Source: an uncultured bacterium (GTDB lineage: Bacteria; Latescibacterota; MWCZ01; CAZVGZ01). From it: DNA of 64,000 nt. Where the stretch lies: the NCBI GenBank assembly GCA_964627605.1, contig CAZVGZ010000002.1, positions 84,846 to 148,845 of the forward strand, given 5' to 3'. The position numbers and the translations under genes are program-made. The notes beneath the pieces were generated by a model. It was given only the letters and a program-made list of their open reading frames with translations. It made no database searches and had not been told where the DNA came from. Positions 1 to 64,000 of this stretch are shown here, piece after piece (position 1 is the stretch's first letter; the number at the start of each line of letters is the position of its first letter).

Positions 1-1168
1 CGTTTCCGATGGGCAGGCCGCTCTCTGGACGCCGGTTGTTGCCGCCGTTACGTGACCAGCCCAGATAATGGATTTTGCGCTGTCCGGCAGGGGTGTCCTG
101 CACCAGAACGAACGATCCGCCTGGCTTGAGGACCGACGGGCCGAAACCGAAGTATGCTTCGACGCTCTGGGGGTAGTGGTTGTAGATGACCACGTCGGCG
201 AGTTCTGGCAGGTCGGTGTGGTAGTTGGCGTGGGCGGTTTTGCATGCGGCCCTGTGGGCATCGACGATGTCCCCAGCGAACACGCCTGCGACCTCACGGT
301 GTGCGTTCATTACGATGTTGATACTCATATCGACTTCGGCCATCCGTGCGGCGTGCTCGATATCCAACCGCGCACCGTTGTTGACGTAGCAGATCGCAGT
401 CTCGTGGCGACGGTTGACGATTCTGTGCAGATGTGTCAGCGCGTCGAATGAGGCCACGCCTGGGATGATGGCTTTGGCCCCGCCGCCGTAACCAGCCAGA
501 CCATGTTTCTTAACGCCAGAGATGCAGATTTTGAGGTCCGCTTCGGCGAATCTGCTGTTAAGTTGCACCGGGATGCCTTCGGGGGTTTGGCCCAGGTCGG
601 TGAACCCGTGGAAGCAGTCGTGATTCCAACATGCGAAGTTGGCCACAACGTCAGCACCAAGCTTAAGGACCATATCCTGCTGATTCATTGCCGCGTGGCT
701 GCCGAACGACCCTTGAAACAGAATCTGCTCGTCTTTTACGCCTGCCGCGCGAAGCTCCTGGAGCACGAACGGCACCACGCGACTTATTGGTGTGGGGCGT
801 GTCAGATCGTCGAAAGTGATGACGATGTTGCGCTTGCCGTCGGCGATGTCAGCGAGCGGCTGTGTGGTGATGGTGGACCTGAGCGATTCGGCGATCTGGT
901 CGTCGCTTAAAGCAGGGGCGCCGTGTCCGACCATTTTGTGGGTCTCGACGTCCCAGCCTTGAGGGAACGTAAGAACCATCTCCTCATCGCCGAAGTGTTC
1001 GGCGGTGCGGATCATCGCTTGCGGTTGGTCTGATCCGTGAGAATTGGCTGACGGCTCGATGTTTGTGCTGTGAATAGCCGCTGCGGCGAAGCCGGTGGCG
1101 CTAACGCCCAAGAACTCGCGGCGGGAGATGTCCGATCCAGTCTCATGTGTCGAATCGTGTTCGGTCAT
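1..1168 (-). CDS. LarA (lactate racemase / nickel-pincer) family protein with N-terminal Tat signal; runs off the left edge of the window
   Basis: Not in the ORF track; translated by hand from ATG 1168 (GGAGG upstream): MTEHDSTHETGSDISRREFLGVSATGFAAAA...FDDLTRPTP...GSFGSH...WNHD...KKHGLAGYGGGAKAIIPG...LTHLH, matching LarA motifs. Confidence 0.85.
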   Translation of the reverse strand, partial: MTEHDSTHETGSDISRREFLGVSATGFAAAAIHSTNIEPSANSHGSDQPQAMIRTAEHFGDEEMVLTFPQGWDVETHKMVGHGAPALSDDQIAESLRSTITTQPLADIADGKRNIVITFDDLTRPTPISRVVPFVLQELRAAGVKDEQILFQGSFGSHAAMNQQDMVLKLGADVVANFACWNHDCFHGFTDLGQTPEGIPVQLNSRFAEADLKICISGVKKHGLAGYGGGAKAIIPGVASFDALTHLHRIVNRRHETAICYVNNGARLDIEHAARMAEVDMSINIVMNAHREVAGVFAGDIVDAHRAACKTAHANYHTDLPELADVVIYNHYPQSVEAYFGFGPSVLKPGGSFVLVQDTPAGQRKIHYLGWSRNGGNNRRPESGLPIGN

Positions 1169-1354
1169 AGCTCGCGTTCCTCCCACCACCAATATCGAGG
1201 GCCTCAAATGTTAGCCTGTGCAGGTCGATTAGTGTCAAACGTGAATATCGCCCAAACAGTCACAGAAAGGGAGCCGCTGGTGGGCTGACTGCCAAAAAAG
1301 TCTCGCAGCGGGCTCAATTTGGTGAGTAAACAGACCTGCTCAAAGGCCCATCTT

Positions 1355-2371
1355 CTATGCCGTTGTGTGTTCTGATGCTACTCCCGCCAGCCTGAGACGG
1401 ATACCGATGCCTGAGTAGTTGGAGGGGTTGATGAGCGCGTTTCGTTGAGGGTTGTAGAGGCGGCCTTTTTTAGGCGAGTCATCCTGAGTGTAGACCCACA
1501 CCCGGTTTTGATCCCACACGACTATCTCGTCGCGGCAGTCGCCTTCGATGTCCAGCGCTGCGCAGCACATGTCTGGATGGCCGTCGTCAGGGAACATCAC
1601 CATCGGCCTGCCCCAGCCGTCATACATACCACCGTGGAAATGGTTAGTGTTGTGCAGAAACAGCTCAACACCGCTCCCGGCCCAGTTTACCGGCGAACAC
1701 ATGCTACCCATGTTGAGCGGCTCGGCGCTGTGGTATATCTCGCCGGAGCCGTCGTAAAAATTAAGCAACCCATGGTTGCCCCAGAAGTCAATTGAGACTG
1801 CTTGAAGCTCAGGGACGTCATCGCGGAACTTGGCGATGACCAGGTTCTGTGCGTGCCCGATTAGGTGGTGTCTGAGTATCTCGCCGTTGAAGTCAACAAG
1901 AGGCAGCCCGGAATCACTCGCTGCATACAGGATTTTTGGCGACGACGGCTCTGCTTCGCCAAAATCGACTATCGCGACCCCGTCAACATGGTCTTCGACA
2001 GTGTTTTCCAGGTTCCAGAGCAGGTCGTCCTGATGGTCGAAGAGCGCAAACCCAACGGCGAGTTCGTCATGTCCGTCGCTGTCGATGTCAAACGCAAAAG
2101 GGTAGTGCCCGGTGGTGCAGGAGCCTACCCAGAGCGGGCTGAGCATGTTGTCGAGCACCTAGAAGTGCCAGTAGCGGTCTTTGATCACTATGTCCGCGTT
2201 TATGCCGGTGGTGTGAAGCTCAACGCGGTGTCTGTCTGTGAGGGTTCGAAGCGCCGCCGCACGGAACTCTTCCCCAGTCAATTCAAGCACCGCGATAGGC
2301 GGTGGCTGCGCCCAGACTACAGTAGCAGATATAGCGATCGACAAGATAGTGGTGGCAGCTCTAGGTGTCAT
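1355..2371 (-). pseudogene. Disrupted/chimeric secreted protein: signal peptide + CsgG-like start fused to an FG-GAP/rhamnogalacturonan-lyase-like beta-propeller fragment; in-frame TAG at 2159-2161
   Basis: ORFs 2159..2371 and 1355..2158 are in the same frame (KDRYWHF*VLDNML); FG-GAP-like repeats DIDSDGHDEL and DIEGDCRDEI. Confidence 0.6.
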
Positions 2372-2465
2372 GTTGGTTTTCCGTCTGATCCCCGCGACCG
2401 GTCCGCCGTAGTCCGCACTCGCTCAACGGCTCTATGTGATAAGTGCGCCGGTTGCTGCGGTCCAA

Positions 2466-3485
2466 TCAACTCTCTGGTCTTGGTTCGTCCCAAGTTTCAT
2501 AGACCGCAGCGATGTTTTCGGCCGGATCGTTCATGCCCCACTCGCACTGGGCTATCAGGCCCCCTGAGCTGTCATCCATCGCTCGCCTGACCCGCCTGAC
2601 CGCTTCGCGAACGTCATCTGCGCTGCCAAACGGCAACACTTCCTGCCGATCTATCTCGCCCCAGAATGTGATTTGGCCTTTGTGGCGTTCTGCCAACGCC
2701 TCGATATCCATACAGAACAGTTGCGAGTTGATGGCGTCAACACCGATTTCGATCAGATCGGGATATATCGCCTCAACGTGGCCGTCGGTATGGAAGAACA
2801 CTTTTTTTCCGGCACCACGAATGATGTCGCAGTAGTCCTTATAGAGCGGCTTATAGAACTCCCGCCACGTCTTTGGGGATATAAGAAGCGCATGCTGAGT
2901 GCCCCAGTCGTCCATGAACCCTATACCATCCACATCCGTCTTGGCCCACAACCTCAACTCTTCGACGAAAAACTCATGCAGCATATCTCTTAGCGTGTAA
3001 ACCTCTTTGACGCCATATGCCAGATCCATGAAAAGGCTTTCAGTGCCCCTTAGAAACTGCATCCGCTCGAAAGGCCGGGTGTTCGTACCGACTTTCATGA
3101 ACATATCGCTCTTTGCGCAACTGCGATCCACTTCTGTAAAATCGGCTTCGCGAATCAGTTCCCAGGGTATCTTGTAACTCTTCAGCGCCGACCAGTCTGC
3201 CAGCGGAAACTCTTTGACCTCACCTGCGACGCCCTCCTCAGCGGCAAACCAGACACAGCGCCACTCATCCACATACCTCCCTTTGCGGCCACGCACCCCC
3301 TCTGTGGCGTGGCCTTTCCCAGCTCTAAAGACCGGACTGACGAAATCGGTGGGAAACCGCTTTATCATAGCGTCGAGTTCGTCGCGGCGGAACATGCCAA
3401 CGCCAGGGAGTGACCAGAGGTCCCTCGGTGTGCGGTCGGGTTCTTGGAAATCGAGAGCCGCTTGGACCCGCTGCCTGGATGTCAC
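2466..3485 (-). CDS. Uroporphyrinogen decarboxylase / MtaA-CmuA methyltransferase family protein
   Basis: MTSRQRV..ALDFQEPDRTP start; FMDDWGTQ, HTDG, FWGEIDRQ..LPFG, PAENI motifs. Confidence 0.85.
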   Translation of the reverse strand: MTSRQRVQAALDFQEPDRTPRDLWSLPGVGMFRRDELDAMIKRFPTDFVSPVFRAGKGHATEGVRGRKGRYVDEWRCVWFAAEEGVAGEVKEFPLADWSALKSYKIPWELIREADFTEVDRSCAKSDMFMKVGTNTRPFERMQFLRGTESLFMDLAYGVKEVYTLRDMLHEFFVEELRLWAKTDVDGIGFMDDWGTQHALLISPKTWREFYKPLYKDYCDIIRGAGKKVFFHTDGHVEAIYPDLIEIGVDAINSQLFCMDIEALAERHKGQITFWGEIDRQEVLPFGSADDVREAVRRVRRAMDDSSGGLIAQCEWGMNDPAENIAAVYETWDEPRPES

Positions 3486-3803
3486 GTCTGTGTCTCCAAT
3501 CGTTTGGTGGGTTTGGTGATTAAGATAACACGCCGGTCACCATGTTGGACCGGTTGCCGCCTGCATCTAAAGCGGATTCGGCTCCGACGTAACACCCCGT
3601 CGATCAAAAATTCAGGTTTATTTGAACCGGAATCCCGGTTCGCTCGTTGTCACACTGTCCACCCGACCGAGATCAGGCTGGCGCGCTCCTGAGCGGTTGG
3701 TAGACGTTCTACTTATGTCCACTGGTTTGGCTTTTGGGCCTCATCGGTGGCAACAAAGGAGGTGCAACATGATCTACATATTGGCGACCGCTATGGTTTC
3801 AAA

Positions 3804-4805
3804 TCAACTGCGACCGTTTGGCTTTGGTGATGAAAAGAAGTGGCTGAGGTAGGGTTTGACAGCGTTGATCGCGTGAATGGGTGATGTAAAGTCGTTGATG
3901 GCGTAGTACTGATACCAGCCGCAGTTGCGGTCGCAAACGGCCATCTCGCCACGCATCCGTCGGGCTTCCTTGCCTCGCAGCCAGAATTTGAGTTCTGTGT
4001 CCACAAGGTTGATCGGTTTGTCTTCGAGCGTGCGGCATGGGTAGAACAGACCACCGTCGCAGTCTACGATGATAGACCCTGAAGAGCAGCCGTGCTCTTG
4101 TCTGAGCGAACGAAAATAGTTGTCAGGAGAGATTATTGTCAGCGGGTATTTCTCTTTAAGCGAGAGGCAGACCGCCTCAAACCGGTCAACCTCGGGAAAG
4201 AAATCCTTTGTCCGATTGAGGGTCACAGCAGGCATGATAACGATCTTTGCACCGGCTGCGTGGCACCTGGCGACTTTGCTTTCGAGCTTTGGCAGGTCTT
4301 CGTCTCTTACGACTGTCTGAACGCATACTATGCTGTCCCACTTCATGATGTGGGGCAGCAGGTCAAACATCTCCAAGTTGTCGTGGCCTTCATCAATGCT
4401 GATGTGAAGAAAATCGATGTTCCGGCACAGTTCGGCCATTGGATATTTTTCATGAAGATCTCTCTCGCTGGTAGTAAACAGCAGGAAATACTGTTTCTCC
4501 TGCCCGATGTACTCTACGATCTGACCGATGTCATCTCTACAGAGCGGATCGCCGCCTTCGAGCGACAGCACAAACACATCGGCGCGCTCAAGGTTGTCCA
4601 ACACTTTGAAAACGTCGTCGGTGCCTAGAACGGGTGTCTTTTCATACCAGACATTGCAGAACTTGCACTGAAAATTGCAGACATTGGTGACTTTGTATGA
4701 GGCGTAGAACGGGTTCACCGCCTCCTTTGTTATCATGTTCTCCGCCATCGCGCCTATCGTGCCAGCGTAGCGCGACATCGGCAGAGATTTCATGCCGTGT
4801 GCCAT
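3804..4805 (-). CDS. Radical SAM protein with C-terminal SPASM/twitch-like cysteines
   Basis: CNFQCKFC (CxxxCxxC), GGDP, C-terminal C..PC..CDRNC. Confidence 0.9.
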   Translation of the reverse strand: MAHGMKSLPMSRYAGTIGAMAENMITKEAVNPFYASYKVTNVCNFQCKFCNVWYEKTPVLGTDDVFKVLDNLERADVFVLSLEGGDPLCRDDIGQIVEYIGQEKQYFLLFTTSERDLHEKYPMAELCRNIDFLHISIDEGHDNLEMFDLLPHIMKWDSIVCVQTVVRDEDLPKLESKVARCHAAGAKIVIMPAVTLNRTKDFFPEVDRFEAVCLSLKEKYPLTIISPDNYFRSLRQEHGCSSGSIIVDCDGGLFYPCRTLEDKPINLVDTELKFWLRGKEARRMRGEMAVCDRNCGWYQYYAINDFTSPIHAINAVKPYLSHFFSSPKPNGRS

Positions 4806-4807
4806 AT

Positions 4808-5998
4808 CTATTTCCCAACCGTCCGGCTATGTCTAGTGCCCTTCCAAGTGAACGTACCCATGTGTCCTGCCATCGCCGCGTAGAGTATCATCGGGATGTG
4901 GATCATCTGCGCGAACCAGACATGTTTGAACACCGCTCTCTGTTCGAGCGTGGAGCAGCCTTTCCACATAAGTCTCGTGTCGATAAACAGCTTAAATGCC
5001 CACGCTCCAAACGCCACAGAAACCGAGGGCGCGAAGCTCCATCCGGTCAACGATAGTGGAAGTGACAATGCCAAAAGCGAATAGAACGTGAATGTGGTCG
5101 TGAGCATCCAAACCAGGCTCTTGCGATAGCTGCTGCCTTTGGACGCCCATCTGACCCTCTGGTTCAGCATCCCACGCAGATCAGGCGGTGCGGTGGTCTG
5201 AACGAAAGTTTTCGGCTCCGTGGGAAATCTGAGCTGCCAGTCTGTGTGGGTGCTTACCCTCTGTACCAACAGATCGTCGTCGCCAGAGACTAGCTTGCCG
5301 ATCTCTGTTGAAAACCCACCGACCTCATCAAATACTTTTTTTCTGTACGCCAGATTGGAACCGATCGCTGTGTATGCGGTGCCTCTGCCCACGGCACCTG
5401 CTGACATGATCGCGTGGGATAGAAAGTCGGCGATGTCCGCCTTTTGCCAAAACGAGAGCCGCCCTGGGGTTTTTTGGCGAACCGTGAGTCCGATCACCAT
5501 ACCAACTTCAGGGGCAAAATGAGTTGCCACAGTCGAAAGCCACTCGCTGTCATGCTTTGTGTCGGCATCGGTCGTGACGATGATTTCGCCCTTAGCGAGG
5601 GTCATCGCCTGTTGGACAGCATGTTTTTTCGGGGCCATGTCAGCCGAGGTTTCGGTGATATCAAGGACGGTGACTTCAAACTGCTGTTCGCTCGCCCATG
5701 ACCGCATGATCTCAGGCGTGTCGTCTATGGAGCGGTCGTTTACGAGGATCACCTGCATCTGTTCTGCGGGGTAATTTTGCGTGGATATCGATTCCAGTGT
5801 GCGCGGAAGGTCGTTCTGTTCGTCGCGCGCTGGGATGATGACGTTCAACGATGGTCGATCATTCGATTCGCCGCCAGGGAGCCGGTCGAGTCCGCCGCCA
5901 ACCCAGGTCACCCATACCCCGTAGGCTATCCCGGAGAAGAGAAGGCCCAAAGACATCACCTCAGCCACCCACTCCAAGCCTGTCAACGCCTCTCCCAT
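4808..5998 (-). CDS. Membrane glycosyltransferase family 2
   Basis: IIPARDE, NDRSID, TDAD (DxD), GDDD, QRVRW motif, TM helices. Confidence 0.9.
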   Translation of the reverse strand: MGEALTGLEWVAEVMSLGLLFSGIAYGVWVTWVGGGLDRLPGGESNDRPSLNVIIPARDEQNDLPRTLESISTQNYPAEQMQVILVNDRSIDDTPEIMRSWASEQQFEVTVLDITETSADMAPKKHAVQQAMTLAKGEIIVTTDADTKHDSEWLSTVATHFAPEVGMVIGLTVRQKTPGRLSFWQKADIADFLSHAIMSAGAVGRGTAYTAIGSNLAYRKKVFDEVGGFSTEIGKLVSGDDDLLVQRVSTHTDWQLRFPTEPKTFVQTTAPPDLRGMLNQRVRWASKGSSYRKSLVWMLTTTFTFYSLLALSLPLSLTGWSFAPSVSVAFGAWAFKLFIDTRLMWKGCSTLEQRAVFKHVWFAQMIHIPMILYAAMAGHMGTFTWKGTRHSRTVGK

Positions 5999-6243
5999 CG
6001 CCAGTTGCGCGTATCCGCTCGAAACGACGTTTCGAGCGGCGTGGATGATCTTTTCTCACCCATCAGACACCATCATGCTGTGCATCCCCATCGGACTTTG
6101 GCCGCTGTACCGTAACATCGTACCGCCCAACCGCACCCCATATTAGCTGGCCAGCAGGGGTAGAATTTATCTTAGCAGCGCCATCGGGGCAACACAAGGT
6201 GCTGTTGTAGCTCTCGGACCGGGACGATACATTTCCGGGTGCA

Positions 6244-7890
6244 ATGTACCGACGAGTAGTAATCATCACAGCGCTTATAGTCTCTGCGATGGCAGCTTCG
6301 GCCCGCCAGATGCCGATCCCTGCATCCGCTGGGGCGGACGTGCCGTTAGGGCACCGTGGCTACGCATTCCTGGCGCGGGCCGAGGTGTTGGGCGTTGTCG
6401 AGGGGTTAAGGGATGATGCGCTGCCGATGACCCGCCAGCAGATCGCTGGATGGTTGGTGATAGCGGACCGGGACTCCGCAGGGCGGCTTAGCCCGACCGA
6501 CCGGAGCGAGCTTTCACGACTACTGGCTGAGTTCAAACCGGAAGCCGAAATCGCAGGGGGACGGACAGACGCAAAAGTCAGGCGGATTGTGGACAGATCG
6601 GATTCTACGTGGCGCATCGCGGTTGAGCCGGTGGTGGTGTTGACCGCCACTTCAGATCAGCGAACAGTTAAAGGGCAGGCTGGATACACAGCGGATGGCG
6701 GTTTGGCGATTTTCGGTCGCATCAACAGCAATATCGCTTTCGGAGTGGTGGCTGCGAACCGCTCGGTACAGGGACGGACGGTGGATTTTGGCAACCTGAG
6801 GGGCCCTGAGCCAAGTCGTGGTGGGTGGAGAGTCGTTGGCGATTCGGACCGTGTGGTATATGAGACCGTAGAGGCGCAGGCGGCATTTCGCACATCGTGG
6901 TTGCTAGGTGCTGTGGGGATCGGGAGGCACAGTTGGGGGCCATCGCAGTTCGCCAATCTGTTTCTGTCCGAAAAGGCGCCGCCCTACCCTTATCTCAGGC
7001 TTCAGACCGCACTGGATTCATGGCTCACTGTGACTTTCATACACGCCCAGCTCAATTCGGACATGGTTGACAGCGCTGTTTACCAGCATCGCGCCGACAC
7101 CAATCCAGACGGTGATGTTGACCGGCGTCGATGGATGTCTGCGCACCGGTTTAGCGCCACAATAGCAAAAGGTGTCGATCTGGCGTTTCAGGAGTCTGTC
7201 ATATATGGCGACCGCTCGCCTGACTGGTTCTATCTGGTTCCGGTGGCCTTCTTCTGGACCGGGCAGCACCAGGGTGACAACACCGACAACTACCAGATGG
7301 GGTTCGATATTGACATTTACAGGTGGCCTGGGTGGAGGGTCTATGGGGCGTGGTACCTGGAGGAATGGACCCCGGAGGCGGTGTTCGGTGACGATGAGCA
7401 CAACTGGTTTGCGTTTCAGGCGGGTGTGAGCGTTTTCGATATGTTAGGAGCGATGTCCAATCTGGACTTCACGGCTGAATACACGAGGCTAAACCCAACC
7501 GTCTATGCGCATCGGCAGCCGATCAACGACCGCCTTAGCACAGGTGCGCCGTTAGGTCATTGGCTTGGTCGTAACGGTGATCAATGGCTTTGGTATCTGC
7601 GCTACCAGCCACGCAGTCCAATCGTAATCACAACGACGCTGAGGCGCATTCGCAAAGGAGGTGAGCCGGATGCGTCAGATTTCTATCTGCGGCCCGACTA
7701 CCCGTTTTTGAGCGAAGATGATGGTCCGATTGTTAAAGTCTGGGATTGCGATATTCGTGGGACGTATGAGGTGTGGCCCAACGCACTACTGTTTGCAGGA
7801 GGATGGTGGCGTCGACAGAGTGATGGGTTGGGGGTTACAACCACGAGGACGGCTGTCTACGGCGGAATCCGAGCCGGTATCTGGCGCTAA
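6244..7890 (+). CDS. Capsule assembly Wzi-family outer membrane protein
   Basis: Signal peptide; GRHSWGPS..NLFLSEKAPPYP, SAHR, PLGHWLG patterns; beta-barrel-like composition. Confidence 0.7.
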   Translation: MYRRVVIITALIVSAMAASARQMPIPASAGADVPLGHRGYAFLARAEVLGVVEGLRDDALPMTRQQIAGWLVIADRDSAGRLSPTDRSELSRLLAEFKPEAEIAGGRTDAKVRRIVDRSDSTWRIAVEPVVVLTATSDQRTVKGQAGYTADGGLAIFGRINSNIAFGVVAANRSVQGRTVDFGNLRGPEPSRGGWRVVGDSDRVVYETVEAQAAFRTSWLLGAVGIGRHSWGPSQFANLFLSEKAPPYPYLRLQTALDSWLTVTFIHAQLNSDMVDSAVYQHRADTNPDGDVDRRRWMSAHRFSATIAKGVDLAFQESVIYGDRSPDWFYLVPVAFFWTGQHQGDNTDNYQMGFDIDIYRWPGWRVYGAWYLEEWTPEAVFGDDEHNWFAFQAGVSVFDMLGAMSNLDFTAEYTRLNPTVYAHRQPINDRLSTGAPLGHWLGRNGDQWLWYLRYQPRSPIVITTTLRRIRKGGEPDASDFYLRPDYPFLSEDDGPIVKVWDCDIRGTYEVWPNALLFAGGWWRRQSDGLGVTTTRTAVYGGIRAGIWR

Positions 7891-8852
7891 CTCTCCAGCG
7901 GTTCTTCTGGCATGGGACCCGATTTTGATTTTCGCCAAAAAGCGAGCGTTCCCACGAGGCCTGGAATCACAATGTTCACGGCGAACAGCGATAGTGCGGC
8001 GTTGACCGCAGCCGCAGGAGGCAATCCCACTCGGCTGAAACACAGAGCTGCCGCCGATTCCCTGATGCCCAGATTCCCAAGACCGATGGGTGCCAACGCC
8101 TGAAGCGCCATGGTGATCGCAGCAGCGATGATCGAGTCCAGACTACCCACCTCCCCGAAAACCCTGGCAAGACAGCCCAACTGAACCGCGACCACCAACG
8201 AAACCACGAGGGAGTACAGCGCGATCTTTACAAGGTCGCCTCGACCCAACAGGCGGATACCAGACGTGCCTTTACGGACCGACCCCCATACTCCGCGTAG
8301 AGGAATCTGCCCGCTAAGTTTGTGGCGCACATATATCGCCAGGAGAGCAGCGGTTACTAGCGCAGCCATGACGACCAAGCCACGGACGAATACGCCGTGG
8401 CCGTCGCCAACCCCTGGCAGAATCGACGGCGAAGAAATCAACGCCAGCCAACCCGCCACAAAAAGTCCTGCGCCGGAGATCGCTCGGACCACCACGAACA
8501 GGCCCGCTGCACTTAGCCGATGGGCCTGATTGAGCAGCGCCACCATCGCTACGTCGCCTACACGCCCTGGAGTCGCTGCGCCCATAGCTGTGCCGACAAC
8601 CACCATCCTGGCTGCTTGAACCAGCGAAACACTCTTGTCGATAACTCTAAGCGCAGTCCACCAGGAGAGCGTTTGGAGAAAGATGTTAGGCAAAACCAAC
8701 ACCGCAGCCAGCATCGCGTACCGACCGTCAGCACGCTTCCACGACGCCACCATTTTTTCGGCATCGGCATAGACGATTATCGCCACCAACATCCCGATCG
8801 TCAACAATGCTTTCGTTGCGAAAGCTAGCCGCTTGTGGCTGGTGGTATTCAT
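7887..8852 (-). CDS. Lysylphosphatidylglycerol synthase TM / flippase-like (UPF0104) membrane protein
   Basis: TPGRVGD and PIGLGNLGIRE motifs, multiple TM helices; alternative start at 8879. Confidence 0.8.
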   Translation of the reverse strand: MNTTSHKRLAFATKALLTIGMLVAIIVYADAEKMVASWKRADGRYAMLAAVLVLPNIFLQTLSWWTALRVIDKSVSLVQAARMVVVGTAMGAATPGRVGDVAMVALLNQAHRLSAAGLFVVVRAISGAGLFVAGWLALISSPSILPGVGDGHGVFVRGLVVMAALVTAALLAIYVRHKLSGQIPLRGVWGSVRKGTSGIRLLGRGDLVKIALYSLVVSLVVAVQLGCLARVFGEVGSLDSIIAAAITMALQALAPIGLGNLGIRESAAALCFSRVGLPPAAAVNAALSLFAVNIVIPGLVGTLAFWRKSKSGPMPEEPLES

Positions 8853-9020
8853 TGCTGGTTCGTCGGTGGAAGGTCGCAAACAGGCGCAGGTAGATGCTGC
8901 GTTTGGGCGGATGGTCTGGCCGCCAGAGGTTTCATGGTCATAGGGTCAGGGTTGGCAGGCCACGTTCGAAAAGTTGGGGGCACCTGTCGAGCGCCCCCTG
9001 TGATCGTCAAATTGTGGTTT

Positions 9021-9890
9021 CTAACGTCCCATACCCCGACGGAACTGCTTTAGGAACCGGTCGTTGGGAGACAGGATGAGTACCGTCTGGGTATCAAGGG
9101 CGGTCTCATATGCTAGAAGTGACCTAGTGAATTCATAGAAACGCGGATCGCGTTGGTAGGCTTTGGCGTAAATCTCCAGCGCTGAAGCATCGCCGCCACC
9201 TCTGACCTGTTCGGAAAGCTGATCGGCGGTTGCCTTGACGCTGTCGGCGGTGAGTTGGGCGTAAGCGCGGACCTGCGCGGCGTGTGCCTGACCGCGACTG
9301 CGATACCCTTCGGCCTCTCGCTCCCGCTCGGCTTTCATGCGGGCGAAAACCGCCCGCTCGTTCGCCTGCGGTAGATCGGCGCGTTTTATCCGCACGTCGA
9401 TTACGTCGATGCCCAGTGAGTCAGTCACCAAGTTGCAGAGGGCCGTCACCGAATCCATGATGCTCTCACGCTCCTTGATTACGATCTCGTCCTGGGTGTG
9501 CAGTCCCAGCACCTTGCGGAGCTGACTGAAGACGATCTCGTCGAGACGCCTCTCGGCGGCCCACCTGCGCCCTGGAAACGATTTGAGGTAAGCGACCGGG
9601 TCTTGGATTCGCCAAATCACGAAATTGTCCAACTGGAGATTCTTCTTGTCCAGTGTATAGATCAGGTCCGATTCACCTGGGTCTGACTGGAGAAGCCACT
9701 TGTCGAATTTGTGGACCGTCTGGAGCATAGGGATTTTGGCGTGGAGCCCCGGTTCATAGATGGTCCGTTTGACCTCGCCCAACTGAGTTATGACCGCCTG
9801 TTCCCACTCCTGAAGGGTGAAGAGCGATCCAAACGCGATAATCACCACTACCAGAACTATCAGAGCCGAAATAATCCGTCCGATTTTCAT
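9021..9890 (-). CDS. hflC: Protease modulator HflC
   Basis: N-terminal TM, SPFH domain, DVRIKRADLP, RMKAERER, DPRFYEFTRSL. Confidence 0.93.
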   Translation of the reverse strand: MKIGRIISALIVLVVVIIAFGSLFTLQEWEQAVITQLGEVKRTIYEPGLHAKIPMLQTVHKFDKWLLQSDPGESDLIYTLDKKNLQLDNFVIWRIQDPVAYLKSFPGRRWAAERRLDEIVFSQLRKVLGLHTQDEIVIKERESIMDSVTALCNLVTDSLGIDVIDVRIKRADLPQANERAVFARMKAEREREAEGYRSRGQAHAAQVRAYAQLTADSVKATADQLSEQVRGGGDASALEIYAKAYQRDPRFYEFTRSLLAYETALDTQTVLILSPNDRFLKQFRRGMGR

Positions 9891-10843
9891 CGCCCACCTC
9901 CCACTAGATCACGCGCCAACGGAAGGAGGTTTATTGTGCCCTCGGTGCCGACAATGAACTTCGGTCGGCCTGCAAGCACCTTCTCCATCGTCTCTAGATA
10001 CAGCCTGGTTTCGGTGACCTCTTTGGCCCGTCGATATTCGCGCCAGACATCAATGAACCTGTCAGCCTGGCCGATAGCCTGGCGGACGCGGGAGATGCTG
10101 TCAGCCCTGGCCGCCTGAACCTTGCGTTGGTATTCGCCGGTTGCCCGTGGAACAATCCGGTTGCGGAACCGGTCGGCCTCTTCGAGCATCCTGGCGCTAT
10201 CCTCTTTGGCGCTGGTAACATCCAGAAACGCGTCAACCACAGGGTCCGGCGGTCGAACATCTCTTAGCTGAATCGCCAGAATCTCCAGTCCTGCGTCGTA
10301 ATCGCGATTCATGACCTCCTGCATCTTGTCCAGAATCTCGATCTCGATCATATCTTTGCGCTCGCTGATGGCGTCATCGATGGGGTGACGGCCGATGATC
10401 TCTCTTATAGTCGCCTCACCGACGTCCTGGAGGACCTCTTGCGGGCTTTCCAGATGAAACAGGAACGCAGGCAGATCACCAATGCGGTACTGGATGCTCA
10501 CCGGGCAGTCGACGATGTTTTTGTCGCCTGTGAGCATCTGTGACTGCCGCCGAACGTGAACAACGTTGCCTCGGCGGTCGGTTGTGTAGCCTATGTTGAC
10601 GCGTCTGATCTCATCGACTCGTCTTATGAAAGCGTTCTCCAGCGGCCATGGGATTTTCAGGTGCGGCCCAGCCTCCTCGGTCCGTTCGAACCTCCCGAAT
10701 CTCAAAATGACGGCCAACTCTCCTGGCGATACCTGCAGGTATGAAGACCAGAGAATCGCCACGACGACGATACCTGCGGCCACCAGCCCCGCCAGCTTTA
10801 CGTCGGGGCGACCGCCGCCCGTCGGCATTTTGAACTGCTGCAT
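9887..10843 (-). CDS. hflK: FtsH protease modulator HflK
   Basis: MLTGDKNIV, VRPPDPVVDAFLDV, RLYLETMEKVL; overlaps hflC by 4 nt. Confidence 0.93.
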   Translation of the reverse strand: MQQFKMPTGGGRPDVKLAGLVAAGIVVVAILWSSYLQVSPGELAVILRFGRFERTEEAGPHLKIPWPLENAFIRRVDEIRRVNIGYTTDRRGNVVHVRRQSQMLTGDKNIVDCPVSIQYRIGDLPAFLFHLESPQEVLQDVGEATIREIIGRHPIDDAISERKDMIEIEILDKMQEVMNRDYDAGLEILAIQLRDVRPPDPVVDAFLDVTSAKEDSARMLEEADRFRNRIVPRATGEYQRKVQAARADSISRVRQAIGQADRFIDVWREYRRAKEVTETRLYLETMEKVLAGRPKFIVGTEGTINLLPLARDLVGGGR

Positions 10844-10914
10844 TTGTCAACTCCTCACATTGCAACATCCAGAACATAGATGCCTGGATACGTTTGACTA
10901 CGCGAAAACTGTCT

Positions 10915-11850
10915 CTAGTAGGGCGACAACGATCCCAGATCGGCGATGCCACTGGTACCCTCATATCCACAGTGGATACCTGCTGCCTCCACCGCCAAAG
11001 AGAGCGCTCTTTCCAACTCCCCCCAACGCGCCCATCCCACAGCCAGCGCCCCCACGCTGACATCGCCGCATCCCACTGTGTCAATCACCTCTTGCGGCCT
11101 GTGGGCCGGGATGCGCACGGCATTCACATCAGCGGATGCCCTCTCAACACCGATTGCTCCATGCTCTGCGAGCGTGATAACCACCGCTGTTAGGCCCAAC
11201 GCGAGCATTTCCGAACAGAAATCGGCCTGGGCGTCATCTGTTTTCAGCGGTTGCCCTGCCAACGTCTCGGCCTCATCCAGGTTCATCTGGACCAGATCGG
11301 CTGTTTGGAGCCGCCTTCGCCAATCTTTCCGGCGATAGAGGCTGCGATGTCCTTCTGCACCGGTTTTGAGGGCGAGCGTGTGATAGTCCATCACAACAGG
11401 ACCGTCAAACGTCTTTTTTATCTTGAGCGCTGTATCTAGCGAGACCTCATGGCCGGTGATATGGTTGACGACCAGGGCATCCAACCCCTCTAAATGAGGC
11501 TTAATGTCAGCCCATGCCAGCGGCTCAAGACCCCCTTCAATCCTCTCGGTGCGTTCGTCCTCGGTATGAAATGTAATGAATGAGTGCTGCGTGGCGGACC
11601 GGGTGAGGATAACCGCGCTCTGGTCGCATCCTGCCGAACCCATCTGGTCCTCTACTATTCGAGCGATGTCGGTCCCCACACGGCAGATCGGTCGAGCTTT
11701 GGTTTTCCCTGGCAGCAACGCCGCCACGGTGAGCGCGGTGAAAAGAATACCACCAAAACTCTCGATCACACTACCGTCAACGAATGTCTTTGTGTCTCTG
11801 GCGGGCATTCCAATGATGCCGATGGTTGGAATCTGTGTCTCTTTTTTCAT
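10915..11850 (-). CDS. PfkB family carbohydrate kinase
   Basis: QMNLDEA, VITLAEHGA, DTVGCGD signature. Confidence 0.88.
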   Translation of the reverse strand: MKKETQIPTIGIIGMPARDTKTFVDGSVIESFGGILFTALTVAALLPGKTKARPICRVGTDIARIVEDQMGSAGCDQSAVILTRSATQHSFITFHTEDERTERIEGGLEPLAWADIKPHLEGLDALVVNHITGHEVSLDTALKIKKTFDGPVVMDYHTLALKTGAEGHRSLYRRKDWRRRLQTADLVQMNLDEAETLAGQPLKTDDAQADFCSEMLALGLTAVVITLAEHGAIGVERASADVNAVRIPAHRPQEVIDTVGCGDVSVGALAVGWARWGELERALSLAVEAAGIHCGYEGTSGIADLGSLSPY

Positions 11851-12093
11851 GGACCGGTGTCGTTGTCAAAGATGTCTATGCGAGGAGGTCTATGCCAAGT
11901 TTGATGCTGATTACGAGACTGGTCGATCTTGGTTGTCCAGCACCTAGGTTGGACCAACGAATCCGAACATCGGTTCCGCCTCCGGGTAATCGTGCGGCGG
12001 CAGTCCATCGCCTCATGGTAACCCCTTGTACCAACGAGCCCCAATGAATCCCTCTCCGATCCCAGATCATCGCGAGTCAGTCGGCGTAGACGA

Positions 12094-14139
12094 CTAACCA
12101 AAAACCACGCGAAGCGTGTCTTGGCGGGCTATTGTTAGGATGTCGGCATCTTTTCTGAGGTCGGCGATGCGAAACTGTCCGTCGCCTGCCTGTTTTGTTC
12201 CGAGCATCTCTCCAGGGCCGCGGATAGTGAGGTCTCTTTCGGCAATTTCGAAGCCGTCGCTGGTTTCGAGCATGGCGTTGATGCGTTGGGAGGCTTCTGG
12301 GGATACAGATCTGTCGTCTACTACTAGATAGCAGAATGATGGTCTGTCGCTTCGACCGATCCGGCCTCTTAGCTGGTGCAGTTGTGAGAGCCCGAATTTT
12401 TCGGCGTTTTCTATAATCATTACGGTGGCGGTAGGTACGTCTACGCCCACTTCGATCACAGTGGTGGCGACGAGGACGTCGGTGGTTCCGCTTTTGAAGG
12501 ATGACATGACGGCGTCGCGTTCGTCTGGGGGAATGCGACCGTGGAGCAGGCCGACGTTTAGCTCTTTTAGGGGACCGTCTCTGAGCGTTTCAAACCCCTG
12601 TTTGGCAGAGGCCAGGTCGGATTTTTCCGTCTTTTCTACTAGCGGGAAGATGATATACGACTGCTCTTTGCGTGATGCGGCTTCGCGGACGGTTTTCAGA
12701 GCGGCCTCGTGGTCTTTCTGCCTTAGGCCGATGGTCTTAATCAGCGTCCTGCCAGCGGGTTTTTCGTCGAGGATGGAGACGTCGAGGTCGCCATAGGCGG
12801 TCATCGCCAGGGTGCGGGGAATAGGTGTTGCGGTCATCACCAAGAGATCGGGAACCTGGCCCTTTCGACGGAGGGCGTGTCGCTGGATTACGCCGAAACG
12901 GTGTTGCTCGTCGATGACCACCAAGCCCAGTTTGGAGAACTCGACGCCTTGGGAGAGCAGCGCGTGGGTGCCGATGACTATTTTGGCGAAGCCGTTTGCT
13001 ATGCCCTGCAGTGTTTCACGGCGTGCAGCTGCGTTTTGGCTACCGGTGAGAAGGGCGGTGGAGATGCCGAGAGAGTCCATGTAGCCGGTGATAACAGTAT
13101 GGTGCTGTTCGGCTAAGACCTCGGTTGGAACCATGAGCGCGGACTGTTTTCCGTTAGCTTGGGCGATGAGCATAGCCAGGACGGCGACAAGGGTTTTGCC
13201 TGAACCAACGTCGCCTTGAAGTAGCCGGTTCATGGGAACTACGGTTCTCATGTCCTCGCGGATCTCTGTCAGGACGCGTTTTTGCCCGGCGGTCAGGTCG
13301 AACGGCAGTTTTTTCAGCAGTCGCTCGAAATCAGGTCCAACCTCGGTGAATGCGATTCCGGCTTTGGCTTCCATGGAGGCTTTTTTGCGCTTGGCCAGTT
13401 CGAGCTGGAACTCGAAAAACTCGTCGTAGACCAGCCGTTTGCGAGCTTCCAGGGCCTGTTTCATCGATTCAGGGAAATGGATTTTTTCTACTGCGTCGGG
13501 CCATGAAAGTAGATCTCTGAGGATTCTTATCGGTTCGGGAAGCGGGTCTATCAGCCAGGGACTTGCTCTGTCGAGTACGTCCCTCAATGTTTTTCTAAGG
13601 CCGCGAGCGTTTAGGCGGGCGTCGCGTAGTTCAGCGGTTAGCGGGTAGATCGGGACGATTCGGCCCATGTGGACCAGGTCCGGGTCTTCAGGATCGGACA
13701 GCACTTCTATCTCTGGATGGACCATCTGGAGCTTGGAGCGGAAAGCTGTAATTGGGCCGGTGACCGCCACCACGTCGCCTTTGGCGATGATGTGGCGCAT
13801 CACATCTGCACCGGCGAACCAGATGCAGATTAGCGTCGATCCGCTTTCGTCTTTGAGCGTCGCCTGGTAGCGCTGGCTCTTGCCATGTCCGACCAGAGCC
13901 GCCGACGTGACGTCCGCTATCAGAGTGACGTCCTCGCCTTCACAGAGCTCGGATATTGGGGCTATCTCACTGCGGTCGAGATATTTTCGGGGTATGTAAG
14001 TAAGAAGGTCGCCGACACTCAAGACGCCCACCGAAGCCAGCGCTTCAAGTCTTACCGACCCGATTCCCGGCATCTTTTCGAGATGCACATCGAACGGGTC
14101 GGTATTGTGGTCGATTGGTCTGTTGTCTGCTGTTGGCAT
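12094..14139 (-). CDS. recG: ATP-dependent DNA helicase RecG
   Basis: OB wedge domain; RLLQGDVGSGKT, DEQHRFG, MTATPIPRT, QLHQLRGRIGR, RGPGEMLGTKQAG. Confidence 0.97.
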   Translation of the reverse strand: MPTADNRPIDHNTDPFDVHLEKMPGIGSVRLEALASVGVLSVGDLLTYIPRKYLDRSEIAPISELCEGEDVTLIADVTSAALVGHGKSQRYQATLKDESGSTLICIWFAGADVMRHIIAKGDVVAVTGPITAFRSKLQMVHPEIEVLSDPEDPDLVHMGRIVPIYPLTAELRDARLNARGLRKTLRDVLDRASPWLIDPLPEPIRILRDLLSWPDAVEKIHFPESMKQALEARKRLVYDEFFEFQLELAKRKKASMEAKAGIAFTEVGPDFERLLKKLPFDLTAGQKRVLTEIREDMRTVVPMNRLLQGDVGSGKTLVAVLAMLIAQANGKQSALMVPTEVLAEQHHTVITGYMDSLGISTALLTGSQNAAARRETLQGIANGFAKIVIGTHALLSQGVEFSKLGLVVIDEQHRFGVIQRHALRRKGQVPDLLVMTATPIPRTLAMTAYGDLDVSILDEKPAGRTLIKTIGLRQKDHEAALKTVREAASRKEQSYIIFPLVEKTEKSDLASAKQGFETLRDGPLKELNVGLLHGRIPPDERDAVMSSFKSGTTDVLVATTVIEVGVDVPTATVMIIENAEKFGLSQLHQLRGRIGRSDRPSFCYLVVDDRSVSPEASQRINAMLETSDGFEIAERDLTIRGPGEMLGTKQAGDGQFRIADLRKDADILTIARQDTLRVVFG

Positions 14140-14290
14140 GGGATGACCTGCATTTGTGTCTGTGAGCGTCACGCACCTCAATTATCAGGTCGCTGGTCTG
14201 GAGGGGCAACCGGGAGCAGCCTTGAGATCGTCCCGTGATGTCGCGATCTTTCGGGGTCACGCCACTCGCCACCCCAGGAGGTCAGACAGA

Positions 14291-15360
14291 ATGATAGACA
14301 TCCGCACACTTGAGGGCGTTCGTGTTGACCGTATTATCACCGACGGCGGGTATTTCCCCGTCATACAGCGTATAGGTCCCAAAAGCGCAGTGCTGGTGTT
14401 GCGTACGAGAGCAGGGCATGGCGGGGTCGAGGGGCGGCTGGAGGTGATGCGGACGGATGATAACGGTATGACCTGGTCCGATTCGGTGGTGGCGGCAGAC
14501 AGCGAGAGGGATGACCGCAACCCGGCGTTGGAGGTGGTCGGGCAGGAGGTGATTGTGGCTTACTACCATCACGCGAGATATGATGCCGATCAGGTCTATC
14601 ACCCCGACGAACCGGTGGATACGATGGTAACCAGGTCGCCTGATGGTGTTGTGACGTGGGATCAACCGACGTTCGTTACTGATGGGCCGCTCAATGGTGC
14701 CTCTCCTTACGGTAAGATTGTGGCACTCAATGACGGCACGCTGCTGATGGACCTGTATTCGGTGGACGAGACCAACATATTTGAGGAAGCGGAAGAAGAC
14801 CCGACGATATACAAGTCGTACGTCATCCGCTCAAAAGACGGCGGCAGGACGTGGGGTGACGAATCGCTCATCGCCGAAGGACACAACGAGTGCGCGATGT
14901 GGGTGCTTGACAACGGCGAGATACTTGCTGTCCCGCGTCATCAGCGTCCTGGGTTCGGCGGGGCGAGTGTTTGGATTACCCGCAACAGATGGCGGTTATA
15001 GCTGGAGCGAGCTTGAAGATCTTACCGGCGCATGCGAGCATCCAGCGGAGCTTATCTACACTCAGCAACAGGTGGCTTCTGTTGACGTGGGACAACCGCA
15101 AGCCGCCTCACGGTGTAATGGGCAAAATCAGCACCGACAAGGGCCGGACATGGTTGGGTGAGGTGTTGCTATACGCAGATCACGCCCCGAACGGCGACTG
15201 CAGCTATCCGGCATCGACACGGCTTGATGATGGCACTATTATCACTGCGTACTATTCAGTAGGACCTGACTCAAATATAAATGATGGAAAGAGCGCTCAC
15301 TGCAACGTTGTGATCTACAGCGAGGAATCGCTAATCAAAGCTGCAAAAAAATCGCTCTAA
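14291..15360 (+). pseudogene. BNR/Asp-box sialidase-like protein interrupted by two frameshifts (~14984 and ~15057)
   Basis: AGGAGG RBS; Asp boxes (TDDNGMTW, SKDGGRTW, TDGGYSW, STDKGRTW) are spread across three successive frames; DCSYP near the C-terminus. Confidence 0.8.
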
Positions 15361-15415
15361 CAGCATAGGCGATCCATGGAAGATAGACTCAACCAGTTTA
15401 ACGGAGGTAACCGAT

Positions 15416-16564
15416 ATGCCGCTTGCTGACCTTAGATCTCAGGCCGCCCGCAAAACCCCTGAGGACCTCATCAAACACCTTGGCAGTTTTGAGCTTGACC
15501 TGAAGTTCTCGGCGGGTGTGTGGTTTTTCGCGCCGAGCGGTGGAAGATTCCACGACCGCTATGTCCCAAGCATGACCATCGAAGAGAGGTTGGAGGTCGC
15601 TGCTGAGATGGCCAAGTATGGCCTCAAAGGTGTGGAAGCGCACTATCCAGCCGAAGTAAACGAGGAGAACGTTCATCTGTATCAACGATTGGAAAAAGAG
15701 ACTGGTGTCAGGCTGATTACTGTCATCCCTGGTCTTTTTTACGATCCTGAGTTCGAGTGGGGATCGCTCTCGTCGTCTATCGTAAATGCCCGCCGAAAAG
15801 CGATTGATCTCACGATCTCTGCACTGAAGCTCAACAAGGAACTGGATACAGACTTTGCGGTGGTCTGGCCGGGCATTGACGGCTTTGAAAACACGTTTGG
15901 TCAGGATCATATGGCCGCTCGTGACCGCTTCTGTGAGGGTCTTGCTGAGGCGATGGATGCGGTGCCTGGAGTGCGGGTTGCCGAAGAGCCCAAACCTTAT
16001 GAGCCGAGGGGGCATATCCTCTATGGTACCACCGCCGAAGGGCTCTTGATGGCGCAGAAAATAGAGTCGTTTCTTACAGCCGAGGAGAACAAGAAAATCC
16101 TGGCGGACGGCCATGCGCTCATGACGATGAACCCAGAAGTGGGTCATATGATAATGGGCTATGAGGATTGCGCCTATGCGTTCAGCTTGATCCTAGAATA
16201 TGGCCGACTAGCCCACACCCATTGGAACAGCCAGCCGCTTGGCAACTACGATCAAGACCTCAATGTTGGCGTGATCTCAACGGAGCAGACCGAGGCGTCG
16301 CTCTACGTGCTCAAGATGCATGGCTATCAGGGTTACTTCGGACCCGATCTCAACCCGGAGCGGATGCCCGTACAGACGGCTCTACGCAACTGCTTCGACG
16401 CGATGCACGCCGCCAACGACCGTGTCAACAGTCTGGACCACGAAAAAGTAATCATGTCCACGATGAATCCAGACAAGAACCGTGGTTGGCTCGAAGCATA
16501 CCTCATCCGCCAACGCGCCCTGGCCTCCACGAAACTGGGACCAGCGCCTGATTTTGAGGGGTAG
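15416..16564 (+). CDS. Xylose isomerase-like (class I XylA/rhamnose isomerase superfamily) TIM-barrel sugar isomerase
   Basis: WPGIDG, EPKPYEPRG, NPEVGH, NYDQDL metal-binding motifs; GGAGG RBS. Confidence 0.85.
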   Translation: MPLADLRSQAARKTPEDLIKHLGSFELDLKFSAGVWFFAPSGGRFHDRYVPSMTIEERLEVAAEMAKYGLKGVEAHYPAEVNEENVHLYQRLEKETGVRLITVIPGLFYDPEFEWGSLSSSIVNARRKAIDLTISALKLNKELDTDFAVVWPGIDGFENTFGQDHMAARDRFCEGLAEAMDAVPGVRVAEEPKPYEPRGHILYGTTAEGLLMAQKIESFLTAEENKKILADGHALMTMNPEVGHMIMGYEDCAYAFSLILEYGRLAHTHWNSQPLGNYDQDLNVGVISTEQTEASLYVLKMHGYQGYFGPDLNPERMPVQTALRNCFDAMHAANDRVNSLDHEKVIMSTMNPDKNRGWLEAYLIRQRALASTKLGPAPDFEG

Positions 16565-16793
16565 CGATAGCACCAAACCAATCAACACATCCGGGGTGTC
16601 CAGTAATCATCTAGGCACCCCGTTGTTACTAGTCAAACGCGCTTTCTTCCAGCGCAGATAGACTACGCGGCGCTCGCGTTGTCGCAGAGTGTCTTGTCGT
16701 TGGAGAGGCCTGAGTAGTGAAGTAGCTATCACCACAACAGGCGGGAGAGCAGCTAGGAGGTTATTCTGTTATCTATCGTCGGCTGCCTGGTAA

Positions 16794-17372
16794 CTATTCA
16801 AGATCAAAGAGCAGTTCGCGCCTCATCTCGTTGGGGATGTTCGCAGCGGCACTGAGGTGTTTGTGCTCGACGCGAATTTTGGCGCGGGTCGTCAGGTCGG
16901 AGATGGCGGTGTGTTGCTCTTCTGTAAATGGGAACTGAATATAGTGAACAGCGCTGATCCTGTCCTCGCGGCGCTGCCGGGTGTCAGGCCGTGCTGTAAC
17001 CGGGTCTACTCCGTCCACATCGATAGAGACGCACTCATCGATTCCCAGCAGAGTGTCAAGTACGGGCTGTACATCTTCAAGTTCCGGGATCTCTATGAAC
17101 ATTGTGGCTGCGAGGCCGCCGTCGTTGGGCATGATCTCGTTGTATATCTCAATCTCTTCCTCAATGGCCTCCTCAAAAACTATCCGCTCTGCCCGCATCA
17201 TCTCGTGAATCTGATTGCGTACGGTGATCCTGTTCTCGAACAGTAGCGTGATCTTGTCGCCGACACTAATCCGCCGTTTGGATTTAGTCGCCATCGCCTC
17301 GGTTCTCATATCTGGTCGGGCTCTCTCGTAAGTGGCGATGTCGAGTATTTCGTCTCTGGTGATTTTTTTCAC
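16794..17372 (-). CDS. DUF3501 family protein
   Basis: LLFENR.TV..QI.EMMRAE, LAATMFIE, SAVHY; located downstream of rubrerythrin and Fe-S oxidoreductase. Confidence 0.9.
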   Translation of the reverse strand: MKKITRDEILDIATYERARPDMRTEAMATKSKRRISVGDKITLLFENRITVRNQIHEMMRAERIVFEEAIEEEIEIYNEIMPNDGGLAATMFIEIPELEDVQPVLDTLLGIDECVSIDVDGVDPVTARPDTRQRREDRISAVHYIQFPFTEEQHTAISDLTTRAKIRVEHKHLSAAANIPNEMRRELLFDLE

Positions 17373-17375
17373 GGC

Positions 17376-18704
17376 TTACCCCTTATCCCCGTCGCTGTCC
17401 AACGGCGCGTACCATCGATTGAGTACCGAAATCGGATGCTGCGGTTTGATCCCGGTCGCCTGTTCAATGTGAATCGCTGCCGGCGGACAGTCCGATACCG
17501 CGATATTCGCTTTGGCGTTTTGCATCCCCTCAAACGCTTTTCCACCCCACTGCATCGATATCTCAAAATAGTCCTTGCGCATCGCCCAGGTGCCGTCGTG
17601 GGCGCAGCATCGGTCGACCAACTCGACTTCGGCACCAGGAAGAATACGCAGAAGGTCGCGGCTCTTGAAACCGACATTCTGCGCCTTCAGGTGACATGGG
17701 ACGTGATAGACTATTTTGCCGATTTCGTCGCCTATGAAATTCCTGTCCAGCTTCTTCTGCTTGGCGAGGGCAACCAGCCATTCGCTCACATCGTAGGTCG
17801 CCTCAGCCACCGCCGCCGCTTTGGTGGTACCCATCAGCTCGGTGTACTCTTTTTTGAGCATGTATGTGCAGGTTGGGTTGGCGCAAACTATGTCGTAGCC
17901 CTGTTCGACGTAGGGATAGAGAGACCGGATGTTGCTTGCGGCCTGCTCTACAGCAAAATCGATATCCCCTACGTCAATCGCCGGCATACCGCAACAGTTC
18001 TGCTCTGGGCAGACTACCTCTACATCGTTGCGCTCGAGTACCTCCACGACGTCTCTGCCCACTGATGGGTCGTTGTAGTTCGTAAAACATGTATAGAAAA
18101 GAACAACCTTGCCGTTGGTGCCGAGGTTTTCGCCGGCCCCGCGCTTGTTGAACCACTTCCTGAATGTCTCACTGGTGAACGTCGGGAGCTGTTTGCGTTT
18201 GTCGATGCCCAACGCTCCCTGCATAACGAGTCGGTTTACCACGTTTTCGTTGGCCCAGTTCGATACCATCGGCAGTATAGTCGCCATTTTGCCGACTTTG
18301 TCTGGATCAGACAGGATTTTGTCCCCAAGAGACATGCCCTCTTTCTTGACCCGCTGAGCTTTGGCTCTAAGCATAAGACGCGGGAAATCCAGGGCGAAAT
18401 CGTGGCCATCGCCTGGGGTGTAGGGGCATTTGACGTAGCACAGCTTGCACTGGTAGCAGTGATCGACTATCGCGCGGTGTTGTTCGGTTTTCAGGTTAAG
18501 AACGTCGCCGTCCACATCTGGGTCATTATCAAGCGCCTTAAACAGATCGGGGAATGATGGGCAGAGGTTATGACACAGTCGGCATCCGTGGCAGATGTCG
18601 TAAACGCGATCAAACTCTGTCTTGAGCGCTTCGGCGTCCCAATACACCTGATCGTTCGGATTGTATGAAAGGGCCTCGGTGGGCCGTTGATTCATCACGG
18701 GCAT
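17376..18704 (-). CDS. Rubrerythrin-associated Fe-S oxidoreductase (GlpC/HdrB-like CCG domains)
   Basis: CHGCRLCHNLC and CYQCKLCYVKC 4Fe-4S motifs; CCGMP and CCAHDG CCG domains. Confidence 0.9.
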   Translation of the reverse strand: MPVMNQRPTEALSYNPNDQVYWDAEALKTEFDRVYDICHGCRLCHNLCPSFPDLFKALDNDPDVDGDVLNLKTEQHRAIVDHCYQCKLCYVKCPYTPGDGHDFALDFPRLMLRAKAQRVKKEGMSLGDKILSDPDKVGKMATILPMVSNWANENVVNRLVMQGALGIDKRKQLPTFTSETFRKWFNKRGAGENLGTNGKVVLFYTCFTNYNDPSVGRDVVEVLERNDVEVVCPEQNCCGMPAIDVGDIDFAVEQAASNIRSLYPYVEQGYDIVCANPTCTYMLKKEYTELMGTTKAAAVAEATYDVSEWLVALAKQKKLDRNFIGDEIGKIVYHVPCHLKAQNVGFKSRDLLRILPGAEVELVDRCCAHDGTWAMRKDYFEISMQWGGKAFEGMQNAKANIAVSDCPPAAIHIEQATGIKPQHPISVLNRWYAPLDSDGDKG

Positions 18705-18830
18705 TGTTTCACCTGTCTGCCGTCTGGTTGGTAGTGGTGGTTCCCAAGCCCAAATGAAAATAGGGACTCAAGCGAACTCAAGCCCCTATAATATCCACCT
18801 GGTTTACCAAATCTAATGGTTCGCGTGTTC

Positions 18831-19253
18831 TTAAAGTTCCAACGAGTCGAGACCGGTGGTAAAGCGCTGCGCGTGGGATTTCTCTGCCCGCGCCAACGTC
18901 TCCATCCACTCGGCGATCTCGTCAAAACCCTCATCCCTGGCGGTTTTGGACATGCCTGGATACATCTGCGTGTATTCGAACGTCTCGCCTTCAACAGCAG
19001 CTTTGAGATTCTTCTCGGTCGTGCCGATGGGAAGCCCCGTCGCTGGATCGCCAACCTCGGAAAGATACTCCAGGTGTCCGAGCGCGTGTCCGGTTTCGCC
19101 TTCGGCGGTGTCGCGGAACAGTCCAGCTACGTCTGGGTGCCCTTCGATGTCGGCCTGTTTGGCGAAATAGGTGTAGCGGCGGTTGGCTTGGGACTCGCCT
19201 GCGAACGCGTCCTTTAGGTTGTCATGCGTCTTTGTGCCATCAAGTCCTGGCAT
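18831..19253 (-). CDS. rbr: Rubrerythrin (short type, no rubredoxin domain)
   Basis: [36 protein letters not shown] di-iron motifs; AGGAGG RBS. Confidence 0.93.
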
Positions 19254-19325
19254 TTTTTTCGCCCTCCTAAAACCGATGTGATTTGGTGTTACCACTTGCG
19301 GCGTGTCCGCACAGCAGAATATGAC

Positions 19326-19358
19326 GGCCCGCAGGGAGTGAATCCTGGCCTGCGGGCC
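19326..19358 (-). terminator. GC-rich hairpin downstream of sodA (terminator or mRNA stabilizer)
   Basis: GGCCCGCAGG...CCTGCGGGCC 10-bp inverted repeat; no clear U-tract. Confidence 0.5.
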
Positions 19359-19367
19359 TGTTGATGT

Positions 19368-19979
19368 TTACGCTGATGCCGCGCTGCACAGCTCGAACAC
19401 TTTGTCCCAGTTCACGACATTCCACCACGCTGCGACGTAGTCAGGGCGCAGGTTCTGATACTTCAGGTAGTATGCGTGTTCCCAGACATCGAGAGTCAGA
19501 ATGGGTGTATGTCCCAAAGAGAGTGGCGAATCCTGATTGGGGGTGCTGTAGGCCTCAAGTTTCCCGTCGGCGAGCACCAACCAAGACCATCCGCTTCCAA
19601 ACCGTTTGGTAGCGTTGGTTGAAAAAGTCTCTTTGAAAGAGTCAAAGCTCCCAAATGATGCGTTGATCGCATCCGCCAACGCTCCAGAGGGTTCGCCGCC
19701 GCCGTCTGGGGACATGACCTGCCAGAAGAGTGAGTGGTTGGCGTGGCCACCACCGTTGTTGATGACCGCTTGCCTTATATCCTCTGGCACGTCATTGACA
19801 CCAATCAGCAGATCTTCAATGCTCTTGTTGCCCAGATCGGCGTGGCCTTCAAGCGCTGTGTTGAGGTTGTTGACGTAGGCGTTGTGATGTTTGGAGTGGT
19901 GAATCTCCATTGTGCGAGCGTCGATATGCGGCTCTAGCGCGTCATAGGCGTAGGGCAGCGGCGGCAATGAATGTGGCAT
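19368..19979 (-). CDS. sodA: Superoxide dismutase, Mn-type
   Basis: [15 protein letters not shown] (Mn-type), [13 protein letters not shown]. Confidence 0.95.
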
Positions 19980-20074
19980 ATAATCATCTCCCCGTAATAC
20001 TATTTTGTCCTCAGGCCACACGGTGTGACCCGTCTATTCACCAATCCCACCGACATTGGCGGCGGGTTTGATGG

Positions 20075-20485
20075 CTAAGTTTTAGGTTCACTTTCAACGC
20101 ATTCTGGACATCTGCCGAAAAACTGTGTTCTGCGATATCCCACTTGAAACATCGTCTGCTCTTTCGCTGCGATGTCGATCTGCTCCATCGTCGCGGTGTC
20201 GAGCTTAACGTCCACAACCCGGCCGCACGAGATGCATACGGCGTGGGAGTGTTCTCCGGTGGTGGCGTCGTAGATGCGACCGCCGCTGGGCATATCCAGC
20301 CCGACAATCTGCCCATCGTCTTCAAGAAGCCTCAGATTGCGGTAGATGGTGCCCAGGCTGATCGAAGGGTTGGTGCGTTTTACAACCTCATATATGTGAT
20401 CGGCGGTGGCGTGGCCACCAGAGGCGATCGCGGCTAAAACCGCCTGCCTCTGCTTAGTTGATCTTCTCTGTCTTGGAAACGACAT
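20075..20485 (-). CDS. Fur-family regulator, PerR-like
   Basis: HATAD, SLGTIYRNL, YD....HSHAVCISC..VVD, CPEC: PerR-type ligand set; heads the oxidative-stress cluster. Confidence 0.88.
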   Translation of the reverse strand: MSFPRQRRSTKQRQAVLAAIASGGHATADHIYEVVKRTNPSISLGTIYRNLRLLEDDGQIVGLDMPSGGRIYDATTGEHSHAVCISCGRVVDVKLDTATMEQIDIAAKEQTMFQVGYRRTQFFGRCPECVESEPKT

Positions 20486-20505
20486 GAAATCCCGGTCTGA
20501 GTTTA

Positions 20506-20555
20506 CTTAAGAGGAACCGTTATCATTAATATAATTCTGCAATTTGGATTGTCAA
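20506..20555 (-). promoter_or_regulatory. Sigma70-type promoter with adjacent Fur/Per-box-like palindrome
   Basis: Minus strand TTGACA-16nt-TATATT, immediately followed by TAATGATAAC-G-GTTCCTCTTA (imperfect dyad). Confidence 0.6.
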
Positions 20556-20798
20556 GGGACGTCTGCGAAAAAAGTTTTTGGGATCGCATGTGTTACTGGT
20601 CGGCCACGACAGGATGGCGCGCGCAGGGCGTCTCTGGTGTGTCTAGGAGCACTTGAATTTCTGACAATGCCTGCAAACGAATGCGTTTCAACCATGGTCA
20701 TCTGATCCCTTCAGAATAAGGTTCCCATAGTGAAAAACAGTGTGGACGTTCTACCGACGCCCCTGTGGTTGATGAAAAAGGGCGTGCCATCACACGCG

Positions 20799-20840
20799 CT
20801 GAATATCCGTGTGTCCCCAGTTCAATTCTGGGGGGCGCCA
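20799..20840 (+). other. 3' half of a tRNA-Phe-like sequence (probable att-site duplication)
   Basis: CTGAATATCCGTG-TGTC-CCCAG-TTCAATT-CTGGG-GGGCGCCA reads as anticodon loop, variable loop, T arm and acceptor 3' end; no 5' half found. Confidence 0.6.
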
Positions 20841-21007
20841 TACCTTAGCAAATTAAGAGGTTTATGGTCTTCCGTAGACCCCTCTTCTTTTGTCCTCAAA
20901 TACCCCATGGCACACTCACGGCACAGTTCAAAACAAAACGCCACCGTTCTTGGCAGCACTTGAGACGCCTTTACAACACCTCCAGAGCCAATTGGCAAGG
21001 CAGGTCA

Positions 21008-21219
21008 AGCCCTTGGGAGAACGGCTACAACGAGAGCTTTAACGCCAAACTACGGGACGAGTTGCTGAACCGCGAGATCTTCTATACACTGAAGGAAGCG
21101 AAGGCGATGATCGAGCGCTGGCGGTCGATAGCCCGACGAACTGTGTGGACGGATCGTGTTGTATTCGTGCCGCCAACGCTCGAACATTAACACTGGACCG
21201 CATTCAGGGGGGCAGGTCA
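21008..21219 (+). mobile_element. IS3-family transposase 3' remnant with right terminal repeat
   Basis: SPWENGYNESFNAKLRDELLNREIF integrase-core motif; ends ...GGGGGCAGGTCA (IS3-type CA end). Confidence 0.85.
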
Positions 21220-21514
21220 GCGGACCTGAGCAGGATGGAACGCTTAATAGCCTCCCATCGGCGAGCCAACGAGTCGTATATCGACGACGGCATCCGCATT
21301 CTAGAACTAGCGCAACATATTGAAAAATATTTTCTTACACAGCCACCAATCGGAAAAGCGCCGTCTACTGGGATTTCTATTCTCGAACTCCTCGTGGAAG
21401 AACGGACAGTTGACGGTAAAATTCTGGCAACCTTTTGATATTATTGCAGATACGCCAGATGATCCCAACAATGAAAACGCCGCTTTGGAGGACCAAAACG
21501 GCGTTTCTGAAATC
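21220..21514 (+). pseudogene. C-terminal remnant of a large serine recombinase, frameshifted, abutting the tRNA-Pro 3' end
   Basis: ANESYIDDGIRILELAQ...(frameshift)...EKRRLLGFLFSNSSWKNGQLTVKFWQPFDII resembles C-termini of tRNA-targeting serine recombinases. Confidence 0.65.
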
Positions 21515-21591
21515 TGGTCGGGGCGACTGGATTCGAACCAGCGACAACCAGTTCCCCGAACTGGTGCGCTACCGGGCTGCGCTACGCCCCG
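21515..21591 (-). tRNA. tRNA-Pro(GGG)
   Basis: 77-nt cloverleaf CGGGGCG...CGCCCCGACCA; anticodon arm CCAGT-TCGGGGA-ACTGG; T loop TTCGAAT. Confidence 0.92.
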
Positions 21592-21624
21592 ACACTGTAA
21601 TCAAGGCCCAGTAGGCCGTTCTTC

Positions 21625-21701
21625 TGGCGCGCTATAGAGGATTCGAACCTCTGACCTCGGGTTCCGGAGACCCGCGCTCTATCCAGCTGAGCTAATAGCG
21701 C
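21625..21701 (-). tRNA. tRNA-Arg(CCG)
   Basis: 77-nt cloverleaf; anticodon arm CGGGT-CTCCGGA-ACCCG; encoded CCA. Confidence 0.96.
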
Positions 21702-21822
21702 CTATTTCTTCTTATGGCGATTTGCCCGAAGGCGCTTTTTTCTTTTGTGGGTGGCTATCTTGTGACGTTTCCGTTTTTTTCCGCTTGGCAAACAAGCCTC
21801 CTATTGGGAATATGCAACGCTG

Positions 21823-22116
21823 TTACGGCGCGCTTTTATCGATAGCTTCGCGAAGTTGTTTGGACGGCTTGAACGAGGGTACAGGCCTGGCGGGAATAGC
21901 AACGGTCGTTCCCGCGCGCGGGTTTCGCCCAACTCTGGCAGCCCTCAACTGGATTTTGAATGTCCCGAAACCTCTAATCTGTACCTGTCGGCCCTCTTCG
22001 AGAGCCGTAATGACCTGTGCGAGGAACCCTTCCACGACTTCGGCCACCTCTTTTTTGGTCAGTCCGATCTGGTCGGCGAGTTGATCTACGATCTCAGCTT
22101 TGGAAACATTAGCCAT
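21823..22116 (-). CDS. hup: HU family DNA-binding protein
   Basis: VQIRGFGTF, ARVGRNPRAG, PSFKPSKQLREAI. Confidence 0.93.
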   Translation of the reverse strand: MANVSKAEIVDQLADQIGLTKKEVAEVVEGFLAQVITALEEGRQVQIRGFGTFKIQLRAARVGRNPRAGTTVAIPARPVPSFKPSKQLREAIDKSAP

Positions 22117-22154
22117 TGTAATTGATCCTGTCTGCGTGCCGCTAACTAAGGTTG

Positions 22155-23018
22155 CTAGCGCAACGAGTATCGAACCGAGACACCGTAAAACCAGGTGCCG
22201 ACGCGGTGTGCTATCCGATTAACTAGGTAATCCATCAGCCGCGCACGACGCGCAGGCATCTTTATCATTGGTGCATCGTCAGGTGCTTCAACCATCCGCC
22301 GGGCGATGGCTGCGGCATCATCGAGATTGCCGAGTGCATCTACCAACCCCACCGCAAGTGCCTGACGTCCGGTGAGAACACGTCCATCTGCTATCTCTTT
22401 GACCTGCTCCACCGTCATCGCTCGACCCTCAGCGACCGCTTCAACGAACTGATCGTAGGTGTCGTCGATGACTCCTTGAAACAGTGCTCGTTCCCGTTCG
22501 CGCATCGGCCTAAAAGGCGACCCGCTATCTTTAAATCGACCACTTGTAATAGTGTTGAACGCCAATCCCACTCGCCTAAGAAGCGTGTCCACTTGAGTAA
22601 ACTGAGCGATTACCCCGATAGAACCGGTAACCGTCCCAGGATTCGCCACGATACTGTCAGCGGCTGCCGCGATGTAGTAACCGCCCGAAGCAGCAACATT
22701 TCCCATCGACGCCACAATAACGATATCCTGCTCGCTTCTCAAACGCTTGAACTGCCGATATATCTCCTGCGACGCCCCAACCGCACCGCCGGGGCTATCA
22801 ATTCTCAGGACAATCGCAGAGACATCACGTTCTTGCGTCAGGTAACGCAGTTGCCTGCGTGTAGCTTCAGGCGAGGTGATAGGCCCCACCACCTCCACCA
22901 ACCCTATCTCTGCTCGTTCTGGCTTATCATCACCGTTCACTTCCCGCCCAAAAATCACGGCGAGGACCACAATGACAGCCAGAACTGCAAGCCCATCGCG
23001 CATTCGCGGGCGTGCCAT
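22155..23018 (-). CDS. sppA: Signal peptide peptidase SppA (36K type)
   Basis: RIDSPGG, AASGGYY, TGSIGV, SGRFKD, ADGRVLTG. Confidence 0.93.
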   Translation of the reverse strand: MARPRMRDGLAVLAVIVVLAVIFGREVNGDDKPERAEIGLVEVVGPITSPEATRRQLRYLTQERDVSAIVLRIDSPGGAVGASQEIYRQFKRLRSEQDIVIVASMGNVAASGGYYIAAAADSIVANPGTVTGSIGVIAQFTQVDTLLRRVGLAFNTITSGRFKDSGSPFRPMRERERALFQGVIDDTYDQFVEAVAEGRAMTVEQVKEIADGRVLTGRQALAVGLVDALGNLDDAAAIARRMVEAPDDAPMIKMPARRARLMDYLVNRIAHRVGTWFYGVSVRYSLR

Positions 23019-23168
23019 AATATAACCCTCGGCCTCGGCGCACGAAAGCGGCAAACCAGTAATTAACAATACCCCATCCACTTAGCGACGTCAACCGCAT
23101 CACCTGGATAGACGGAGCCGCCAACGTTAGTTTTGTGGGTGGCACATTCTTTTTTTTGAGGATACACC

Positions 23169-24569
23169 GTGCACACATCTTTGGCAAACCTTGAGGATGT
23201 TGGTCGATTCCTTATCGACCTGCCTCAACACTCCTCCGAACTGTTGGTTCCCGACAAAGACATAGTGGTCACCAGGGCACCAGGCCGCCTGGACGTGATG
23301 GGAGGCATCGCGGACTACTGCGGCTCTTTGGTGCTTGAAGCGACACTTAGCGAGGCCACGATAGCTGCCATTCAAAAGAGGGGCGACGACAAGATCGTCC
23401 TCAGATCGGTGGGCGTGTCGTCGGATGGTCTGGCAGAACGGGTGAACCTGCCTGCACCTAACATCGGTAGTTGGACCGGATACCACGCGGTCAGGTCAGG
23501 TTGGGAGTTGACGCCCGAATCCTCCTGGGCGGCGTACGTCGCCGGGTGTCTGGCGACACTTGTCCTAGAGGGTAGGTTGAGCCGTGGATCGCAAGGATTG
23601 AGCGTGTGCATCGTTGGAGAAGTACCGCTTGGTTCAGGTGTCAGTTCGTCCGCATCCCTTGAGGTGGCGGTGATGTGTGGTCTGAATACGCTCTATGATC
23701 TTAATCTATCACCGCTGACTATCGCCAGGTTCTCGCAGGTCACAGAAAACCACATCGTCGGCGCACCGTGCGGGATAATGGATCAGATCACCTCGGCGAT
23801 GGGAAGCTCTGATTCGCTTTTGGCACTCAGATGCCAACCGCACACCATCGAAGGCTTCGTCGAACTACCCAGTGGCATCCGCGTCGTCGGTATCAACTCC
23901 AACGTCAAGCACAGTGTCGGTGGAAGCCTCTACACAGACACCCGGGTGGCGTGCTTTATGGGCCACTCGATTATTGTGGAGCATTTAAGAGATCTCGGAC
24001 AGAGTGAAGACCCTACATCGGGATACCTGTGCCGCCTCTCGCCTGACGATTATCTGCAGTTGAAACATGTCCTGCCGACATCGATGGGTGGCGAGGACTT
24101 TTTACAAAAGTATGGCGGCACTGTTGACCGCGCAACCAGGGTGGCGCCAGAAACCGTCTACAAAATTAGACACTGCACCGAGCATCCGATCTTTCAGAAC
24201 GACAGAGTCGAAAAGTTCAGGTTGCTACTCGAAGACGATGGGAATCTGGACGAGCGGATGTCCAGCGCTGGGGAGCTGATGTACGGGTCGCACTGGAGCT
24301 ATAGTGAGCGCGCAGGGCTTGGCGCGCCTGAAACCGACCGAATTGTTGATCTAGTGCGCGAGCGCGGCGTTGAGTGCGGGCTCTACGGAGTCAAAATCAC
24401 CGGCGGCGGATCAGGGGGCACAGTTGCGGTGCTGTGTCGCACCGACACAGATGAGATCATAGAAGAGATCGCCGCCAAATATCAAGAATCCATCGGCATC
24501 TCACCGCAGGTATTGACCGGTTCATCTCCTGGCGCGTGCGAGGCGGGCCATCTCGTGACCCGGTTGTAG
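23169..24569 (+). CDS. GHMP kinase, galactokinase/L-arabinokinase-like
   Basis: RAPGRLDVMGGIADY, PLGSGVSSSA, CGIMDQ, KITGGGSGGTV. Confidence 0.88.
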   Translation: MHTSLANLEDVGRFLIDLPQHSSELLVPDKDIVVTRAPGRLDVMGGIADYCGSLVLEATLSEATIAAIQKRGDDKIVLRSVGVSSDGLAERVNLPAPNIGSWTGYHAVRSGWELTPESSWAAYVAGCLATLVLEGRLSRGSQGLSVCIVGEVPLGSGVSSSASLEVAVMCGLNTLYDLNLSPLTIARFSQVTENHIVGAPCGIMDQITSAMGSSDSLLALRCQPHTIEGFVELPSGIRVVGINSNVKHSVGGSLYTDTRVACFMGHSIIVEHLRDLGQSEDPTSGYLCRLSPDDYLQLKHVLPTSMGGEDFLQKYGGTVDRATRVAPETVYKIRHCTEHPIFQNDRVEKFRLLLEDDGNLDERMSSAGELMYGSHWSYSERAGLGAPETDRIVDLVRERGVECGLYGVKITGGGSGGTVAVLCRTDTDEIIEEIAAKYQESIGISPQVLTGSSPGACEAGHLVTRL

Positions 24570-24650
24570 CGGATCAGAATCTGTCACCGGCGTGAGCTTT
24601 CTGTTGCGCCGACCTAGACCATAAATCACACAGAAAGTTTGCAGCCCAGA

Positions 24651-25682
24651 ATGACACCTCCATGGGAACAACGTTGGCATTCGCTTAGGCAGGAGTGGGT
24701 GATAATTGCGGCACACCGTTCACTGCGTCCATGGTCTGGCGACACAGTCGTGGAGGCCGACAGCAGCGCATTAGAGACCTATCAACCCGACTGCTACCTC
24801 TGTCCTGGAAATCTCCGCGCCGGTGGAGAGCGAAATCCTGACTACTCAAGCACCTACGTGTTCGACAACGATTTCCCGCCCATTGGCCCGCTGTCGCCAA
24901 CAGCCACATCGGGTCACGGCGTTTTCACAGCCACCCGTGCCCAAGGAATGGCCAGAGTCGTGTGCGCCCACCCAAATCACAGCCTGACGCTCGCAGAGAT
25001 GTCGGCGCAGGAGATTTTTCAAGTGATGGTTGTGTGGGCCGAACAGTACAGGGAGTTGGGAGCGCGCCCTGAGATAAAACACGTTCTGATTTTTGAGAAC
25101 AAAGGCAAAATAGTAGGAGTGAGTAACCCCCACCCACACTGCCAGATATACGCCACAAACTTTGTCATGGACATCACCGCCAGAGAGGTTGAAGCGTCAA
25201 GCAGATATTTGGCAGAAACCGGGCGGGTACTGCTTTCCGACATCCTTATTCAGGAGCGTGAAGACGATCAGCGCATCGTCGCTGAAAACGACACCGCGAT
25301 CGCGTTCGTGCCCTATTTCGCACGGTACACCTATGAGGTCTACGTCGCTCCTCTAACGCACCGGTGCTCCATCGCAGAGATGACAACCGGCGAACTCGTT
25401 GGGCTGGCTGATGTTCTCAAAACGGTCTTGGTGAAATACGATAACCTTTTCGAGATGCCTTTTCCCTACGTCATGGCCCTCCACCAGTCGCCGACTGACG
25501 GCGAAAATCACGACGGCTTCTACTTCCACATTGAGATTCACCCGCCGCTTAGAAACCCATCCACACTCAAATATTTAGCTGGCGCGGAGCTCGGTGGCGG
25601 CAACATCATCAACCCTTCCTTACCAGAAGGAAAAGCTGAGGAACTCAGGTCAGCGTCGGACATCCACTACAAAAATTCGTAG
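24651..25682 (+). CDS. galT: Galactose-1-phosphate uridylyltransferase
   Basis: R..RPW, CYLCPGN.RAGG, FDNDF, FENKG, SNPHPHCQ (HPH nucleophile). Confidence 0.92.
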   Translation: MTPPWEQRWHSLRQEWVIIAAHRSLRPWSGDTVVEADSSALETYQPDCYLCPGNLRAGGERNPDYSSTYVFDNDFPPIGPLSPTATSGHGVFTATRAQGMARVVCAHPNHSLTLAEMSAQEIFQVMVVWAEQYRELGARPEIKHVLIFENKGKIVGVSNPHPHCQIYATNFVMDITAREVEASSRYLAETGRVLLSDILIQEREDDQRIVAENDTAIAFVPYFARYTYEVYVAPLTHRCSIAEMTTGELVGLADVLKTVLVKYDNLFEMPFPYVMALHQSPTDGENHDGFYFHIEIHPPLRNPSTLKYLAGAELGGGNIINPSLPEGKAEELRSASDIHYKNS

Positions 25683-25747
25683 GCTGTTGGGGCTCGAAAG
25701 AGACCTAGGTGTCTGACCTGCGACTCACCCCCCCCCAAAAAAAAAGA

Positions 25748-25805
25748 TTGACATCCTCACGTAGATGACTATACTATGGTTATGGCAGGGGTAGTGATTA
25801 CTACC
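25748..25805 (+). promoter_or_regulatory. Near-consensus sigma70 promoter with downstream operator-like palindrome
   Basis: TTGACA-16nt-TATACT at 25748-25775; GGTAGT-GATT-ACTACC at 25790-25805; GGGGAGGT RBS follows. Confidence 0.55.
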
Positions 25806-25952
25806 GCATTATCGGGGAGGTGGACATGTCTAAGGTGGTGGTGTTTGCAGTAGTCTACTGACCGCATCGGCAGCGCAGAAAGGCTCTGGCCAAACAGCGA
25901 TATTTTGATCTCTCTGTTCTCAGAGGTCATCTCCTATGACACTCCATCAGGC

Positions 25953-27314
25953 CTAAAGCACCAGCCGGTCTGGCGGTCGATAGTCACTCGAAAGCGCGTC
26001 CCACATGTTGCCACACATCTTGCTCATCACAGTCCACTCGCCATCGGTGAGGTTGCCGTGATGGTGGTACAAGAACCGCGTGAGGCCAGCCGACTCAGAC
26101 GCCCTCAAGATCGACTGAAGGTCACGAGCGGACATCGGATCGCCGTCGTGGGGGAATCTGCCAGCGTCAGTCCATGGCACGATTCTTTCTGGGTCATCAA
26201 CCCCACCGAGAGCTCTCTTTGTCTCATCCACCACAACCTCATCAAAGAACTCTTGGAACATCGCGTTTTCAAAATCAATTCTGGTCTCAACCCCAGGCAG
26301 CGACAGACCGAACAGCCCTCGTACATATGACAGCGCCGCGCCATCGCTCAATCCTCTATTCCAGAGGCACAGCGTCTCCACATATCTTCCCACGGTCCCA
26401 ATGAGTCCATCAAACCCCCGATGCCAGAAATAGTGTTTGGGGCAGAGAACATCCAAAAACTCCAGCAGCTTCGTAAAATCGTACCCGCACAGCGGCGCAA
26501 ACGAAGCTGTTCGTGGCCCAACGCCGAGTTTCACCGGACGGCTGGTCTCGGCTTTCACGCAGTCATTCACACCTCGGAAATACGCGGTCAGCGACTCTAT
26601 GCGAAAGTCGAACCACGCCAACAGGTCTTGGTCACCCATCTCCGCCAGATCTCCTGGGAATCCGCTGGTGTTCTTTTGGGGAACCGCATCGCCATCAATG
26701 TTGTGCATCGCATTGAACAACCGATTCTTGGTAGCTACAAGCGCCTGGTAATCGTACCCCAGCTCCTGGCACAATGGCGCGACCGATTCTGGCAGATCGT
26801 CAAATATATACGACCGCTTGTTCATATGGTGCGGCGCTATCTCATATCCCCACTCAGGCCCGTCCATAATAGCGCCATCGACCATCGGATATTGTTGCAA
26901 CGTATCGACCATCCGCGCACACGTCGCCGCTCTGCTTCGTTGGTCGTACAGATGATGCTCGTCACCCCCTGGTCCAGCGCCGGTCTGCGCCTGGAATATC
27001 CACACCGAAAACCCTCTGTCCTTCGCAGCCTGAAATGTTTTTTCAAGCAGCTTCCTTCGGTCTTCCATCGGTTCTGGAGCTTCAGGCGGATCGACGCCAA
27101 GACGTCTATAAACCGCCGGGTCGGGGTCAAAAGTTATCGTCGGTGAGCCGTTTTTTTTAGCAGGCGTGGCATCTTTGAGTAGGTCAGGGGAGTTGAACAC
27201 CAGAGGGCCGATCACCATTCCGTCCACGCCGCCATCCGCCCACGCGTCGAACAGCCGTTCGTGGTCGTTCATGACGTGCTCCAGGTTGCGCATCACATCC
27301 ATCCATATCCGCAT
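25953..27314 (-). CDS. Hypothetical protein, possibly glycoside-hydrolase-like TIM barrel
   Basis: 453-aa ORF with globular composition; VDGAIMDGPE, LDVLCPKHY patterns. Confidence 0.6.
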   Translation of the reverse strand: MRIWMDVMRNLEHVMNDHERLFDAWADGGVDGMVIGPLVFNSPDLLKDATPAKKNGSPTITFDPDPAVYRRLGVDPPEAPEPMEDRRKLLEKTFQAAKDRGFSVWIFQAQTGAGPGGDEHHLYDQRSRAATCARMVDTLQQYPMVDGAIMDGPEWGYEIAPHHMNKRSYIFDDLPESVAPLCQELGYDYQALVATKNRLFNAMHNIDGDAVPQKNTSGFPGDLAEMGDQDLLAWFDFRIESLTAYFRGVNDCVKAETSRPVKLGVGPRTASFAPLCGYDFTKLLEFLDVLCPKHYFWHRGFDGLIGTVGRYVETLCLWNRGLSDGAALSYVRGLFGLSLPGVETRIDFENAMFQEFFDEVVVDETKRALGGVDDPERIVPWTDAGRFPHDGDPMSARDLQSILRASESAGLTRFLYHHHGNLTDGEWTVMSKMCGNMWDALSSDYRPPDRLVL

Positions 27315-27541
27315 TTTTTTCTAGCCCTTCGTTTGGGTGGACTTAGCGGAACTTCAACTCGCTACACATGTTACAATACGGGCGAACATCCCCAAGTCAA
27401 GCAGGACAAAAAAAGGGCAGGCGCGAACCCTACCCGTATCGTCAGTCAAACCGATGTGTCCAGAACCGCTACACCACTTCTACCTCCAGACGTGACGCTT
27501 TCCAAGCATCCATTCCGCCAGCCATATCAGCAAAATCGGTA

Positions 27542-27904
27542 ATGCCTCAGATGACGCACTCTAAGCTCAAGGCCATTGCGAAAGCACCACTTAAGAACGG
27601 CTTCAAGAGAGATGATCGTTTCGGTGCGGCGGTTGCTTTTGTCCCTCCTTATCTGGACACTCGCATGACAATTCAGAGGAGCCGTTTCACGATCCACGGG
27701 TTCAAGTGCTCTGACTTAGAGGAGCAGGTCGGGACAACAAACGCAGACGAAGGAGCTTTGCAGAAATACCTGCTAGATAGAGAAAGATGTGATCACATGC
27801 TGAACGAACTTCGGTATTTCGGAATCTCGCGAGAAACCGTGTATCCCGATCTAGAAGGTTTGGTCGTTGGTATTCGGGCCAGCATGGGCTATCGATTGGG
27901 CTGA
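27542..27904 (+). pseudogene. C-terminal fragment of an FRG-domain protein
   Basis: RMTIQRSRFTIHG and LNELRYFGISRETVYPDLEGL are typical FRG C-terminal motifs; the N-terminal FRG core is not seen; start uncertain. Confidence 0.6.
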
Positions 27905-28038
27905 AATGAGCCGTCGCGCCCCGCCCGCTTGCCGCCTTCAACCGCATTCCGTAGCTTGAATGCTTCATTTCGCCCCTTTTTTCTATCCCCCGACGCCCGT
28001 TCAATCCAAGATGTGGCGTCAAATGAGTAGGAGTAGTT

Positions 28039-29382
28039 GTGGCCAAGGAAAAAAATGAGACGATGGACAAACTGGTGTCGTTGGGCAAACGCAAAGGTTT
28101 TGTGTTTCAAAGTAGCGAGATTTACGGCGGCCTGAATAGCTGCTGGGACTACGGGCCTTTGGGCGTTGAGCTGAAGCGGAATATTCAGGACACCTGGTGG
28201 ACCTGGATGACGCAGCTTCACGACAACATCGACGGCCTTGATGCGTCCATCTTGATGCACCCGAAGGTCTGGGAGGCCTCAGGTCATATTGACAGCTTTA
28301 CAGACCCTTTGGTGGACTGCAACAACTGCAAACAGCGGTTTCGTGAAGATCAACTCGACGACCCGGACAAGTGCCCTAACTGCGGCAAACAGGGTACGCT
28401 TACAGAATCGCGGCAGTTCAACCTGATGTTCAAGACCCACATGGGTCCTCTGGAGGACGCCGCCAATGCGGTGTATCTGAGGCCAGAGACCGCACAGGGC
28501 ATATACGTCGATTACCTCGTCTGCGCAACAGCGATGCGCCGTAAACTGCCGTTCGGAATAGCGCAGGTCGGCAAGGCGTTCAGAAACGAGATCACGCCGG
28601 GGAATTTTATTTTTAGGACCCGCGAGTTCGAGCAGATGGAGATGCAGTTCTTCGTCAAGCCCGGCACGGATATGGAGTGGTACGAGCAGTGGAAGCAGGA
28701 GCGTTTTGCCTACTATCCAGAGAGCTTGGGCGTCGATTCCAACAAAATCCGCCTCCACGAGCACGGGCCAGACGAGCTAGCGCATTACGCCAAAGTGGCG
28801 TACGACATCGAATATGAGTTTCCGTTTGGTTGGGCAGAGCTTGAGGGCATCCATCACCGAACCGACTACGACCTGACGCGGCATCAGGAGTTCTCCGGCA
28901 AGGACATGACTTGGTTCGATGAGGCTGCCAAGGAGCGATTTCACCCCTACATCGTCGAAACCTCAGCGGGGCTTAACAGGACGCTGCTGGTAGTGATGTG
29001 CGATGCGTTCGATGAGGACGACACCTGCAAGGATGTCCGCTCGGTGCTGCGGTTCCATCCTCGACTCGCTCCGGTGAAAGCGGCGATATTCCCCCTGATG
29101 AAACGTGACGGTATGCCAGAGGTTGCCCACAACATCGAGAAATCGCTAAAATCCCATTTCCGCGTACAGTATGACGAAGGCGGATCAGTTGGGCGGCGCT
29201 ACAGGCGAATGGATGAGGTAGGCACGCCATACTGCATAACGGTGGATTCCCAGACACTCGAAGATCAGACGGTGACTATCCGCGACAGAGACTCGATGGA
29301 GCAGGAGCGGTATCTCGCCGACAATTTGGCAACCATTCTTCACGACAGAATCGACTCGTGGCAGCGGCCCGCCAAAGATTAG
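28039..29382 (+). CDS. glyQS: Glycine--tRNA ligase (alpha2 type)
   Basis: WDYGPLG, LRPETAQG, FRNEITPGNFIFRTREFEQME, GRRYRRMDEVGTP. Confidence 0.97.
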   Translation: MAKEKNETMDKLVSLGKRKGFVFQSSEIYGGLNSCWDYGPLGVELKRNIQDTWWTWMTQLHDNIDGLDASILMHPKVWEASGHIDSFTDPLVDCNNCKQRFREDQLDDPDKCPNCGKQGTLTESRQFNLMFKTHMGPLEDAANAVYLRPETAQGIYVDYLVCATAMRRKLPFGIAQVGKAFRNEITPGNFIFRTREFEQMEMQFFVKPGTDMEWYEQWKQERFAYYPESLGVDSNKIRLHEHGPDELAHYAKVAYDIEYEFPFGWAELEGIHHRTDYDLTRHQEFSGKDMTWFDEAAKERFHPYIVETSAGLNRTLLVVMCDAFDEDDTCKDVRSVLRFHPRLAPVKAAIFPLMKRDGMPEVAHNIEKSLKSHFRVQYDEGGSVGRRYRRMDEVGTPYCITVDSQTLEDQTVTIRDRDSMEQERYLADNLATILHDRIDSWQRPAKD

Positions 29383-29441
29383 CGAAATGGTGAATGGGGT
29401 AATGTTGTCGTTTTAGAGCTGACGGTTGCAGAGCGGGTAAT

Positions 29442-30044
29442 ATGCCGACACCGATAAGCTACCAGCGCGAACTTATACGCAAGAGCTGGCATTTCGTGGG
29501 GTTGTCGATCCCCATGGGCATCTTGTTTCTAGGGCCCGACGAAGCGCTTAGATGGTTGATCCCGATCACGCTGTTTTTCGCTGTGGCGGATGTTCTGCGC
29601 ATCTACTGGGGGCCGTGGACCAAGCTCTATGGGAGGCTTTTCGGTGCCGTTACACGCAAAGAAGAGCGAAACCGGCTGAACGGCTCGACATATCTGCTGG
29701 CCGGTGCGATGTTCACGACTCTTATCTTTCACGACGCCGCTCTGGCGGCTTTGGGCGTTGCGTTTACAGTGATAGGTGACGCCGCCGCCGCGCTTGTGGG
29801 GCGCAAGGTGCCGATATGGAAAGTGGGCAACAAATCGTTAGGCGGGATGATAAGCTGCATGATAGGATCGCTGCTGGTAGGGGTAGCGTTTCTGACGTGG
29901 TCAGCTGCGGTTCGCGCTGTAGGGATTGAAACGATCGCCGTGGGGGCGGTGGTGGCGACTATAGCTGAGGCGATGGGCGGAAAACTCAACGACAACCTGA
30001 GTATGCCGTTGTTTAGCGCACTTGCAATGGATTTGGTTCGTTGA
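29442..30044 (+). CDS. Dolichol/phytol kinase (CTP-dependent polyprenol kinase) family membrane protein
   Basis: RKSWH, GDAAAALVG, KSLGG, DNLSMP. Confidence 0.85.
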   Translation: MPTPISYQRELIRKSWHFVGLSIPMGILFLGPDEALRWLIPITLFFAVADVLRIYWGPWTKLYGRLFGAVTRKEERNRLNGSTYLLAGAMFTTLIFHDAALAALGVAFTVIGDAAAALVGRKVPIWKVGNKSLGGMISCMIGSLLVGVAFLTWSAAVRAVGIETIAVGAVVATIAEAMGGKLNDNLSMPLFSALAMDLVR

Positions 30045-30634
30045 TTCGGTGGTCGCGGACTACGTTGTTTGCCGATGCGCCCTCGGCGCATGCGTCGAGC
30101 GCCAGCATCGCAAGCAGCACCAGGTTGACCGCTACGGCAAATCCATACCACATCCGCTTTCGGTTGTTGCGACGGCGGATAACTGTTCTTACCGGGTCTG
30201 GTCTAGGTGCGGACCCCGAACCGAACTGCCCGTCTGTGCCCGTCGATCCGGTTGCCATGCTGATGGCCACCAGATGACCCCACCTGCGATAGCAGCCGGG
30301 CCCACAACAATAACTGAACTGTTCCAGGCCAAAACCCAGCCGGTCAACGCCATCAGGAAACCAGCAACCAGCACTATCTAGCCTGTGTCGCCAGCGGACT
30401 GGCCACAAACATTTTTCGACATTATCGCTTAACCCCCTGATCAGTGGGCGGGGAGCCCACCATCCTCTCGCAACTAATATAGATCTCAATTCGGTCGCCG
30501 TCAAATCACCATCATCCATGTTTTTGCGAATCGTCTGTGAAACTGGCGGGCAGTGTTGCAAGCCACCTACCCATTTATCTTTAGCCCTTTCCACCAATCG
30601 GACACATATCTCACATTAACCCGTGCAGTGGTAG

Positions 30635-32668
30635 ATGCTCGAAACGGCTCCAAAAGAAGAGATCGAACCCACGCAAGACTCCTTTGCGGACGGTTGTACG
30701 TGGCATGCGGTCGCAGGGGCGTTTTTCATCGGCGCTATCATTATGCCAGGCTCCATCTACATGGGGCTGATTGCTGGCGTTCAGATGGGTGCCGCCGCCG
30801 AGTGGGTAACGATCATCCTCTTCGCCGAGATAGCCCGTCGGTCGTTCAAGACCATCACCAAGCAAGAGGTCTACGTCATCTACTACATCGCCGGAGGGAT
30901 GACGGCGGTGTTGGGTGGACTAGTCCTGGCTGGCGGACCTGTGGCGACGTTGATATGGCACCAGTACTTGGCCCAATCGCAGGTGGGTCAAGCGTTTCAG
31001 ACGGTGCTAGGCGACGGATCAACAGTGCCTCTGATAGAGCGGTTTCCCACCTGGATCGTGCCTGATCTCGGCACTGAAGAGGGGATGGCAGCCCTCGTTG
31101 GGCGCAATCTGCTCGCTCGACCCTGGTGGCCAGCGATCGCAGTTGTCGTTATCTCAACCGTGTTGAGTCGGATGAGTTGGTTTGGGATGGGATATACCCT
31201 GTTCCGGCTCACTTCAGATGTCGAGCGGCTCGAGTTCCCGTTGGCTCCGGTTGCTGCCGAAGGTGCCACCGCCCTGGCGGAGAACGTGAGCGGAGAAGAG
31301 TCGTGGCGTTGGTCGGTATTCTCAGTGGGGATGATGATCGGCCTGCTGTTCGGAGTGGTATATGTGGGGCTGCCATCACTCAGCGGCATCATTATGGTAA
31401 GGCCCATCACCCTCCTACCCATCCCCTGGATTGATCTGACACGCTACACAGCCGAAATACTTCCAGCAGCACCAACGGGCATCTCCACCGATCTGCTATT
31501 CCTGTTGGTGGGGTTTGTACTGCCGTTCTGGGTCGTCGTCGGCGGCCTGTTAGCAGCGCTGGCTCAACTCATCGTAAACCCCATCCTCTACCAGTTCACC
31601 GGTCCAGCTCCTGGACAGGGGGTAATGCACCACTGGCGCCCTGGCATGGACACGGTCATGACCGTATTCGCTGGCCAGATCGACTTCTGGTTTGCGTTCG
31701 GACTGGGGATCGGTGCCGCAGTGGCTATTATCGGCATCGCCAAAGCCCTGCGTCTACTCTCTGGCAGGGCAGGGACAGTGCATTGGGCAGACCTCAATCG
31801 CGGGGTTGTCGGTCGTGGCGATTTCTCAATCTGGATCGGCGTGGCTCTATATGTGGCAAGCACCATCGGATATATTGTGATGTGCGCAATTCTGCTTGAA
31901 GACGACCAGGTACCCTATGTCTTCCTGCTTGTGTTCGGTTTTCTGGTGACGCCTACTCTGTCGTACGTCAATGCGCGGCTCGCAGGGCTGACCGGTCAGG
32001 CGGTGGGTTTTCCTCTGGTTAGGGAAGGTGCCATCGCCATCAGCGGATATCGTGGGGTAGATATCTGGTTCGCCCCAATTCCTTACGCCGATCATGGTCG
32101 GCGCGCCCAGCTATTCAAAGAGCTTGAGCTCACTTCCACCAAGTTCACCAGCATAATAAGAGCCGAACTCCTTATAGTACCGATCATAATTATTGGCGGA
32201 CTCGCGTTCTGGAGCCTCATCTGGAAAATGAACCCGATCCCGTCTCCAATGTTCCAGTACGCACAAAAGTATTGGGATCTGATAGCGCTCAAGTTCTTTC
32301 TCTTTGTGAGCTCCACCGCTGGCGGCGAGGGGTTGTTCTTTGAAGCGCTCTCGTGGGACAAGATCGGTCTCGGGCTTGGGGTCGGCCTTACAGCTTTCGG
32401 GGTGCTGTCGTGGCTAGGGCTTCCCACCGCACTGGTCTACGGCTTTGTTAGAGGGATCAGCGGTGTGACGCTGCCGCACCATCTGATCCCGGAGATGGTT
32501 GGGGCTTTGGCAGGCAGGTATTTTTTCGCGCGCCGGTTCGGGGTTGATCAGTGGCGACACTATGGGCCTGTGCTTGTGGCAGGATATGCCGCCGGCATGG
32601 GGCTGGTGGGCATGGCCGCTGTCGCGGTTAACCTTGTCACACGATCGGTAACCACGTTGCCATATTAG
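30635..32668 (+). CDS. OPT-like oligopeptide transporter family membrane protein
   Basis: 677 aa with many TM helices; TKQE and VERLEFPLAPVAAEG motifs. Confidence 0.7.
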   Translation: MLETAPKEEIEPTQDSFADGCTWHAVAGAFFIGAIIMPGSIYMGLIAGVQMGAAAEWVTIILFAEIARRSFKTITKQEVYVIYYIAGGMTAVLGGLVLAGGPVATLIWHQYLAQSQVGQAFQTVLGDGSTVPLIERFPTWIVPDLGTEEGMAALVGRNLLARPWWPAIAVVVISTVLSRMSWFGMGYTLFRLTSDVERLEFPLAPVAAEGATALAENVSGEESWRWSVFSVGMMIGLLFGVVYVGLPSLSGIIMVRPITLLPIPWIDLTRYTAEILPAAPTGISTDLLFLLVGFVLPFWVVVGGLLAALAQLIVNPILYQFTGPAPGQGVMHHWRPGMDTVMTVFAGQIDFWFAFGLGIGAAVAIIGIAKALRLLSGRAGTVHWADLNRGVVGRGDFSIWIGVALYVASTIGYIVMCAILLEDDQVPYVFLLVFGFLVTPTLSYVNARLAGLTGQAVGFPLVREGAIAISGYRGVDIWFAPIPYADHGRRAQLFKELELTSTKFTSIIRAELLIVPIIIIGGLAFWSLIWKMNPIPSPMFQYAQKYWDLIALKFFLFVSSTAGGEGLFFEALSWDKIGLGLGVGLTAFGVLSWLGLPTALVYGFVRGISGVTLPHHLIPEMVGALAGRYFFARRFGVDQWRHYGPVLVAGYAAGMGLVGMAAVAVNLVTRSVTTLPY

Positions 32669-32723
32669 ACAAGTTTGGCGGAGTTCTCAAAACTTCCACC
32701 TCAAGTTTCTGCGAGCCAATGGC

Positions 32724-32895
32724 GTGGTACACCTGAAAACCGATGCTGAGATAGAACGGATGCGCGTGGCGAGCGAGTTGACCTCGCAGACCCAGGAGTA
32801 TCTGCGCGGTCATATTCGCCGTCGGTGACATCGGCTACGCGGTGCAGTCGTGCGCCGAACAGTTCGAAAAACGTGTCTGGTCCGAGCAGCCCTAA
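32724..32895 (+). pseudogene. Internally deleted methionine aminopeptidase paralog remnant
   Basis: VVHLKTDAEIERMRVASELTSQTQEYLR / VGDIGYAVQSCAEQF / EKRVW match N-terminal, middle and C-terminal segments of the adjacent Map. Confidence 0.8.
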
Positions 32896-32987
32896 GAGAG
32901 TAGGTGACTGTTGAGAACTCAGAACCTTCAGCGCCAGGTTAATAGATAGAGGGCGTCACGAAAAGCACTCACACGAAAAGAAGGCGC

Positions 32988-33782
32988 ATGGTCAGACTGA
33001 AAAAACCGGCACAGATTGAACAGATGCGAGTCGCGAGCCAGCTCACGGCGCAGACGCAGGAGTTTCTACGTGAACAGGTGCGTTCCGGAATATCTACCGC
33101 AGCACTCGACTCCATTGCAGACACCTATATCCGCGACCATGGCGGGCGCCCAAGTCCAAAGGGCTACCGGGGCTATCCCAACAGCATCTGCATGGCTGTC
33201 AACGATGTTGTGGTCCACGGCGTCCCCACCGACCACCCTCTCAAGGATGGCGACATCCTTACGATGGACGTCACCATAGAAAAAGGCGGCTATCACGGCG
33301 ACAAGGCGATCACCGTCAAATTAGGGGATGTAAGCGAGGACGCAGAGAAGCTTATCGCCGCCACGGAGGAGGCGATGTACCGGGGGATTGTCGCCTGCCA
33401 TTCAAAAAATCGCGTTGGCGACATCGGTGTCGCTGTACAGGATTTCGTCGAGGAGTTGGGTTATTCGGTGGTTCGCGAGTTTTGCGGTCATGGCATCGGT
33501 GAGGAGATGCATGAAGAGCCACAGATAATGAACTACGGCCGACCCCGATCTGGGCATCGACTAAAGGTGGGAATGGTCATCACTGTGGAGCCGATGGTCA
33601 ACATAGGCACTCATATGGTACAACTGTTGCCAGATGGTTGGACCGCAGTGACTGCGGACGGCTCGCTTTCGTGCCAGTTCGAGCACACAGTCGCGATCAC
33701 ACCGTTTGGCCCTGATATTCTCACAATCTACACCGACCATGAGCGCAAGATGTGGGAGAGGTTCTCAAACGGTGAAGTATGA
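32988..33782 (+). CDS. map: Type I methionine aminopeptidase
   Basis: VVVHGVP, D..YHGD, GHGIG..MHEEP, VEPM, QFEHT. Confidence 0.96.
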   Translation: MVRLKKPAQIEQMRVASQLTAQTQEFLREQVRSGISTAALDSIADTYIRDHGGRPSPKGYRGYPNSICMAVNDVVVHGVPTDHPLKDGDILTMDVTIEKGGYHGDKAITVKLGDVSEDAEKLIAATEEAMYRGIVACHSKNRVGDIGVAVQDFVEELGYSVVREFCGHGIGEEMHEEPQIMNYGRPRSGHRLKVGMVITVEPMVNIGTHMVQLLPDGWTAVTADGSLSCQFEHTVAITPFGPDILTIYTDHERKMWERFSNGEV

Positions 33783-33831
33783 GCGAGTGAGCGACCGGTC
33801 CTGCAAATCGGAGCAGCGCCGTCTCCGGTAG

Positions 33832-34533
33832 TCAGTGTGTAAGCGCCCATTGGACAATGTTTACGCCCATCCTCAGCGCCTGCTGTCTTTTCCGCTCAGT
33901 ATCGTTGTGGACCGTCTGGTCCTCCCATCCATCGCCCAGGTCTGATTCATAGCTGTAGAACACCACAAGCCGCCCTTCGGAGTATATCCCCAAACCTTTG
34001 GGCGGTTTGTTGTCATGCTCATGTACTTTTGGAAGGCCCTGACCCATCTCGAATGGGCTGTGGTAGATGCCATGGGAGAATGGCAGTTCAACAAAGTCCT
34101 TGTCCGAGAACACCAGTGCCATCTCCCGCCGAAACGACTCGTCCATGCCGTAGTTGTCGTCGGCATGGAGAAATCCTCCGGATTCCAAGTACAACCTGAG
34201 TCGCCGCGCCTCGTCATCTGTGAACCGGACATTTCCGTGGCCGGTCATATAGAGCATCGGGTAGGCGAACAGGTCGTTGTTCATCACCGCGACTCGCGCC
34301 GGTTCCAACGCGACTTCCATGCGCGTGTTGCGGCGGATAAAATCAAGAAGGTTGGGTAGGGAGGAGGGGTTGGCGTACCAGTCGCCACCACCGCCGTAGT
34401 GTAGTTGAGCTACTGTAAACGACGCTGGGGGCTCTTTTAGTAGCGCTAGAAGGAGAACTGGCACCAGCAGCCAGGCGACCACCACCAGAGCCGCCAATCT
34501 CGCTCTATTTATGGCCTGTCGCAGCAGCGCCAT
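33832..34533 (-). CDS. DUF4159 domain protein
   Basis: GGGDWYANPSSL, YMTGHGN, GGFLHADDNYG, SDLGDGWED. Confidence 0.88.
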   Translation of the reverse strand: MALLRQAINRARLAALVVVAWLLVPVLLLALLKEPPASFTVAQLHYGGGGDWYANPSSLPNLLDFIRRNTRMEVALEPARVAVMNNDLFAYPMLYMTGHGNVRFTDDEARRLRLYLESGGFLHADDNYGMDESFRREMALVFSDKDFVELPFSHGIYHSPFEMGQGLPKVHEHDNKPPKGLGIYSEGRLVVFYSYESDLGDGWEDQTVHNDTERKRQQALRMGVNIVQWALTH

Positions 34534-34540
34534 CTATTGA

Positions 34541-35524
34541 CTACTCCGGCGCAGATCCTTGGGCGATTCGATCCACATCAGCTACGGTGTAGGCCACATG
34601 TTTTATGCCCACCCGATTCCAGGTGTAGGTGAGGTGGACAGTATCGTCTGCGCCCTCAATCACCGCTGGATATGAAAACTCAAGGCCGTCGCCTTCGACC
34701 AGCACGGGGTCGCCCCAGGTATCGCCGTCGTCTGTGGAGACAGCCAGATGAAGCTGATCGCGGCCGTCTTGAGGGTCGTTTCTGAGCCTGTGGTTGTACG
34801 CCAAAACAGTGCGACCGTCACTCAGTTTGACAGCATCTATCCCGCTGTTGTTGTTGGGCAGCGATGTGGGTGCAGCGTCGCTCCACGACCGACCCCCATC
34901 GAACGAGTCGGCGACGACAATGCGTCCTATCTGCGCCGTGGCTCTCATAAATGCGCGAAGGTGGTCTGGTTTGACCTCCCACAGTGTCGGCTGGATAACT
35001 CCGAACTTTTCCTCAGGAACACTCAGCGGCCCGTGAATTGACCATTTCGAACTCTTCGGGTCTAACAGATACACCCAGCAAGTCCACGTCTCATAGCACT
35101 CCACCGAAGAGCCGCACGCGATCATCCCATCTGACAGCGTGATCGGCTTGTTCTTGATGGGGCCGTAGAGCCCACCTGGCAGAAATGTCGGCTCGACCCA
35201 GGTTGCACCGCCATCTGTAGAGCTCTGGGACAGACCTGTCCAAGAAGGCACATCAGGTCCGGCTTTGTAATACAGCCAGAGAACGCCGTTAGGATCGACA
35301 AACAGTACCGGGTTGAAACATGCCGCCTCAGCCGTCGCAACCATCGAAGCTGCACCCCAAACACCGTCAGACCACCTGGACATCCAGATGTTCGTCTCCG
35401 GGTTGCCCTCATCGGCTCCACCAAACCAGGCGCACAGAAGCTCACCGTTCGGCAGTTCCACCACCGTAGATGCGTGCCCCTCACCGACTATCGTGTTCGG
35501 GCTTACTACATATTGGCTTTTCAT
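34541..35524 (-). CDS. Exo-alpha-sialidase-like BNR/Asp-box protein
   Basis: HAST, STDGGATW, GPIKNKP, IQPT, PNNNSG, EFSYP. Confidence 0.88.
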   Translation of the reverse strand: MKSQYVVSPNTIVGEGHASTVVELPNGELLCAWFGGADEGNPETNIWMSRWSDGVWGAASMVATAEAACFNPVLFVDPNGVLWLYYKAGPDVPSWTGLSQSSTDGGATWVEPTFLPGGLYGPIKNKPITLSDGMIACGSSVECYETWTCWVYLLDPKSSKWSIHGPLSVPEEKFGVIQPTLWEVKPDHLRAFMRATAQIGRIVVADSFDGGRSWSDAAPTSLPNNNSGIDAVKLSDGRTVLAYNHRLRNDPQDGRDQLHLAVSTDDGDTWGDPVLVEGDGLEFSYPAVIEGADDTVHLTYTWNRVGIKHVAYTVADVDRIAQGSAPE

Positions 35525-35598
35525 GAGGTCGTGCCTTTTAGGTCAGTCTCGCTAGGAGTTCTTGTTGGGGAAACGGCTGCGCAAGCAGCGCCGGTAAA

Positions 35599-35991
35599 CT
35601 AGCGCCCCCAACGCTTGCGCTTGAAAAGTTTCAGAAGCAGTCGTGCGGCCCAAAAGACGCACCACGCAGCAAACGCTATTTTGAGCACTGCGAGACGGGT
35701 GTGGTCCACTATCGGGGTAACGCGCACCTCGCCACTGACAACCTCCACCACCGCCACCGGACGGACCTTGGCGCAGCCTCCTCCACCCCCTGCATCACCC
35801 TCAGTGGCTGGTCCGTCGCCACTTCCCGCCGGAACCTTGCCCTGCGCTCCTCCAAATCCAGCACCGATACCAACACAGCCAACAGGGATTACCGTGCGTC
35901 CTTCAATCTCCAGTGGGTCGCCGAAGGAGTACCGCACATCGGCCACATTGAAAAGGTCTTTCAGCCTGTCAACGACCTGGTCAAGCGCCAC
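35599..35991 (-). CDS. GerW/YtfJ family protein
   Basis: FGDP.EIEGRTVIPV, GFGG, GGGGG..VRPVAVV. Confidence 0.8.
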   Translation of the reverse strand: MALDQVVDRLKDLFNVADVRYSFGDPLEIEGRTVIPVGCVGIGAGFGGAQGKVPAGSGDGPATEGDAGGGGGCAKVRPVAVVEVVSGEVRVTPIVDHTRLAVLKIAFAAWCVFWAARLLLKLFKRKRWGR

Positions 35992-36010
35992 AGTTAGCCC
36001 TCAAGCCTCA

Positions 36011-37336
36011 TTAGATCCGAATTAGCCGTGCGAAACGCCGCTTGCCCACTTTGAGCATCGCACCATCCGCTATCTCGAGTTCAGTGTTTGAGTCAAGTAC
36101 CGGTACATCGTCCAGCGACACAGCGCCCTGGTCGATCAGCCGCTTCGCTTCGCTATTGGTGTCCGCCATCTCGGTGGTCCTAAGTAGCTCGCATATCCAG
36201 ACAGACAGTCGGCCTCTGATCCTGAACTCAGGAACGTTATCGGGCAGCGGGCTGGTGCTTGGCACAATGGTAGCCACCGTCGCAGCGCCATCTGAGGTGC
36301 CAGAGGCGGCTCCCTCGGTTGCAGTGTCCGCAGCAGCACTGACTACGGGAGCCGCAGTCTTTGGCGATCTGAAGAGCCGGTCAAATTCTGCCTTAGCATC
36401 GGTGGCAGCCTGGGCACCGTGGTACCGCTCGACTATAGCACACCCGAGTTTTTCTTTGACGTGCATCGGATTCACCGATGGATCGGCAAGCTGTCCCCCT
36501 ATTTCGCTGAGTTCCAAGGGGGTAGCTGCGGTAGTCAAAGCGAAATACTGTTCGATCTGTTCGTCGGTAATCCGCATCGCTTTGCCGAACATATCCGAGG
36601 CATCGGCTGTAACAGAGATAAAGTTGTCCGCCGTCTTGCCCATTTTTGATCCAGGTGTTCCGACGCCGTCCAACAGCTGCATCAAAACGGCGGCCTGAGG
36701 CTTCTGCCCAGCTTGACGCTGCAGATCACGTCCAACAAGAATGTTGAACTTCTGGTCGATACCACCTAGTTCCACATCAGATTTGACAGCAACCGAATCA
36801 TAGGCCATCAGGACCGGATACATCAGCTCATGCACTCCCAACGGCTGATTGTTTTTAAGCCGCTGAGCAAAAGTCTCGTGAGCGAGCATCTGCGCCGCTG
36901 TGACCTGTCGCATCAGTTCGATGATTTTCGCCAGATCAAACCCATCGAACCACTCGGTCTGCCATTTGAACTCGGTCTTTTCGGGGTCGATAACCTTGTT
37001 TAACTGGGAGACGTATGAGGCGGCGTTGGCTTTGACATCGTCCTGACTAAGTGAAGGGCGGACCTGCGTCAGCCCTGTGGGATCGCCAATCTGCGCCGTC
37101 CAGTCTCCGATGATAACTACGCCTGTGTGTCCAGCATCCTGAAACTGGCGCATCTTCCCAAATCCAACCATGTGGCCCAAATGAATGTCCGCAGTGGTTG
37201 GGTCTATCCCCATCTTCACTCTCAACGGCCTACCAGATGAGATAGAGTTTTCGATATTCCTGGCGAGCTCATCCTCAGGAAATATCTCCACAGTGCCCTG
37301 GCGAATCAGGTCCATCTGGTCATTGAGGTTCACCAT
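36011..37336 (-). CDS. tyrS: Tyrosine--tRNA ligase
   Basis: GIDPT..HLGH, ELGGIDQKFN, KMGKT, C-terminal S4 domain ending KVGKRRF. Confidence 0.95.
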   Translation of the reverse strand: MVNLNDQMDLIRQGTVEIFPEDELARNIENSISSGRPLRVKMGIDPTTADIHLGHMVGFGKMRQFQDAGHTGVVIIGDWTAQIGDPTGLTQVRPSLSQDDVKANAASYVSQLNKVIDPEKTEFKWQTEWFDGFDLAKIIELMRQVTAAQMLAHETFAQRLKNNQPLGVHELMYPVLMAYDSVAVKSDVELGGIDQKFNILVGRDLQRQAGQKPQAAVLMQLLDGVGTPGSKMGKTADNFISVTADASDMFGKAMRITDEQIEQYFALTTAATPLELSEIGGQLADPSVNPMHVKEKLGCAIVERYHGAQAATDAKAEFDRLFRSPKTAAPVVSAAADTATEGAASGTSDGAATVATIVPSTSPLPDNVPEFRIRGRLSVWICELLRTTEMADTNSEAKRLIDQGAVSLDDVPVLDSNTELEIADGAMLKVGKRRFARLIRI

Positions 37337-37433
37337 ATTGTGCTCCAGATCGCTTTGTCCTGCAGTTGCCAAAAAACAACGCGCCACTCCGATATAGGGC
37401 GTGGCGCGGCGTCGGGAGGTAGCAGGGCCAATT

Positions 37434-38921
37434 TTATGGCAACCACGCCAACGACGCCATCGGGGCCAACGCTCGCACGGACATTTCAGCAGCCGCCAGA
37501 AAAGCCCCAGGTGCTATCCCAACATAGATGACCGCTGCAGCCACCAACAGGAGCGGCAAATATGCCACCGGCGTCATCTTAAATGTGAGCGGCTTCGCGC
37601 GCCCTTCCATGTACATTCGAATTATGATTCTCAGATAGTAATATACAGCCATCGCACTATTAAGCGCAGCGAAGATCGCTAGATAGTATAGCCCGCCGGT
37701 GATCGCCGACTTGAACGCAAACAGCTTCCCAGCGAAACCCACCAACGGCGGCAACCCGGAGAGCGACAACAGAAACAGCGCGAGGAGACCCGCCAAAAGA
37801 GGATGACTTCGAGCCAAACCCCGTATCTGATCCAGGTCCACCCGGTCCTCTTCATCGCCAGCGATAGCAGAGATCGCCGCGAATGCGCCGATGGTTCCCA
37901 AAACGTATGCCACGAGATAGAACAGCGCCGAGTGGCCACCGACCGTCACTGAGGTCCCACCAGCCAGAGCCATCAAAATGAAACCCACATGGGCGATCGA
38001 CGAGTAAGCCAGAACTCGCTTTACGTCGTGCTGAACAAGCGCGATCAGGTTACCGACGATCATGGTGATCGCCGCCATCCAAGGCCAAAGATCACCCCAA
38101 AGCGCGCCGTCGGTCGCAACAGCGGGATAGACGATTCTCAGCAGAACTACCACAGCAGCGGTCTTAGAAGCCGCAGCGAGGAAGCCGGTCGTCGGCGTCG
38201 GTGCCCCCTGGTAGACATCAGGAGTCCAAAGGTGGAACGGCACCGCCGAGATTTTGAACGCGATGCCAACTATCAGCAGGGCAACTCCCACCCGTACCAT
38301 CGGCGACACCGTAAAAGCCAACTCTGATCCCAACAGCACCGATCCGGTCTTGCCGTAGACCAGAGCCACACCATATAAGAAAAAGGCCGATGCGAAACCA
38401 CCGAGAAGGAAATATTTTACCGCAGCCTCAGCGCTGTCAGAATGGGTCTTCCGAAAACCTATGAGCACGTACAGCGCCAGTGAGAGCGTCTCCAGCGAGG
38501 CGAAGATGACGATCAGATGGTTGGACGAGACCATCATGAGCATCCCAAACGTGCTGAAAAGCAGCATCGCCTGAAACTCACCGATTGACAGGTCTCGCGC
38601 GGCCAGATACCCCTCTGCCACCAGAACCGTCACAAGCGCAATCGCACAGATAAGCATCCCCGCAAAAACAGCCATACCGTCGATCAGAATCGCGTCGCCG
38701 AAAGCCGTGAAGGCAAACATCGTGGACGTCGCCGCAATCCCGGTCGGGGTCTGGTAAAACAGCGCGGTAGCCACAAGCAGCGCGGCGGCGCCGATCCATG
38801 TGGCGCAGACTCTACAGCTTGATGGATGGAACGCGTCCCATAGCAGCACCAGTATGGCCCCGCCCAAGACCACAAGATGCGGCAGTATGACCGCTATGTC
38901 ATGTGTAGTTATACCGGTCAT
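37434..38921 (-). CDS. nuoN: NADH-quinone oxidoreductase subunit N
   Basis: EAAVKYF, FKISAVPFHLWTPDVYQGAP, LAYSSIAH. Confidence 0.95.
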   Translation of the reverse strand: MTGITTHDIAVILPHLVVLGGAILVLLWDAFHPSSCRVCATWIGAAALLVATALFYQTPTGIAATSTMFAFTAFGDAILIDGMAVFAGMLICAIALVTVLVAEGYLAARDLSIGEFQAMLLFSTFGMLMMVSSNHLIVIFASLETLSLALYVLIGFRKTHSDSAEAAVKYFLLGGFASAFFLYGVALVYGKTGSVLLGSELAFTVSPMVRVGVALLIVGIAFKISAVPFHLWTPDVYQGAPTPTTGFLAAASKTAAVVVLLRIVYPAVATDGALWGDLWPWMAAITMIVGNLIALVQHDVKRVLAYSSIAHVGFILMALAGGTSVTVGGHSALFYLVAYVLGTIGAFAAISAIAGDEEDRVDLDQIRGLARSHPLLAGLLALFLLSLSGLPPLVGFAGKLFAFKSAITGGLYYLAIFAALNSAMAVYYYLRIIIRMYMEGRAKPLTFKMTPVAYLPLLLVAAAVIYVGIAPGAFLAAAEMSVRALAPMASLAWLP

Positions 38922-40456
38922 CGCCGTGGCTCCATTCTAGATTCTGCCAGGCGTGCATCGGTATCTAGAGCCTCTGTCTGAGCCGCGTTTACACCCTTGA
39001 TTAGCTTCTCGGCTGAGCCTTCAACGACCCCGAGGAACGAAGACGGAAACAGTCCGATCCAGACGGTCATCACCACGATGGGCACCAAAGTCACCAGCTC
39101 CCTTAGGTTAAGATCGGGCCACGGCTGCCTCAAATCACCAGGTTCGGTCCCGTAGACCACCCGCTGATACATCCACAGCAGGTATACCGCCGCCAGAATC
39201 ACCCCAGATGTGCCCACCACTGCAAACCATGGGTTCGATCCGGCAAACGCCCCGGCAAGCGCCAAAAACTCTCCTACAAAGCCGTTCAGCCCCGGCAAGC
39301 CCACGCTTGAGAGCGTGATTATCAGAAACAGCCCTGCATATACAGGCATTGTGTTGCCGATACCGCCAAGTTCGTCGAACCGCCGCGTGTGAGATCTCTC
39401 GTACAGCATCCCCACACACAAAAACAGCCCGCCGGTGCTCACACCGTGATTGACCATCTGTATGACACCGCCGGTTACGCCTTCCACGTTCAGCGCGAAC
39501 ATTCCAAGAATGATAAAACCCATATGGCTCACGCTGGAATACGCTACTAGCTTTTTGAAATCCTCTTGAACGAACGACACCAGAGCGCCGTAGATTATCC
39601 CAACCACCGCAAGCGTCTGCATGTAGGGGGCGACAACTACGATCGCTTCTGGAAACAGCGGAAAGCAGAACCTGAGAATGGCGTATGAACCGGTCTTAAG
39701 CAGCACCCCAGCAAGAATAACCGAGCCTGCGGTAGGTGCCTCGACATGCGCCAGCGGTAACCAGGTGTGGAACGGAAACAGCGGTACTTTTATCGCAAAC
39801 GCCAACAGGAACGCCAAACACAACCACAACTGCTGCGAAAGTGTGATTACCGAAATGTCGATCGCCGTCAGATCAAACGTCAGGCCCCCAGTAGCTGGTT
39901 GGCAGAGGAGCGCCAACGAGACCATCGAGACCAGCATTAGAACCGAGCCGACCATGGTATACAGAACAAAGATGACTGTCGCTTTAAGTTTCTGCTCGCC
40001 GCCCCAGATGCCGATGATGAAGTACATCGGCACGAGCATCGCTTCCCAAAAGACATAGAACAGAATCAGGTCGAGCGCCACGAAAACGCCCAACATCGCA
40101 GCCTGGAGCCATAGCAACGCCGCCATGAACCCAGCGACCTTTTCAGTTATCGAATTCCACGAGATCAGCACCGCCAGAGGCGTCAAAAAGGTCGTCAGCA
40201 AGATCAGGAAAACGCTCAAACCATCTACGCCGACATGATACGAAACACCCAACGCCGCGATCCACACGCAGTTCTCTTCGAGCTGCATCCCCGAGTTGCC
40301 GCTGTCATACTGATTCCACAGCATTAGCGCCGCAAGGAACACCACAACAGACGCCACCAGCGCTGTCCATCTGACTATGCCTGGGCGGCTCCTTGGCAGC
40401 AGCCACACCACGCCACCAGCCACAGCCGACAGCAGTATCAGCCCTGAAATACTCAC
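38918..40456 (-). CDS. nuoM: NADH-quinone oxidoreductase subunit M
   Basis: FWEAMLVP, KVPLFPFHTWLP.AHVEAPT, GLPGLNGFVGE. Confidence 0.95.
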   Translation of the reverse strand: MSISGLILLSAVAGGVVWLLPRSRPGIVRWTALVASVVVFLAALMLWNQYDSGNSGMQLEENCVWIAALGVSYHVGVDGLSVFLILLTTFLTPLAVLISWNSITEKVAGFMAALLWLQAAMLGVFVALDLILFYVFWEAMLVPMYFIIGIWGGEQKLKATVIFVLYTMVGSVLMLVSMVSLALLCQPATGGLTFDLTAIDISVITLSQQLWLCLAFLLAFAIKVPLFPFHTWLPLAHVEAPTAGSVILAGVLLKTGSYAILRFCFPLFPEAIVVVAPYMQTLAVVGIIYGALVSFVQEDFKKLVAYSSVSHMGFIILGMFALNVEGVTGGVIQMVNHGVSTGGLFLCVGMLYERSHTRRFDELGGIGNTMPVYAGLFLIITLSSVGLPGLNGFVGEFLALAGAFAGSNPWFAVVGTSGVILAAVYLLWMYQRVVYGTEPGDLRQPWPDLNLRELVTLVPIVVMTVWIGLFPSSFLGVVEGSAEKLIKGVNAAQTEALDTDARLAESRMEPRR

Positions 40457-40482
40457 CTGACGCGCCTCCGGTCAGCCACCAT

Positions 40483-42378
40483 CTAAAGCACCAACCACAC
40501 GAGAAATGCCGTTCCTACAACCAGTGCGAACGCGTAGCTCCCGGTCTTACCGGTCTGCCAGAAACTGAGGAAAAAGCCCACGCTCTTCCACAGAAGGCCG
40601 CCACCGAACACGACCAAACCGTTGTGTATTACCCAGTCGTCAAAGATTCGCCAACATTTTTGGGCCGACCATACAACTGGTCGGACTACAGCAGCGTTGT
40701 AGACCTCGTCCACATACCACTTGTCCCACAGCACTTTGGATATTCCAGCAGGCTGCTTAGACACCGTAGCCTCTATCGCCTCCGATGACGGGGCACCATA
40801 CTTCTTCCACGCCAGCACCACGCCAGTTGCCACCATCGCGATGGAGATCGCCATCAGTATGGTCTCAACACTGGCTGAAGGATGCTCCAAACCGGTCCTT
40901 AACGGTGCGCTTTCTCCAATGAGATGGCTAAACCAGGTGGACATATGAAACGGAAGCTCTACGTAACCAGTGAGAATCGAACCCGCCGCCAAGATCATCA
41001 ACGGAATGGTCATTACCAGCCCAGGAACGTGAAGATCACCGGACTTCGCCATCTCAGAGCGCGGTTCACCGTGGAATGTCAGAAATACCAGTCGCCACGT
41101 ATAGAAAGCCGTCATCCCAGCGCCAAGGACGCCCAACGCCCACGGGCCGTAATTCCCCGAGGCGAACGTCATCGCCAGAATGCCGTCTTTCGAGAAAAAT
41201 CCGGCTGTAAACGGTATTCCAGACAGAGCTGCTGCGCCGATGACAAACGTCCAGTAGACCACAGGCAGTTTTTTGCGAAGACCACCCATCTTTGTGATGT
41301 CCTGCTCGTCGTGCAGCGCGTGGATGACCGCTCCCGCCCCTAGGAACAGAAGCGCTTTGAAAAATGCGTGGGTCACCAGGTGGAACAGCCCGAATGCGTA
41401 GGCACCAGCACCAACGGCGATGAACATGTATCCCAACTGGCTGATAGTCGAGTACGCCAAAACCTTCTTAATGTCGTTCTGTATCAGGCCGATAGTCGCA
41501 GCAAAGAACGCAGTGCCAGCGCCAATCCACACGACTGCGCTCGCAGAGATGGGTGCGATGTCGAACAGAAAAGCGTTTCGAGCGATCATGTACACGCCAG
41601 CGGTAACCATCGTAGCTGCGTGGATCAGCGCACTTACCGGTGTTGGGCCTGCCATCGCGTCAGGAAGCCAGACAAACAGCGGGATCTGCGCCGATTTGCC
41701 GGTAGCGCCCAGAAGCAGAAGGAGAGTCACAGCGGTCGCCACCCCTGTCATCGCCTCTGACTGAGACATGACAGCCTGGAAATTGAGCGTACCGACAGTC
41801 GTCCAGACCAGAAGTATGGCGATCAGGAATCCAAAGTCACCGATCCGGTTGACTACGAACGCTTTGCGCGCTGCCTCACGGGTGGTCGCACCCTCGAACG
41901 GCTTCTCAAACCAGAACCCAATGAGCAGGTACGAACATAGCCCGACGCCCTCCCAGCCCATGAACATGACGAGATAGTTGTCTCCCAAAACCAGGATCAA
42001 CATCATCGCCGCAAAAAGGTTCAGATAGGCGAAAAAACGGGAGTAGCGCGGGTCACCGTGCATGTAGCCGATGCTGTATACATGTATCAGAGAACCGACA
42101 AATGTGACGACCATTAGCATGATCGCCGAGCACTCATCCACCAGGAAACCCATATCCACAGACAGCCGACCAGCAACCATCCACGAAAACAGCTTTGTGG
42201 TAATCGGCCCTTCGCCACCCACAACCGCCGAAAACGCTCCGACGCTGAGCGCAAACGCCCCAGCCATCGCCGCTACAGCAATCCAAGCGCTAGCAGCTTT
42301 GAGGCGCACCCCAAAAAGGATGTTTACCGCAAACCCGATGAGCGGTAGAACCGGTATCCATGCGATGCTGTTGTCCAC
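40483..42378 (-). CDS. nuoL: NADH-quinone oxidoreductase subunit L
   Basis: WEGVGLCSY, KSAQIPL..WLPDAMAGPTPVSALIHAATMV, HAFFKA. Confidence 0.96.
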   Translation of the reverse strand: MDNSIAWIPVLPLIGFAVNILFGVRLKAASAWIAVAAMAGAFALSVGAFSAVVGGEGPITTKLFSWMVAGRLSVDMGFLVDECSAIMLMVVTFVGSLIHVYSIGYMHGDPRYSRFFAYLNLFAAMMLILVLGDNYLVMFMGWEGVGLCSYLLIGFWFEKPFEGATTREAARKAFVVNRIGDFGFLIAILLVWTTVGTLNFQAVMSQSEAMTGVATAVTLLLLLGATGKSAQIPLFVWLPDAMAGPTPVSALIHAATMVTAGVYMIARNAFLFDIAPISASAVVWIGAGTAFFAATIGLIQNDIKKVLAYSTISQLGYMFIAVGAGAYAFGLFHLVTHAFFKALLFLGAGAVIHALHDEQDITKMGGLRKKLPVVYWTFVIGAAALSGIPFTAGFFSKDGILAMTFASGNYGPWALGVLGAGMTAFYTWRLVFLTFHGEPRSEMAKSGDLHVPGLVMTIPLMILAAGSILTGYVELPFHMSTWFSHLIGESAPLRTGLEHPSASVETILMAISIAMVATGVVLAWKKYGAPSSEAIEATVSKQPAGISKVLWDKWYVDEVYNAAVVRPVVWSAQKCWRIFDDWVIHNGLVVFGGGLLWKSVGFFLSFWQTGKTGSYAFALVVGTAFLVWLVL

Positions 42379-42393
42379 GAGTTCTTCCTGGAA

Positions 42394-42696
42394 TTACCAA
42401 CGTAGAAGGTCTGTGTGGTCGGTGTCTAGAGTGTTTTTGACCCTGAACAAGACAACCATGAGCGCTAGCCCAACAGCCACCTCCGCCGCAGCGACGGTCA
42501 TAACAAACAGCACAAACGCCTGTCCAGCCAGATCGCCCCAGTTCCTGGCGAAAGCGACGAAAGCCAGATTGACCGCGTTGAGCATCAGCTCTATCGACAT
42601 TAACATAAAAATCGCGTTCCGACGGATAAGCACCCCGGCTGCGCCGATGACAAACAGCGCCGCGCTTAAGACCAGATACTGTTCGGTGGGGATCAT
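42394..42696 (-). CDS. nuoK: NADH-quinone oxidoreductase subunit K
   Basis: [27 protein letters not shown]. Confidence 0.95.
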
Positions 42697-42709
42697 CCGG
42701 CTTTCCAGT

Positions 42710-43255
42710 TCACGCGTTCTGCTGTGGGGGGTTGGCTGGTGTATCGGCTGCAACATCCGCACCGCCGCTCTTTTTGCCCAGATAGGCAGCGCCGACAACG
42801 GCAACGAGCAGCAGGACCGAGAGTAGTTCGACAATCAACAACAGAGGCGGATCGGTAAAAAGTGCTGTAGAAAATGACTTCACAGGCTCAAGGCCGCCAG
42901 GTGCGCTGGGGTGGCGGAACGATTGTTCTACAGACGAGAGCGACATTATCCCCACGACACCAGTAAGCGCCAGACCGACATATGTTCGCCAGTTTTTCCA
43001 CAGCTTTATGCCCGATTCGCGCTCCAGATTCAGAAGCATTATGACGAACAGGTAGAGCACCATAATCGCGCCAGCATAGACCAACACCTGGAAGACCCCC
43101 AAGAGCGGCGCGTCCAACACGACAAACAGCCCTGCGAGGCTTAGAAGAACACCGATTAGGTAGATCGCCGCATAGACCGGATGGCGGCTCAGTATCATCG
43201 CCAAAGCGCAGACAACACTGACAGTCCCAAGCCCATAAAAAGCTGCTGTTTCCAT
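42710..43255 (-). CDS. nuoJ: NADH-quinone oxidoreductase subunit J
   Basis: [20 protein letters not shown]. Confidence 0.93.
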
Positions 43256-43262
43256 CGGTAGC

Positions 43263-43865
43263 CTAGTGCCCGCCCCCTGCGCTGGTGGTCCCGATCGCTG
43301 GGCTCACAGGCGCTGGTTTCTGCCAACTCGTAAGATCGACTGGACGCCGCTGCTCATCACCCACACCAAAATCTTCACCGTCCAAGGTCTTCTCATCTTT
43401 TGTTTCATCGTAGATCGACAACAACTTGTCCAAGCCGAACACCATATCCTCGCGGTTTCTGTCGACCATGTGATACAGTCTGGTCATTGATATGGCGTCT
43501 TTTGGGCACGCCTCCACACAGTATCCGCAGTAGATGCACTTTAGTTCGTCAATCTCAAATATCTTGGGGATTTTGTCTCGATCTTCCCAATCAACCTCGG
43601 TGGCTTTTATGGTTATGCAGTGCGCCGGACATGCCGACGCGCACATCTCGCACGCAACGCACTTGATCCTGTCAGACTCGCCTTTATTGAGCCTGTGGAC
43701 GCCCCTATAATTGGGCAGAAAATCACGTTCCTCTTCAGGATACTGTAGTGTGATCTTTTTGGAGAACATGTGGCGCAAGGTCAACTTCATTCCCGTCAAG
43801 ATAGCCGGGAAATAAAATCGCTCCGCCAGAGTTAGCTTCTTTGATCTGCCGACGTTTATTGCCAC
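43263..43865 (-). CDS. nuoI: NADH-quinone oxidoreductase subunit I
   Basis: TLQYPEE, CVACEMCASACP, CIYCGYCVEACP. Confidence 0.95.
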   Translation of the reverse strand: MAINVGRSKKLTLAERFYFPAILTGMKLTLRHMFSKKITLQYPEEERDFLPNYRGVHRLNKGESDRIKCVACEMCASACPAHCITIKATEVDWEDRDKIPKIFEIDELKCIYCGYCVEACPKDAISMTRLYHMVDRNREDMVFGLDKLLSIYDETKDEKTLDGEDFGVGDEQRRPVDLTSWQKPAPVSPAIGTTSAGGGH

Positions 43866-43891
43866 TTAATCCTCTACGCTTTTTGCTGACA

Positions 43892-44932
43892 TTACGCCGT
43901 CACCGCCAACCATACAGCGGTGATGAATACATTGGCGAGAGTCGCCGGGAGTAGCCTTTTCCAGCCGATCCGCATAAGCTGATCGTACTTGAATCGAGGC
44001 AGTGTCCACCTAACCCAGTTATATAGGAACATGAACGCCAAAGCTTTGAGGAAGAACACGCCGAATGAGAGTAAGGACACCCAGAGTGTCTTGGGAAGAA
44101 GCTCCAGACCAGGAAACTGCCATCCACCAAAAAACAGTATTACCGCAAGTGCTGACTGCAAGAACATATTGATGTATTCAGCCAGGAAAAAGATCGCGAA
44201 TTTGAGCGAGCTGTATTCGGTGTGGTAGCCCCCGACCAGCTCCTGTTCAGCCTCAGGTAGATCGAAAGGTAGCCGGTTGGTCTCGGCAAACATCGCGATG
44301 ATAAATGTAATCGCCGCCAACGGCTGGCAGAATACATTCCATTTGGGAAGCACGCCAAACCAGTAACCGGTCTGTCCAGCTATTATGTCGCTCAAACTTA
44401 GCGACCCGGCGACAAGCACAATCGCAACCAGGCTCAGACCCAGCGACAGCTCGTAGCTGATCATCTGCGCCGAAGCTCGAAGGCCGCCCATGAGCGAGTA
44501 TTTGTTGTTGGACGCCCAAGCTCCAAACACTATCCCGTATATACCGACTGAAGCCATCGCCAGAATGTAGAGCACACCGATGTTTAGATTCGCTATCTGA
44601 AACATCAACTGCTCACCAGCCCAGATAAACGGCCTGCCCAAAGGAACCACCGCGAAAGTTATCATAGCCGGAATCAGCACCATCAGCGGCGCCGAGACGA
44701 AGACTACTTTATCCACGTTGGCTGGGATAATATCCTCTTTGAAAAAGAACTTGACACCGTCGGCCATAAACTGAAGCAGGCCACGGGGACCAACCCTGTT
44801 GGGGCCTATCCTATCCTGAATCCACGCCGAAATCTTCCGCTCCCAAAAACTACCGAGCCCGCCGATCATCAGCGAAAGGCCGACCATCACCAGCACCAAG
44901 GCAACTGAGACTATGAACTGTGCCTGCGACAT
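43892..44932 (-). CDS. nuoH: NADH-quinone oxidoreductase subunit H
   Basis: QDRIGPNRVG, AQMISYE, AETNRLPFDLPEAEQELVGGYHTEYS. Confidence 0.96.
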   Translation of the reverse strand: MSQAQFIVSVALVLVMVGLSLMIGGLGSFWERKISAWIQDRIGPNRVGPRGLLQFMADGVKFFFKEDIIPANVDKVVFVSAPLMVLIPAMITFAVVPLGRPFIWAGEQLMFQIANLNIGVLYILAMASVGIYGIVFGAWASNNKYSLMGGLRASAQMISYELSLGLSLVAIVLVAGSLSLSDIIAGQTGYWFGVLPKWNVFCQPLAAITFIIAMFAETNRLPFDLPEAEQELVGGYHTEYSSLKFAIFFLAEYINMFLQSALAVILFFGGWQFPGLELLPKTLWVSLLSFGVFFLKALAFMFLYNWVRWTLPRFKYDQLMRIGWKRLLPATLANVFITAVWLAVTA

Positions 44933-46414
44933 CTAAAGAACCGCCTCTGGCTGCTGCGCCGTCTCAAGAGCCTGGGCCAGATCGCGGAGCGTTCGTTCGG
45001 CGGACCTGGTTCCTTCTGGTGCTATCACTGATGGGACATGCCCCTGCTCTAACCCCTGGTCGTTGGTAAAGCTGGCACGCTCTTCTGCCCAGTATCGCCC
45101 TGGCAGGAGCACGTCAGCCAACTGGGATATCGCCGATCGCTTCACGTCGATTACAACAAGTCTGCCCAACCGCTTCAACCTCTCCAGATCCTGCTCCGAG
45201 ACGTTCTCCAAATTCCAGGATGTGTTCAGCACGACGGCACCGCTCGCCTGCCCGTCGGCTATAAGTTCTTCGAGTGTCCGCCCCAAAATCTCTTTGGCAC
45301 CAGGTGTGTTTGGCGAGGTGTCACCAGGGATCGTGAACCCGCCAGGGAAGCTCTGTTCGGGCCACGAGTGGGCGTTGGGGATATACGCAAGTCGCTCAGA
45401 ACCCACCACGCTAGCCAACTCTCTAAGCGCCGTCAGCGCCTCGTTGGAGGTGTGTGTCGTAGCGATAAAGACCGCGTCATCTCCAGCATCTCTTATTATG
45501 TCAGACGCTTTGGCCACCCCATCGTCCCACGAGAGTTCTCTTGACGATTCGTCGCCGCCGTCGGATGCGCCGACAAGCCTGTCATCGCTCCTGACAGTTT
45601 TATATAGCTCCCTCGCCTTGTCGCAGATAAAGCGGCCTTGAACCTTCATGTTCGGCTTGGGTCTGACGCGTTGAAGCTCGTTGTTCATCTGGTCTAGATG
45701 CGTGTTGCACCCTTTGCTGCATCCTGGGCAGGTGGATGGCGTGGAGCGCAAGTTCCAGACCCTGGCTTTGAATAGAAAATCCTCACTTAGAAGAGCGCCC
45801 ACCGGGCAGAGGTTGACTATGTTGCCTGCCATGACGTTGTCGACGGGCATACCAGGGAAGATGTCGATCTCATTGCGGTTGCCGCGATTCATTATCGACA
45901 GCTCACCGGTGCCTACGTAATCCCTCAAAAACCTCACACACCTGTCGCAGAGGATGCATCGGTTAGTATAGAGTCTGATTCCACTGCTCAACTCTTTGGT
46001 TGGAAGTGTCCGCTTAGCCTCGGTCATCCTACTGTGGGTGTGGCCGTGGGCGAAGGCGTAGTCCTGAAGCTTGCACTCGCCAGCCTGATCGCACACCGGA
46101 CAGTCTGTGGGATGGTTTATCAGCAGAAATTCAAGAATATCCTGCCGCGCTTTCACCACATCGTCAGAATCGGTCTCGACGATCATCCCATCGCCTGCCG
46201 GAGTGCTGCACGCCGTCACCAACCCTTTCATCACATGACCGCCAGGTCCAGGCGCTTCACGGTAGACGAAACATATCCGGCAACTTGCCACCACCTCAAG
46301 ATCGGGATGATAGCAGTAGTGCGGCACATGCGATCCGACTTTGGCCGCAGCGCCAATAAGGTTCGTTCCGTCGGGGACGGTGATTTCCGTTCCATTTACT
46401 GTGAGTGTTGGCAT
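44933..46414 (-). CDS. nuoG: NADH-quinone oxidoreductase subunit G (short, 493 aa)
   Basis: CYHP..CRIC (N1b), HPTDCPVCDQAGEC (N5), CILCDRC..CPVG (N4), CPGCSKGC..C (N7). Confidence 0.9.
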   Translation of the reverse strand: MPTLTVNGTEITVPDGTNLIGAAAKVGSHVPHYCYHPDLEVVASCRICFVYREAPGPGGHVMKGLVTACSTPAGDGMIVETDSDDVVKARQDILEFLLINHPTDCPVCDQAGECKLQDYAFAHGHTHSRMTEAKRTLPTKELSSGIRLYTNRCILCDRCVRFLRDYVGTGELSIMNRGNRNEIDIFPGMPVDNVMAGNIVNLCPVGALLSEDFLFKARVWNLRSTPSTCPGCSKGCNTHLDQMNNELQRVRPKPNMKVQGRFICDKARELYKTVRSDDRLVGASDGGDESSRELSWDDGVAKASDIIRDAGDDAVFIATTHTSNEALTALRELASVVGSERLAYIPNAHSWPEQSFPGGFTIPGDTSPNTPGAKEILGRTLEELIADGQASGAVVLNTSWNLENVSEQDLERLKRLGRLVVIDVKRSAISQLADVLLPGRYWAEERASFTNDQGLEQGHVPSVIAPEGTRSAERTLRDLAQALETAQQPEAVL

Positions 46415-46501
46415 TAGAACGGATATCCGGCGTCTGTGTCAGTCATGTCTGCTTCGGTCACAGATTTAGTATCAGGGAATTTCTGTGGGGCGCGAGCGTC
46501 G

Positions 46502-47809
46502 CTAGGCGACAACAGGCAGCCCACCAGCATTTTTCGAAATTAGCGCTTCGAACTCATGGCGGAACTTGCGAACCATGACTGTCGCAGGCCAACCGAACGA
46601 GACGCCAAACAGGCAGATCGTCTTGTTGAACTCAAACTTATCAATGTCGCCGACGTTCACCAGTATCTGTTCTAAAAGGTCCACGTCATCCGATGTACCT
46701 CGACCGTCCACCATTCTCTCGACAACATCGTGGATCCACTTGCACCCCTCGCGGCAAGGCGTACACTGCCCGCACGATTCGTGGACATAAAACTTCATCA
46801 TGTTGAGCAGCGTTTCAGGCATACTGACGGTCTCATCCATCACGATGACTCCCGCCGACCCCAACCCGCTCTGAACATCGCCCCTAGGTTTGAATGAGTC
46901 AGGAGCCATTCGTATGTCCAGCTCATCCGCCGTCAATACCGGCATGGACGAGCCACCAGGGATCACCGCTTTTATCTCATGCCCGTCGCGGACACCGCCA
47001 GCAAGCTCAATAAGCTCCCTGAGCGTAATATCCATGGTGCACTCATAGTTGCCCGGTTTATTAACGTGACCACTAACGCCATAGATCAGCGTTCCTGGGA
47101 ACGGCTCGTAGCCAATGCTCGTGAACCACTCGGCACCGTTGTTTACAATCATCGGCACATAGCAGAGAGTGCCCAGGTTGTTTACGGTAGTGGGGCGACC
47201 AAATGCACCGTATTGCGCAGGGAATGGCGGTTTGTTTCTTGGGTAGGCGCGTTTGCCCTCAAGCGACTCCATCAGCCCGGTCTCTTCACCACATATATAT
47301 GCACCAGCGCCAGGGTGTATGTGTACCTGAATCTCAACTTCGGTACCGCAGACGTTTTTGCCGATAAACCCTTTTTCCCGCGCCTGTTCTATCGCCTCAT
47401 CCATCAGTTTGATGCCAGCGGTCATCTCGCCTCTTATATAGACATAGGCGACACGCGCTCTGATCGCGTAGGCAGCTATTATCGCCCCCTCCAAACAGAG
47501 GTGGGGGTCTTTTTCAATGAGCGCCCGATCTTTGAAGGTCCCCGGCTCACTCTCATCGCAGTTGACGCACAGAACCGAGTCACCGTCTGGCTCCTTTGGC
47601 ATGAAGCTCCATTTCATGCCAGCGGAGAACCAGGCGCCGCCTCGCCCCTGAAGGTTGGCGGTTTTGATCAGATCGACAACATCGTCTGGTGAGAGTTCGG
47701 TAACGGCTTTTTTCAGCGCCGAATAGTTGCCGTGTTCGATAGCAACGTCGATATCCCGTATACCAGGGACGGCGAAATTCTTTTTTAAGAGGGGGTATTC
47801 TTGGGCCAT
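46502..47809 (-). CDS. nuoF: NADH-quinone oxidoreductase subunit F
   Basis: DESEPGTFKDR, GAGAYICGEET, ESCGQCTPCREG, TIC. Confidence 0.95.
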   Translation of the reverse strand: MAQEYPLLKKNFAVPGIRDIDVAIEHGNYSALKKAVTELSPDDVVDLIKTANLQGRGGAWFSAGMKWSFMPKEPDGDSVLCVNCDESEPGTFKDRALIEKDPHLCLEGAIIAAYAIRARVAYVYIRGEMTAGIKLMDEAIEQAREKGFIGKNVCGTEVEIQVHIHPGAGAYICGEETGLMESLEGKRAYPRNKPPFPAQYGAFGRPTTVNNLGTLCYVPMIVNNGAEWFTSIGYEPFPGTLIYGVSGHVNKPGNYECTMDITLRELIELAGGVRDGHEIKAVIPGGSSMPVLTADELDIRMAPDSFKPRGDVQSGLGSAGVIVMDETVSMPETLLNMMKFYVHESCGQCTPCREGCKWIHDVVERMVDGRGTSDDVDLLEQILVNVGDIDKFEFNKTICLFGVSFGWPATVMVRKFRHEFEALISKNAGGLPVVA

Positions 47810-48143
47810 TTACCGGGCTCTTCAAATTCTTTGGGGGCGCACTGTGGGGCCGTGTTTGTCGCCAGAACAATCAATATAACTGAACCCGACTCCAGCCAAC
47901 ACCCACGGAGCATCGCAATATATTCATCTCACACAGGTGTGAAAACTCCCGTTCGGCGAGAGGAGGAGCGCCAAGCGAGGGTTTTTTTCTCTATAGCGCA
48001 CCCGATCGGGAAGGCAGACTTATCGGATGCCGCATCTATGTGCCGACCAACTGCACTAAAGTAATCCTCCAAACACTGTTTTGCCTGTGACCTCGCTCAC
48101 CGCGGGTTTTATTGGGTTCTGTCGGAGTTCAATCCCACCAGGT

Positions 48144-49418
48144 CTATTCTACACTCCAAGGCAGATCGGAGTGGCTCCCTCGCAGCGATGCCAGAATCTC
48201 CTCTGTGGTGGTGTTTTCCCTGTTGAGCCAACCGTCTTGGGCCTCCTCAAGCAGCTCGCCTACAAGCGGCCCAGGAGGAACACCTGCGGACAGGAGCAGA
48301 TTGCCGTCGATAGGCGCACTGGTGGGATAATCATCGGGGCCGAGTCGATCGAGCTCTTTGCGAAAGTTGCGGTATGGTTTCTCTCTAACCGCCGATGCGC
48401 GCAGATTTGCGCGAAGGAGCGTCAGATGCGCCGGCGCGCGTTTTTGGCGCAGATGGCGCACTCGGTCTGCGCGACTGGATGCGTAGCCCGATAGCCACCA
48501 GCTTTGCTGCTCTACCAGCTCGACGATAGTGTCGCTGATCTCATTGGAGCAACGCCACCGACCCAGCAGCAAATCAATCTGCTCAATCGGCATCGAATGA
48601 CACAAGGCAGCCATAGCGACGCCAATCCCAGCGCGGTCGGGAAGAGCTCCTAGAACCGATATGTTGCGAGACCACCGGTCTCTACTATCACGCCTCAGCT
48701 CTTCAAGCTCTGGAGCGATCACCTCCAACAGCCCCAACTCGGCCAACTTCGCTACACCCTCAAACCGGGAGTGATGTTCCAATATCAACTCCAGTTCACC
48801 CAAAATCCGCTCAGGAGATATTCGGTCCATTGAGCCCGCTAGACTGCTGATGGCTCTTGCTGTTTCAGGCTCGATCTGAAATCCCAATCGGGCAGCAAAC
48901 CGGACCGCCCTCAGCAGCCTAAGGGAGTCCTCCTGGAACCGCTCAATTGGGTCTCCAATGGTCCGAACAAGGCGGCGATCTAAGTCGTCCACACCACCGA
49001 CAAGGTCTGTTACAACAGAGGATTCCGGATCAAAAAGAAGACCGTTTATCGTAAAATCGCGGCGCTGCACATCTGCCGCTTCATCACCAAAAGTCACCGA
49101 AGACGGACGCCGCCCATCTTTATACGCGCCATCTTCCCGAAAGGTCGCCACCTCGTAGGCGTGGCCTCGTAGATAGACTTGAATCACCCCAAAAGTCTGC
49201 CCAACAGCGCGGGTGTGGGAGAAGCAGCGGCGAATCTCCTTCGGGAGGGCGCTCGTGGCGATGTCGAAATCTTTGGGATCTCTTTTGAGCCATAGATCGC
49301 GAACGCACCCACCAACCAGAAAAGCACGAAAACCCTCGGCCCGCAGCCGCATTACGATCTGCACGCTGCTGGCGAAACCTGTGGGCTTGAAATCGATGTC
49401 TATCGGGTAGGTCGGCAT
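48144..49418 (-). CDS. CCA tRNA nucleotidyltransferase / poly(A) polymerase family
   Basis: VGGCVRD, DFD, EVATFR..DGRRP, RRDFTIN, EDSLRLLRAVRF. Confidence 0.92.
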   Translation of the reverse strand: MPTYPIDIDFKPTGFASSVQIVMRLRAEGFRAFLVGGCVRDLWLKRDPKDFDIATSALPKEIRRCFSHTRAVGQTFGVIQVYLRGHAYEVATFREDGAYKDGRRPSSVTFGDEAADVQRRDFTINGLLFDPESSVVTDLVGGVDDLDRRLVRTIGDPIERFQEDSLRLLRAVRFAARLGFQIEPETARAISSLAGSMDRISPERILGELELILEHHSRFEGVAKLAELGLLEVIAPELEELRRDSRDRWSRNISVLGALPDRAGIGVAMAALCHSMPIEQIDLLLGRWRCSNEISDTIVELVEQQSWWLSGYASSRADRVRHLRQKRAPAHLTLLRANLRASAVREKPYRNFRKELDRLGPDDYPTSAPIDGNLLLSAGVPPGPLVGELLEEAQDGWLNRENTTTEEILASLRGSHSDLPWSVE

Positions 49419-49663
49419 ATCAGCAATCAAGCTCGGTGTAGATCGCGGTGGGAAGCCGCTTCAGAGAGAACATAACACTCTGACGCATCGAGCGGCTTGG
49501 GGGACGGTTCACCAGTGTCAGCACCACCCCTGTCATTGGCCTGCATTCTCCAATGCCAGTACATTTAAACAGATCCCCCAGAACGGGTATTCGAGAGGGT
49601 CCGCAGCCAATCAAATCTACAGTGTTGGCACTCTAATCGTCACATCATAGACCGGCCTAGTTG

Positions 49664-52600
49664 ATGAACACGATCTCCGATTTTTTCGATGACCGCACCA
49701 TCCTAATCACCGGTGCCAGCGGTTTTCTGGGGCAGCCGATGCTGGAGAAGATCCTTAGGGAGATTCCCCAGGTCCGCCGCATCTACCTCCTGCTGCGCCC
49801 CAAACGTCAGACCGACGGCTCACTATGGGATGCCCAGGAGCGCGTGCGGCGCGAAGTGCTGAGTTCTTCGGTTTTCGAGCGGCTCCGAGGCGAATTTGGC
49901 GATGGTTTCGAGGAGTATTTCAACCAGAAAGTATACGGCGTTGGCGGTGATCTGACATCCGACCGGCTCGGGATTGATGACGAGGTCTATGCGACGCTCA
50001 CAGAAGAAGTTGACATCGTCATCAACAGCGCGGCAGTAGTGACATTTGATGAGCGCTTGGATTTCGCAGTCAATCTGAACATGATGGGCCCCCGGCGAAT
50101 CATGGCGTTCGCGAACGACTGCCGCGCACTGGCCTGTATTCACGTTTCGACAGCATACGTTCACGGGATGTGCAGCGGGCGGATGGAGGAGACTTTGGTA
50201 CCGCTCAAACGGCTCGTTGGAGAGAGAGCAAACGACGGCGAAACCCTCTCGCTACTCCTCGAAAAAGCCGATGAGTTGACCGCCAGAGCCGGTACCCGGC
50301 GCGAATATGCCGACGGCCCTGAGATGAAACGCGCATTCCTGAAGGAAGCCAAAAAGGAGTTGGCGTCTCGCGGCGACTCCGAAGATGGTTTGCCCGCCTT
50401 GATTGAGTTGTGCCGAACCAGGTGGATCAGGGAAAGTCTCATGGAAGAGGGGATAGACTCGGCGCGTGAGGCAGGCTGGAACGACACCTACACCTACACT
50501 AAAGCCCTCGGCGAGCATATGGTCGCCGCCACCCACGACCAGGTCCCTACGGCGATTGTTCGCCCGGCGATCATCGAAAGCAGTCTGGCTGAGCCGGTTC
50601 CCGGGTGGCTCGATGGCTTCCGCATGGCCGATCCGCTGATTGCGGCTATGGCTAAAGCGCAGCTCAAGGATTTCCCGGCGTCACCAGGCAGAAATCTGGA
50701 TCTTATCCCTGTGGACCTGGTCGTAAACACCATTCTGGCGGCGATACCCGCCACGGCTGAAAGCAATGATTTCAAAATCTATCAGGTGGCTTCGAGTTCG
50801 GAGAACCCGGCGACAATAAGCACTATCGTAGGGCAGGTCCAACGCCACTTTTTCGACTACCCGCTCCGTGACAAACGCGGCGAGCCCATCGTGGTGCCAG
50901 CATGGCAATATCCGACTGTAGAGCAGTTTGGTCGAAGGCAGTGGTTGCAGGTGAAAGTACCTCTGATGATCGCCAAGCTGGTTTTTTCTATAATCCCCAA
51001 AGCCCGCAAATGGCGGCGACGTATAGATGTTCTGCTGAAAGCGCTCCAACAGCTCGACTACTACCTGAAAATCTACGGCCCCTACACTAATCTCGATTGC
51101 CAGTTCGACACGACCAATACGAGATTGCTCTACGAATCGCTCGCCGCACCTGAACAGACCGCTTTCAGCTTCTGCCCAACCCGGATCGATTGGCCGGAGT
51201 ACATCTATGCCATCCATATCCCAGGCCTCAAATACTATGTCATGAAGATCGTCGATGAGAGCACCGAAAGGCTGCGCCACGCTGCTGTTCATGGGATGGA
51301 CTCCGATCCACGCGGACCATATCTACCAACGACAATCCCTGAGCTGCTCACGCGCAGCGCAGCGCGGTGGCCTGATAAAGTGGCGGTTCAGGCTAAAAGG
51401 GGTGGTCAATGGACCAGGTTGACATATGCCGATATTCACGAACGCTCGCGTCTGATCGCCGCCTCTTTCCGTAAGCGGGGTCTCTCTCAAGGAGACCGGG
51501 TTGTTCTCTACTCAGAAAACCAGCCGGAGTGGGCGGTCGCATATTTTGCAGCGTCAGCTCTGGGCCTGACAGTAGTACCGCTCGACCGTCAGGTCGAACC
51601 TGAGGACGCCTGTGACTTAGCGCGCCTTACTGACGCCAAGGCGATCCTCGCCTCGCACTGCTGCATGGGGTCAGTCGCAAGCGTTTCCACAGACACACCT
51701 GTCTGGAATATCAACAACTGGTGTTTGCCGCTGGATTCGCCAGACGCCAGCGAGGTCGAATTCACAACGCCCAGTGACGACGATCTACCCCACGTTCACC
51801 CTGAATCCCCAGCGTCAATAGTGTTCCTCATCGCGGTTGTGGAACCCAAAGCGGCGGTTTTGTCGCACCGCAATTTTTTGGCCGACCTGAAAGCGGTGAC
51901 CAAAAAGCTGACACCCAATCATGATGAACAGTTCTTGTCGGTCTTGCCGCTGAACCATGTGTTCGAGTTCACAACAGGGCTTTTGACGCCTGTTTCCGCA
52001 GGTGCGACGGTGACCTACGTCGATCGCCTCAACTCACGGGAAATCATGAGCTTAATGAGGGAGACCGGCACCACGGCGGTGCTGGGAGTTCCACGGCTGT
52101 TTAGGATGTTCCTTGACGGGATTCAAAAACAGGTGCAACGCCGTTCTGCTGTTGTCAGAGCGGTTTTCAAAACGGCGCTCTGGTACAATAGACGTCGGCA
52201 GAGCGCCAGATTCGGCGTCAAACTGTTTAAACATGTCCACGAAGCGTTCGGTGGCAAGCTTAGGATTTTCATCAGCGGCGGCGCGGCGTTGGACAGCTAT
52301 CTATATCAGGCTTTTTGGTCGATGGGCATCCCCCTCTGCGAGGGGTACGGACTGACTGAGACAGCGCCTGTGCTCACCGTCTGCACATGGTCTGAGCACA
52401 AGCCTGGATCGGCTGGAAAACCGCTGCCGGGAGTCGATCTGAGGATAGAACAGCCCAACGGCTCTGGAGTCGGAGAGATAATCGTTCGTGCGCCGAATGT
52501 GATGCTGTGCTACTACGATGATCCCGAAGCGACTGAGACGGCGTTCAAAGATGGCTGGTTCCATACAGGCGATCTTGGGCGGCTGGACGATGAGGGGTTC

Positions 52601-54010
52601 ATCCACATCACCGGGCGGATCAAAGAGGTCATGATCACCGGTGCGGGAAAGAACGTCTATCCGGTGGAAGTGGAGCATAAGTACGGCGGGTTTCCAGCGG
52701 TTGATAACTACTGCATCGTAGGCGTGCCACCACCAGGTAAACTCAGCGACGAGGTTCATGCGGTGATGGTGCCTGATCGCGCACTGGGGCGAGACGAAGG
52801 TGAGGTGCGGGCGCAGGTGGTGGAAGCTGCCAAAGAGCGGGGCCGTTCGCTTCCTAGCTACCAGCGGATCCAGAAGTTTCACTTCAGTGAGTCGCTGCCT
52901 CTTAAAGCCGACGGCAAAGTCGATCGCAAGGCGGTGCGGGCAAGTCTGGTCGCCGAAGCGTCATATACAGGCGACGCTGGCGAGTTTACTCCAGTCGAGT
53001 CGAGTCAAACTATCGCGACTTCATCGCCAGCTCCAGACAACGAAACCAGCGACGCGTTACCCACGGTGGTGGCGGCGTTGTCGGAGTTGACGCGGTGCGA
53101 CTCGGAGTCCGTGCGACTCGAACAGGATTTAGAGATCGACCTTGGCGTGGATTCGATGATGCGGCTGGAGCTTGTAGCCCACCTCGAAAGCGGGTCTGGG
53201 AGCAGTCTGCCGCCGGATGACGCCGTTGCGTGGCAGAGCGTGTCTGACGTAGTGGATTCGCTCAAACGCTCGACTCCTAAGACCGAGGCGGAACAGCAAC
53301 CCCAGGAGTCCAACGGTCGATCCGATGACCTTAAGTGGTATACGCACAAAGGGTTGCCCATTATCGTCCCGACACTGCGCCATGCTGCCCACACTACCGG
53401 TCGGCTCATATATTCGAAATGGTTCGGACTGGATGTAAGTGGGCTGGAGCTTTTGCCAGAAGATCAGTCGTTCATAATCGCTCCAAACCACAGCAGCCAC
53501 CTTGACACCGGAGCCATCACTTTTGCGGTTAGGGGGGCGTCGTCCTCGCTATATGTTTTGGGCGCAAAAGACTACTTTTTCAACTCGTGGCTCAAAGGGT
53601 GGTTCGTGAACCGGTTCCTAAGCGTGCTACCTATAGATCGGGGCGGAGATTTCCTTGAGGGTATCCAGCTCTGTAGGCGTGTTGCAGGCGATGGACATCC
53701 TCTTCTGGTTTTCCCTGAGGGGACACGCTCGCCAACCGGGCGCATTCGGGCGTTTCGAGTCGGGTTGGGTCTTCTGGCAGCGGAACTGGATGTGCCGGTC
53801 GTTCCTGCGTGGATTGACGGTACTTATGATGCGCTGCCAAAGGGTTGCTCTTGGCCGCGAAGATCATCAATCCACGTCAGTTTCGGAGCTCCTATATCCA
53901 TGAGCGGCTATGGGCTGGACCAACTGGACGAGACACAGAGGTTCGACGCCTACCGCAGGATCACGTCAGATACCCAGGCCGCTGTCGAAGCGTTGGCGCA
54001 CAGCTCTTAG
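49664..54010 (+). CDS. Multidomain ElbD-like enzyme: fatty acyl reductase + adenylation domain + acyl carrier + PlsC-type acyltransferase
   Basis: FAR: ITGASGFLG, VSTAYV, YTYTK, DLIPVD; A domain: GYGLTET, GWFHTGDLG, GKNVYP; ACP: DLGVDS; AT: NHSSHLD, FPEGTRS. Confidence 0.92.
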   Translation: MNTISDFFDDRTILITGASGFLGQPMLEKILREIPQVRRIYLLLRPKRQTDGSLWDAQERVRREVLSSSVFERLRGEFGDGFEEYFNQKVYGVGGDLTSDRLGIDDEVYATLTEEVDIVINSAAVVTFDERLDFAVNLNMMGPRRIMAFANDCRALACIHVSTAYVHGMCSGRMEETLVPLKRLVGERANDGETLSLLLEKADELTARAGTRREYADGPEMKRAFLKEAKKELASRGDSEDGLPALIELCRTRWIRESLMEEGIDSAREAGWNDTYTYTKALGEHMVAATHDQVPTAIVRPAIIESSLAEPVPGWLDGFRMADPLIAAMAKAQLKDFPASPGRNLDLIPVDLVVNTILAAIPATAESNDFKIYQVASSSENPATISTIVGQVQRHFFDYPLRDKRGEPIVVPAWQYPTVEQFGRRQWLQVKVPLMIAKLVFSIIPKARKWRRRIDVLLKALQQLDYYLKIYGPYTNLDCQFDTTNTRLLYESLAAPEQTAFSFCPTRIDWPEYIYAIHIPGLKYYVMKIVDESTERLRHAAVHGMDSDPRGPYLPTTIPELLTRSAARWPDKVAVQAKRGGQWTRLTYADIHERSRLIAASFRKRGLSQGDRVVLYSENQPEWAVAYFAASALGLTVVPLDRQVEPEDACDLARLTDAKAILASHCCMGSVASVSTDTPVWNINNWCLPLDSPDASEVEFTTPSDDDLPHVHPESPASIVFLIAVVEPKAAVLSHRNFLADLKAVTKKLTPNHDEQFLSVLPLNHVFEFTTGLLTPVSAGATVTYVDRLNSREIMSLMRETGTTAVLGVPRLFRMFLDGIQKQVQRRSAVVRAVFKTALWYNRRRQSARFGVKLFKHVHEAFGGKLRIFISGGAALDSYLYQAFWSMGIPLCEGYGLTETAPVLTVCTWSEHKPGSAGKPLPGVDLRIEQPNGSGVGEIIVRAPNVMLCYYDDPEATETAFKDGWFHTGDLGRLDDEGFIHITGRIKEVMITGAGKNVYPVEVEHKYGGFPAVDNYCIVGVPPPGKLSDEVHAVMVPDRALGRDEGEVRAQVVEAAKERGRSLPSYQRIQKFHFSESLPLKADGKVDRKAVRASLVAEASYTGDAGEFTPVESSQTIATSSPAPDNETSDALPTVVAALSELTRCDSESVRLEQDLEIDLGVDSMMRLELVAHLESGSGSSLPPDDAVAWQSVSDVVDSLKRSTPKTEAEQQPQESNGRSDDLKWYTHKGLPIIVPTLRHAAHTTGRLIYSKWFGLDVSGLELLPEDQSFIIAPNHSSHLDTGAITFAVRGASSSLYVLGAKDYFFNSWLKGWFVNRFLSVLPIDRGGDFLEGIQLCRRVAGDGHPLLVFPEGTRSPTGRIRAFRVGLGLLAAELDVPVVPAWIDGTYDALPKGCSWPRRSSIHVSFGAPISMSGYGLDQLDETQRFDAYRRITSDTQAAVEALAHSS

Positions 54011-54697
54011 ATGGCAACCGGGAGCTGCAGCGCTGCGTTTTTCGACATCGACGGCACGCTGACGCGGACCAACATCGTGATCTACTACGTGGCGCTAGCC
54101 CTAAAGGGCCGGCGCGCAATCTCCAAAACCGTCTGGTACGCTGGTTTCGCGTTTAAAGTCGTACTGTTCCTTATCCTGGACAAGATCTCCCGCAGATGGT
54201 TTAATGTTTTTTTCTATCGTGGCTATAGAGGCTGTACAACAACGGAGCTTGATAGTGTCGCCGGTGAAAATTTCAAAAAAATTACACACCCGCGTCTGTT
54301 TGCCAGCGGCGCGCAGCAGATCAAAGAACATCAGGACAGTGGGGAGATAGTGGTGTTTGTCACCGGCACACTGGACGTGATCGCCGCTCCTTTAGCAGAA
54401 CTGTTGGGCGTGGAGCATGTGATGTCGGTGTCACTGTCAGAACGCGATGGGGTATGCACTGGTGGGTTGACTGGACCGCCTCTGAGCGATGTGGAAAAAG
54501 CACGGAGAGTCAGAGAGTTCGCAGATGAGCACGATATTGATCTCTCGGCAAGTTTCGCCTATGGAGACAGTGCAGCGGATAGGGCAATGCTGGAGGCAGT
54601 GGGAAACCCGGTGGCTGTCAATCCTGACAGGAGTCTGGGGGCCCACGCCAAAGAACATGGATGGCAGGTGCGCCACTGGGCGGACTCGTCGCACTGA
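54011..54697 (+). CDS. HAD-superfamily subfamily IB hydrolase (PSP-like)
   Basis: FFDIDGTL, conserved K, AYGDSAAD, AVNPD; starts directly after the elbD-like stop codon. Confidence 0.92.
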   Translation: MATGSCSAAFFDIDGTLTRTNIVIYYVALALKGRRAISKTVWYAGFAFKVVLFLILDKISRRWFNVFFYRGYRGCTTTELDSVAGENFKKITHPRLFASGAQQIKEHQDSGEIVVFVTGTLDVIAAPLAELLGVEHVMSVSLSERDGVCTGGLTGPPLSDVEKARRVREFADEHDIDLSASFAYGDSAADRAMLEAVGNPVAVNPDRSLGAHAKEHGWQVRHWADSSH

Positions 54698-54828
54698 CAT
54701 TGGGGTGGGGCCTGTCTAAGGTGCAACATTGGTTGTGTAGTTCAACACGCTAAGCCTATAGTGATGTGCGGTGCCGTGGTATTTCGCGGTGAAACAGGAA
54801 TTCAGGGCATGATTCAGGGTGTATATAT

Positions 54829-56061
54829 ATGAAGGCGGTTCAGTACGTAAAGAGCGTCCCTCGCTACCTGATTTTACAGGCGACCAAACGGTGGTGGCCC
54901 AAGGTTGTCACTAGCGTTTTGGCACCGACTAAGCTGCGCGATGTGGAGCCACCTTCGCTCCCGACCCAGAAGTGGGTGAGGATTCGCACACGGATGAGCG
55001 GCATCTGCGGCTCCGATGTAGCCACAGTAGCCGCCAAAGGTAGTGCCTACTTCTCACCGCTGATCTCAACACCGTTTGTCTACGGTCACGAGAATGTCGG
55101 TGATGTGTTCGAGATGGGTACTGACGTTGACCAGTCGTGGTTGGGACGAAGGGTCGTTATTGAGCCGGCTCTGACGTGTGTGGTCAGGGGGATCGAGCCT
55201 GTCTGCGTTCAGTGCGCAAACGGGCAGTTCGCCAACTGCGAAAATGTCACCCAAGGCGACATCGCCCCTGGAATACAGACCGGCTACTGCTTTGATACTG
55301 GTGGCGGATGGAGCTCAGAGTTTGTAGCCCACGAGTGGCAGCTTCATCCTGTACCTGACGAAATGTCAGACGTTACTGCCGTCCTTATTGAGCCGTTTAG
55401 TTGCGCGCTGCATGGTGCTCTGAGGGCGGACGTTCAAATAGGGCAAAGAGTGTTGGTGCTTGGGTGTGGGACCATCGGGCTACTTACCATCGCCGCACTG
55501 AGGGCGTTGGGGGTGTCCAATGAGATCGCTGCGGTAGCGAAATATCCCCATCAGGAGAGACTGGCAACCGATTTTGGAGCCGACGTTGTTCTGAAGCCGG
55601 GAAAAACGCTCTACGATAAAGTACTAGAGCTCTATGGCGCTCAAAAACATCAGCCAGAGTTGGGGAGGCCCATTTTCGTCGGCGGCGCGGAGGTGGTCTT
55701 TGACTGCGTCGGCTCGTCCACTAGTATTGATGACGCGTTGCGTTTCACCCGCGCCCAGGGGACGACCGTGCTGGTGGGAATGCCAGCGATACCATCGGGG
55801 ATCGACTGGACCGCCATCTGGTACAAAGAGCTCAGGGTGGTCGGGGCCTACGCCTACGGCACTGAAAATATCAATGGTCACGAGCACAGGACATTCGAGA
55901 TCGCCACGCAGCTTCTGTCTGGCGATGCGGCCGATAAGATGTCAGGTCTGGTAGGCGGAAAGTATCGAATAGCGGACTTTCGCAAAGCGATCCACAGCGC
56001 ACTTTTCAGCGGAAAGTCTGGCGTGGCAAAAACCGTATTCACGTTTTTGGATGAGGAATAG
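54829..56061 (+). CDS. Zinc-binding (MDR) alcohol dehydrogenase
   Basis: GICGSD, GHE, structural-Zn cysteines, GCGTIG Rossmann motif. Confidence 0.92.
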   Translation: MKAVQYVKSVPRYLILQATKRWWPKVVTSVLAPTKLRDVEPPSLPTQKWVRIRTRMSGICGSDVATVAAKGSAYFSPLISTPFVYGHENVGDVFEMGTDVDQSWLGRRVVIEPALTCVVRGIEPVCVQCANGQFANCENVTQGDIAPGIQTGYCFDTGGGWSSEFVAHEWQLHPVPDEMSDVTAVLIEPFSCALHGALRADVQIGQRVLVLGCGTIGLLTIAALRALGVSNEIAAVAKYPHQERLATDFGADVVLKPGKTLYDKVLELYGAQKHQPELGRPIFVGGAEVVFDCVGSSTSIDDALRFTRAQGTTVLVGMPAIPSGIDWTAIWYKELRVVGAYAYGTENINGHEHRTFEIATQLLSGDAADKMSGLVGGKYRIADFRKAIHSALFSGKSGVAKTVFTFLDEE

Positions 56062-56069
56062 ACGGCAAC

Positions 56070-57686
56070 ATGGCGAATGACAACACGATCTATGTCGAAA
56101 AGAGCGACCGTCCGTTTTCCATGAATTACGGCGCTGGCTTCTGGACTGAAAAACTACCGGTGGGCACCAGGGTTCTTTACCCGAACCCACCGATGGAGGG
56201 GCTTCGCTACATAAGGGATGCTGTTCACGAAGCCGTTGAGAACCCCCACGGTTGCGATCCTCTTTCCGCTCAATTGACCCCTGGGATGAAAGTCACCATC
56301 TGCATCGACGATATCTCTTTGCCGCTGCCCCCGATGCGGACGCCTGACTTCAGGCAGCAGATGTTGGAGTATCTTCTTGAAAAACTGGGCGACGCAGGTG
56401 TTGACGATTTTCACATAGTTGTCGCCATCGGCCTTCACAGGCGAATGACCCCTGCCGAAATCAAGCGCTCTGTCGGCCCCAAAGTGTTCAAAGCCTGCTA
56501 TCCCGACAAGCTCTACAACCACGACTCGGAAGACTACGACAACCTCGTTCACTTGGGACACACGGAGCACGACGAGGATGTGGAGCTCAACAAGCGCGCC
56601 GTCGAGTCCGATCTGGTGATATACTGCAATATCAATCTGGTAAAGATGGACGGCGGTCACAAATCCCTCCAGACAGGGATCAGCTCGTACCGAAGCGTCA
56701 AACACCATCACAACTCCCACACACTCCTGCACTGCGACTCGCTGATGGACCCGCCCAAGTCGGCACTCTACGACAGCGTTGCGCGCATGGGTCGAATCGT
56801 AAATGAGCACATGAACGTCTTTCACATAGAGACCAGTCTTAACAGCGATACATTTCCACACGCGTTCCCGTTTCTCCAAAAACCAGAACGCTCGTGGAAC
56901 GCGTTTGACAGAGCACAGCATGCTATCAACAAAACCACGCTGTCGGCGCTTACGCTGTCGGTTGGGCGAAAGATATTTATGCGGATGCCTGCGCCATATC
57001 TGGTCACCGGTGTCAATGCTGGCAAGACCGAACCGGTTCACGAGCGCACGTTGGCCAAAATACAGGAACAGCAGTGGGTCAAGGTGGATGGGCAGGCCGA
57101 TGTGGTGATCGCCGGAGTGCCGTACATATCACCATATAACGTCAACTCCAGTGTTATGAACCCGCTTCTCGTCAACTGCCTGACCGCAGGATATATGTTT
57201 CATATGTACGAGGGCGTTCCGCTGGTTAGGCAGGGCGGCGTGATGATTCTTCCGTGCCCTCTGGAGTACAAATTCGACAAGCGTCACCATCCGTCCTACG
57301 TTGACCTTTTTGAAGAGGCGCTCCCTGATTGCCTGGATCCGGCGGATATGGAGGCCAAATACGAGGAGAAGTACGCCAGCGATCCTGGCTACCTGGACGC
57401 CTACCGCAACGACTTCGCCTACCACGGCGTTCATCCGCTCTACATGTGGTACTGGGCGGCGCTGGGCATGAAGCATATGGGGCAGATTATCTACGTCGGT
57501 GCCAAATCTGATGAGGCCGCAAAGCGAATGGGGTTTGAGGTGGCACCCAATGTCGCCGAAGCCGTGGAGATGGCCAAAAATATCGTCGGCAAGCCAAACC
57601 CTGACATCACCTGTTTTCATATGCCGCCTATTTTCGTCTGCGACATGACGGGCACAACCGGCGAATCGGTGCCTACCCATGGCTGA
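56070..57686 (+). CDS. Lactate racemase-like (LarA/DUF2088) domain protein
   Basis: IDDISLP, AIGLHR, NHD, DGGHKS, HHHN. Confidence 0.85.
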   Translation: MANDNTIYVEKSDRPFSMNYGAGFWTEKLPVGTRVLYPNPPMEGLRYIRDAVHEAVENPHGCDPLSAQLTPGMKVTICIDDISLPLPPMRTPDFRQQMLEYLLEKLGDAGVDDFHIVVAIGLHRRMTPAEIKRSVGPKVFKACYPDKLYNHDSEDYDNLVHLGHTEHDEDVELNKRAVESDLVIYCNINLVKMDGGHKSLQTGISSYRSVKHHHNSHTLLHCDSLMDPPKSALYDSVARMGRIVNEHMNVFHIETSLNSDTFPHAFPFLQKPERSWNAFDRAQHAINKTTLSALTLSVGRKIFMRMPAPYLVTGVNAGKTEPVHERTLAKIQEQQWVKVDGQADVVIAGVPYISPYNVNSSVMNPLLVNCLTAGYMFHMYEGVPLVRQGGVMILPCPLEYKFDKRHHPSYVDLFEEALPDCLDPADMEAKYEEKYASDPGYLDAYRNDFAYHGVHPLYMWYWAALGMKHMGQIIYVGAKSDEAAKRMGFEVAPNVAEAVEMAKNIVGKPNPDITCFHMPPIFVCDMTGTTGESVPTHG

Positions 57687-58569
57687 CAACCGTCTGCTGA
57701 TAGTCGCCAACCCTATATCGGGCTCCGGTCGCAGCAAAAAACTGTGCGAAGCTGTCTGCCTCGAACTCAAGCAACTCGGTGTTGACGTTGAGGTCCGTTG
57801 GACCGACCAGGTCGGTGCTGCGAAAAGGATTGCTCAAGAGGCGTCAACCGAGGATTGGTCGGTTATCGCGGCGTGCGGCGGTGATGGAACCGTTCACGAG
57901 ACGATCAACGGTCTGGTCTCAGACGCGGGAGACCAGCCAGCGTTTGCGGTGATTCCAGCGGGCAAAGGCAACGACCTCGCAAGGGCGTTAGGGATGCCAA
58001 ACGGGGCTGCTGAGATAGCGAAACTGTTGAAACTAGACAACCGCAGGTCGATTGATCTTGGCAGGATAGAAGGACAGCTTTTCGCCACGGTCGCCACGTT
58101 GGGATTTGATGCGGAAGTAGCTCGCACAGTGCATGAGGGGTCGATCCCGTTCAGCGGAGTGATTACCTACGTCTTGGCGGTTTTGAAGACTTTGGCGACA
58201 CACCGTTGTCAAAAGATGACGCTGACCGGGGATTTCGGCGTGCGGGATGCCAAAATGTTTTTGGCGGCGACGGCCAACACATCAAGCTACGGTGGTGGGA
58301 TGTTCATAGCGCCAGACGCACAGCCAGACGATGGGCTTTTCGACGTGTGCGTCATAGACGAGGTCTCCAAGTTCACAGTTCTGCGGATTTTCCCAAAAGT
58401 GTTCGCTGGCACTCACGCGACGCATCCCAAGGTCGAGATTCTTCGCACTTCGTCGCTCAAGATTGAGACAGACGAGCCGTTCCTGCTGTTCGCCGATGGT
58501 GAGCCTATTGTCGAAACGCCGACGACGATTGAGATGTTGCCTAAGGCGCTTGAGGTGGTCGTTCCATAG
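57679..58569 (+). CDS. Diacylglycerol/lipid kinase (DgkB/YegS family)
   Basis: NPISG, GGDGT, PAGKGNDLA, GFDA, YGGG, ADGE; overlaps the upstream gene by 8 nt. Confidence 0.92.
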   Translation: MADNRLLIVANPISGSGRSKKLCEAVCLELKQLGVDVEVRWTDQVGAAKRIAQEASTEDWSVIAACGGDGTVHETINGLVSDAGDQPAFAVIPAGKGNDLARALGMPNGAAEIAKLLKLDNRRSIDLGRIEGQLFATVATLGFDAEVARTVHEGSIPFSGVITYVLAVLKTLATHRCQKMTLTGDFGVRDAKMFLAATANTSSYGGGMFIAPDAQPDDGLFDVCVIDEVSKFTVLRIFPKVFAGTHATHPKVEILRTSSLKIETDEPFLLFADGEPIVETPTTIEMLPKALEVVVP

Positions 58570-58729
58570 ACGCCAAGCGTATAGACGCGCCTACGATAGA
58601 TTTGGCTGTGATGACCCTCCTACCTAAACACACCTTCTCCAAGTCCAAACATCAGATGGCATGGTCGATCAACTCGTTCATGATTGTAGTTTTGTGTTTT
58701 CTCAAAAAAACCCCTCGATCGGAGAGAAG

Positions 58730-59146
58730 ATGTCCGCACTCAAAGGTTTTCACCACATCGCGGTAATGACCACTAAATTCGATGAATCATTCGCTTTCTA
58801 CCGAGACCTGTTGGGTCTGCCGGTGATGCACGCGTGGCAGAGCGGGCCCCGCCGTCTGTGTCTGTTGGCTACCGATCCGTCAAACCCAACTGGTGGGCCG
58901 TATGTGGAGCTGATTGAGTGTGCATCCGACGCGCCGGAACCCGAATCGCATTCCGCACATCCTATAGCGCACCTGACGTTCAGGGTTGATGACGTTGATG
59001 ATGCAATAGAGCCAATCAGGGAAGCTGGGTGTCAGATCACCATCGAGCCGAAAGACGCCATGCTTGGCGACGCGTCTGCCCGACTGGCGTTTTTCACCGG
59101 CCCCAACGATGAGACTATCGAATTTTTTGCATCAGAGGCTGTGTAG
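58730..59146 (+). CDS. VOC/glyoxalase family protein
   Basis: HHIAV, FYRDLLGL, VELI, AHLTFRVDDVD, GPNDETIE. Confidence 0.9.
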   Translation: MSALKGFHHIAVMTTKFDESFAFYRDLLGLPVMHAWQSGPRRLCLLATDPSNPTGGPYVELIECASDAPEPESHSAHPIAHLTFRVDDVDDAIEPIREAGCQITIEPKDAMLGDASARLAFFTGPNDETIEFFASEAV

Positions 59147-59186
59147 CCTCGCGAGTTCGCCGCAGTTCTTTTTTTGGGAGAGACCT

Positions 59187-59495
59187 ATGCGACCCGATGT
59201 TACCCAGGTATTCCGACGTTTATCGTTTTTGATCGCTGTGGTTGTCCTGTGCCAGAATAGCTTCGGTTTTCAGACCGACGGCTTGACTTCTAAAAGGCGT
59301 TCCGCGCTCCGCACGACAGAGTCCATATCAATTGATGGACGTCTGAATGAGGGTGCCTGGTCAGATGCCCAGACTGCTGGCGGCTTTCTCCAGGTTGAAC
59401 CAAACGAGAACTAGCCAGCAAACGAGGCGATCGAAGTCAAAATCCTTTTTGACGACCGCAATGTCTATGTCGGCGTCGTCTGCCACGACAGCAAA
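59187..59495 (+). pseudogene. Truncated CBM9-like/DUF5916 secreted protein with in-frame TAG at 59412-59414
   Basis: Signal peptide; IDGRLNEGAW..GFLQVEPNEN*PANEAIEVKILFDDRNVYVGVVCHDS, after which similarity ends; end approximate. Confidence 0.7.
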
Positions 59496-59649
59496 GGACA
59501 GAACGGGTTTCGGGCCGTAAGCGCTCTTACCAGTCCGCGCCGCTTTGCCGCCTCGCTTGCGGGGTCGATTGCTGCCGCCGCTGTGGGATAATATCGCTCA
59601 AAACAGTCGCGCGGGCCTCGCCTGTCCGTTTCCCAAATCAGGAGTAGGA

Positions 59650-60431
59650 ATGCTATCACTGACCACAGACTATGCTGAAGACAAGGGTGATCCGTCGGAG
59701 TATCTGAGGCGGATTGCTGAGGCGGGTTTTTCGCACACGCACTGGTGTCATCATTGGAATACGGATTTTATGTATTCGCTTGGTGAGATCGAGCAGATAG
59801 GGTGGTGGTTGGATGAGTTTGGGTTGAAGGTGCTGGATTTGCATGGGTCGTGCGGGCCGGAGAAGAACTGGGGGTCGAGCAAGGAGTGGGAGCGGGCTGC
59901 CGGGGTGGAGCTTGTGAAGAACCGGATCGACATGGCTGACAGGTTGGAGGGTGATGAGGTGATAATGCATATCCCAGGAATACCGGGATCAGAGCCGTTG
60001 ATGAGGTCGAACCGTTCGCGAGAGAGCGGAACATAAAGGTATGCCCTGAGAACGGGAAGTTTGATGCGATTAAGCATGTTTTTTCGCTGTACGGTCCTGA
60101 ATATGTCGGTCTCTGCTACGACTGCGGGCATGGGAATATGGCGGGCGATGGATTGGATGATCTGGAGAGTGTGAAAGACCGTTTGGTGTGCACCCATCTC
60201 CATGACAACGACAGCCACGGCGACCAGCACAACCCGCTGTTTACAGGCACCGTTGATTGGCCGAGATTGGCGTCAATTATCGCTCGGTCGAGTTATGAGA
60301 AGTGCATCAGTATGGAGGTGACGCAACCGCTGTCGGGGATTGAGGATGAGACGGAGTTTCTCAAAACGGCTTTTGAGGGTGGTACGAGGTTTTCGGAAAT
60401 GGTGGAGCAGGCGCGGCAAAACATTGGGTGA
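59650..60431 (+). pseudogene. Sugar phosphate isomerase/epimerase (AP-endonuclease-2 TIM barrel), frameshifted at ~60009
   Basis: N-half MLSLTTDY...EPLMRS continues in another frame as [15 protein letters not shown]...YDCGH...HLHDND...SME. Confidence 0.8.
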
Positions 60432-60463
60432 TGAACGGATTTTGATATTCAGGAGGATGCGAG

Positions 60464-61684
60464 TTGAAATTTAAGCAACCGCTAATAGGCAACGCAGAAG
60501 CGCTCTACGACTACGCCTGTAGTGTGCCGGTAATCGACACTCACGAGCACATCCCCAAATCAGAAGAGGACTACAATCAGGCGACTATCAGGTTTGGCCA
60601 CCTATTCAACCCCTATGTGTCCAACGACTTAGCATCTGCGGGGATGCCTTTCCCCAAGGATCAGTGGGCGGCGTTTGTATGCATCGAGGATGATTGGGAG
60701 GCCGTCAAACATGGCAGCTATGCCAGGCCGCTTAGGATAGCGCTCGAATATTTCTACGATGTCGACGATCTCACCCGCGAGAATTTTCTTGATGTCGTCG
60801 AGCGGATCAATGAGGCGAATACCCCAGGGATCTACAAGCGCGTATTCAACGATGCGTGCGGAATTGAGCGGTCGGTGCTGTGCAGCGGCGTGCTGCCAGA
60901 TAGAGACGACCCGCTCATTGTGGGCAATATCAACTCATCGTCGATGATGCTGACGGGCAAAGCCAGTCTGGACGCGATGTCTGAGGAGATAGGCGGTTCA
61001 GCGATCAACTGTTTGGACGAGCTTGAAGAGATTTCAGGCGAGTGGATGGCGCTCAAAGTTTCTCAAGGAGCGATGGAGTTCAAAAGCAGGGCGATGCCCG
61101 TGGAAAGGCCGGACCGTGATGAGGCGGCGGCGGCACTGTCAAACTTGCTTAAAGAGGAGACGACGTCAGACGAAGAGATGTGTCACCTGTCGGCCTGGTT
61201 GAGGGAGGCGAATGCGGTCAAGTGTGCGGAGCTTGGTGTGCCGCTGGCGCTGCATACTGGGGTGTGGAACGATTTCAGGACTCTGTCGGTGAGTGACATT
61301 ATCGGGTTCATAGAGCGCAACCCCGACACCAGGATGGATATATATCATTTGGGCATCCCAGACGTGAGGACCGCGATTCAGGTGGTGAAAAACTATCCGA
61401 ATGCCTACCTCAACCTCTGTTGGGCGCACGTTGTCGCCAGCTACATGGTGGTGAACACCATGAACGAGGCGGTGGACATGGTACCTATGAACAAGATTTT
61501 CGCGTTCGGTGCGGACTATGTGCTGTTTGTGGAAAAAGTGTATGGGCATCTCTTGTTGGCAAGAGAGAATGTCGCCCTGGTGTTGGGCGACCGTGTGGAC
61601 CGGAATCTGATGGATATGTCAGAGGCTATGGAGACGCTAAAAGCGTGGTTTTACGACAACCCCAAACAGTTCTATGGGCTGTAG
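60464..61684 (+). CDS. Amidohydrolase superfamily protein (uronate-isomerase-like)
   Basis: IDTHEH, HTG, YH, FGAD metal ligands; AGGAGG RBS. Confidence 0.85.
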   Translation: MKFKQPLIGNAEALYDYACSVPVIDTHEHIPKSEEDYNQATIRFGHLFNPYVSNDLASAGMPFPKDQWAAFVCIEDDWEAVKHGSYARPLRIALEYFYDVDDLTRENFLDVVERINEANTPGIYKRVFNDACGIERSVLCSGVLPDRDDPLIVGNINSSSMMLTGKASLDAMSEEIGGSAINCLDELEEISGEWMALKVSQGAMEFKSRAMPVERPDRDEAAAALSNLLKEETTSDEEMCHLSAWLREANAVKCAELGVPLALHTGVWNDFRTLSVSDIIGFIERNPDTRMDIYHLGIPDVRTAIQVVKNYPNAYLNLCWAHVVASYMVVNTMNEAVDMVPMNKIFAFGADYVLFVEKVYGHLLLARENVALVLGDRVDRNLMDMSEAMETLKAWFYDNPKQFYGL

Positions 61685-61842
61685 AATCGTGCTTACGAGT
61701 CGGTGAGTTAGGCTGTTGATCGAGTCGCTCAGTCTGGCGATGGCTCTGGCATACTTGGTCTTTGTGAGGTATCGGACTATTCTTGTGGCGTTAGAGAGTT
61801 ACATGCAAACAGTGTTTACCACCACGCCGGGGAGTTTTTGAG

Positions 61843-62964
61843 ATGATATCCATTGCGCATCCGCTGCCTGAAGTCTACGAGCGCAAACACGGCAAGATCA
61901 ACGATCTGCGGTCGATCACGCATAACCCAAAGCGAGGCGAGGACTGGATCGCCACAACCACAACGCTCTTCAACCCGAACGACGGCCTGATTTACGCGGG
62001 CCTGACAAGCCGCGATGGGGATATTCTGTACTCCTACGACCGCTCGACGGGAAAAGCGACTTGTTGTGACTACCTCTCTGTGCGGGTTGAAGGGGAGATC
62101 AAAGTCCATCGCTCGCTGGAGTTGGGGCCTGATGGAAAGCTTTATAGCGGTTCGGCTGGATTGGTTGACCGGAAGACGAGAGACGCCCACCCAGGCGGGC
62201 AGCTATGGTCCTATGACCCGGCGACAGGGGAGTACGACGTGTTTGGTATTCCGGTACCCCACGACTACGTGCAGCACATCACTGTCGATTTTGAGCGACA
62301 GGTGATGTACGGCGGCACATATCCTACTCCGTGGTTCTTTGCGTTTGACCTGAAGACGCGCACGACCAAAAAGTGCTCTTACTCCGGTGCGCTTCCTCAC
62401 AGATCTGTTGTGGCTGATGACGGCAAAGTTTGGAGCGGGTACTCGATGTCGATGGACCTGGCCAATGGCGACAACATGCTGATGACCTACGATCCTGACA
62501 CGAACGACATCACATACCACGATTTTGGTTTGCCGATGGTGGGAACATCTGACCCTCGCCAGATTGATGACATGGTTAACCTCGGCGATGGTTATATCTA
62601 CGCCTCCACTGTCAGCGGCGGATTCTCACGCATCAATCCGAAAACATGCGACATTGAGTGGTACGGCAAACCGTCGAGGGGGATGCGGTTGGCAGGGATA
62701 GATGAGGCGCCTGATGGACGGCTGTTCATTACCACCGGCGCGTTTTATGGTATGCACAAGGACGACGCCCCGTGCCACGTTTTCGCCGTCGACAGGGACA
62801 CGAAGCAGTTCTATGACTATGGCATTATCGAAGACCCCGACTTCGGTGACGGATGTCAGGTGGTGCATCACCTGTCAATCGACGATGAAGGCACGCTTTG
62901 GGTCGGTGAGACCGACACCCACAACCGTTCAGGTTGTCTGTGGGAGTGCCACCTGGAGGATTGA
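61843..62964 (+). CDS. Hypothetical beta-propeller protein
   Basis: Repeated DG.IY / YDP.TG blade motifs. Confidence 0.7.
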   Translation: MISIAHPLPEVYERKHGKINDLRSITHNPKRGEDWIATTTTLFNPNDGLIYAGLTSRDGDILYSYDRSTGKATCCDYLSVRVEGEIKVHRSLELGPDGKLYSGSAGLVDRKTRDAHPGGQLWSYDPATGEYDVFGIPVPHDYVQHITVDFERQVMYGGTYPTPWFFAFDLKTRTTKKCSYSGALPHRSVVADDGKVWSGYSMSMDLANGDNMLMTYDPDTNDITYHDFGLPMVGTSDPRQIDDMVNLGDGYIYASTVSGGFSRINPKTCDIEWYGKPSRGMRLAGIDEAPDGRLFITTGAFYGMHKDDAPCHVFAVDRDTKQFYDYGIIEDPDFGDGCQVVHHLSIDDEGTLWVGETDTHNRSGCLWECHLED

Positions 62965-63093
62965 TGGCTGAATGCTGACCCGTTCTTTTGGGGATGGCAG
63001 ATAAATATATGACTGTTTTCGGGGCGGCTCAGGTGTCAAACGAGACACGGGACTGCCCCGCACACGTTTAACTCGGATCGCAGAGGCGACGCG

Positions 63094-64000
63094 ATGGAGA
63101 AGACCGAAACGACCCGAAAGAAGACGATTCTGATCGGGTTGGATGGGATGATTCCCGAACAGGTGATGCGCTACCGCAAACGGGTGGTTGAGCTTGATCG
63201 ATTATTAAAAGAAGGCTTTTTCTCACCGGCGGTGCCGTCGTTTCCCACAGACACCCCTACCAACTGGACCACGATCGCCACCGGAGCGTGGGCCGGGACA
63301 CACGGGATCGTGGGGTTTGGTGTTCATAAACCTGGGATGGAGACTGCGGTAACCACACCGACATTCAACTCCCGGCAGTGCCAGGGAGAGTATTTTTGGC
63401 AGGCCGCCGAGAGGCAGGGCAAACGGTGCCTCCTAATCAACTACCCCACCGCATTTCCTCTGACTCTCAATGACGGAGTGGCCATCGGCGGCGACGGTCT
63501 TATGTCGTCCAAATGGACGGTGAGGTATCATGAACTCATCAGCTCGTCGAGGGACGTATCACGGGTCAAGCCACTGGCTATGGGGGCCGCCAAAAAGTGG
63601 AAAAATGTCCCTCCTGATTGGGAGGTCGTCGCTGAGGGTGTTGTCGATCTTGACAGGGAGCGGAGGTTTGGTTGGGGTGCAGCAGGTGTCACAGACCAAG
63701 GCGATGTTGAGATTGTCGCTTCTAAGAGAAGATATGTTCTCGTCATTAGGGATGGGGGGACGTCGAAAATCGTTTTGTCTGCGAGCCGCGATGTCAAGAA
63801 GGCGATAACCACCATTGGCAAGGGGGAATGGTCGGGGTGGATAGATGAGCGGTTTGGCGGAAAAAGGGCGCTGAGGCAGTATAAACTTGTGGATTTGAGC
63901 GCTGACGGGTCGAAAGTGACGATCTATGGGTCGATGGCTGCCACGCCCACCGGATGGGGGTTCCCAAAAGGCATTGAGAAAAAGATCATCGAGCATGCAG
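63094..64000 (+). CDS. Alkaline phosphatase superfamily / type I phosphodiesterase; runs off the right edge of the window
   Basis: Not in the ORF track; translated by hand: ILIGLDG, PTDTPTNWTTIATGAW.GTHGI, LINYP. Confidence 0.85.
   Translation, partial: MEKTETTRKKTILIGLDGMIPEQVMRYRKRVVELDRLLKEGFFSPAVPSFPTDTPTNWTTIATGAWAGTHGIVGFGVHKPGMETAVTTPTFNSRQCQGEYFWQAAERQGKRCLLINYPTAFPLTLNDGVAIGGDGLMSSKWTVRYHELISSSRDVSRVKPLAMGAAKKWKNVPPDWEVVAEGVVDLDRERRFGWGAAGVTDQGDVEIVASKRRYVLVIRDGGTSKIVLSASRDVKKAITTIGKGEWSGWIDERFGGKRALRQYKLVDLSADGSKVTIYGSMAATPTGWGFPKGIEKKIIEHA

Follow-up and report, generated by a model that had tools for sequence, protein, structure and literature searches.

The window (the whole 64,000-nucleotide stretch of DNA that was analysed) contains an operon-like variant of the elb cluster, in the order elbD - elbB - Zn-dehydrogenase - elbC - lipid kinase, which in our judgement probably makes 1-O-alkyl-glycerol (phospho)lipids without AGPS. 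As judged from its sequence, the cluster is elb-type and a variant of a published kind. Five co-oriented ORFs on the + strand (49664-58569) encode an ElbD-like multidomain enzyme (49664..54010, 1448 aa), an ElbB-like HAD-IB phosphatase (54011..54697, 228 aa), a Zn-dependent medium-chain dehydrogenase of polyol/secondary-alcohol type in the place of ElbE (54829..56061, 410 aa), an ElbC-like LarA homolog of the LarAH14/15/16 group that is a putative nickel-pincer-nucleotide (NPN) enzyme with a single catalytic His (56070..57686, 538 aa), and a YegS/DgkB-type lipid kinase, perhaps for DAG or alkylglycerol (57679..58569, 296 aa). The spacings are 0, 131 and 8 nt followed by an 8-nt overlap, exactly as described in the first-pass annotation. 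An alternative TTG start at 49661 (1449 aa) lies directly 5' of the elbD ATG; the database copy of the protein has 1448 aa, i.e. the ATG start.

The ElbD-like protein consists of a FAR domain (NAD_binding_4 and Sterile, which match aa 16-529; 49700..51247, aa 14-529), an adenylation domain (AMP-binding and AMP-binding_C; 51350..52918, aa 564-1086), an acyl-carrier (PP-binding) domain (53063..53257, aa 1135-1199) and a PlsC/AGPAT-type acyltransferase domain (53432..53815, aa 1258-1385), all on the + strand and identified with Pfam. This order matches the architecture given for Myxococcus xanthus ElbD in the available text of PMC9131029, as had been recognized at first pass, and according to the same text M. 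xanthus with a disrupted elbD contains much less alkyl and vinyl ether lipid. Catalytic motifs were intact across all four domains in a 14-sequence alignment, with TGxxGFLG and YxxxK of the FAR, the DS motif of the ACP (D1163-S1164) and NHxSHLD and PEGxRS of the acyltransferase (H1276-x4-D1281 and E1352-G-x-R-S) invariant. The top NCBIfam models for the adenylation domain were long-chain fatty-acid ligases, each below its cut-off. Identity was approximately 30-32 % to counterparts in Myxococcales MAGs and Sorangium and 41-42 % for the top outside matches, while stand-alone FAR genes, 38-44 % identical to the FAR domain, were present in 11 of 40 same-phylum relatives.

The partner genes were assigned by synteny. 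The M. xanthus elbA-E operon (MIBiG BGC0000871; Lorenzen et al. 2014, via the accessible parts of reviews PMC9131029 and PMC13012113) has the locus tags MXAN_1531-MXAN_1527 for elbA-elbE in the latter review; the published order is elbB-elbC-elbD-elbE, and according to the former review elbB and elbC need not be linked. One Myxococcales MAG locus (L014) has the order HAD - LarAH - ElbD - NAD-epimerase, which is the published order; the HAD phosphatase is therefore identified as ElbB and the LarA homolog as the probable ElbC. Here, as in L015, L016 and L042, the position between HAD and ElbD is occupied by a LarAH14-16 homolog 48-49 % identical to that of the cluster, and ElbE-like genes also lie 3' of ElbD in L012, L015, L016 and L042. 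In Sorangium sp. So ce176, HAD and LarAH are paired (829 bits) at a distance of some 0.5 Mb from elbD-elbE, matching the unlinked elbB and elbC mentioned in the review. The HAD-IB protein (TIGR01490, 140 bits, cut-off 98; DIDGT and GDSAAD motifs) is 34-36 % identical to the HAD beside LarAH/ElbD in Myxococcales MAGs and Sorangium. The identification as ElbC thus comes from gene order in Myxococcales MAGs and Sorangium rather than from the sequence of M. xanthus DK1622, and is put forward on that footing. On this reading the HAD and LarA-like genes, listed in the first-pass annotation as extra partners, are counterparts of elbB and probably elbC, and only the Zn-dehydrogenase and the kinase are additions.

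These two additions recur across loci and do define a variant, as had been suggested. The dehydrogenase (ADH_N and ADH_zinc_N) had no NCBIfam equivalog at or above cut-off; its closest solved relatives are ketose reductase and butanediol, xylitol and sorbitol dehydrogenases. When aligned with ketose reductase 1e3j, it keeps GICGSD, GHE, CxxxxxxxCxxCxxxxxxxC and GCGTIG, and with them the catalytic Zn ligands, structural four-Cys loop and GxGxxG fold of polyol-type dehydrogenases. No ElbE-like gene is present in the cluster, and the best match in the genome (29 % identity, 96 bits) is on another contig. The lipid kinase (DAGK_cat and YegS_C) scored 181.5 bits with TIGR00147 (cut-off 118.65) and has its GGDGT motif at aa 67-71.

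Neighbourhoods were surveyed for the best 80 of 596 confirmed hits, comprising 24 FAR-bearing loci and 56 with ACS-ACP-AT relatives only. At least one of HAD, ZnADH, LarAH and DAGK was found at 21 of the 24 FAR-bearing loci and none of them at the 56 loci with Aas-like ACS-ACP-AT but without a FAR. Among the 24, a HAD (30-47 % identity) adjoins ElbD/FAR in 16, Zn-dehydrogenase homologs (41-57 % identical) occur in eight, and six have a kinase (29-47 % identity) no more than 6 kb away from ElbD/FAR; the dehydrogenase and kinase are also found in one same-phylum relative (G008), which has HAD-ZnADH-LarAH-DAGK in identical order. The Zn-dehydrogenase (these eight loci, G008 and this cluster) and an ElbE-like SDR (six loci) never share a locus. 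FAR-HAD-ZnADH-LarAH was present in five complete Actinomycetota/Dormibacterota-type loci and in a sixth (L075) that ends at the contig end, and LarAH directly adjoins ElbD in five loci labelled Myxococcales, Proteobacteria or Acidobacteriota. Conservation of the neighbours with ElbD/FAR homologs across phyla, the synteny comparison called for at first pass, was thus found, and the arrangement is not due to chance, since it recurs at these loci.

The same survey bears on whether the genes are two unrelated adjoining units, one for lipid recycling (an Aas-like acyl-ACP synthetase/acyltransferase, a phosphatase and a DAG kinase) and one for sugar or polyol acids (the Zn-dehydrogenase and a LarA epimerase). 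This division would fit the 131-nt gap between HAD and Zn-dehydrogenase, the resemblance of the latter to polyol dehydrogenases, the carbohydrate genes adjoining relatives of the 9q2u/9q3j LarA homologs (PMC12611868, section 2.6) and the partial NCBIfam match of the ElbD-like protein to acyl-[ACP]-phospholipid O-acyltransferase (176 bits, cut-off 1221). It is made very improbable by the recurrence of HAD-ZnADH-LarAH beside FAR and of LarAH beside ElbD, and by the lack of these partners at all 56 FAR-less loci among the best 80 of 596 hits. Contigs from one metatranscriptome library (X19), 99 % identical, touch all five genes, one bridging the elbD/HAD junction and another the ZnADH/LarAH junction; they also argue, weakly, for a single unit and give a slight hint of transcription, although DNA carry-over could be their source.

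A further line of evidence is the distribution of AGPS. In the 96.8 %-complete genome no AGPS was found at E<=1e-30, the best tblastn match being 79 bits with 21 % identity. FAR was detected in 12 of 41 same-phylum genomes. A strong AGPS match (814-885 bits) and no ElbC-type LarAH were found in ten of them, nine of which have the AGPS gene no more than 6 kb away from FAR; the other two, this genome and G008, lack AGPS and carry an ElbC-type LarAH (770 and 514 bits) together with HAD-ZnADH-DAGK. With named MAGs included, the 18 ElbD/FAR genomes tested for both comprised 13 with AGPS only, five with LarAH only, none with both and none with neither, a tally that covers few independent lineages, with nine of the 13 AGPS-only genomes from one genus. 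According to the available text of PMC9131029, the two pathways occur together in M. xanthus. The alternation of AGPS and ElbC among these 18 ElbD/FAR genomes seems to be a new observation. The alternation suggests that the HAD-ZnADH-LarA module may replace AGPS plus a reductase, a function proposed from gene content.

ElbC is listed as of "unknown function" in the literature consulted in part, the sections of reviews available name no ether-forming enzyme for the ElbD pathway, and no elbC mutant is reported in them. The LarA homolog matches Lar_N (PF09861, E 1.8e-39) and NF052592 (LarAH14/15/16; 770 bits, cut-off 740, model positions 3-519 of 520). In a tree it groups with 14 elb-associated homologs to the exclusion of four paralogs of its own genome (support 100/99). 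In LarA, Lys184 is the covalent tether of the NPN cofactor, His200 a Ni ligand and Asp72 the ribose contact. These anchors of Lactobacillus plantarum LarA are kept as Lys198, His214 and Asp81, with the Lys and His columns conserved in 12 of 12 homologs and the Asp column in all 11 that cover it; the equivalent of catalytic His108 is His123 (11 of 11 homologs). The second catalytic His (His174) is replaced by Asn189 and is Asn, Thr or Val in homologs, never His, in agreement with section 2.1 of PMC12611868 on LarAH groups 14 and 15, as far as that text was available. At the level of the alignment, the carboxylate-binding Arg75 is also missing, being Leu84 here, Leu or Ile in ten homologs and Gln in that of G008. 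Retention of the NPN anchors and one catalytic His, without the second His and the Arg, seems to be a new description of ElbC-type proteins, which appear to have lost features needed for hydroxy-acid racemisation. Genes for NPN cofactor synthesis are present in the genome, all above their cut-offs (LarB, 295 bits, NF033503; LarC, 483, PF01969; LarE, 312, TIGR00268), and LarC was found in eight of ten other LarAH-bearing genomes and not seen in two MAGs whose completeness is not established. LarAH14 from Frankia, the sole family member assayed, was inactive in seven hydroxy-acid assays (PMC7583248), which is compatible with another substrate and also with some other role.

These features also bear on whether the cluster makes another FAR-derived lipid, either free fatty alcohols or wax esters, or long-chain 1,2-diol or 2-hydroxy acid lipids for which LarA would isomerise a 2-hydroxy (fatty) acid and the FAR reduce it. 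FAR and adenylation domains would suit activation and reduction of a 2-hydroxy acid, which may be linked to long-chain diol lipids. The known substrates of characterised LarA-family enzymes are 2-hydroxy acids (PMC7583248, PMC11770544), and no ether lipid has been reported for any non-myxobacterial elb-like cluster. Such a product is nevertheless unlikely, given the missing Arg75 and second-His equivalents, the inactivity of LarAH14 on the hydroxy acids tested, an acyltransferase of PlsC/AGPAT type rather than a wax synthase, and the pairing of the same FAR orthologs in relatives with AGPS, a dedicated ether-lipid enzyme.

For the favoured alkyl-glycerol product, conservation of the neighbours is in keeping with the earlier idea that the partner genes complete an ether-lipid pathway, and the individual enzyme roles are given here as proposals. 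A fatty acid would be attached to the ACP by the adenylation domain and partly reduced by the FAR domain, giving fatty aldehyde or alcohol, and the PlsC-type domain would acylate a glycerol-phosphate or DHAP backbone. ElbC, by transient hydride transfer via its nickel-pincer cofactor, and the Zn-dehydrogenase, in the role of the SDR ElbE, may carry out the redox and ether-forming steps, which in the other pathway would be those of AGPS plus acyl/alkyl-DHAP reductase. Phosphorylation of the alkyl(acyl)glycerol would be adjusted by the HAD phosphatase and the YegS-type kinase to allow its entry into phospholipid synthesis. Membership of the LarA superfamily, loss of racemisation features and alternation with AGPS together make ElbC a candidate for the ether-forming step. 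A tentative and rather doubtful extension is that ElbC-type LarA homologs are nickel-pincer enzymes that supply the step still missing from AGPS-independent, aerobic ether-lipid synthesis in bacteria and act by 'hydrogen borrowing', in which transient hydride abstraction would activate glycerol C2 or the fatty alcohol or aldehyde, the C-O-C bond would form and the hydride would be returned, with the Zn-dehydrogenase or ElbE as partner reductase. If this is true, nickel and LarBCE would be required for elb alkyl-ether lipid synthesis in many phyla, and the scope of the LarA family would reach from hydroxy-acid racemisation to lipid ether formation. LarAH14 showed no activity in any published assay, and the cluster places this orphan LarA group in a genomic context for the first time. 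ElbD homologs are no guarantee of ether lipids, as Pontiella has homologs and no ether lipids were detected (PMC11868695).

The host is, from its sequence relationships, an FCB-group, Latescibacterota-like marine lineage outside Myxococcota. By RecG, the closest named lineages are Latescibacteria, Zixibacteria and KSB1, and the same DNA is present in marine, seawater and vent metagenomes, so that both the non-myxobacterial host and the marine uncultured lineage proposed at first pass were borne out. For geochemistry, this means that a widespread marine FCB-group lineage may be a further producer of non-isoprenoid alkyl glycerol ethers. Two Ger/PlsA-like gene sets are located elsewhere in the genome, on other contigs; therefore any ether lipids need not derive from the elb-type cluster. 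The cluster is real, but too much was made at first pass of its occurrence outside myxobacteria, as ElbD homologs or elb-like clusters in Latescibacterota, Poribacteria, Acidobacteriota and Planctomycetota are already described in the available text of PMC11868695, PMC9426513 and preprint 10.64898/2026.06.23.733905. In the last two, as far as their text was available, antiSMASH/MIBiG-based analysis classes elbD homologs as NRPS-like cores, which raises the question of whether this is a specialised-metabolite cluster for a secreted signalling or defence lipid rather than a bulk membrane lipid, as framed for sponge symbionts. The ether lipid TG-1 is a developmental signal in M. xanthus (PMC11980068), but the five genes and the sequence immediately beside them contain no transporter, regulator or tailoring gene. 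We regard this as improbable; it concerns the role of the product, not the chemistry, and overlaps the alkyl-glycerol reading.

Compared with M. xanthus elb, the cluster shares the FAR-ACS-ACP-AT order of ElbD, the HAD (ElbB) and probably the ElbC-position protein, which in Myxococcales MAG and Sorangium loci belongs to the LarAH14-16 family and is 46-48 % identical to the LarA homolog here. It differs in having elbD first rather than elbB-elbC-elbD-elbE, a Zn-dependent MDR dehydrogenase instead of an ElbA/ElbE-type NAD-epimerase, a YegS-type lipid kinase overlapping the last gene, and an ElbD only approximately 31 % identical to myxobacterial homologs. The elbD and elbB core and marine uncultured hosts are shared with the elb-like/VEPE-related families of sponge symbionts (PMC9426513 and the preprint, in part), in which oxidoreductase, phosphatase and DAG-kinase neighbours vary (Poribacteria, Acidobacteriota); loci L006-L009 from these phyla have DAGK-ElbD-HAD-ZnADH or ElbD-HAD. 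The LarA homolog lies inside the cluster here, whereas the three sponge-symbiont-type genomes that were tested have a divergent LarA homolog (506-524 bits) away from the cluster, and the main text of those papers, as available, names no elbC, racemase or dehydrogenase.

The closest solved relatives of the LarA homolog are LarASp and LarABw (PDB 9q2u/9q3j, PMC12611868; E 1.8e-30 and 1e-23, both domains aligned). With these proteins and LarAH group 14 it shares the tether Lys, Ni His, ribose Asp and one catalytic His, the His174 equivalent not being His. Similarity to 9q2u/9q3j is only about 25-30 %, the Arg75/Lys76 position is Leu/Ile in ElbC-type proteins, and the genomic context of the latter is lipid genes, in contrast to carbohydrate genes for relatives of 9q2u/9q3j. 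Ger/PlsA oxygen-sensitive ester-to-ether reductases are, like elb, another bacterial route to alkyl/alkenyl ethers, with proteins (BcrAD_BadFG and DUF2229) unrelated to those of the cluster. The AGPS-route clusters of same-phylum relatives (ten of 40, e.g. L021) have the order FAR - acyltransferase - AGPS - SDR - DAG kinase and resemble MXAN_1676-1674 of M. xanthus and the peroxisomal pathway of eukaryotes. They share with the present cluster an orthologous FAR (38-44 % identical), the lipid kinase (46-47 % identical) and the presumed product class; they have a separate 650-aa acyltransferase-like protein where the present cluster has a fused ACS-ACP-AT, and AGPS-SDR where it has HAD-ZnADH-LarAH.

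The five genes between 49664 and 58569 (+ strand) are best interpreted, with moderate confidence, as an elb-type operon for alkyl-glycerol ether lipids in which a zinc-dependent dehydrogenase stands in place of ElbE and a lipid kinase has been appended. The first-pass annotation had described five co-oriented genes with defined spacing and domains, and this was borne out by ORF coordinates and by Pfam and NCBIfam matches. The first gene (49664–54010, +) encodes an ElbD-like fusion with NAD_binding_4 and Sterile, AMP-binding, PP-binding and Acyltransferase domains; a TTG start at 49661 immediately precedes the ATG at 49664, and the 1448-aa database copy begins at the ATG. It is followed on the same strand by a HAD-IB phosphatase (54011–54697; TIGR01490 above cut-off), a Zn-dehydrogenase (54829–56061; ADH_N and ADH_zinc_N), a LarA homolog (56070–57686; Lar_N, with a full-length match to NF052592 'LarAH14/15/16' at 770 bits against a cut-off of 740) and a lipid kinase (57679–58569; DAGK_cat and YegS_C, TIGR00147 above cut-off); the first three junctions have gaps of 0, 131 and 8 nt, and the last two genes overlap by 8 nt. 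The Rossmann motif and YxxxK of the fatty-acyl reductase (FAR), the ACP serine, and the H-x4-D and EGxRS motifs of the acyltransferase were invariant across 14 homologs of the ElbD-like protein. The HAD protein carries DIDGT and GDSAAD, the kinase GGDGT, and the dehydrogenase the catalytic Cys/His/Glu, the four-Cys loop and GCGTIG when aligned to polyol-type dehydrogenases.

The flanking genes are housekeeping genes unrelated to the cluster: a CCA/poly(A) polymerase-type nucleotidyltransferase and nuoF/G/H on the opposite strand upstream, and a glyoxalase-family gene and others downstream. Scans of 48000–60500 gave two promoter-like sites (5.8±2.6 in shuffled sequence) and 11 terminator-like sites (11.2±3.2 in shuffles), neither above the shuffles, so operon boundaries are not readable from them. 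A foreign island was considered, but GC content was 0.55–0.57 over the cluster against 0.53–0.58 in the window, with no sign of one. Neighbouring ORFs at 59545–60036 and 60138–60431 (+) encode the N- and C-terminal parts of a single xylose-isomerase-like TIM barrel (AP_endonuc_2), and this pair reflects gene splitting, a frameshift or a faulty assembly. The gene 31 kb upstream at 17376–18704 (−) encodes a GlpC-like anaerobic glycerol-3-phosphate dehydrogenase subunit C (292 bits, cut-off 278).

Two reviews give elbA and elbE of Myxococcus xanthus as NAD-epimerases, elbB as a HAD protein, elbC as of unknown function and elbD as FAR-ACS-ACP-AT, with ether lipids strongly reduced on elbD disruption (PMC9131029; PMC13012113), and the former adds that elbB and elbC need not be linked (PMC9131029). 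An ElbD-alignment scan, with one genome per species, yielded 596 confirmed matches; the best 80 were taken as loci, and the window proteins were compared with all of them. A FAR part, fused or split, was present in 24 of these best 80 loci. Within the 24, a HAD protein was found in 16, a LarA homolog in 10 (and in one further locus cut at a contig end), a Zn-dehydrogenase in eight, a kinase in six and an ElbE-like epimerase in six. Conservation of the neighbours with ElbD homologs, proposed as a check in the first-pass annotation, was evident here: HAD, Zn-dehydrogenase, LarA homolog or kinase, at least one of the four, accompanied FAR in 21 of the 24 loci, and none occurred in the 56 loci of the best 80 that hold only ACS-ACP-AT relatives.

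MAGs bearing the labels Myxococcales, Proteobacteria or Acidobacteriota show the order HAD, LarA homolog, ElbD, epimerase (the epimerase of one Myxococcales MAG, L014, being confirmed by Pfam), which equals the published order elbB-elbC-elbD-elbE. The complete genome of Sorangium sp. So ce176 differs in that its HAD–LarA pair (829 bits, above cut-off) is separated from elbD-elbE by about 0.5 Mb, which fits the published remark on unlinked elbB and elbC. From synteny in these MAGs and in Sorangium, it was concluded that the HAD protein and LarA homolog of the window are the predicted counterparts of ElbB and ElbC. The Zn-dehydrogenase occurred in eight of the best 80 of 596 loci, in a same-phylum relative (G008) and in the window, in no case alongside an ElbE-like gene; it is a real difference from elb clusters with ElbE. 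The arrangement in G008 is FAR, a 665-aa protein, two other genes, HAD, Zn-dehydrogenase, LarA homolog and kinase, while loci from Actinomycetota and Dormibacterota run FAR, HAD, Zn-dehydrogenase, LarA homolog, with an acyltransferase next in two. The same four genes were seen on a contig labelled as the archaeon Nitrosotalea sp. (DATLSE010000006.1); its LarA homolog sits within a Dormibacterota pair in the tree (100/100), and the contig is probably a mis-binned bacterial one.

The host genome, with a completeness of 96.8 %, amounts to 3.44 Mb over 63 contigs. The closest named relatives of the RecG encoded in the window (47–51 % identity) are Latescibacteria, Zixibacteria, KSB1, Cloacimonetes and Caldithrix, of the FCB group, and the alkylglycerone-phosphate synthase (AGPS) genes of same-phylum relatives share 58–66 % identity with their counterpart in a Latescibacterota-labelled MAG. 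These relationships indicate that the host is not a myxobacterium, as the RecG placement bears out for the first-pass annotation, and that it is probably Latescibacterota-like. In 13 run records, half or more of the sampled words were present. The whole or part of the stretch was matched by 20 rows from 14 studies, one flagged as a possible source sample, and rows with more than a small share were labelled marine, seawater or hydrothermal-vent metagenome, in agreement with the marine host proposed earlier. ElbD homologs beyond myxobacteria are already well documented: they are reported in MAGs from the Black Sea, Latescibacterota (50 of 92) among them (PMC11868695), and a preprint describes ten families of gene clusters, in which DAG kinases and phosphatases occur, and stand-alone elbD in Latescibacterota (10.64898/2026.06.23.733905). 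The earlier ether-lipid interpretation was right in kind but over-rated the novelty. An ElbD homolog is also no proof of ether lipids, as the case of Pontiella illustrates (PMC11868695).

Contigs of two metatranscriptome libraries matched the cluster at ≥99 % identity. Those of one library (X19) touch all five genes, one spanning the elbD/HAD junction (53819–54188) and another the Zn-dehydrogenase/LarA junction (56056–56270); these are contigs without strand or level, and uncovered parts of the cluster carry no meaning. This is a weak hint of transcription, because RNA libraries can contain DNA.

Two Ger/PlsA-like sets (two BcrAD_BadFG domains and DUF2229) are encoded elsewhere in the genome, one as a 1020-aa protein on contig C7 (L112:2707–5769) and the other as a split pair of 666 and 520 aa on contig C41 (L113:2505–5967). 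This architecture corresponds to 'ger architecture 2' of the sponge preprint. The sets possibly represent an oxygen-sensitive ether-lipid route, and with them present the elb-type cluster is not the sole candidate ether-lipid source in the organism. CarF/PEDS1 (PF10520) had no match in the genome, nor in the control genomes, which makes this negative uninformative.

Residue equivalences for the LarA homolog were taken, at the level of alignment, from PDB alignments onto Lactobacillus plantarum LarA. The ribose contact Asp72, catalytic His108, nickel-pincer nucleotide (NPN) tether Lys184 and nickel ligand His200 correspond to Asp81, His123, Lys198 and His214, columns that are conserved in 12 elb-associated homologs. 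The second catalytic histidine, His174, is replaced by Asn189, and Arg75, which binds carboxylate and phosphate, by Leu84; none of the 12 homologs has His at position 189, or Arg or Lys at position 84. Asn189 agrees with the missing His174 equivalent reported for LarAH groups 14 and 15 (PMC12611868). A Frankia LarAH14 showed no activity in seven of seven assays (PMC7583248), and one FAR-HAD-Zn-dehydrogenase locus (L075) belongs to a Frankiaceae MAG. The gluconate 2-epimerase activity of a Phytophthora 'LarAH15' (PMC11770544) was not carried over to the window protein; that name may differ from 'group 15' of the 2020 paper. LarB, LarC and LarE are each encoded in the host genome above cut-off, and LarC in eight of ten other genomes with an elb-type LarA homolog.

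The family is large, with at least 5458 proteins at E≤1e-50 among 8000 scored (best identity 51–58 %), and the matches scored bore only the names 'DUF2088', 'lactate racemase domain-containing', 'lactate racemase', 'hypothetical protein' and 'transcriptional regulator'. A tree separated 15 elb-associated LarA homologs from four other paralogs of the genome (100/99), and those associated with Zn-dehydrogenase clustered weakly (82/72). The paralogs, whose sites include window 2–1207 (−), G000:C2:6099–8008 and G000:C26:3145–3690, make the organism seem rich in NPN enzymes; one is truncated at the window start, its top match being a malate-racemase family at 219 bits, below cut-off. Within the cluster's own LarA gene, summed contig depth at 57223–57623 rises from about 6–9 to 49 and 22 in two DNA runs, with loose ends at 57416 and 57456, and a stretch of about 40 nt (AYHGVHP...WYW region) is common to contigs of other organisms from the same samples. 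A literature search covering the main texts of accessible papers found none that connects LarA, DUF2088 or the nickel-pincer cofactor to ElbC or to ether lipids; LarA-type neighbours may already appear in Table S1 of PMC7583248, on the gene neighbours of each LarAH group, and in the figures and supplementary tables of the sponge papers.

A FAR ortholog was found in 12 of 41 same-phylum genomes. Ten of the 12 carry a strong AGPS (814–885 bits), which in nine lies no more than 6 kb from FAR, and all ten lack the elb-type LarA homolog. The other two, the window's genome and G008, lack AGPS and have the LarA homolog at 770 and 514 bits (next best in the set, 98 bits). Further genomes reached through named loci were AGPS-only (three Latescibacterota MAGs) or LarA-only (Sorangium, a Planctomycetota MAG and an unclassified 10-Mb MAG). 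Among all genomes tested for both, 13 were AGPS-only, nine of them from a single genus, five were LarA-only, and none had both or neither. M. xanthus is reported to carry both routes (PMC9131029).

In one Latescibacterota MAG (L021), FAR is followed by a 650-aa protein, an AGPS-like flavoenzyme, an SDR and a lipid kinase. The protein next to stand-alone FAR there (L021:11636–13585) and in G008 (L104:6655–8649) is 55 % identical between the two, and the window's genome lacks a homolog of it. Pfam at E≤5 assigned it no family, one copy giving a marginal Acyltransferase match (E 0.15); Atlas features pointed, as a lead only, to PF01553 acyltransferases (score 0.92, 28 of 30 matches), and a role as GNPAT-like DHAP acyltransferase is possible.

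A speculative reading, which we consider rather improbable, casts ElbC as a nickel-pincer enzyme and a functional alternative to AGPS. The LarA homolog is proposed to contribute to the ether-forming step or to carry it out. This proposal follows from comparison of the two cluster types, which match gene for gene in FAR, acyltransferase, reductase (SDR against Zn-dehydrogenase or ElbE) and kinase, and so leave AGPS opposite the LarA homolog together with the HAD protein.
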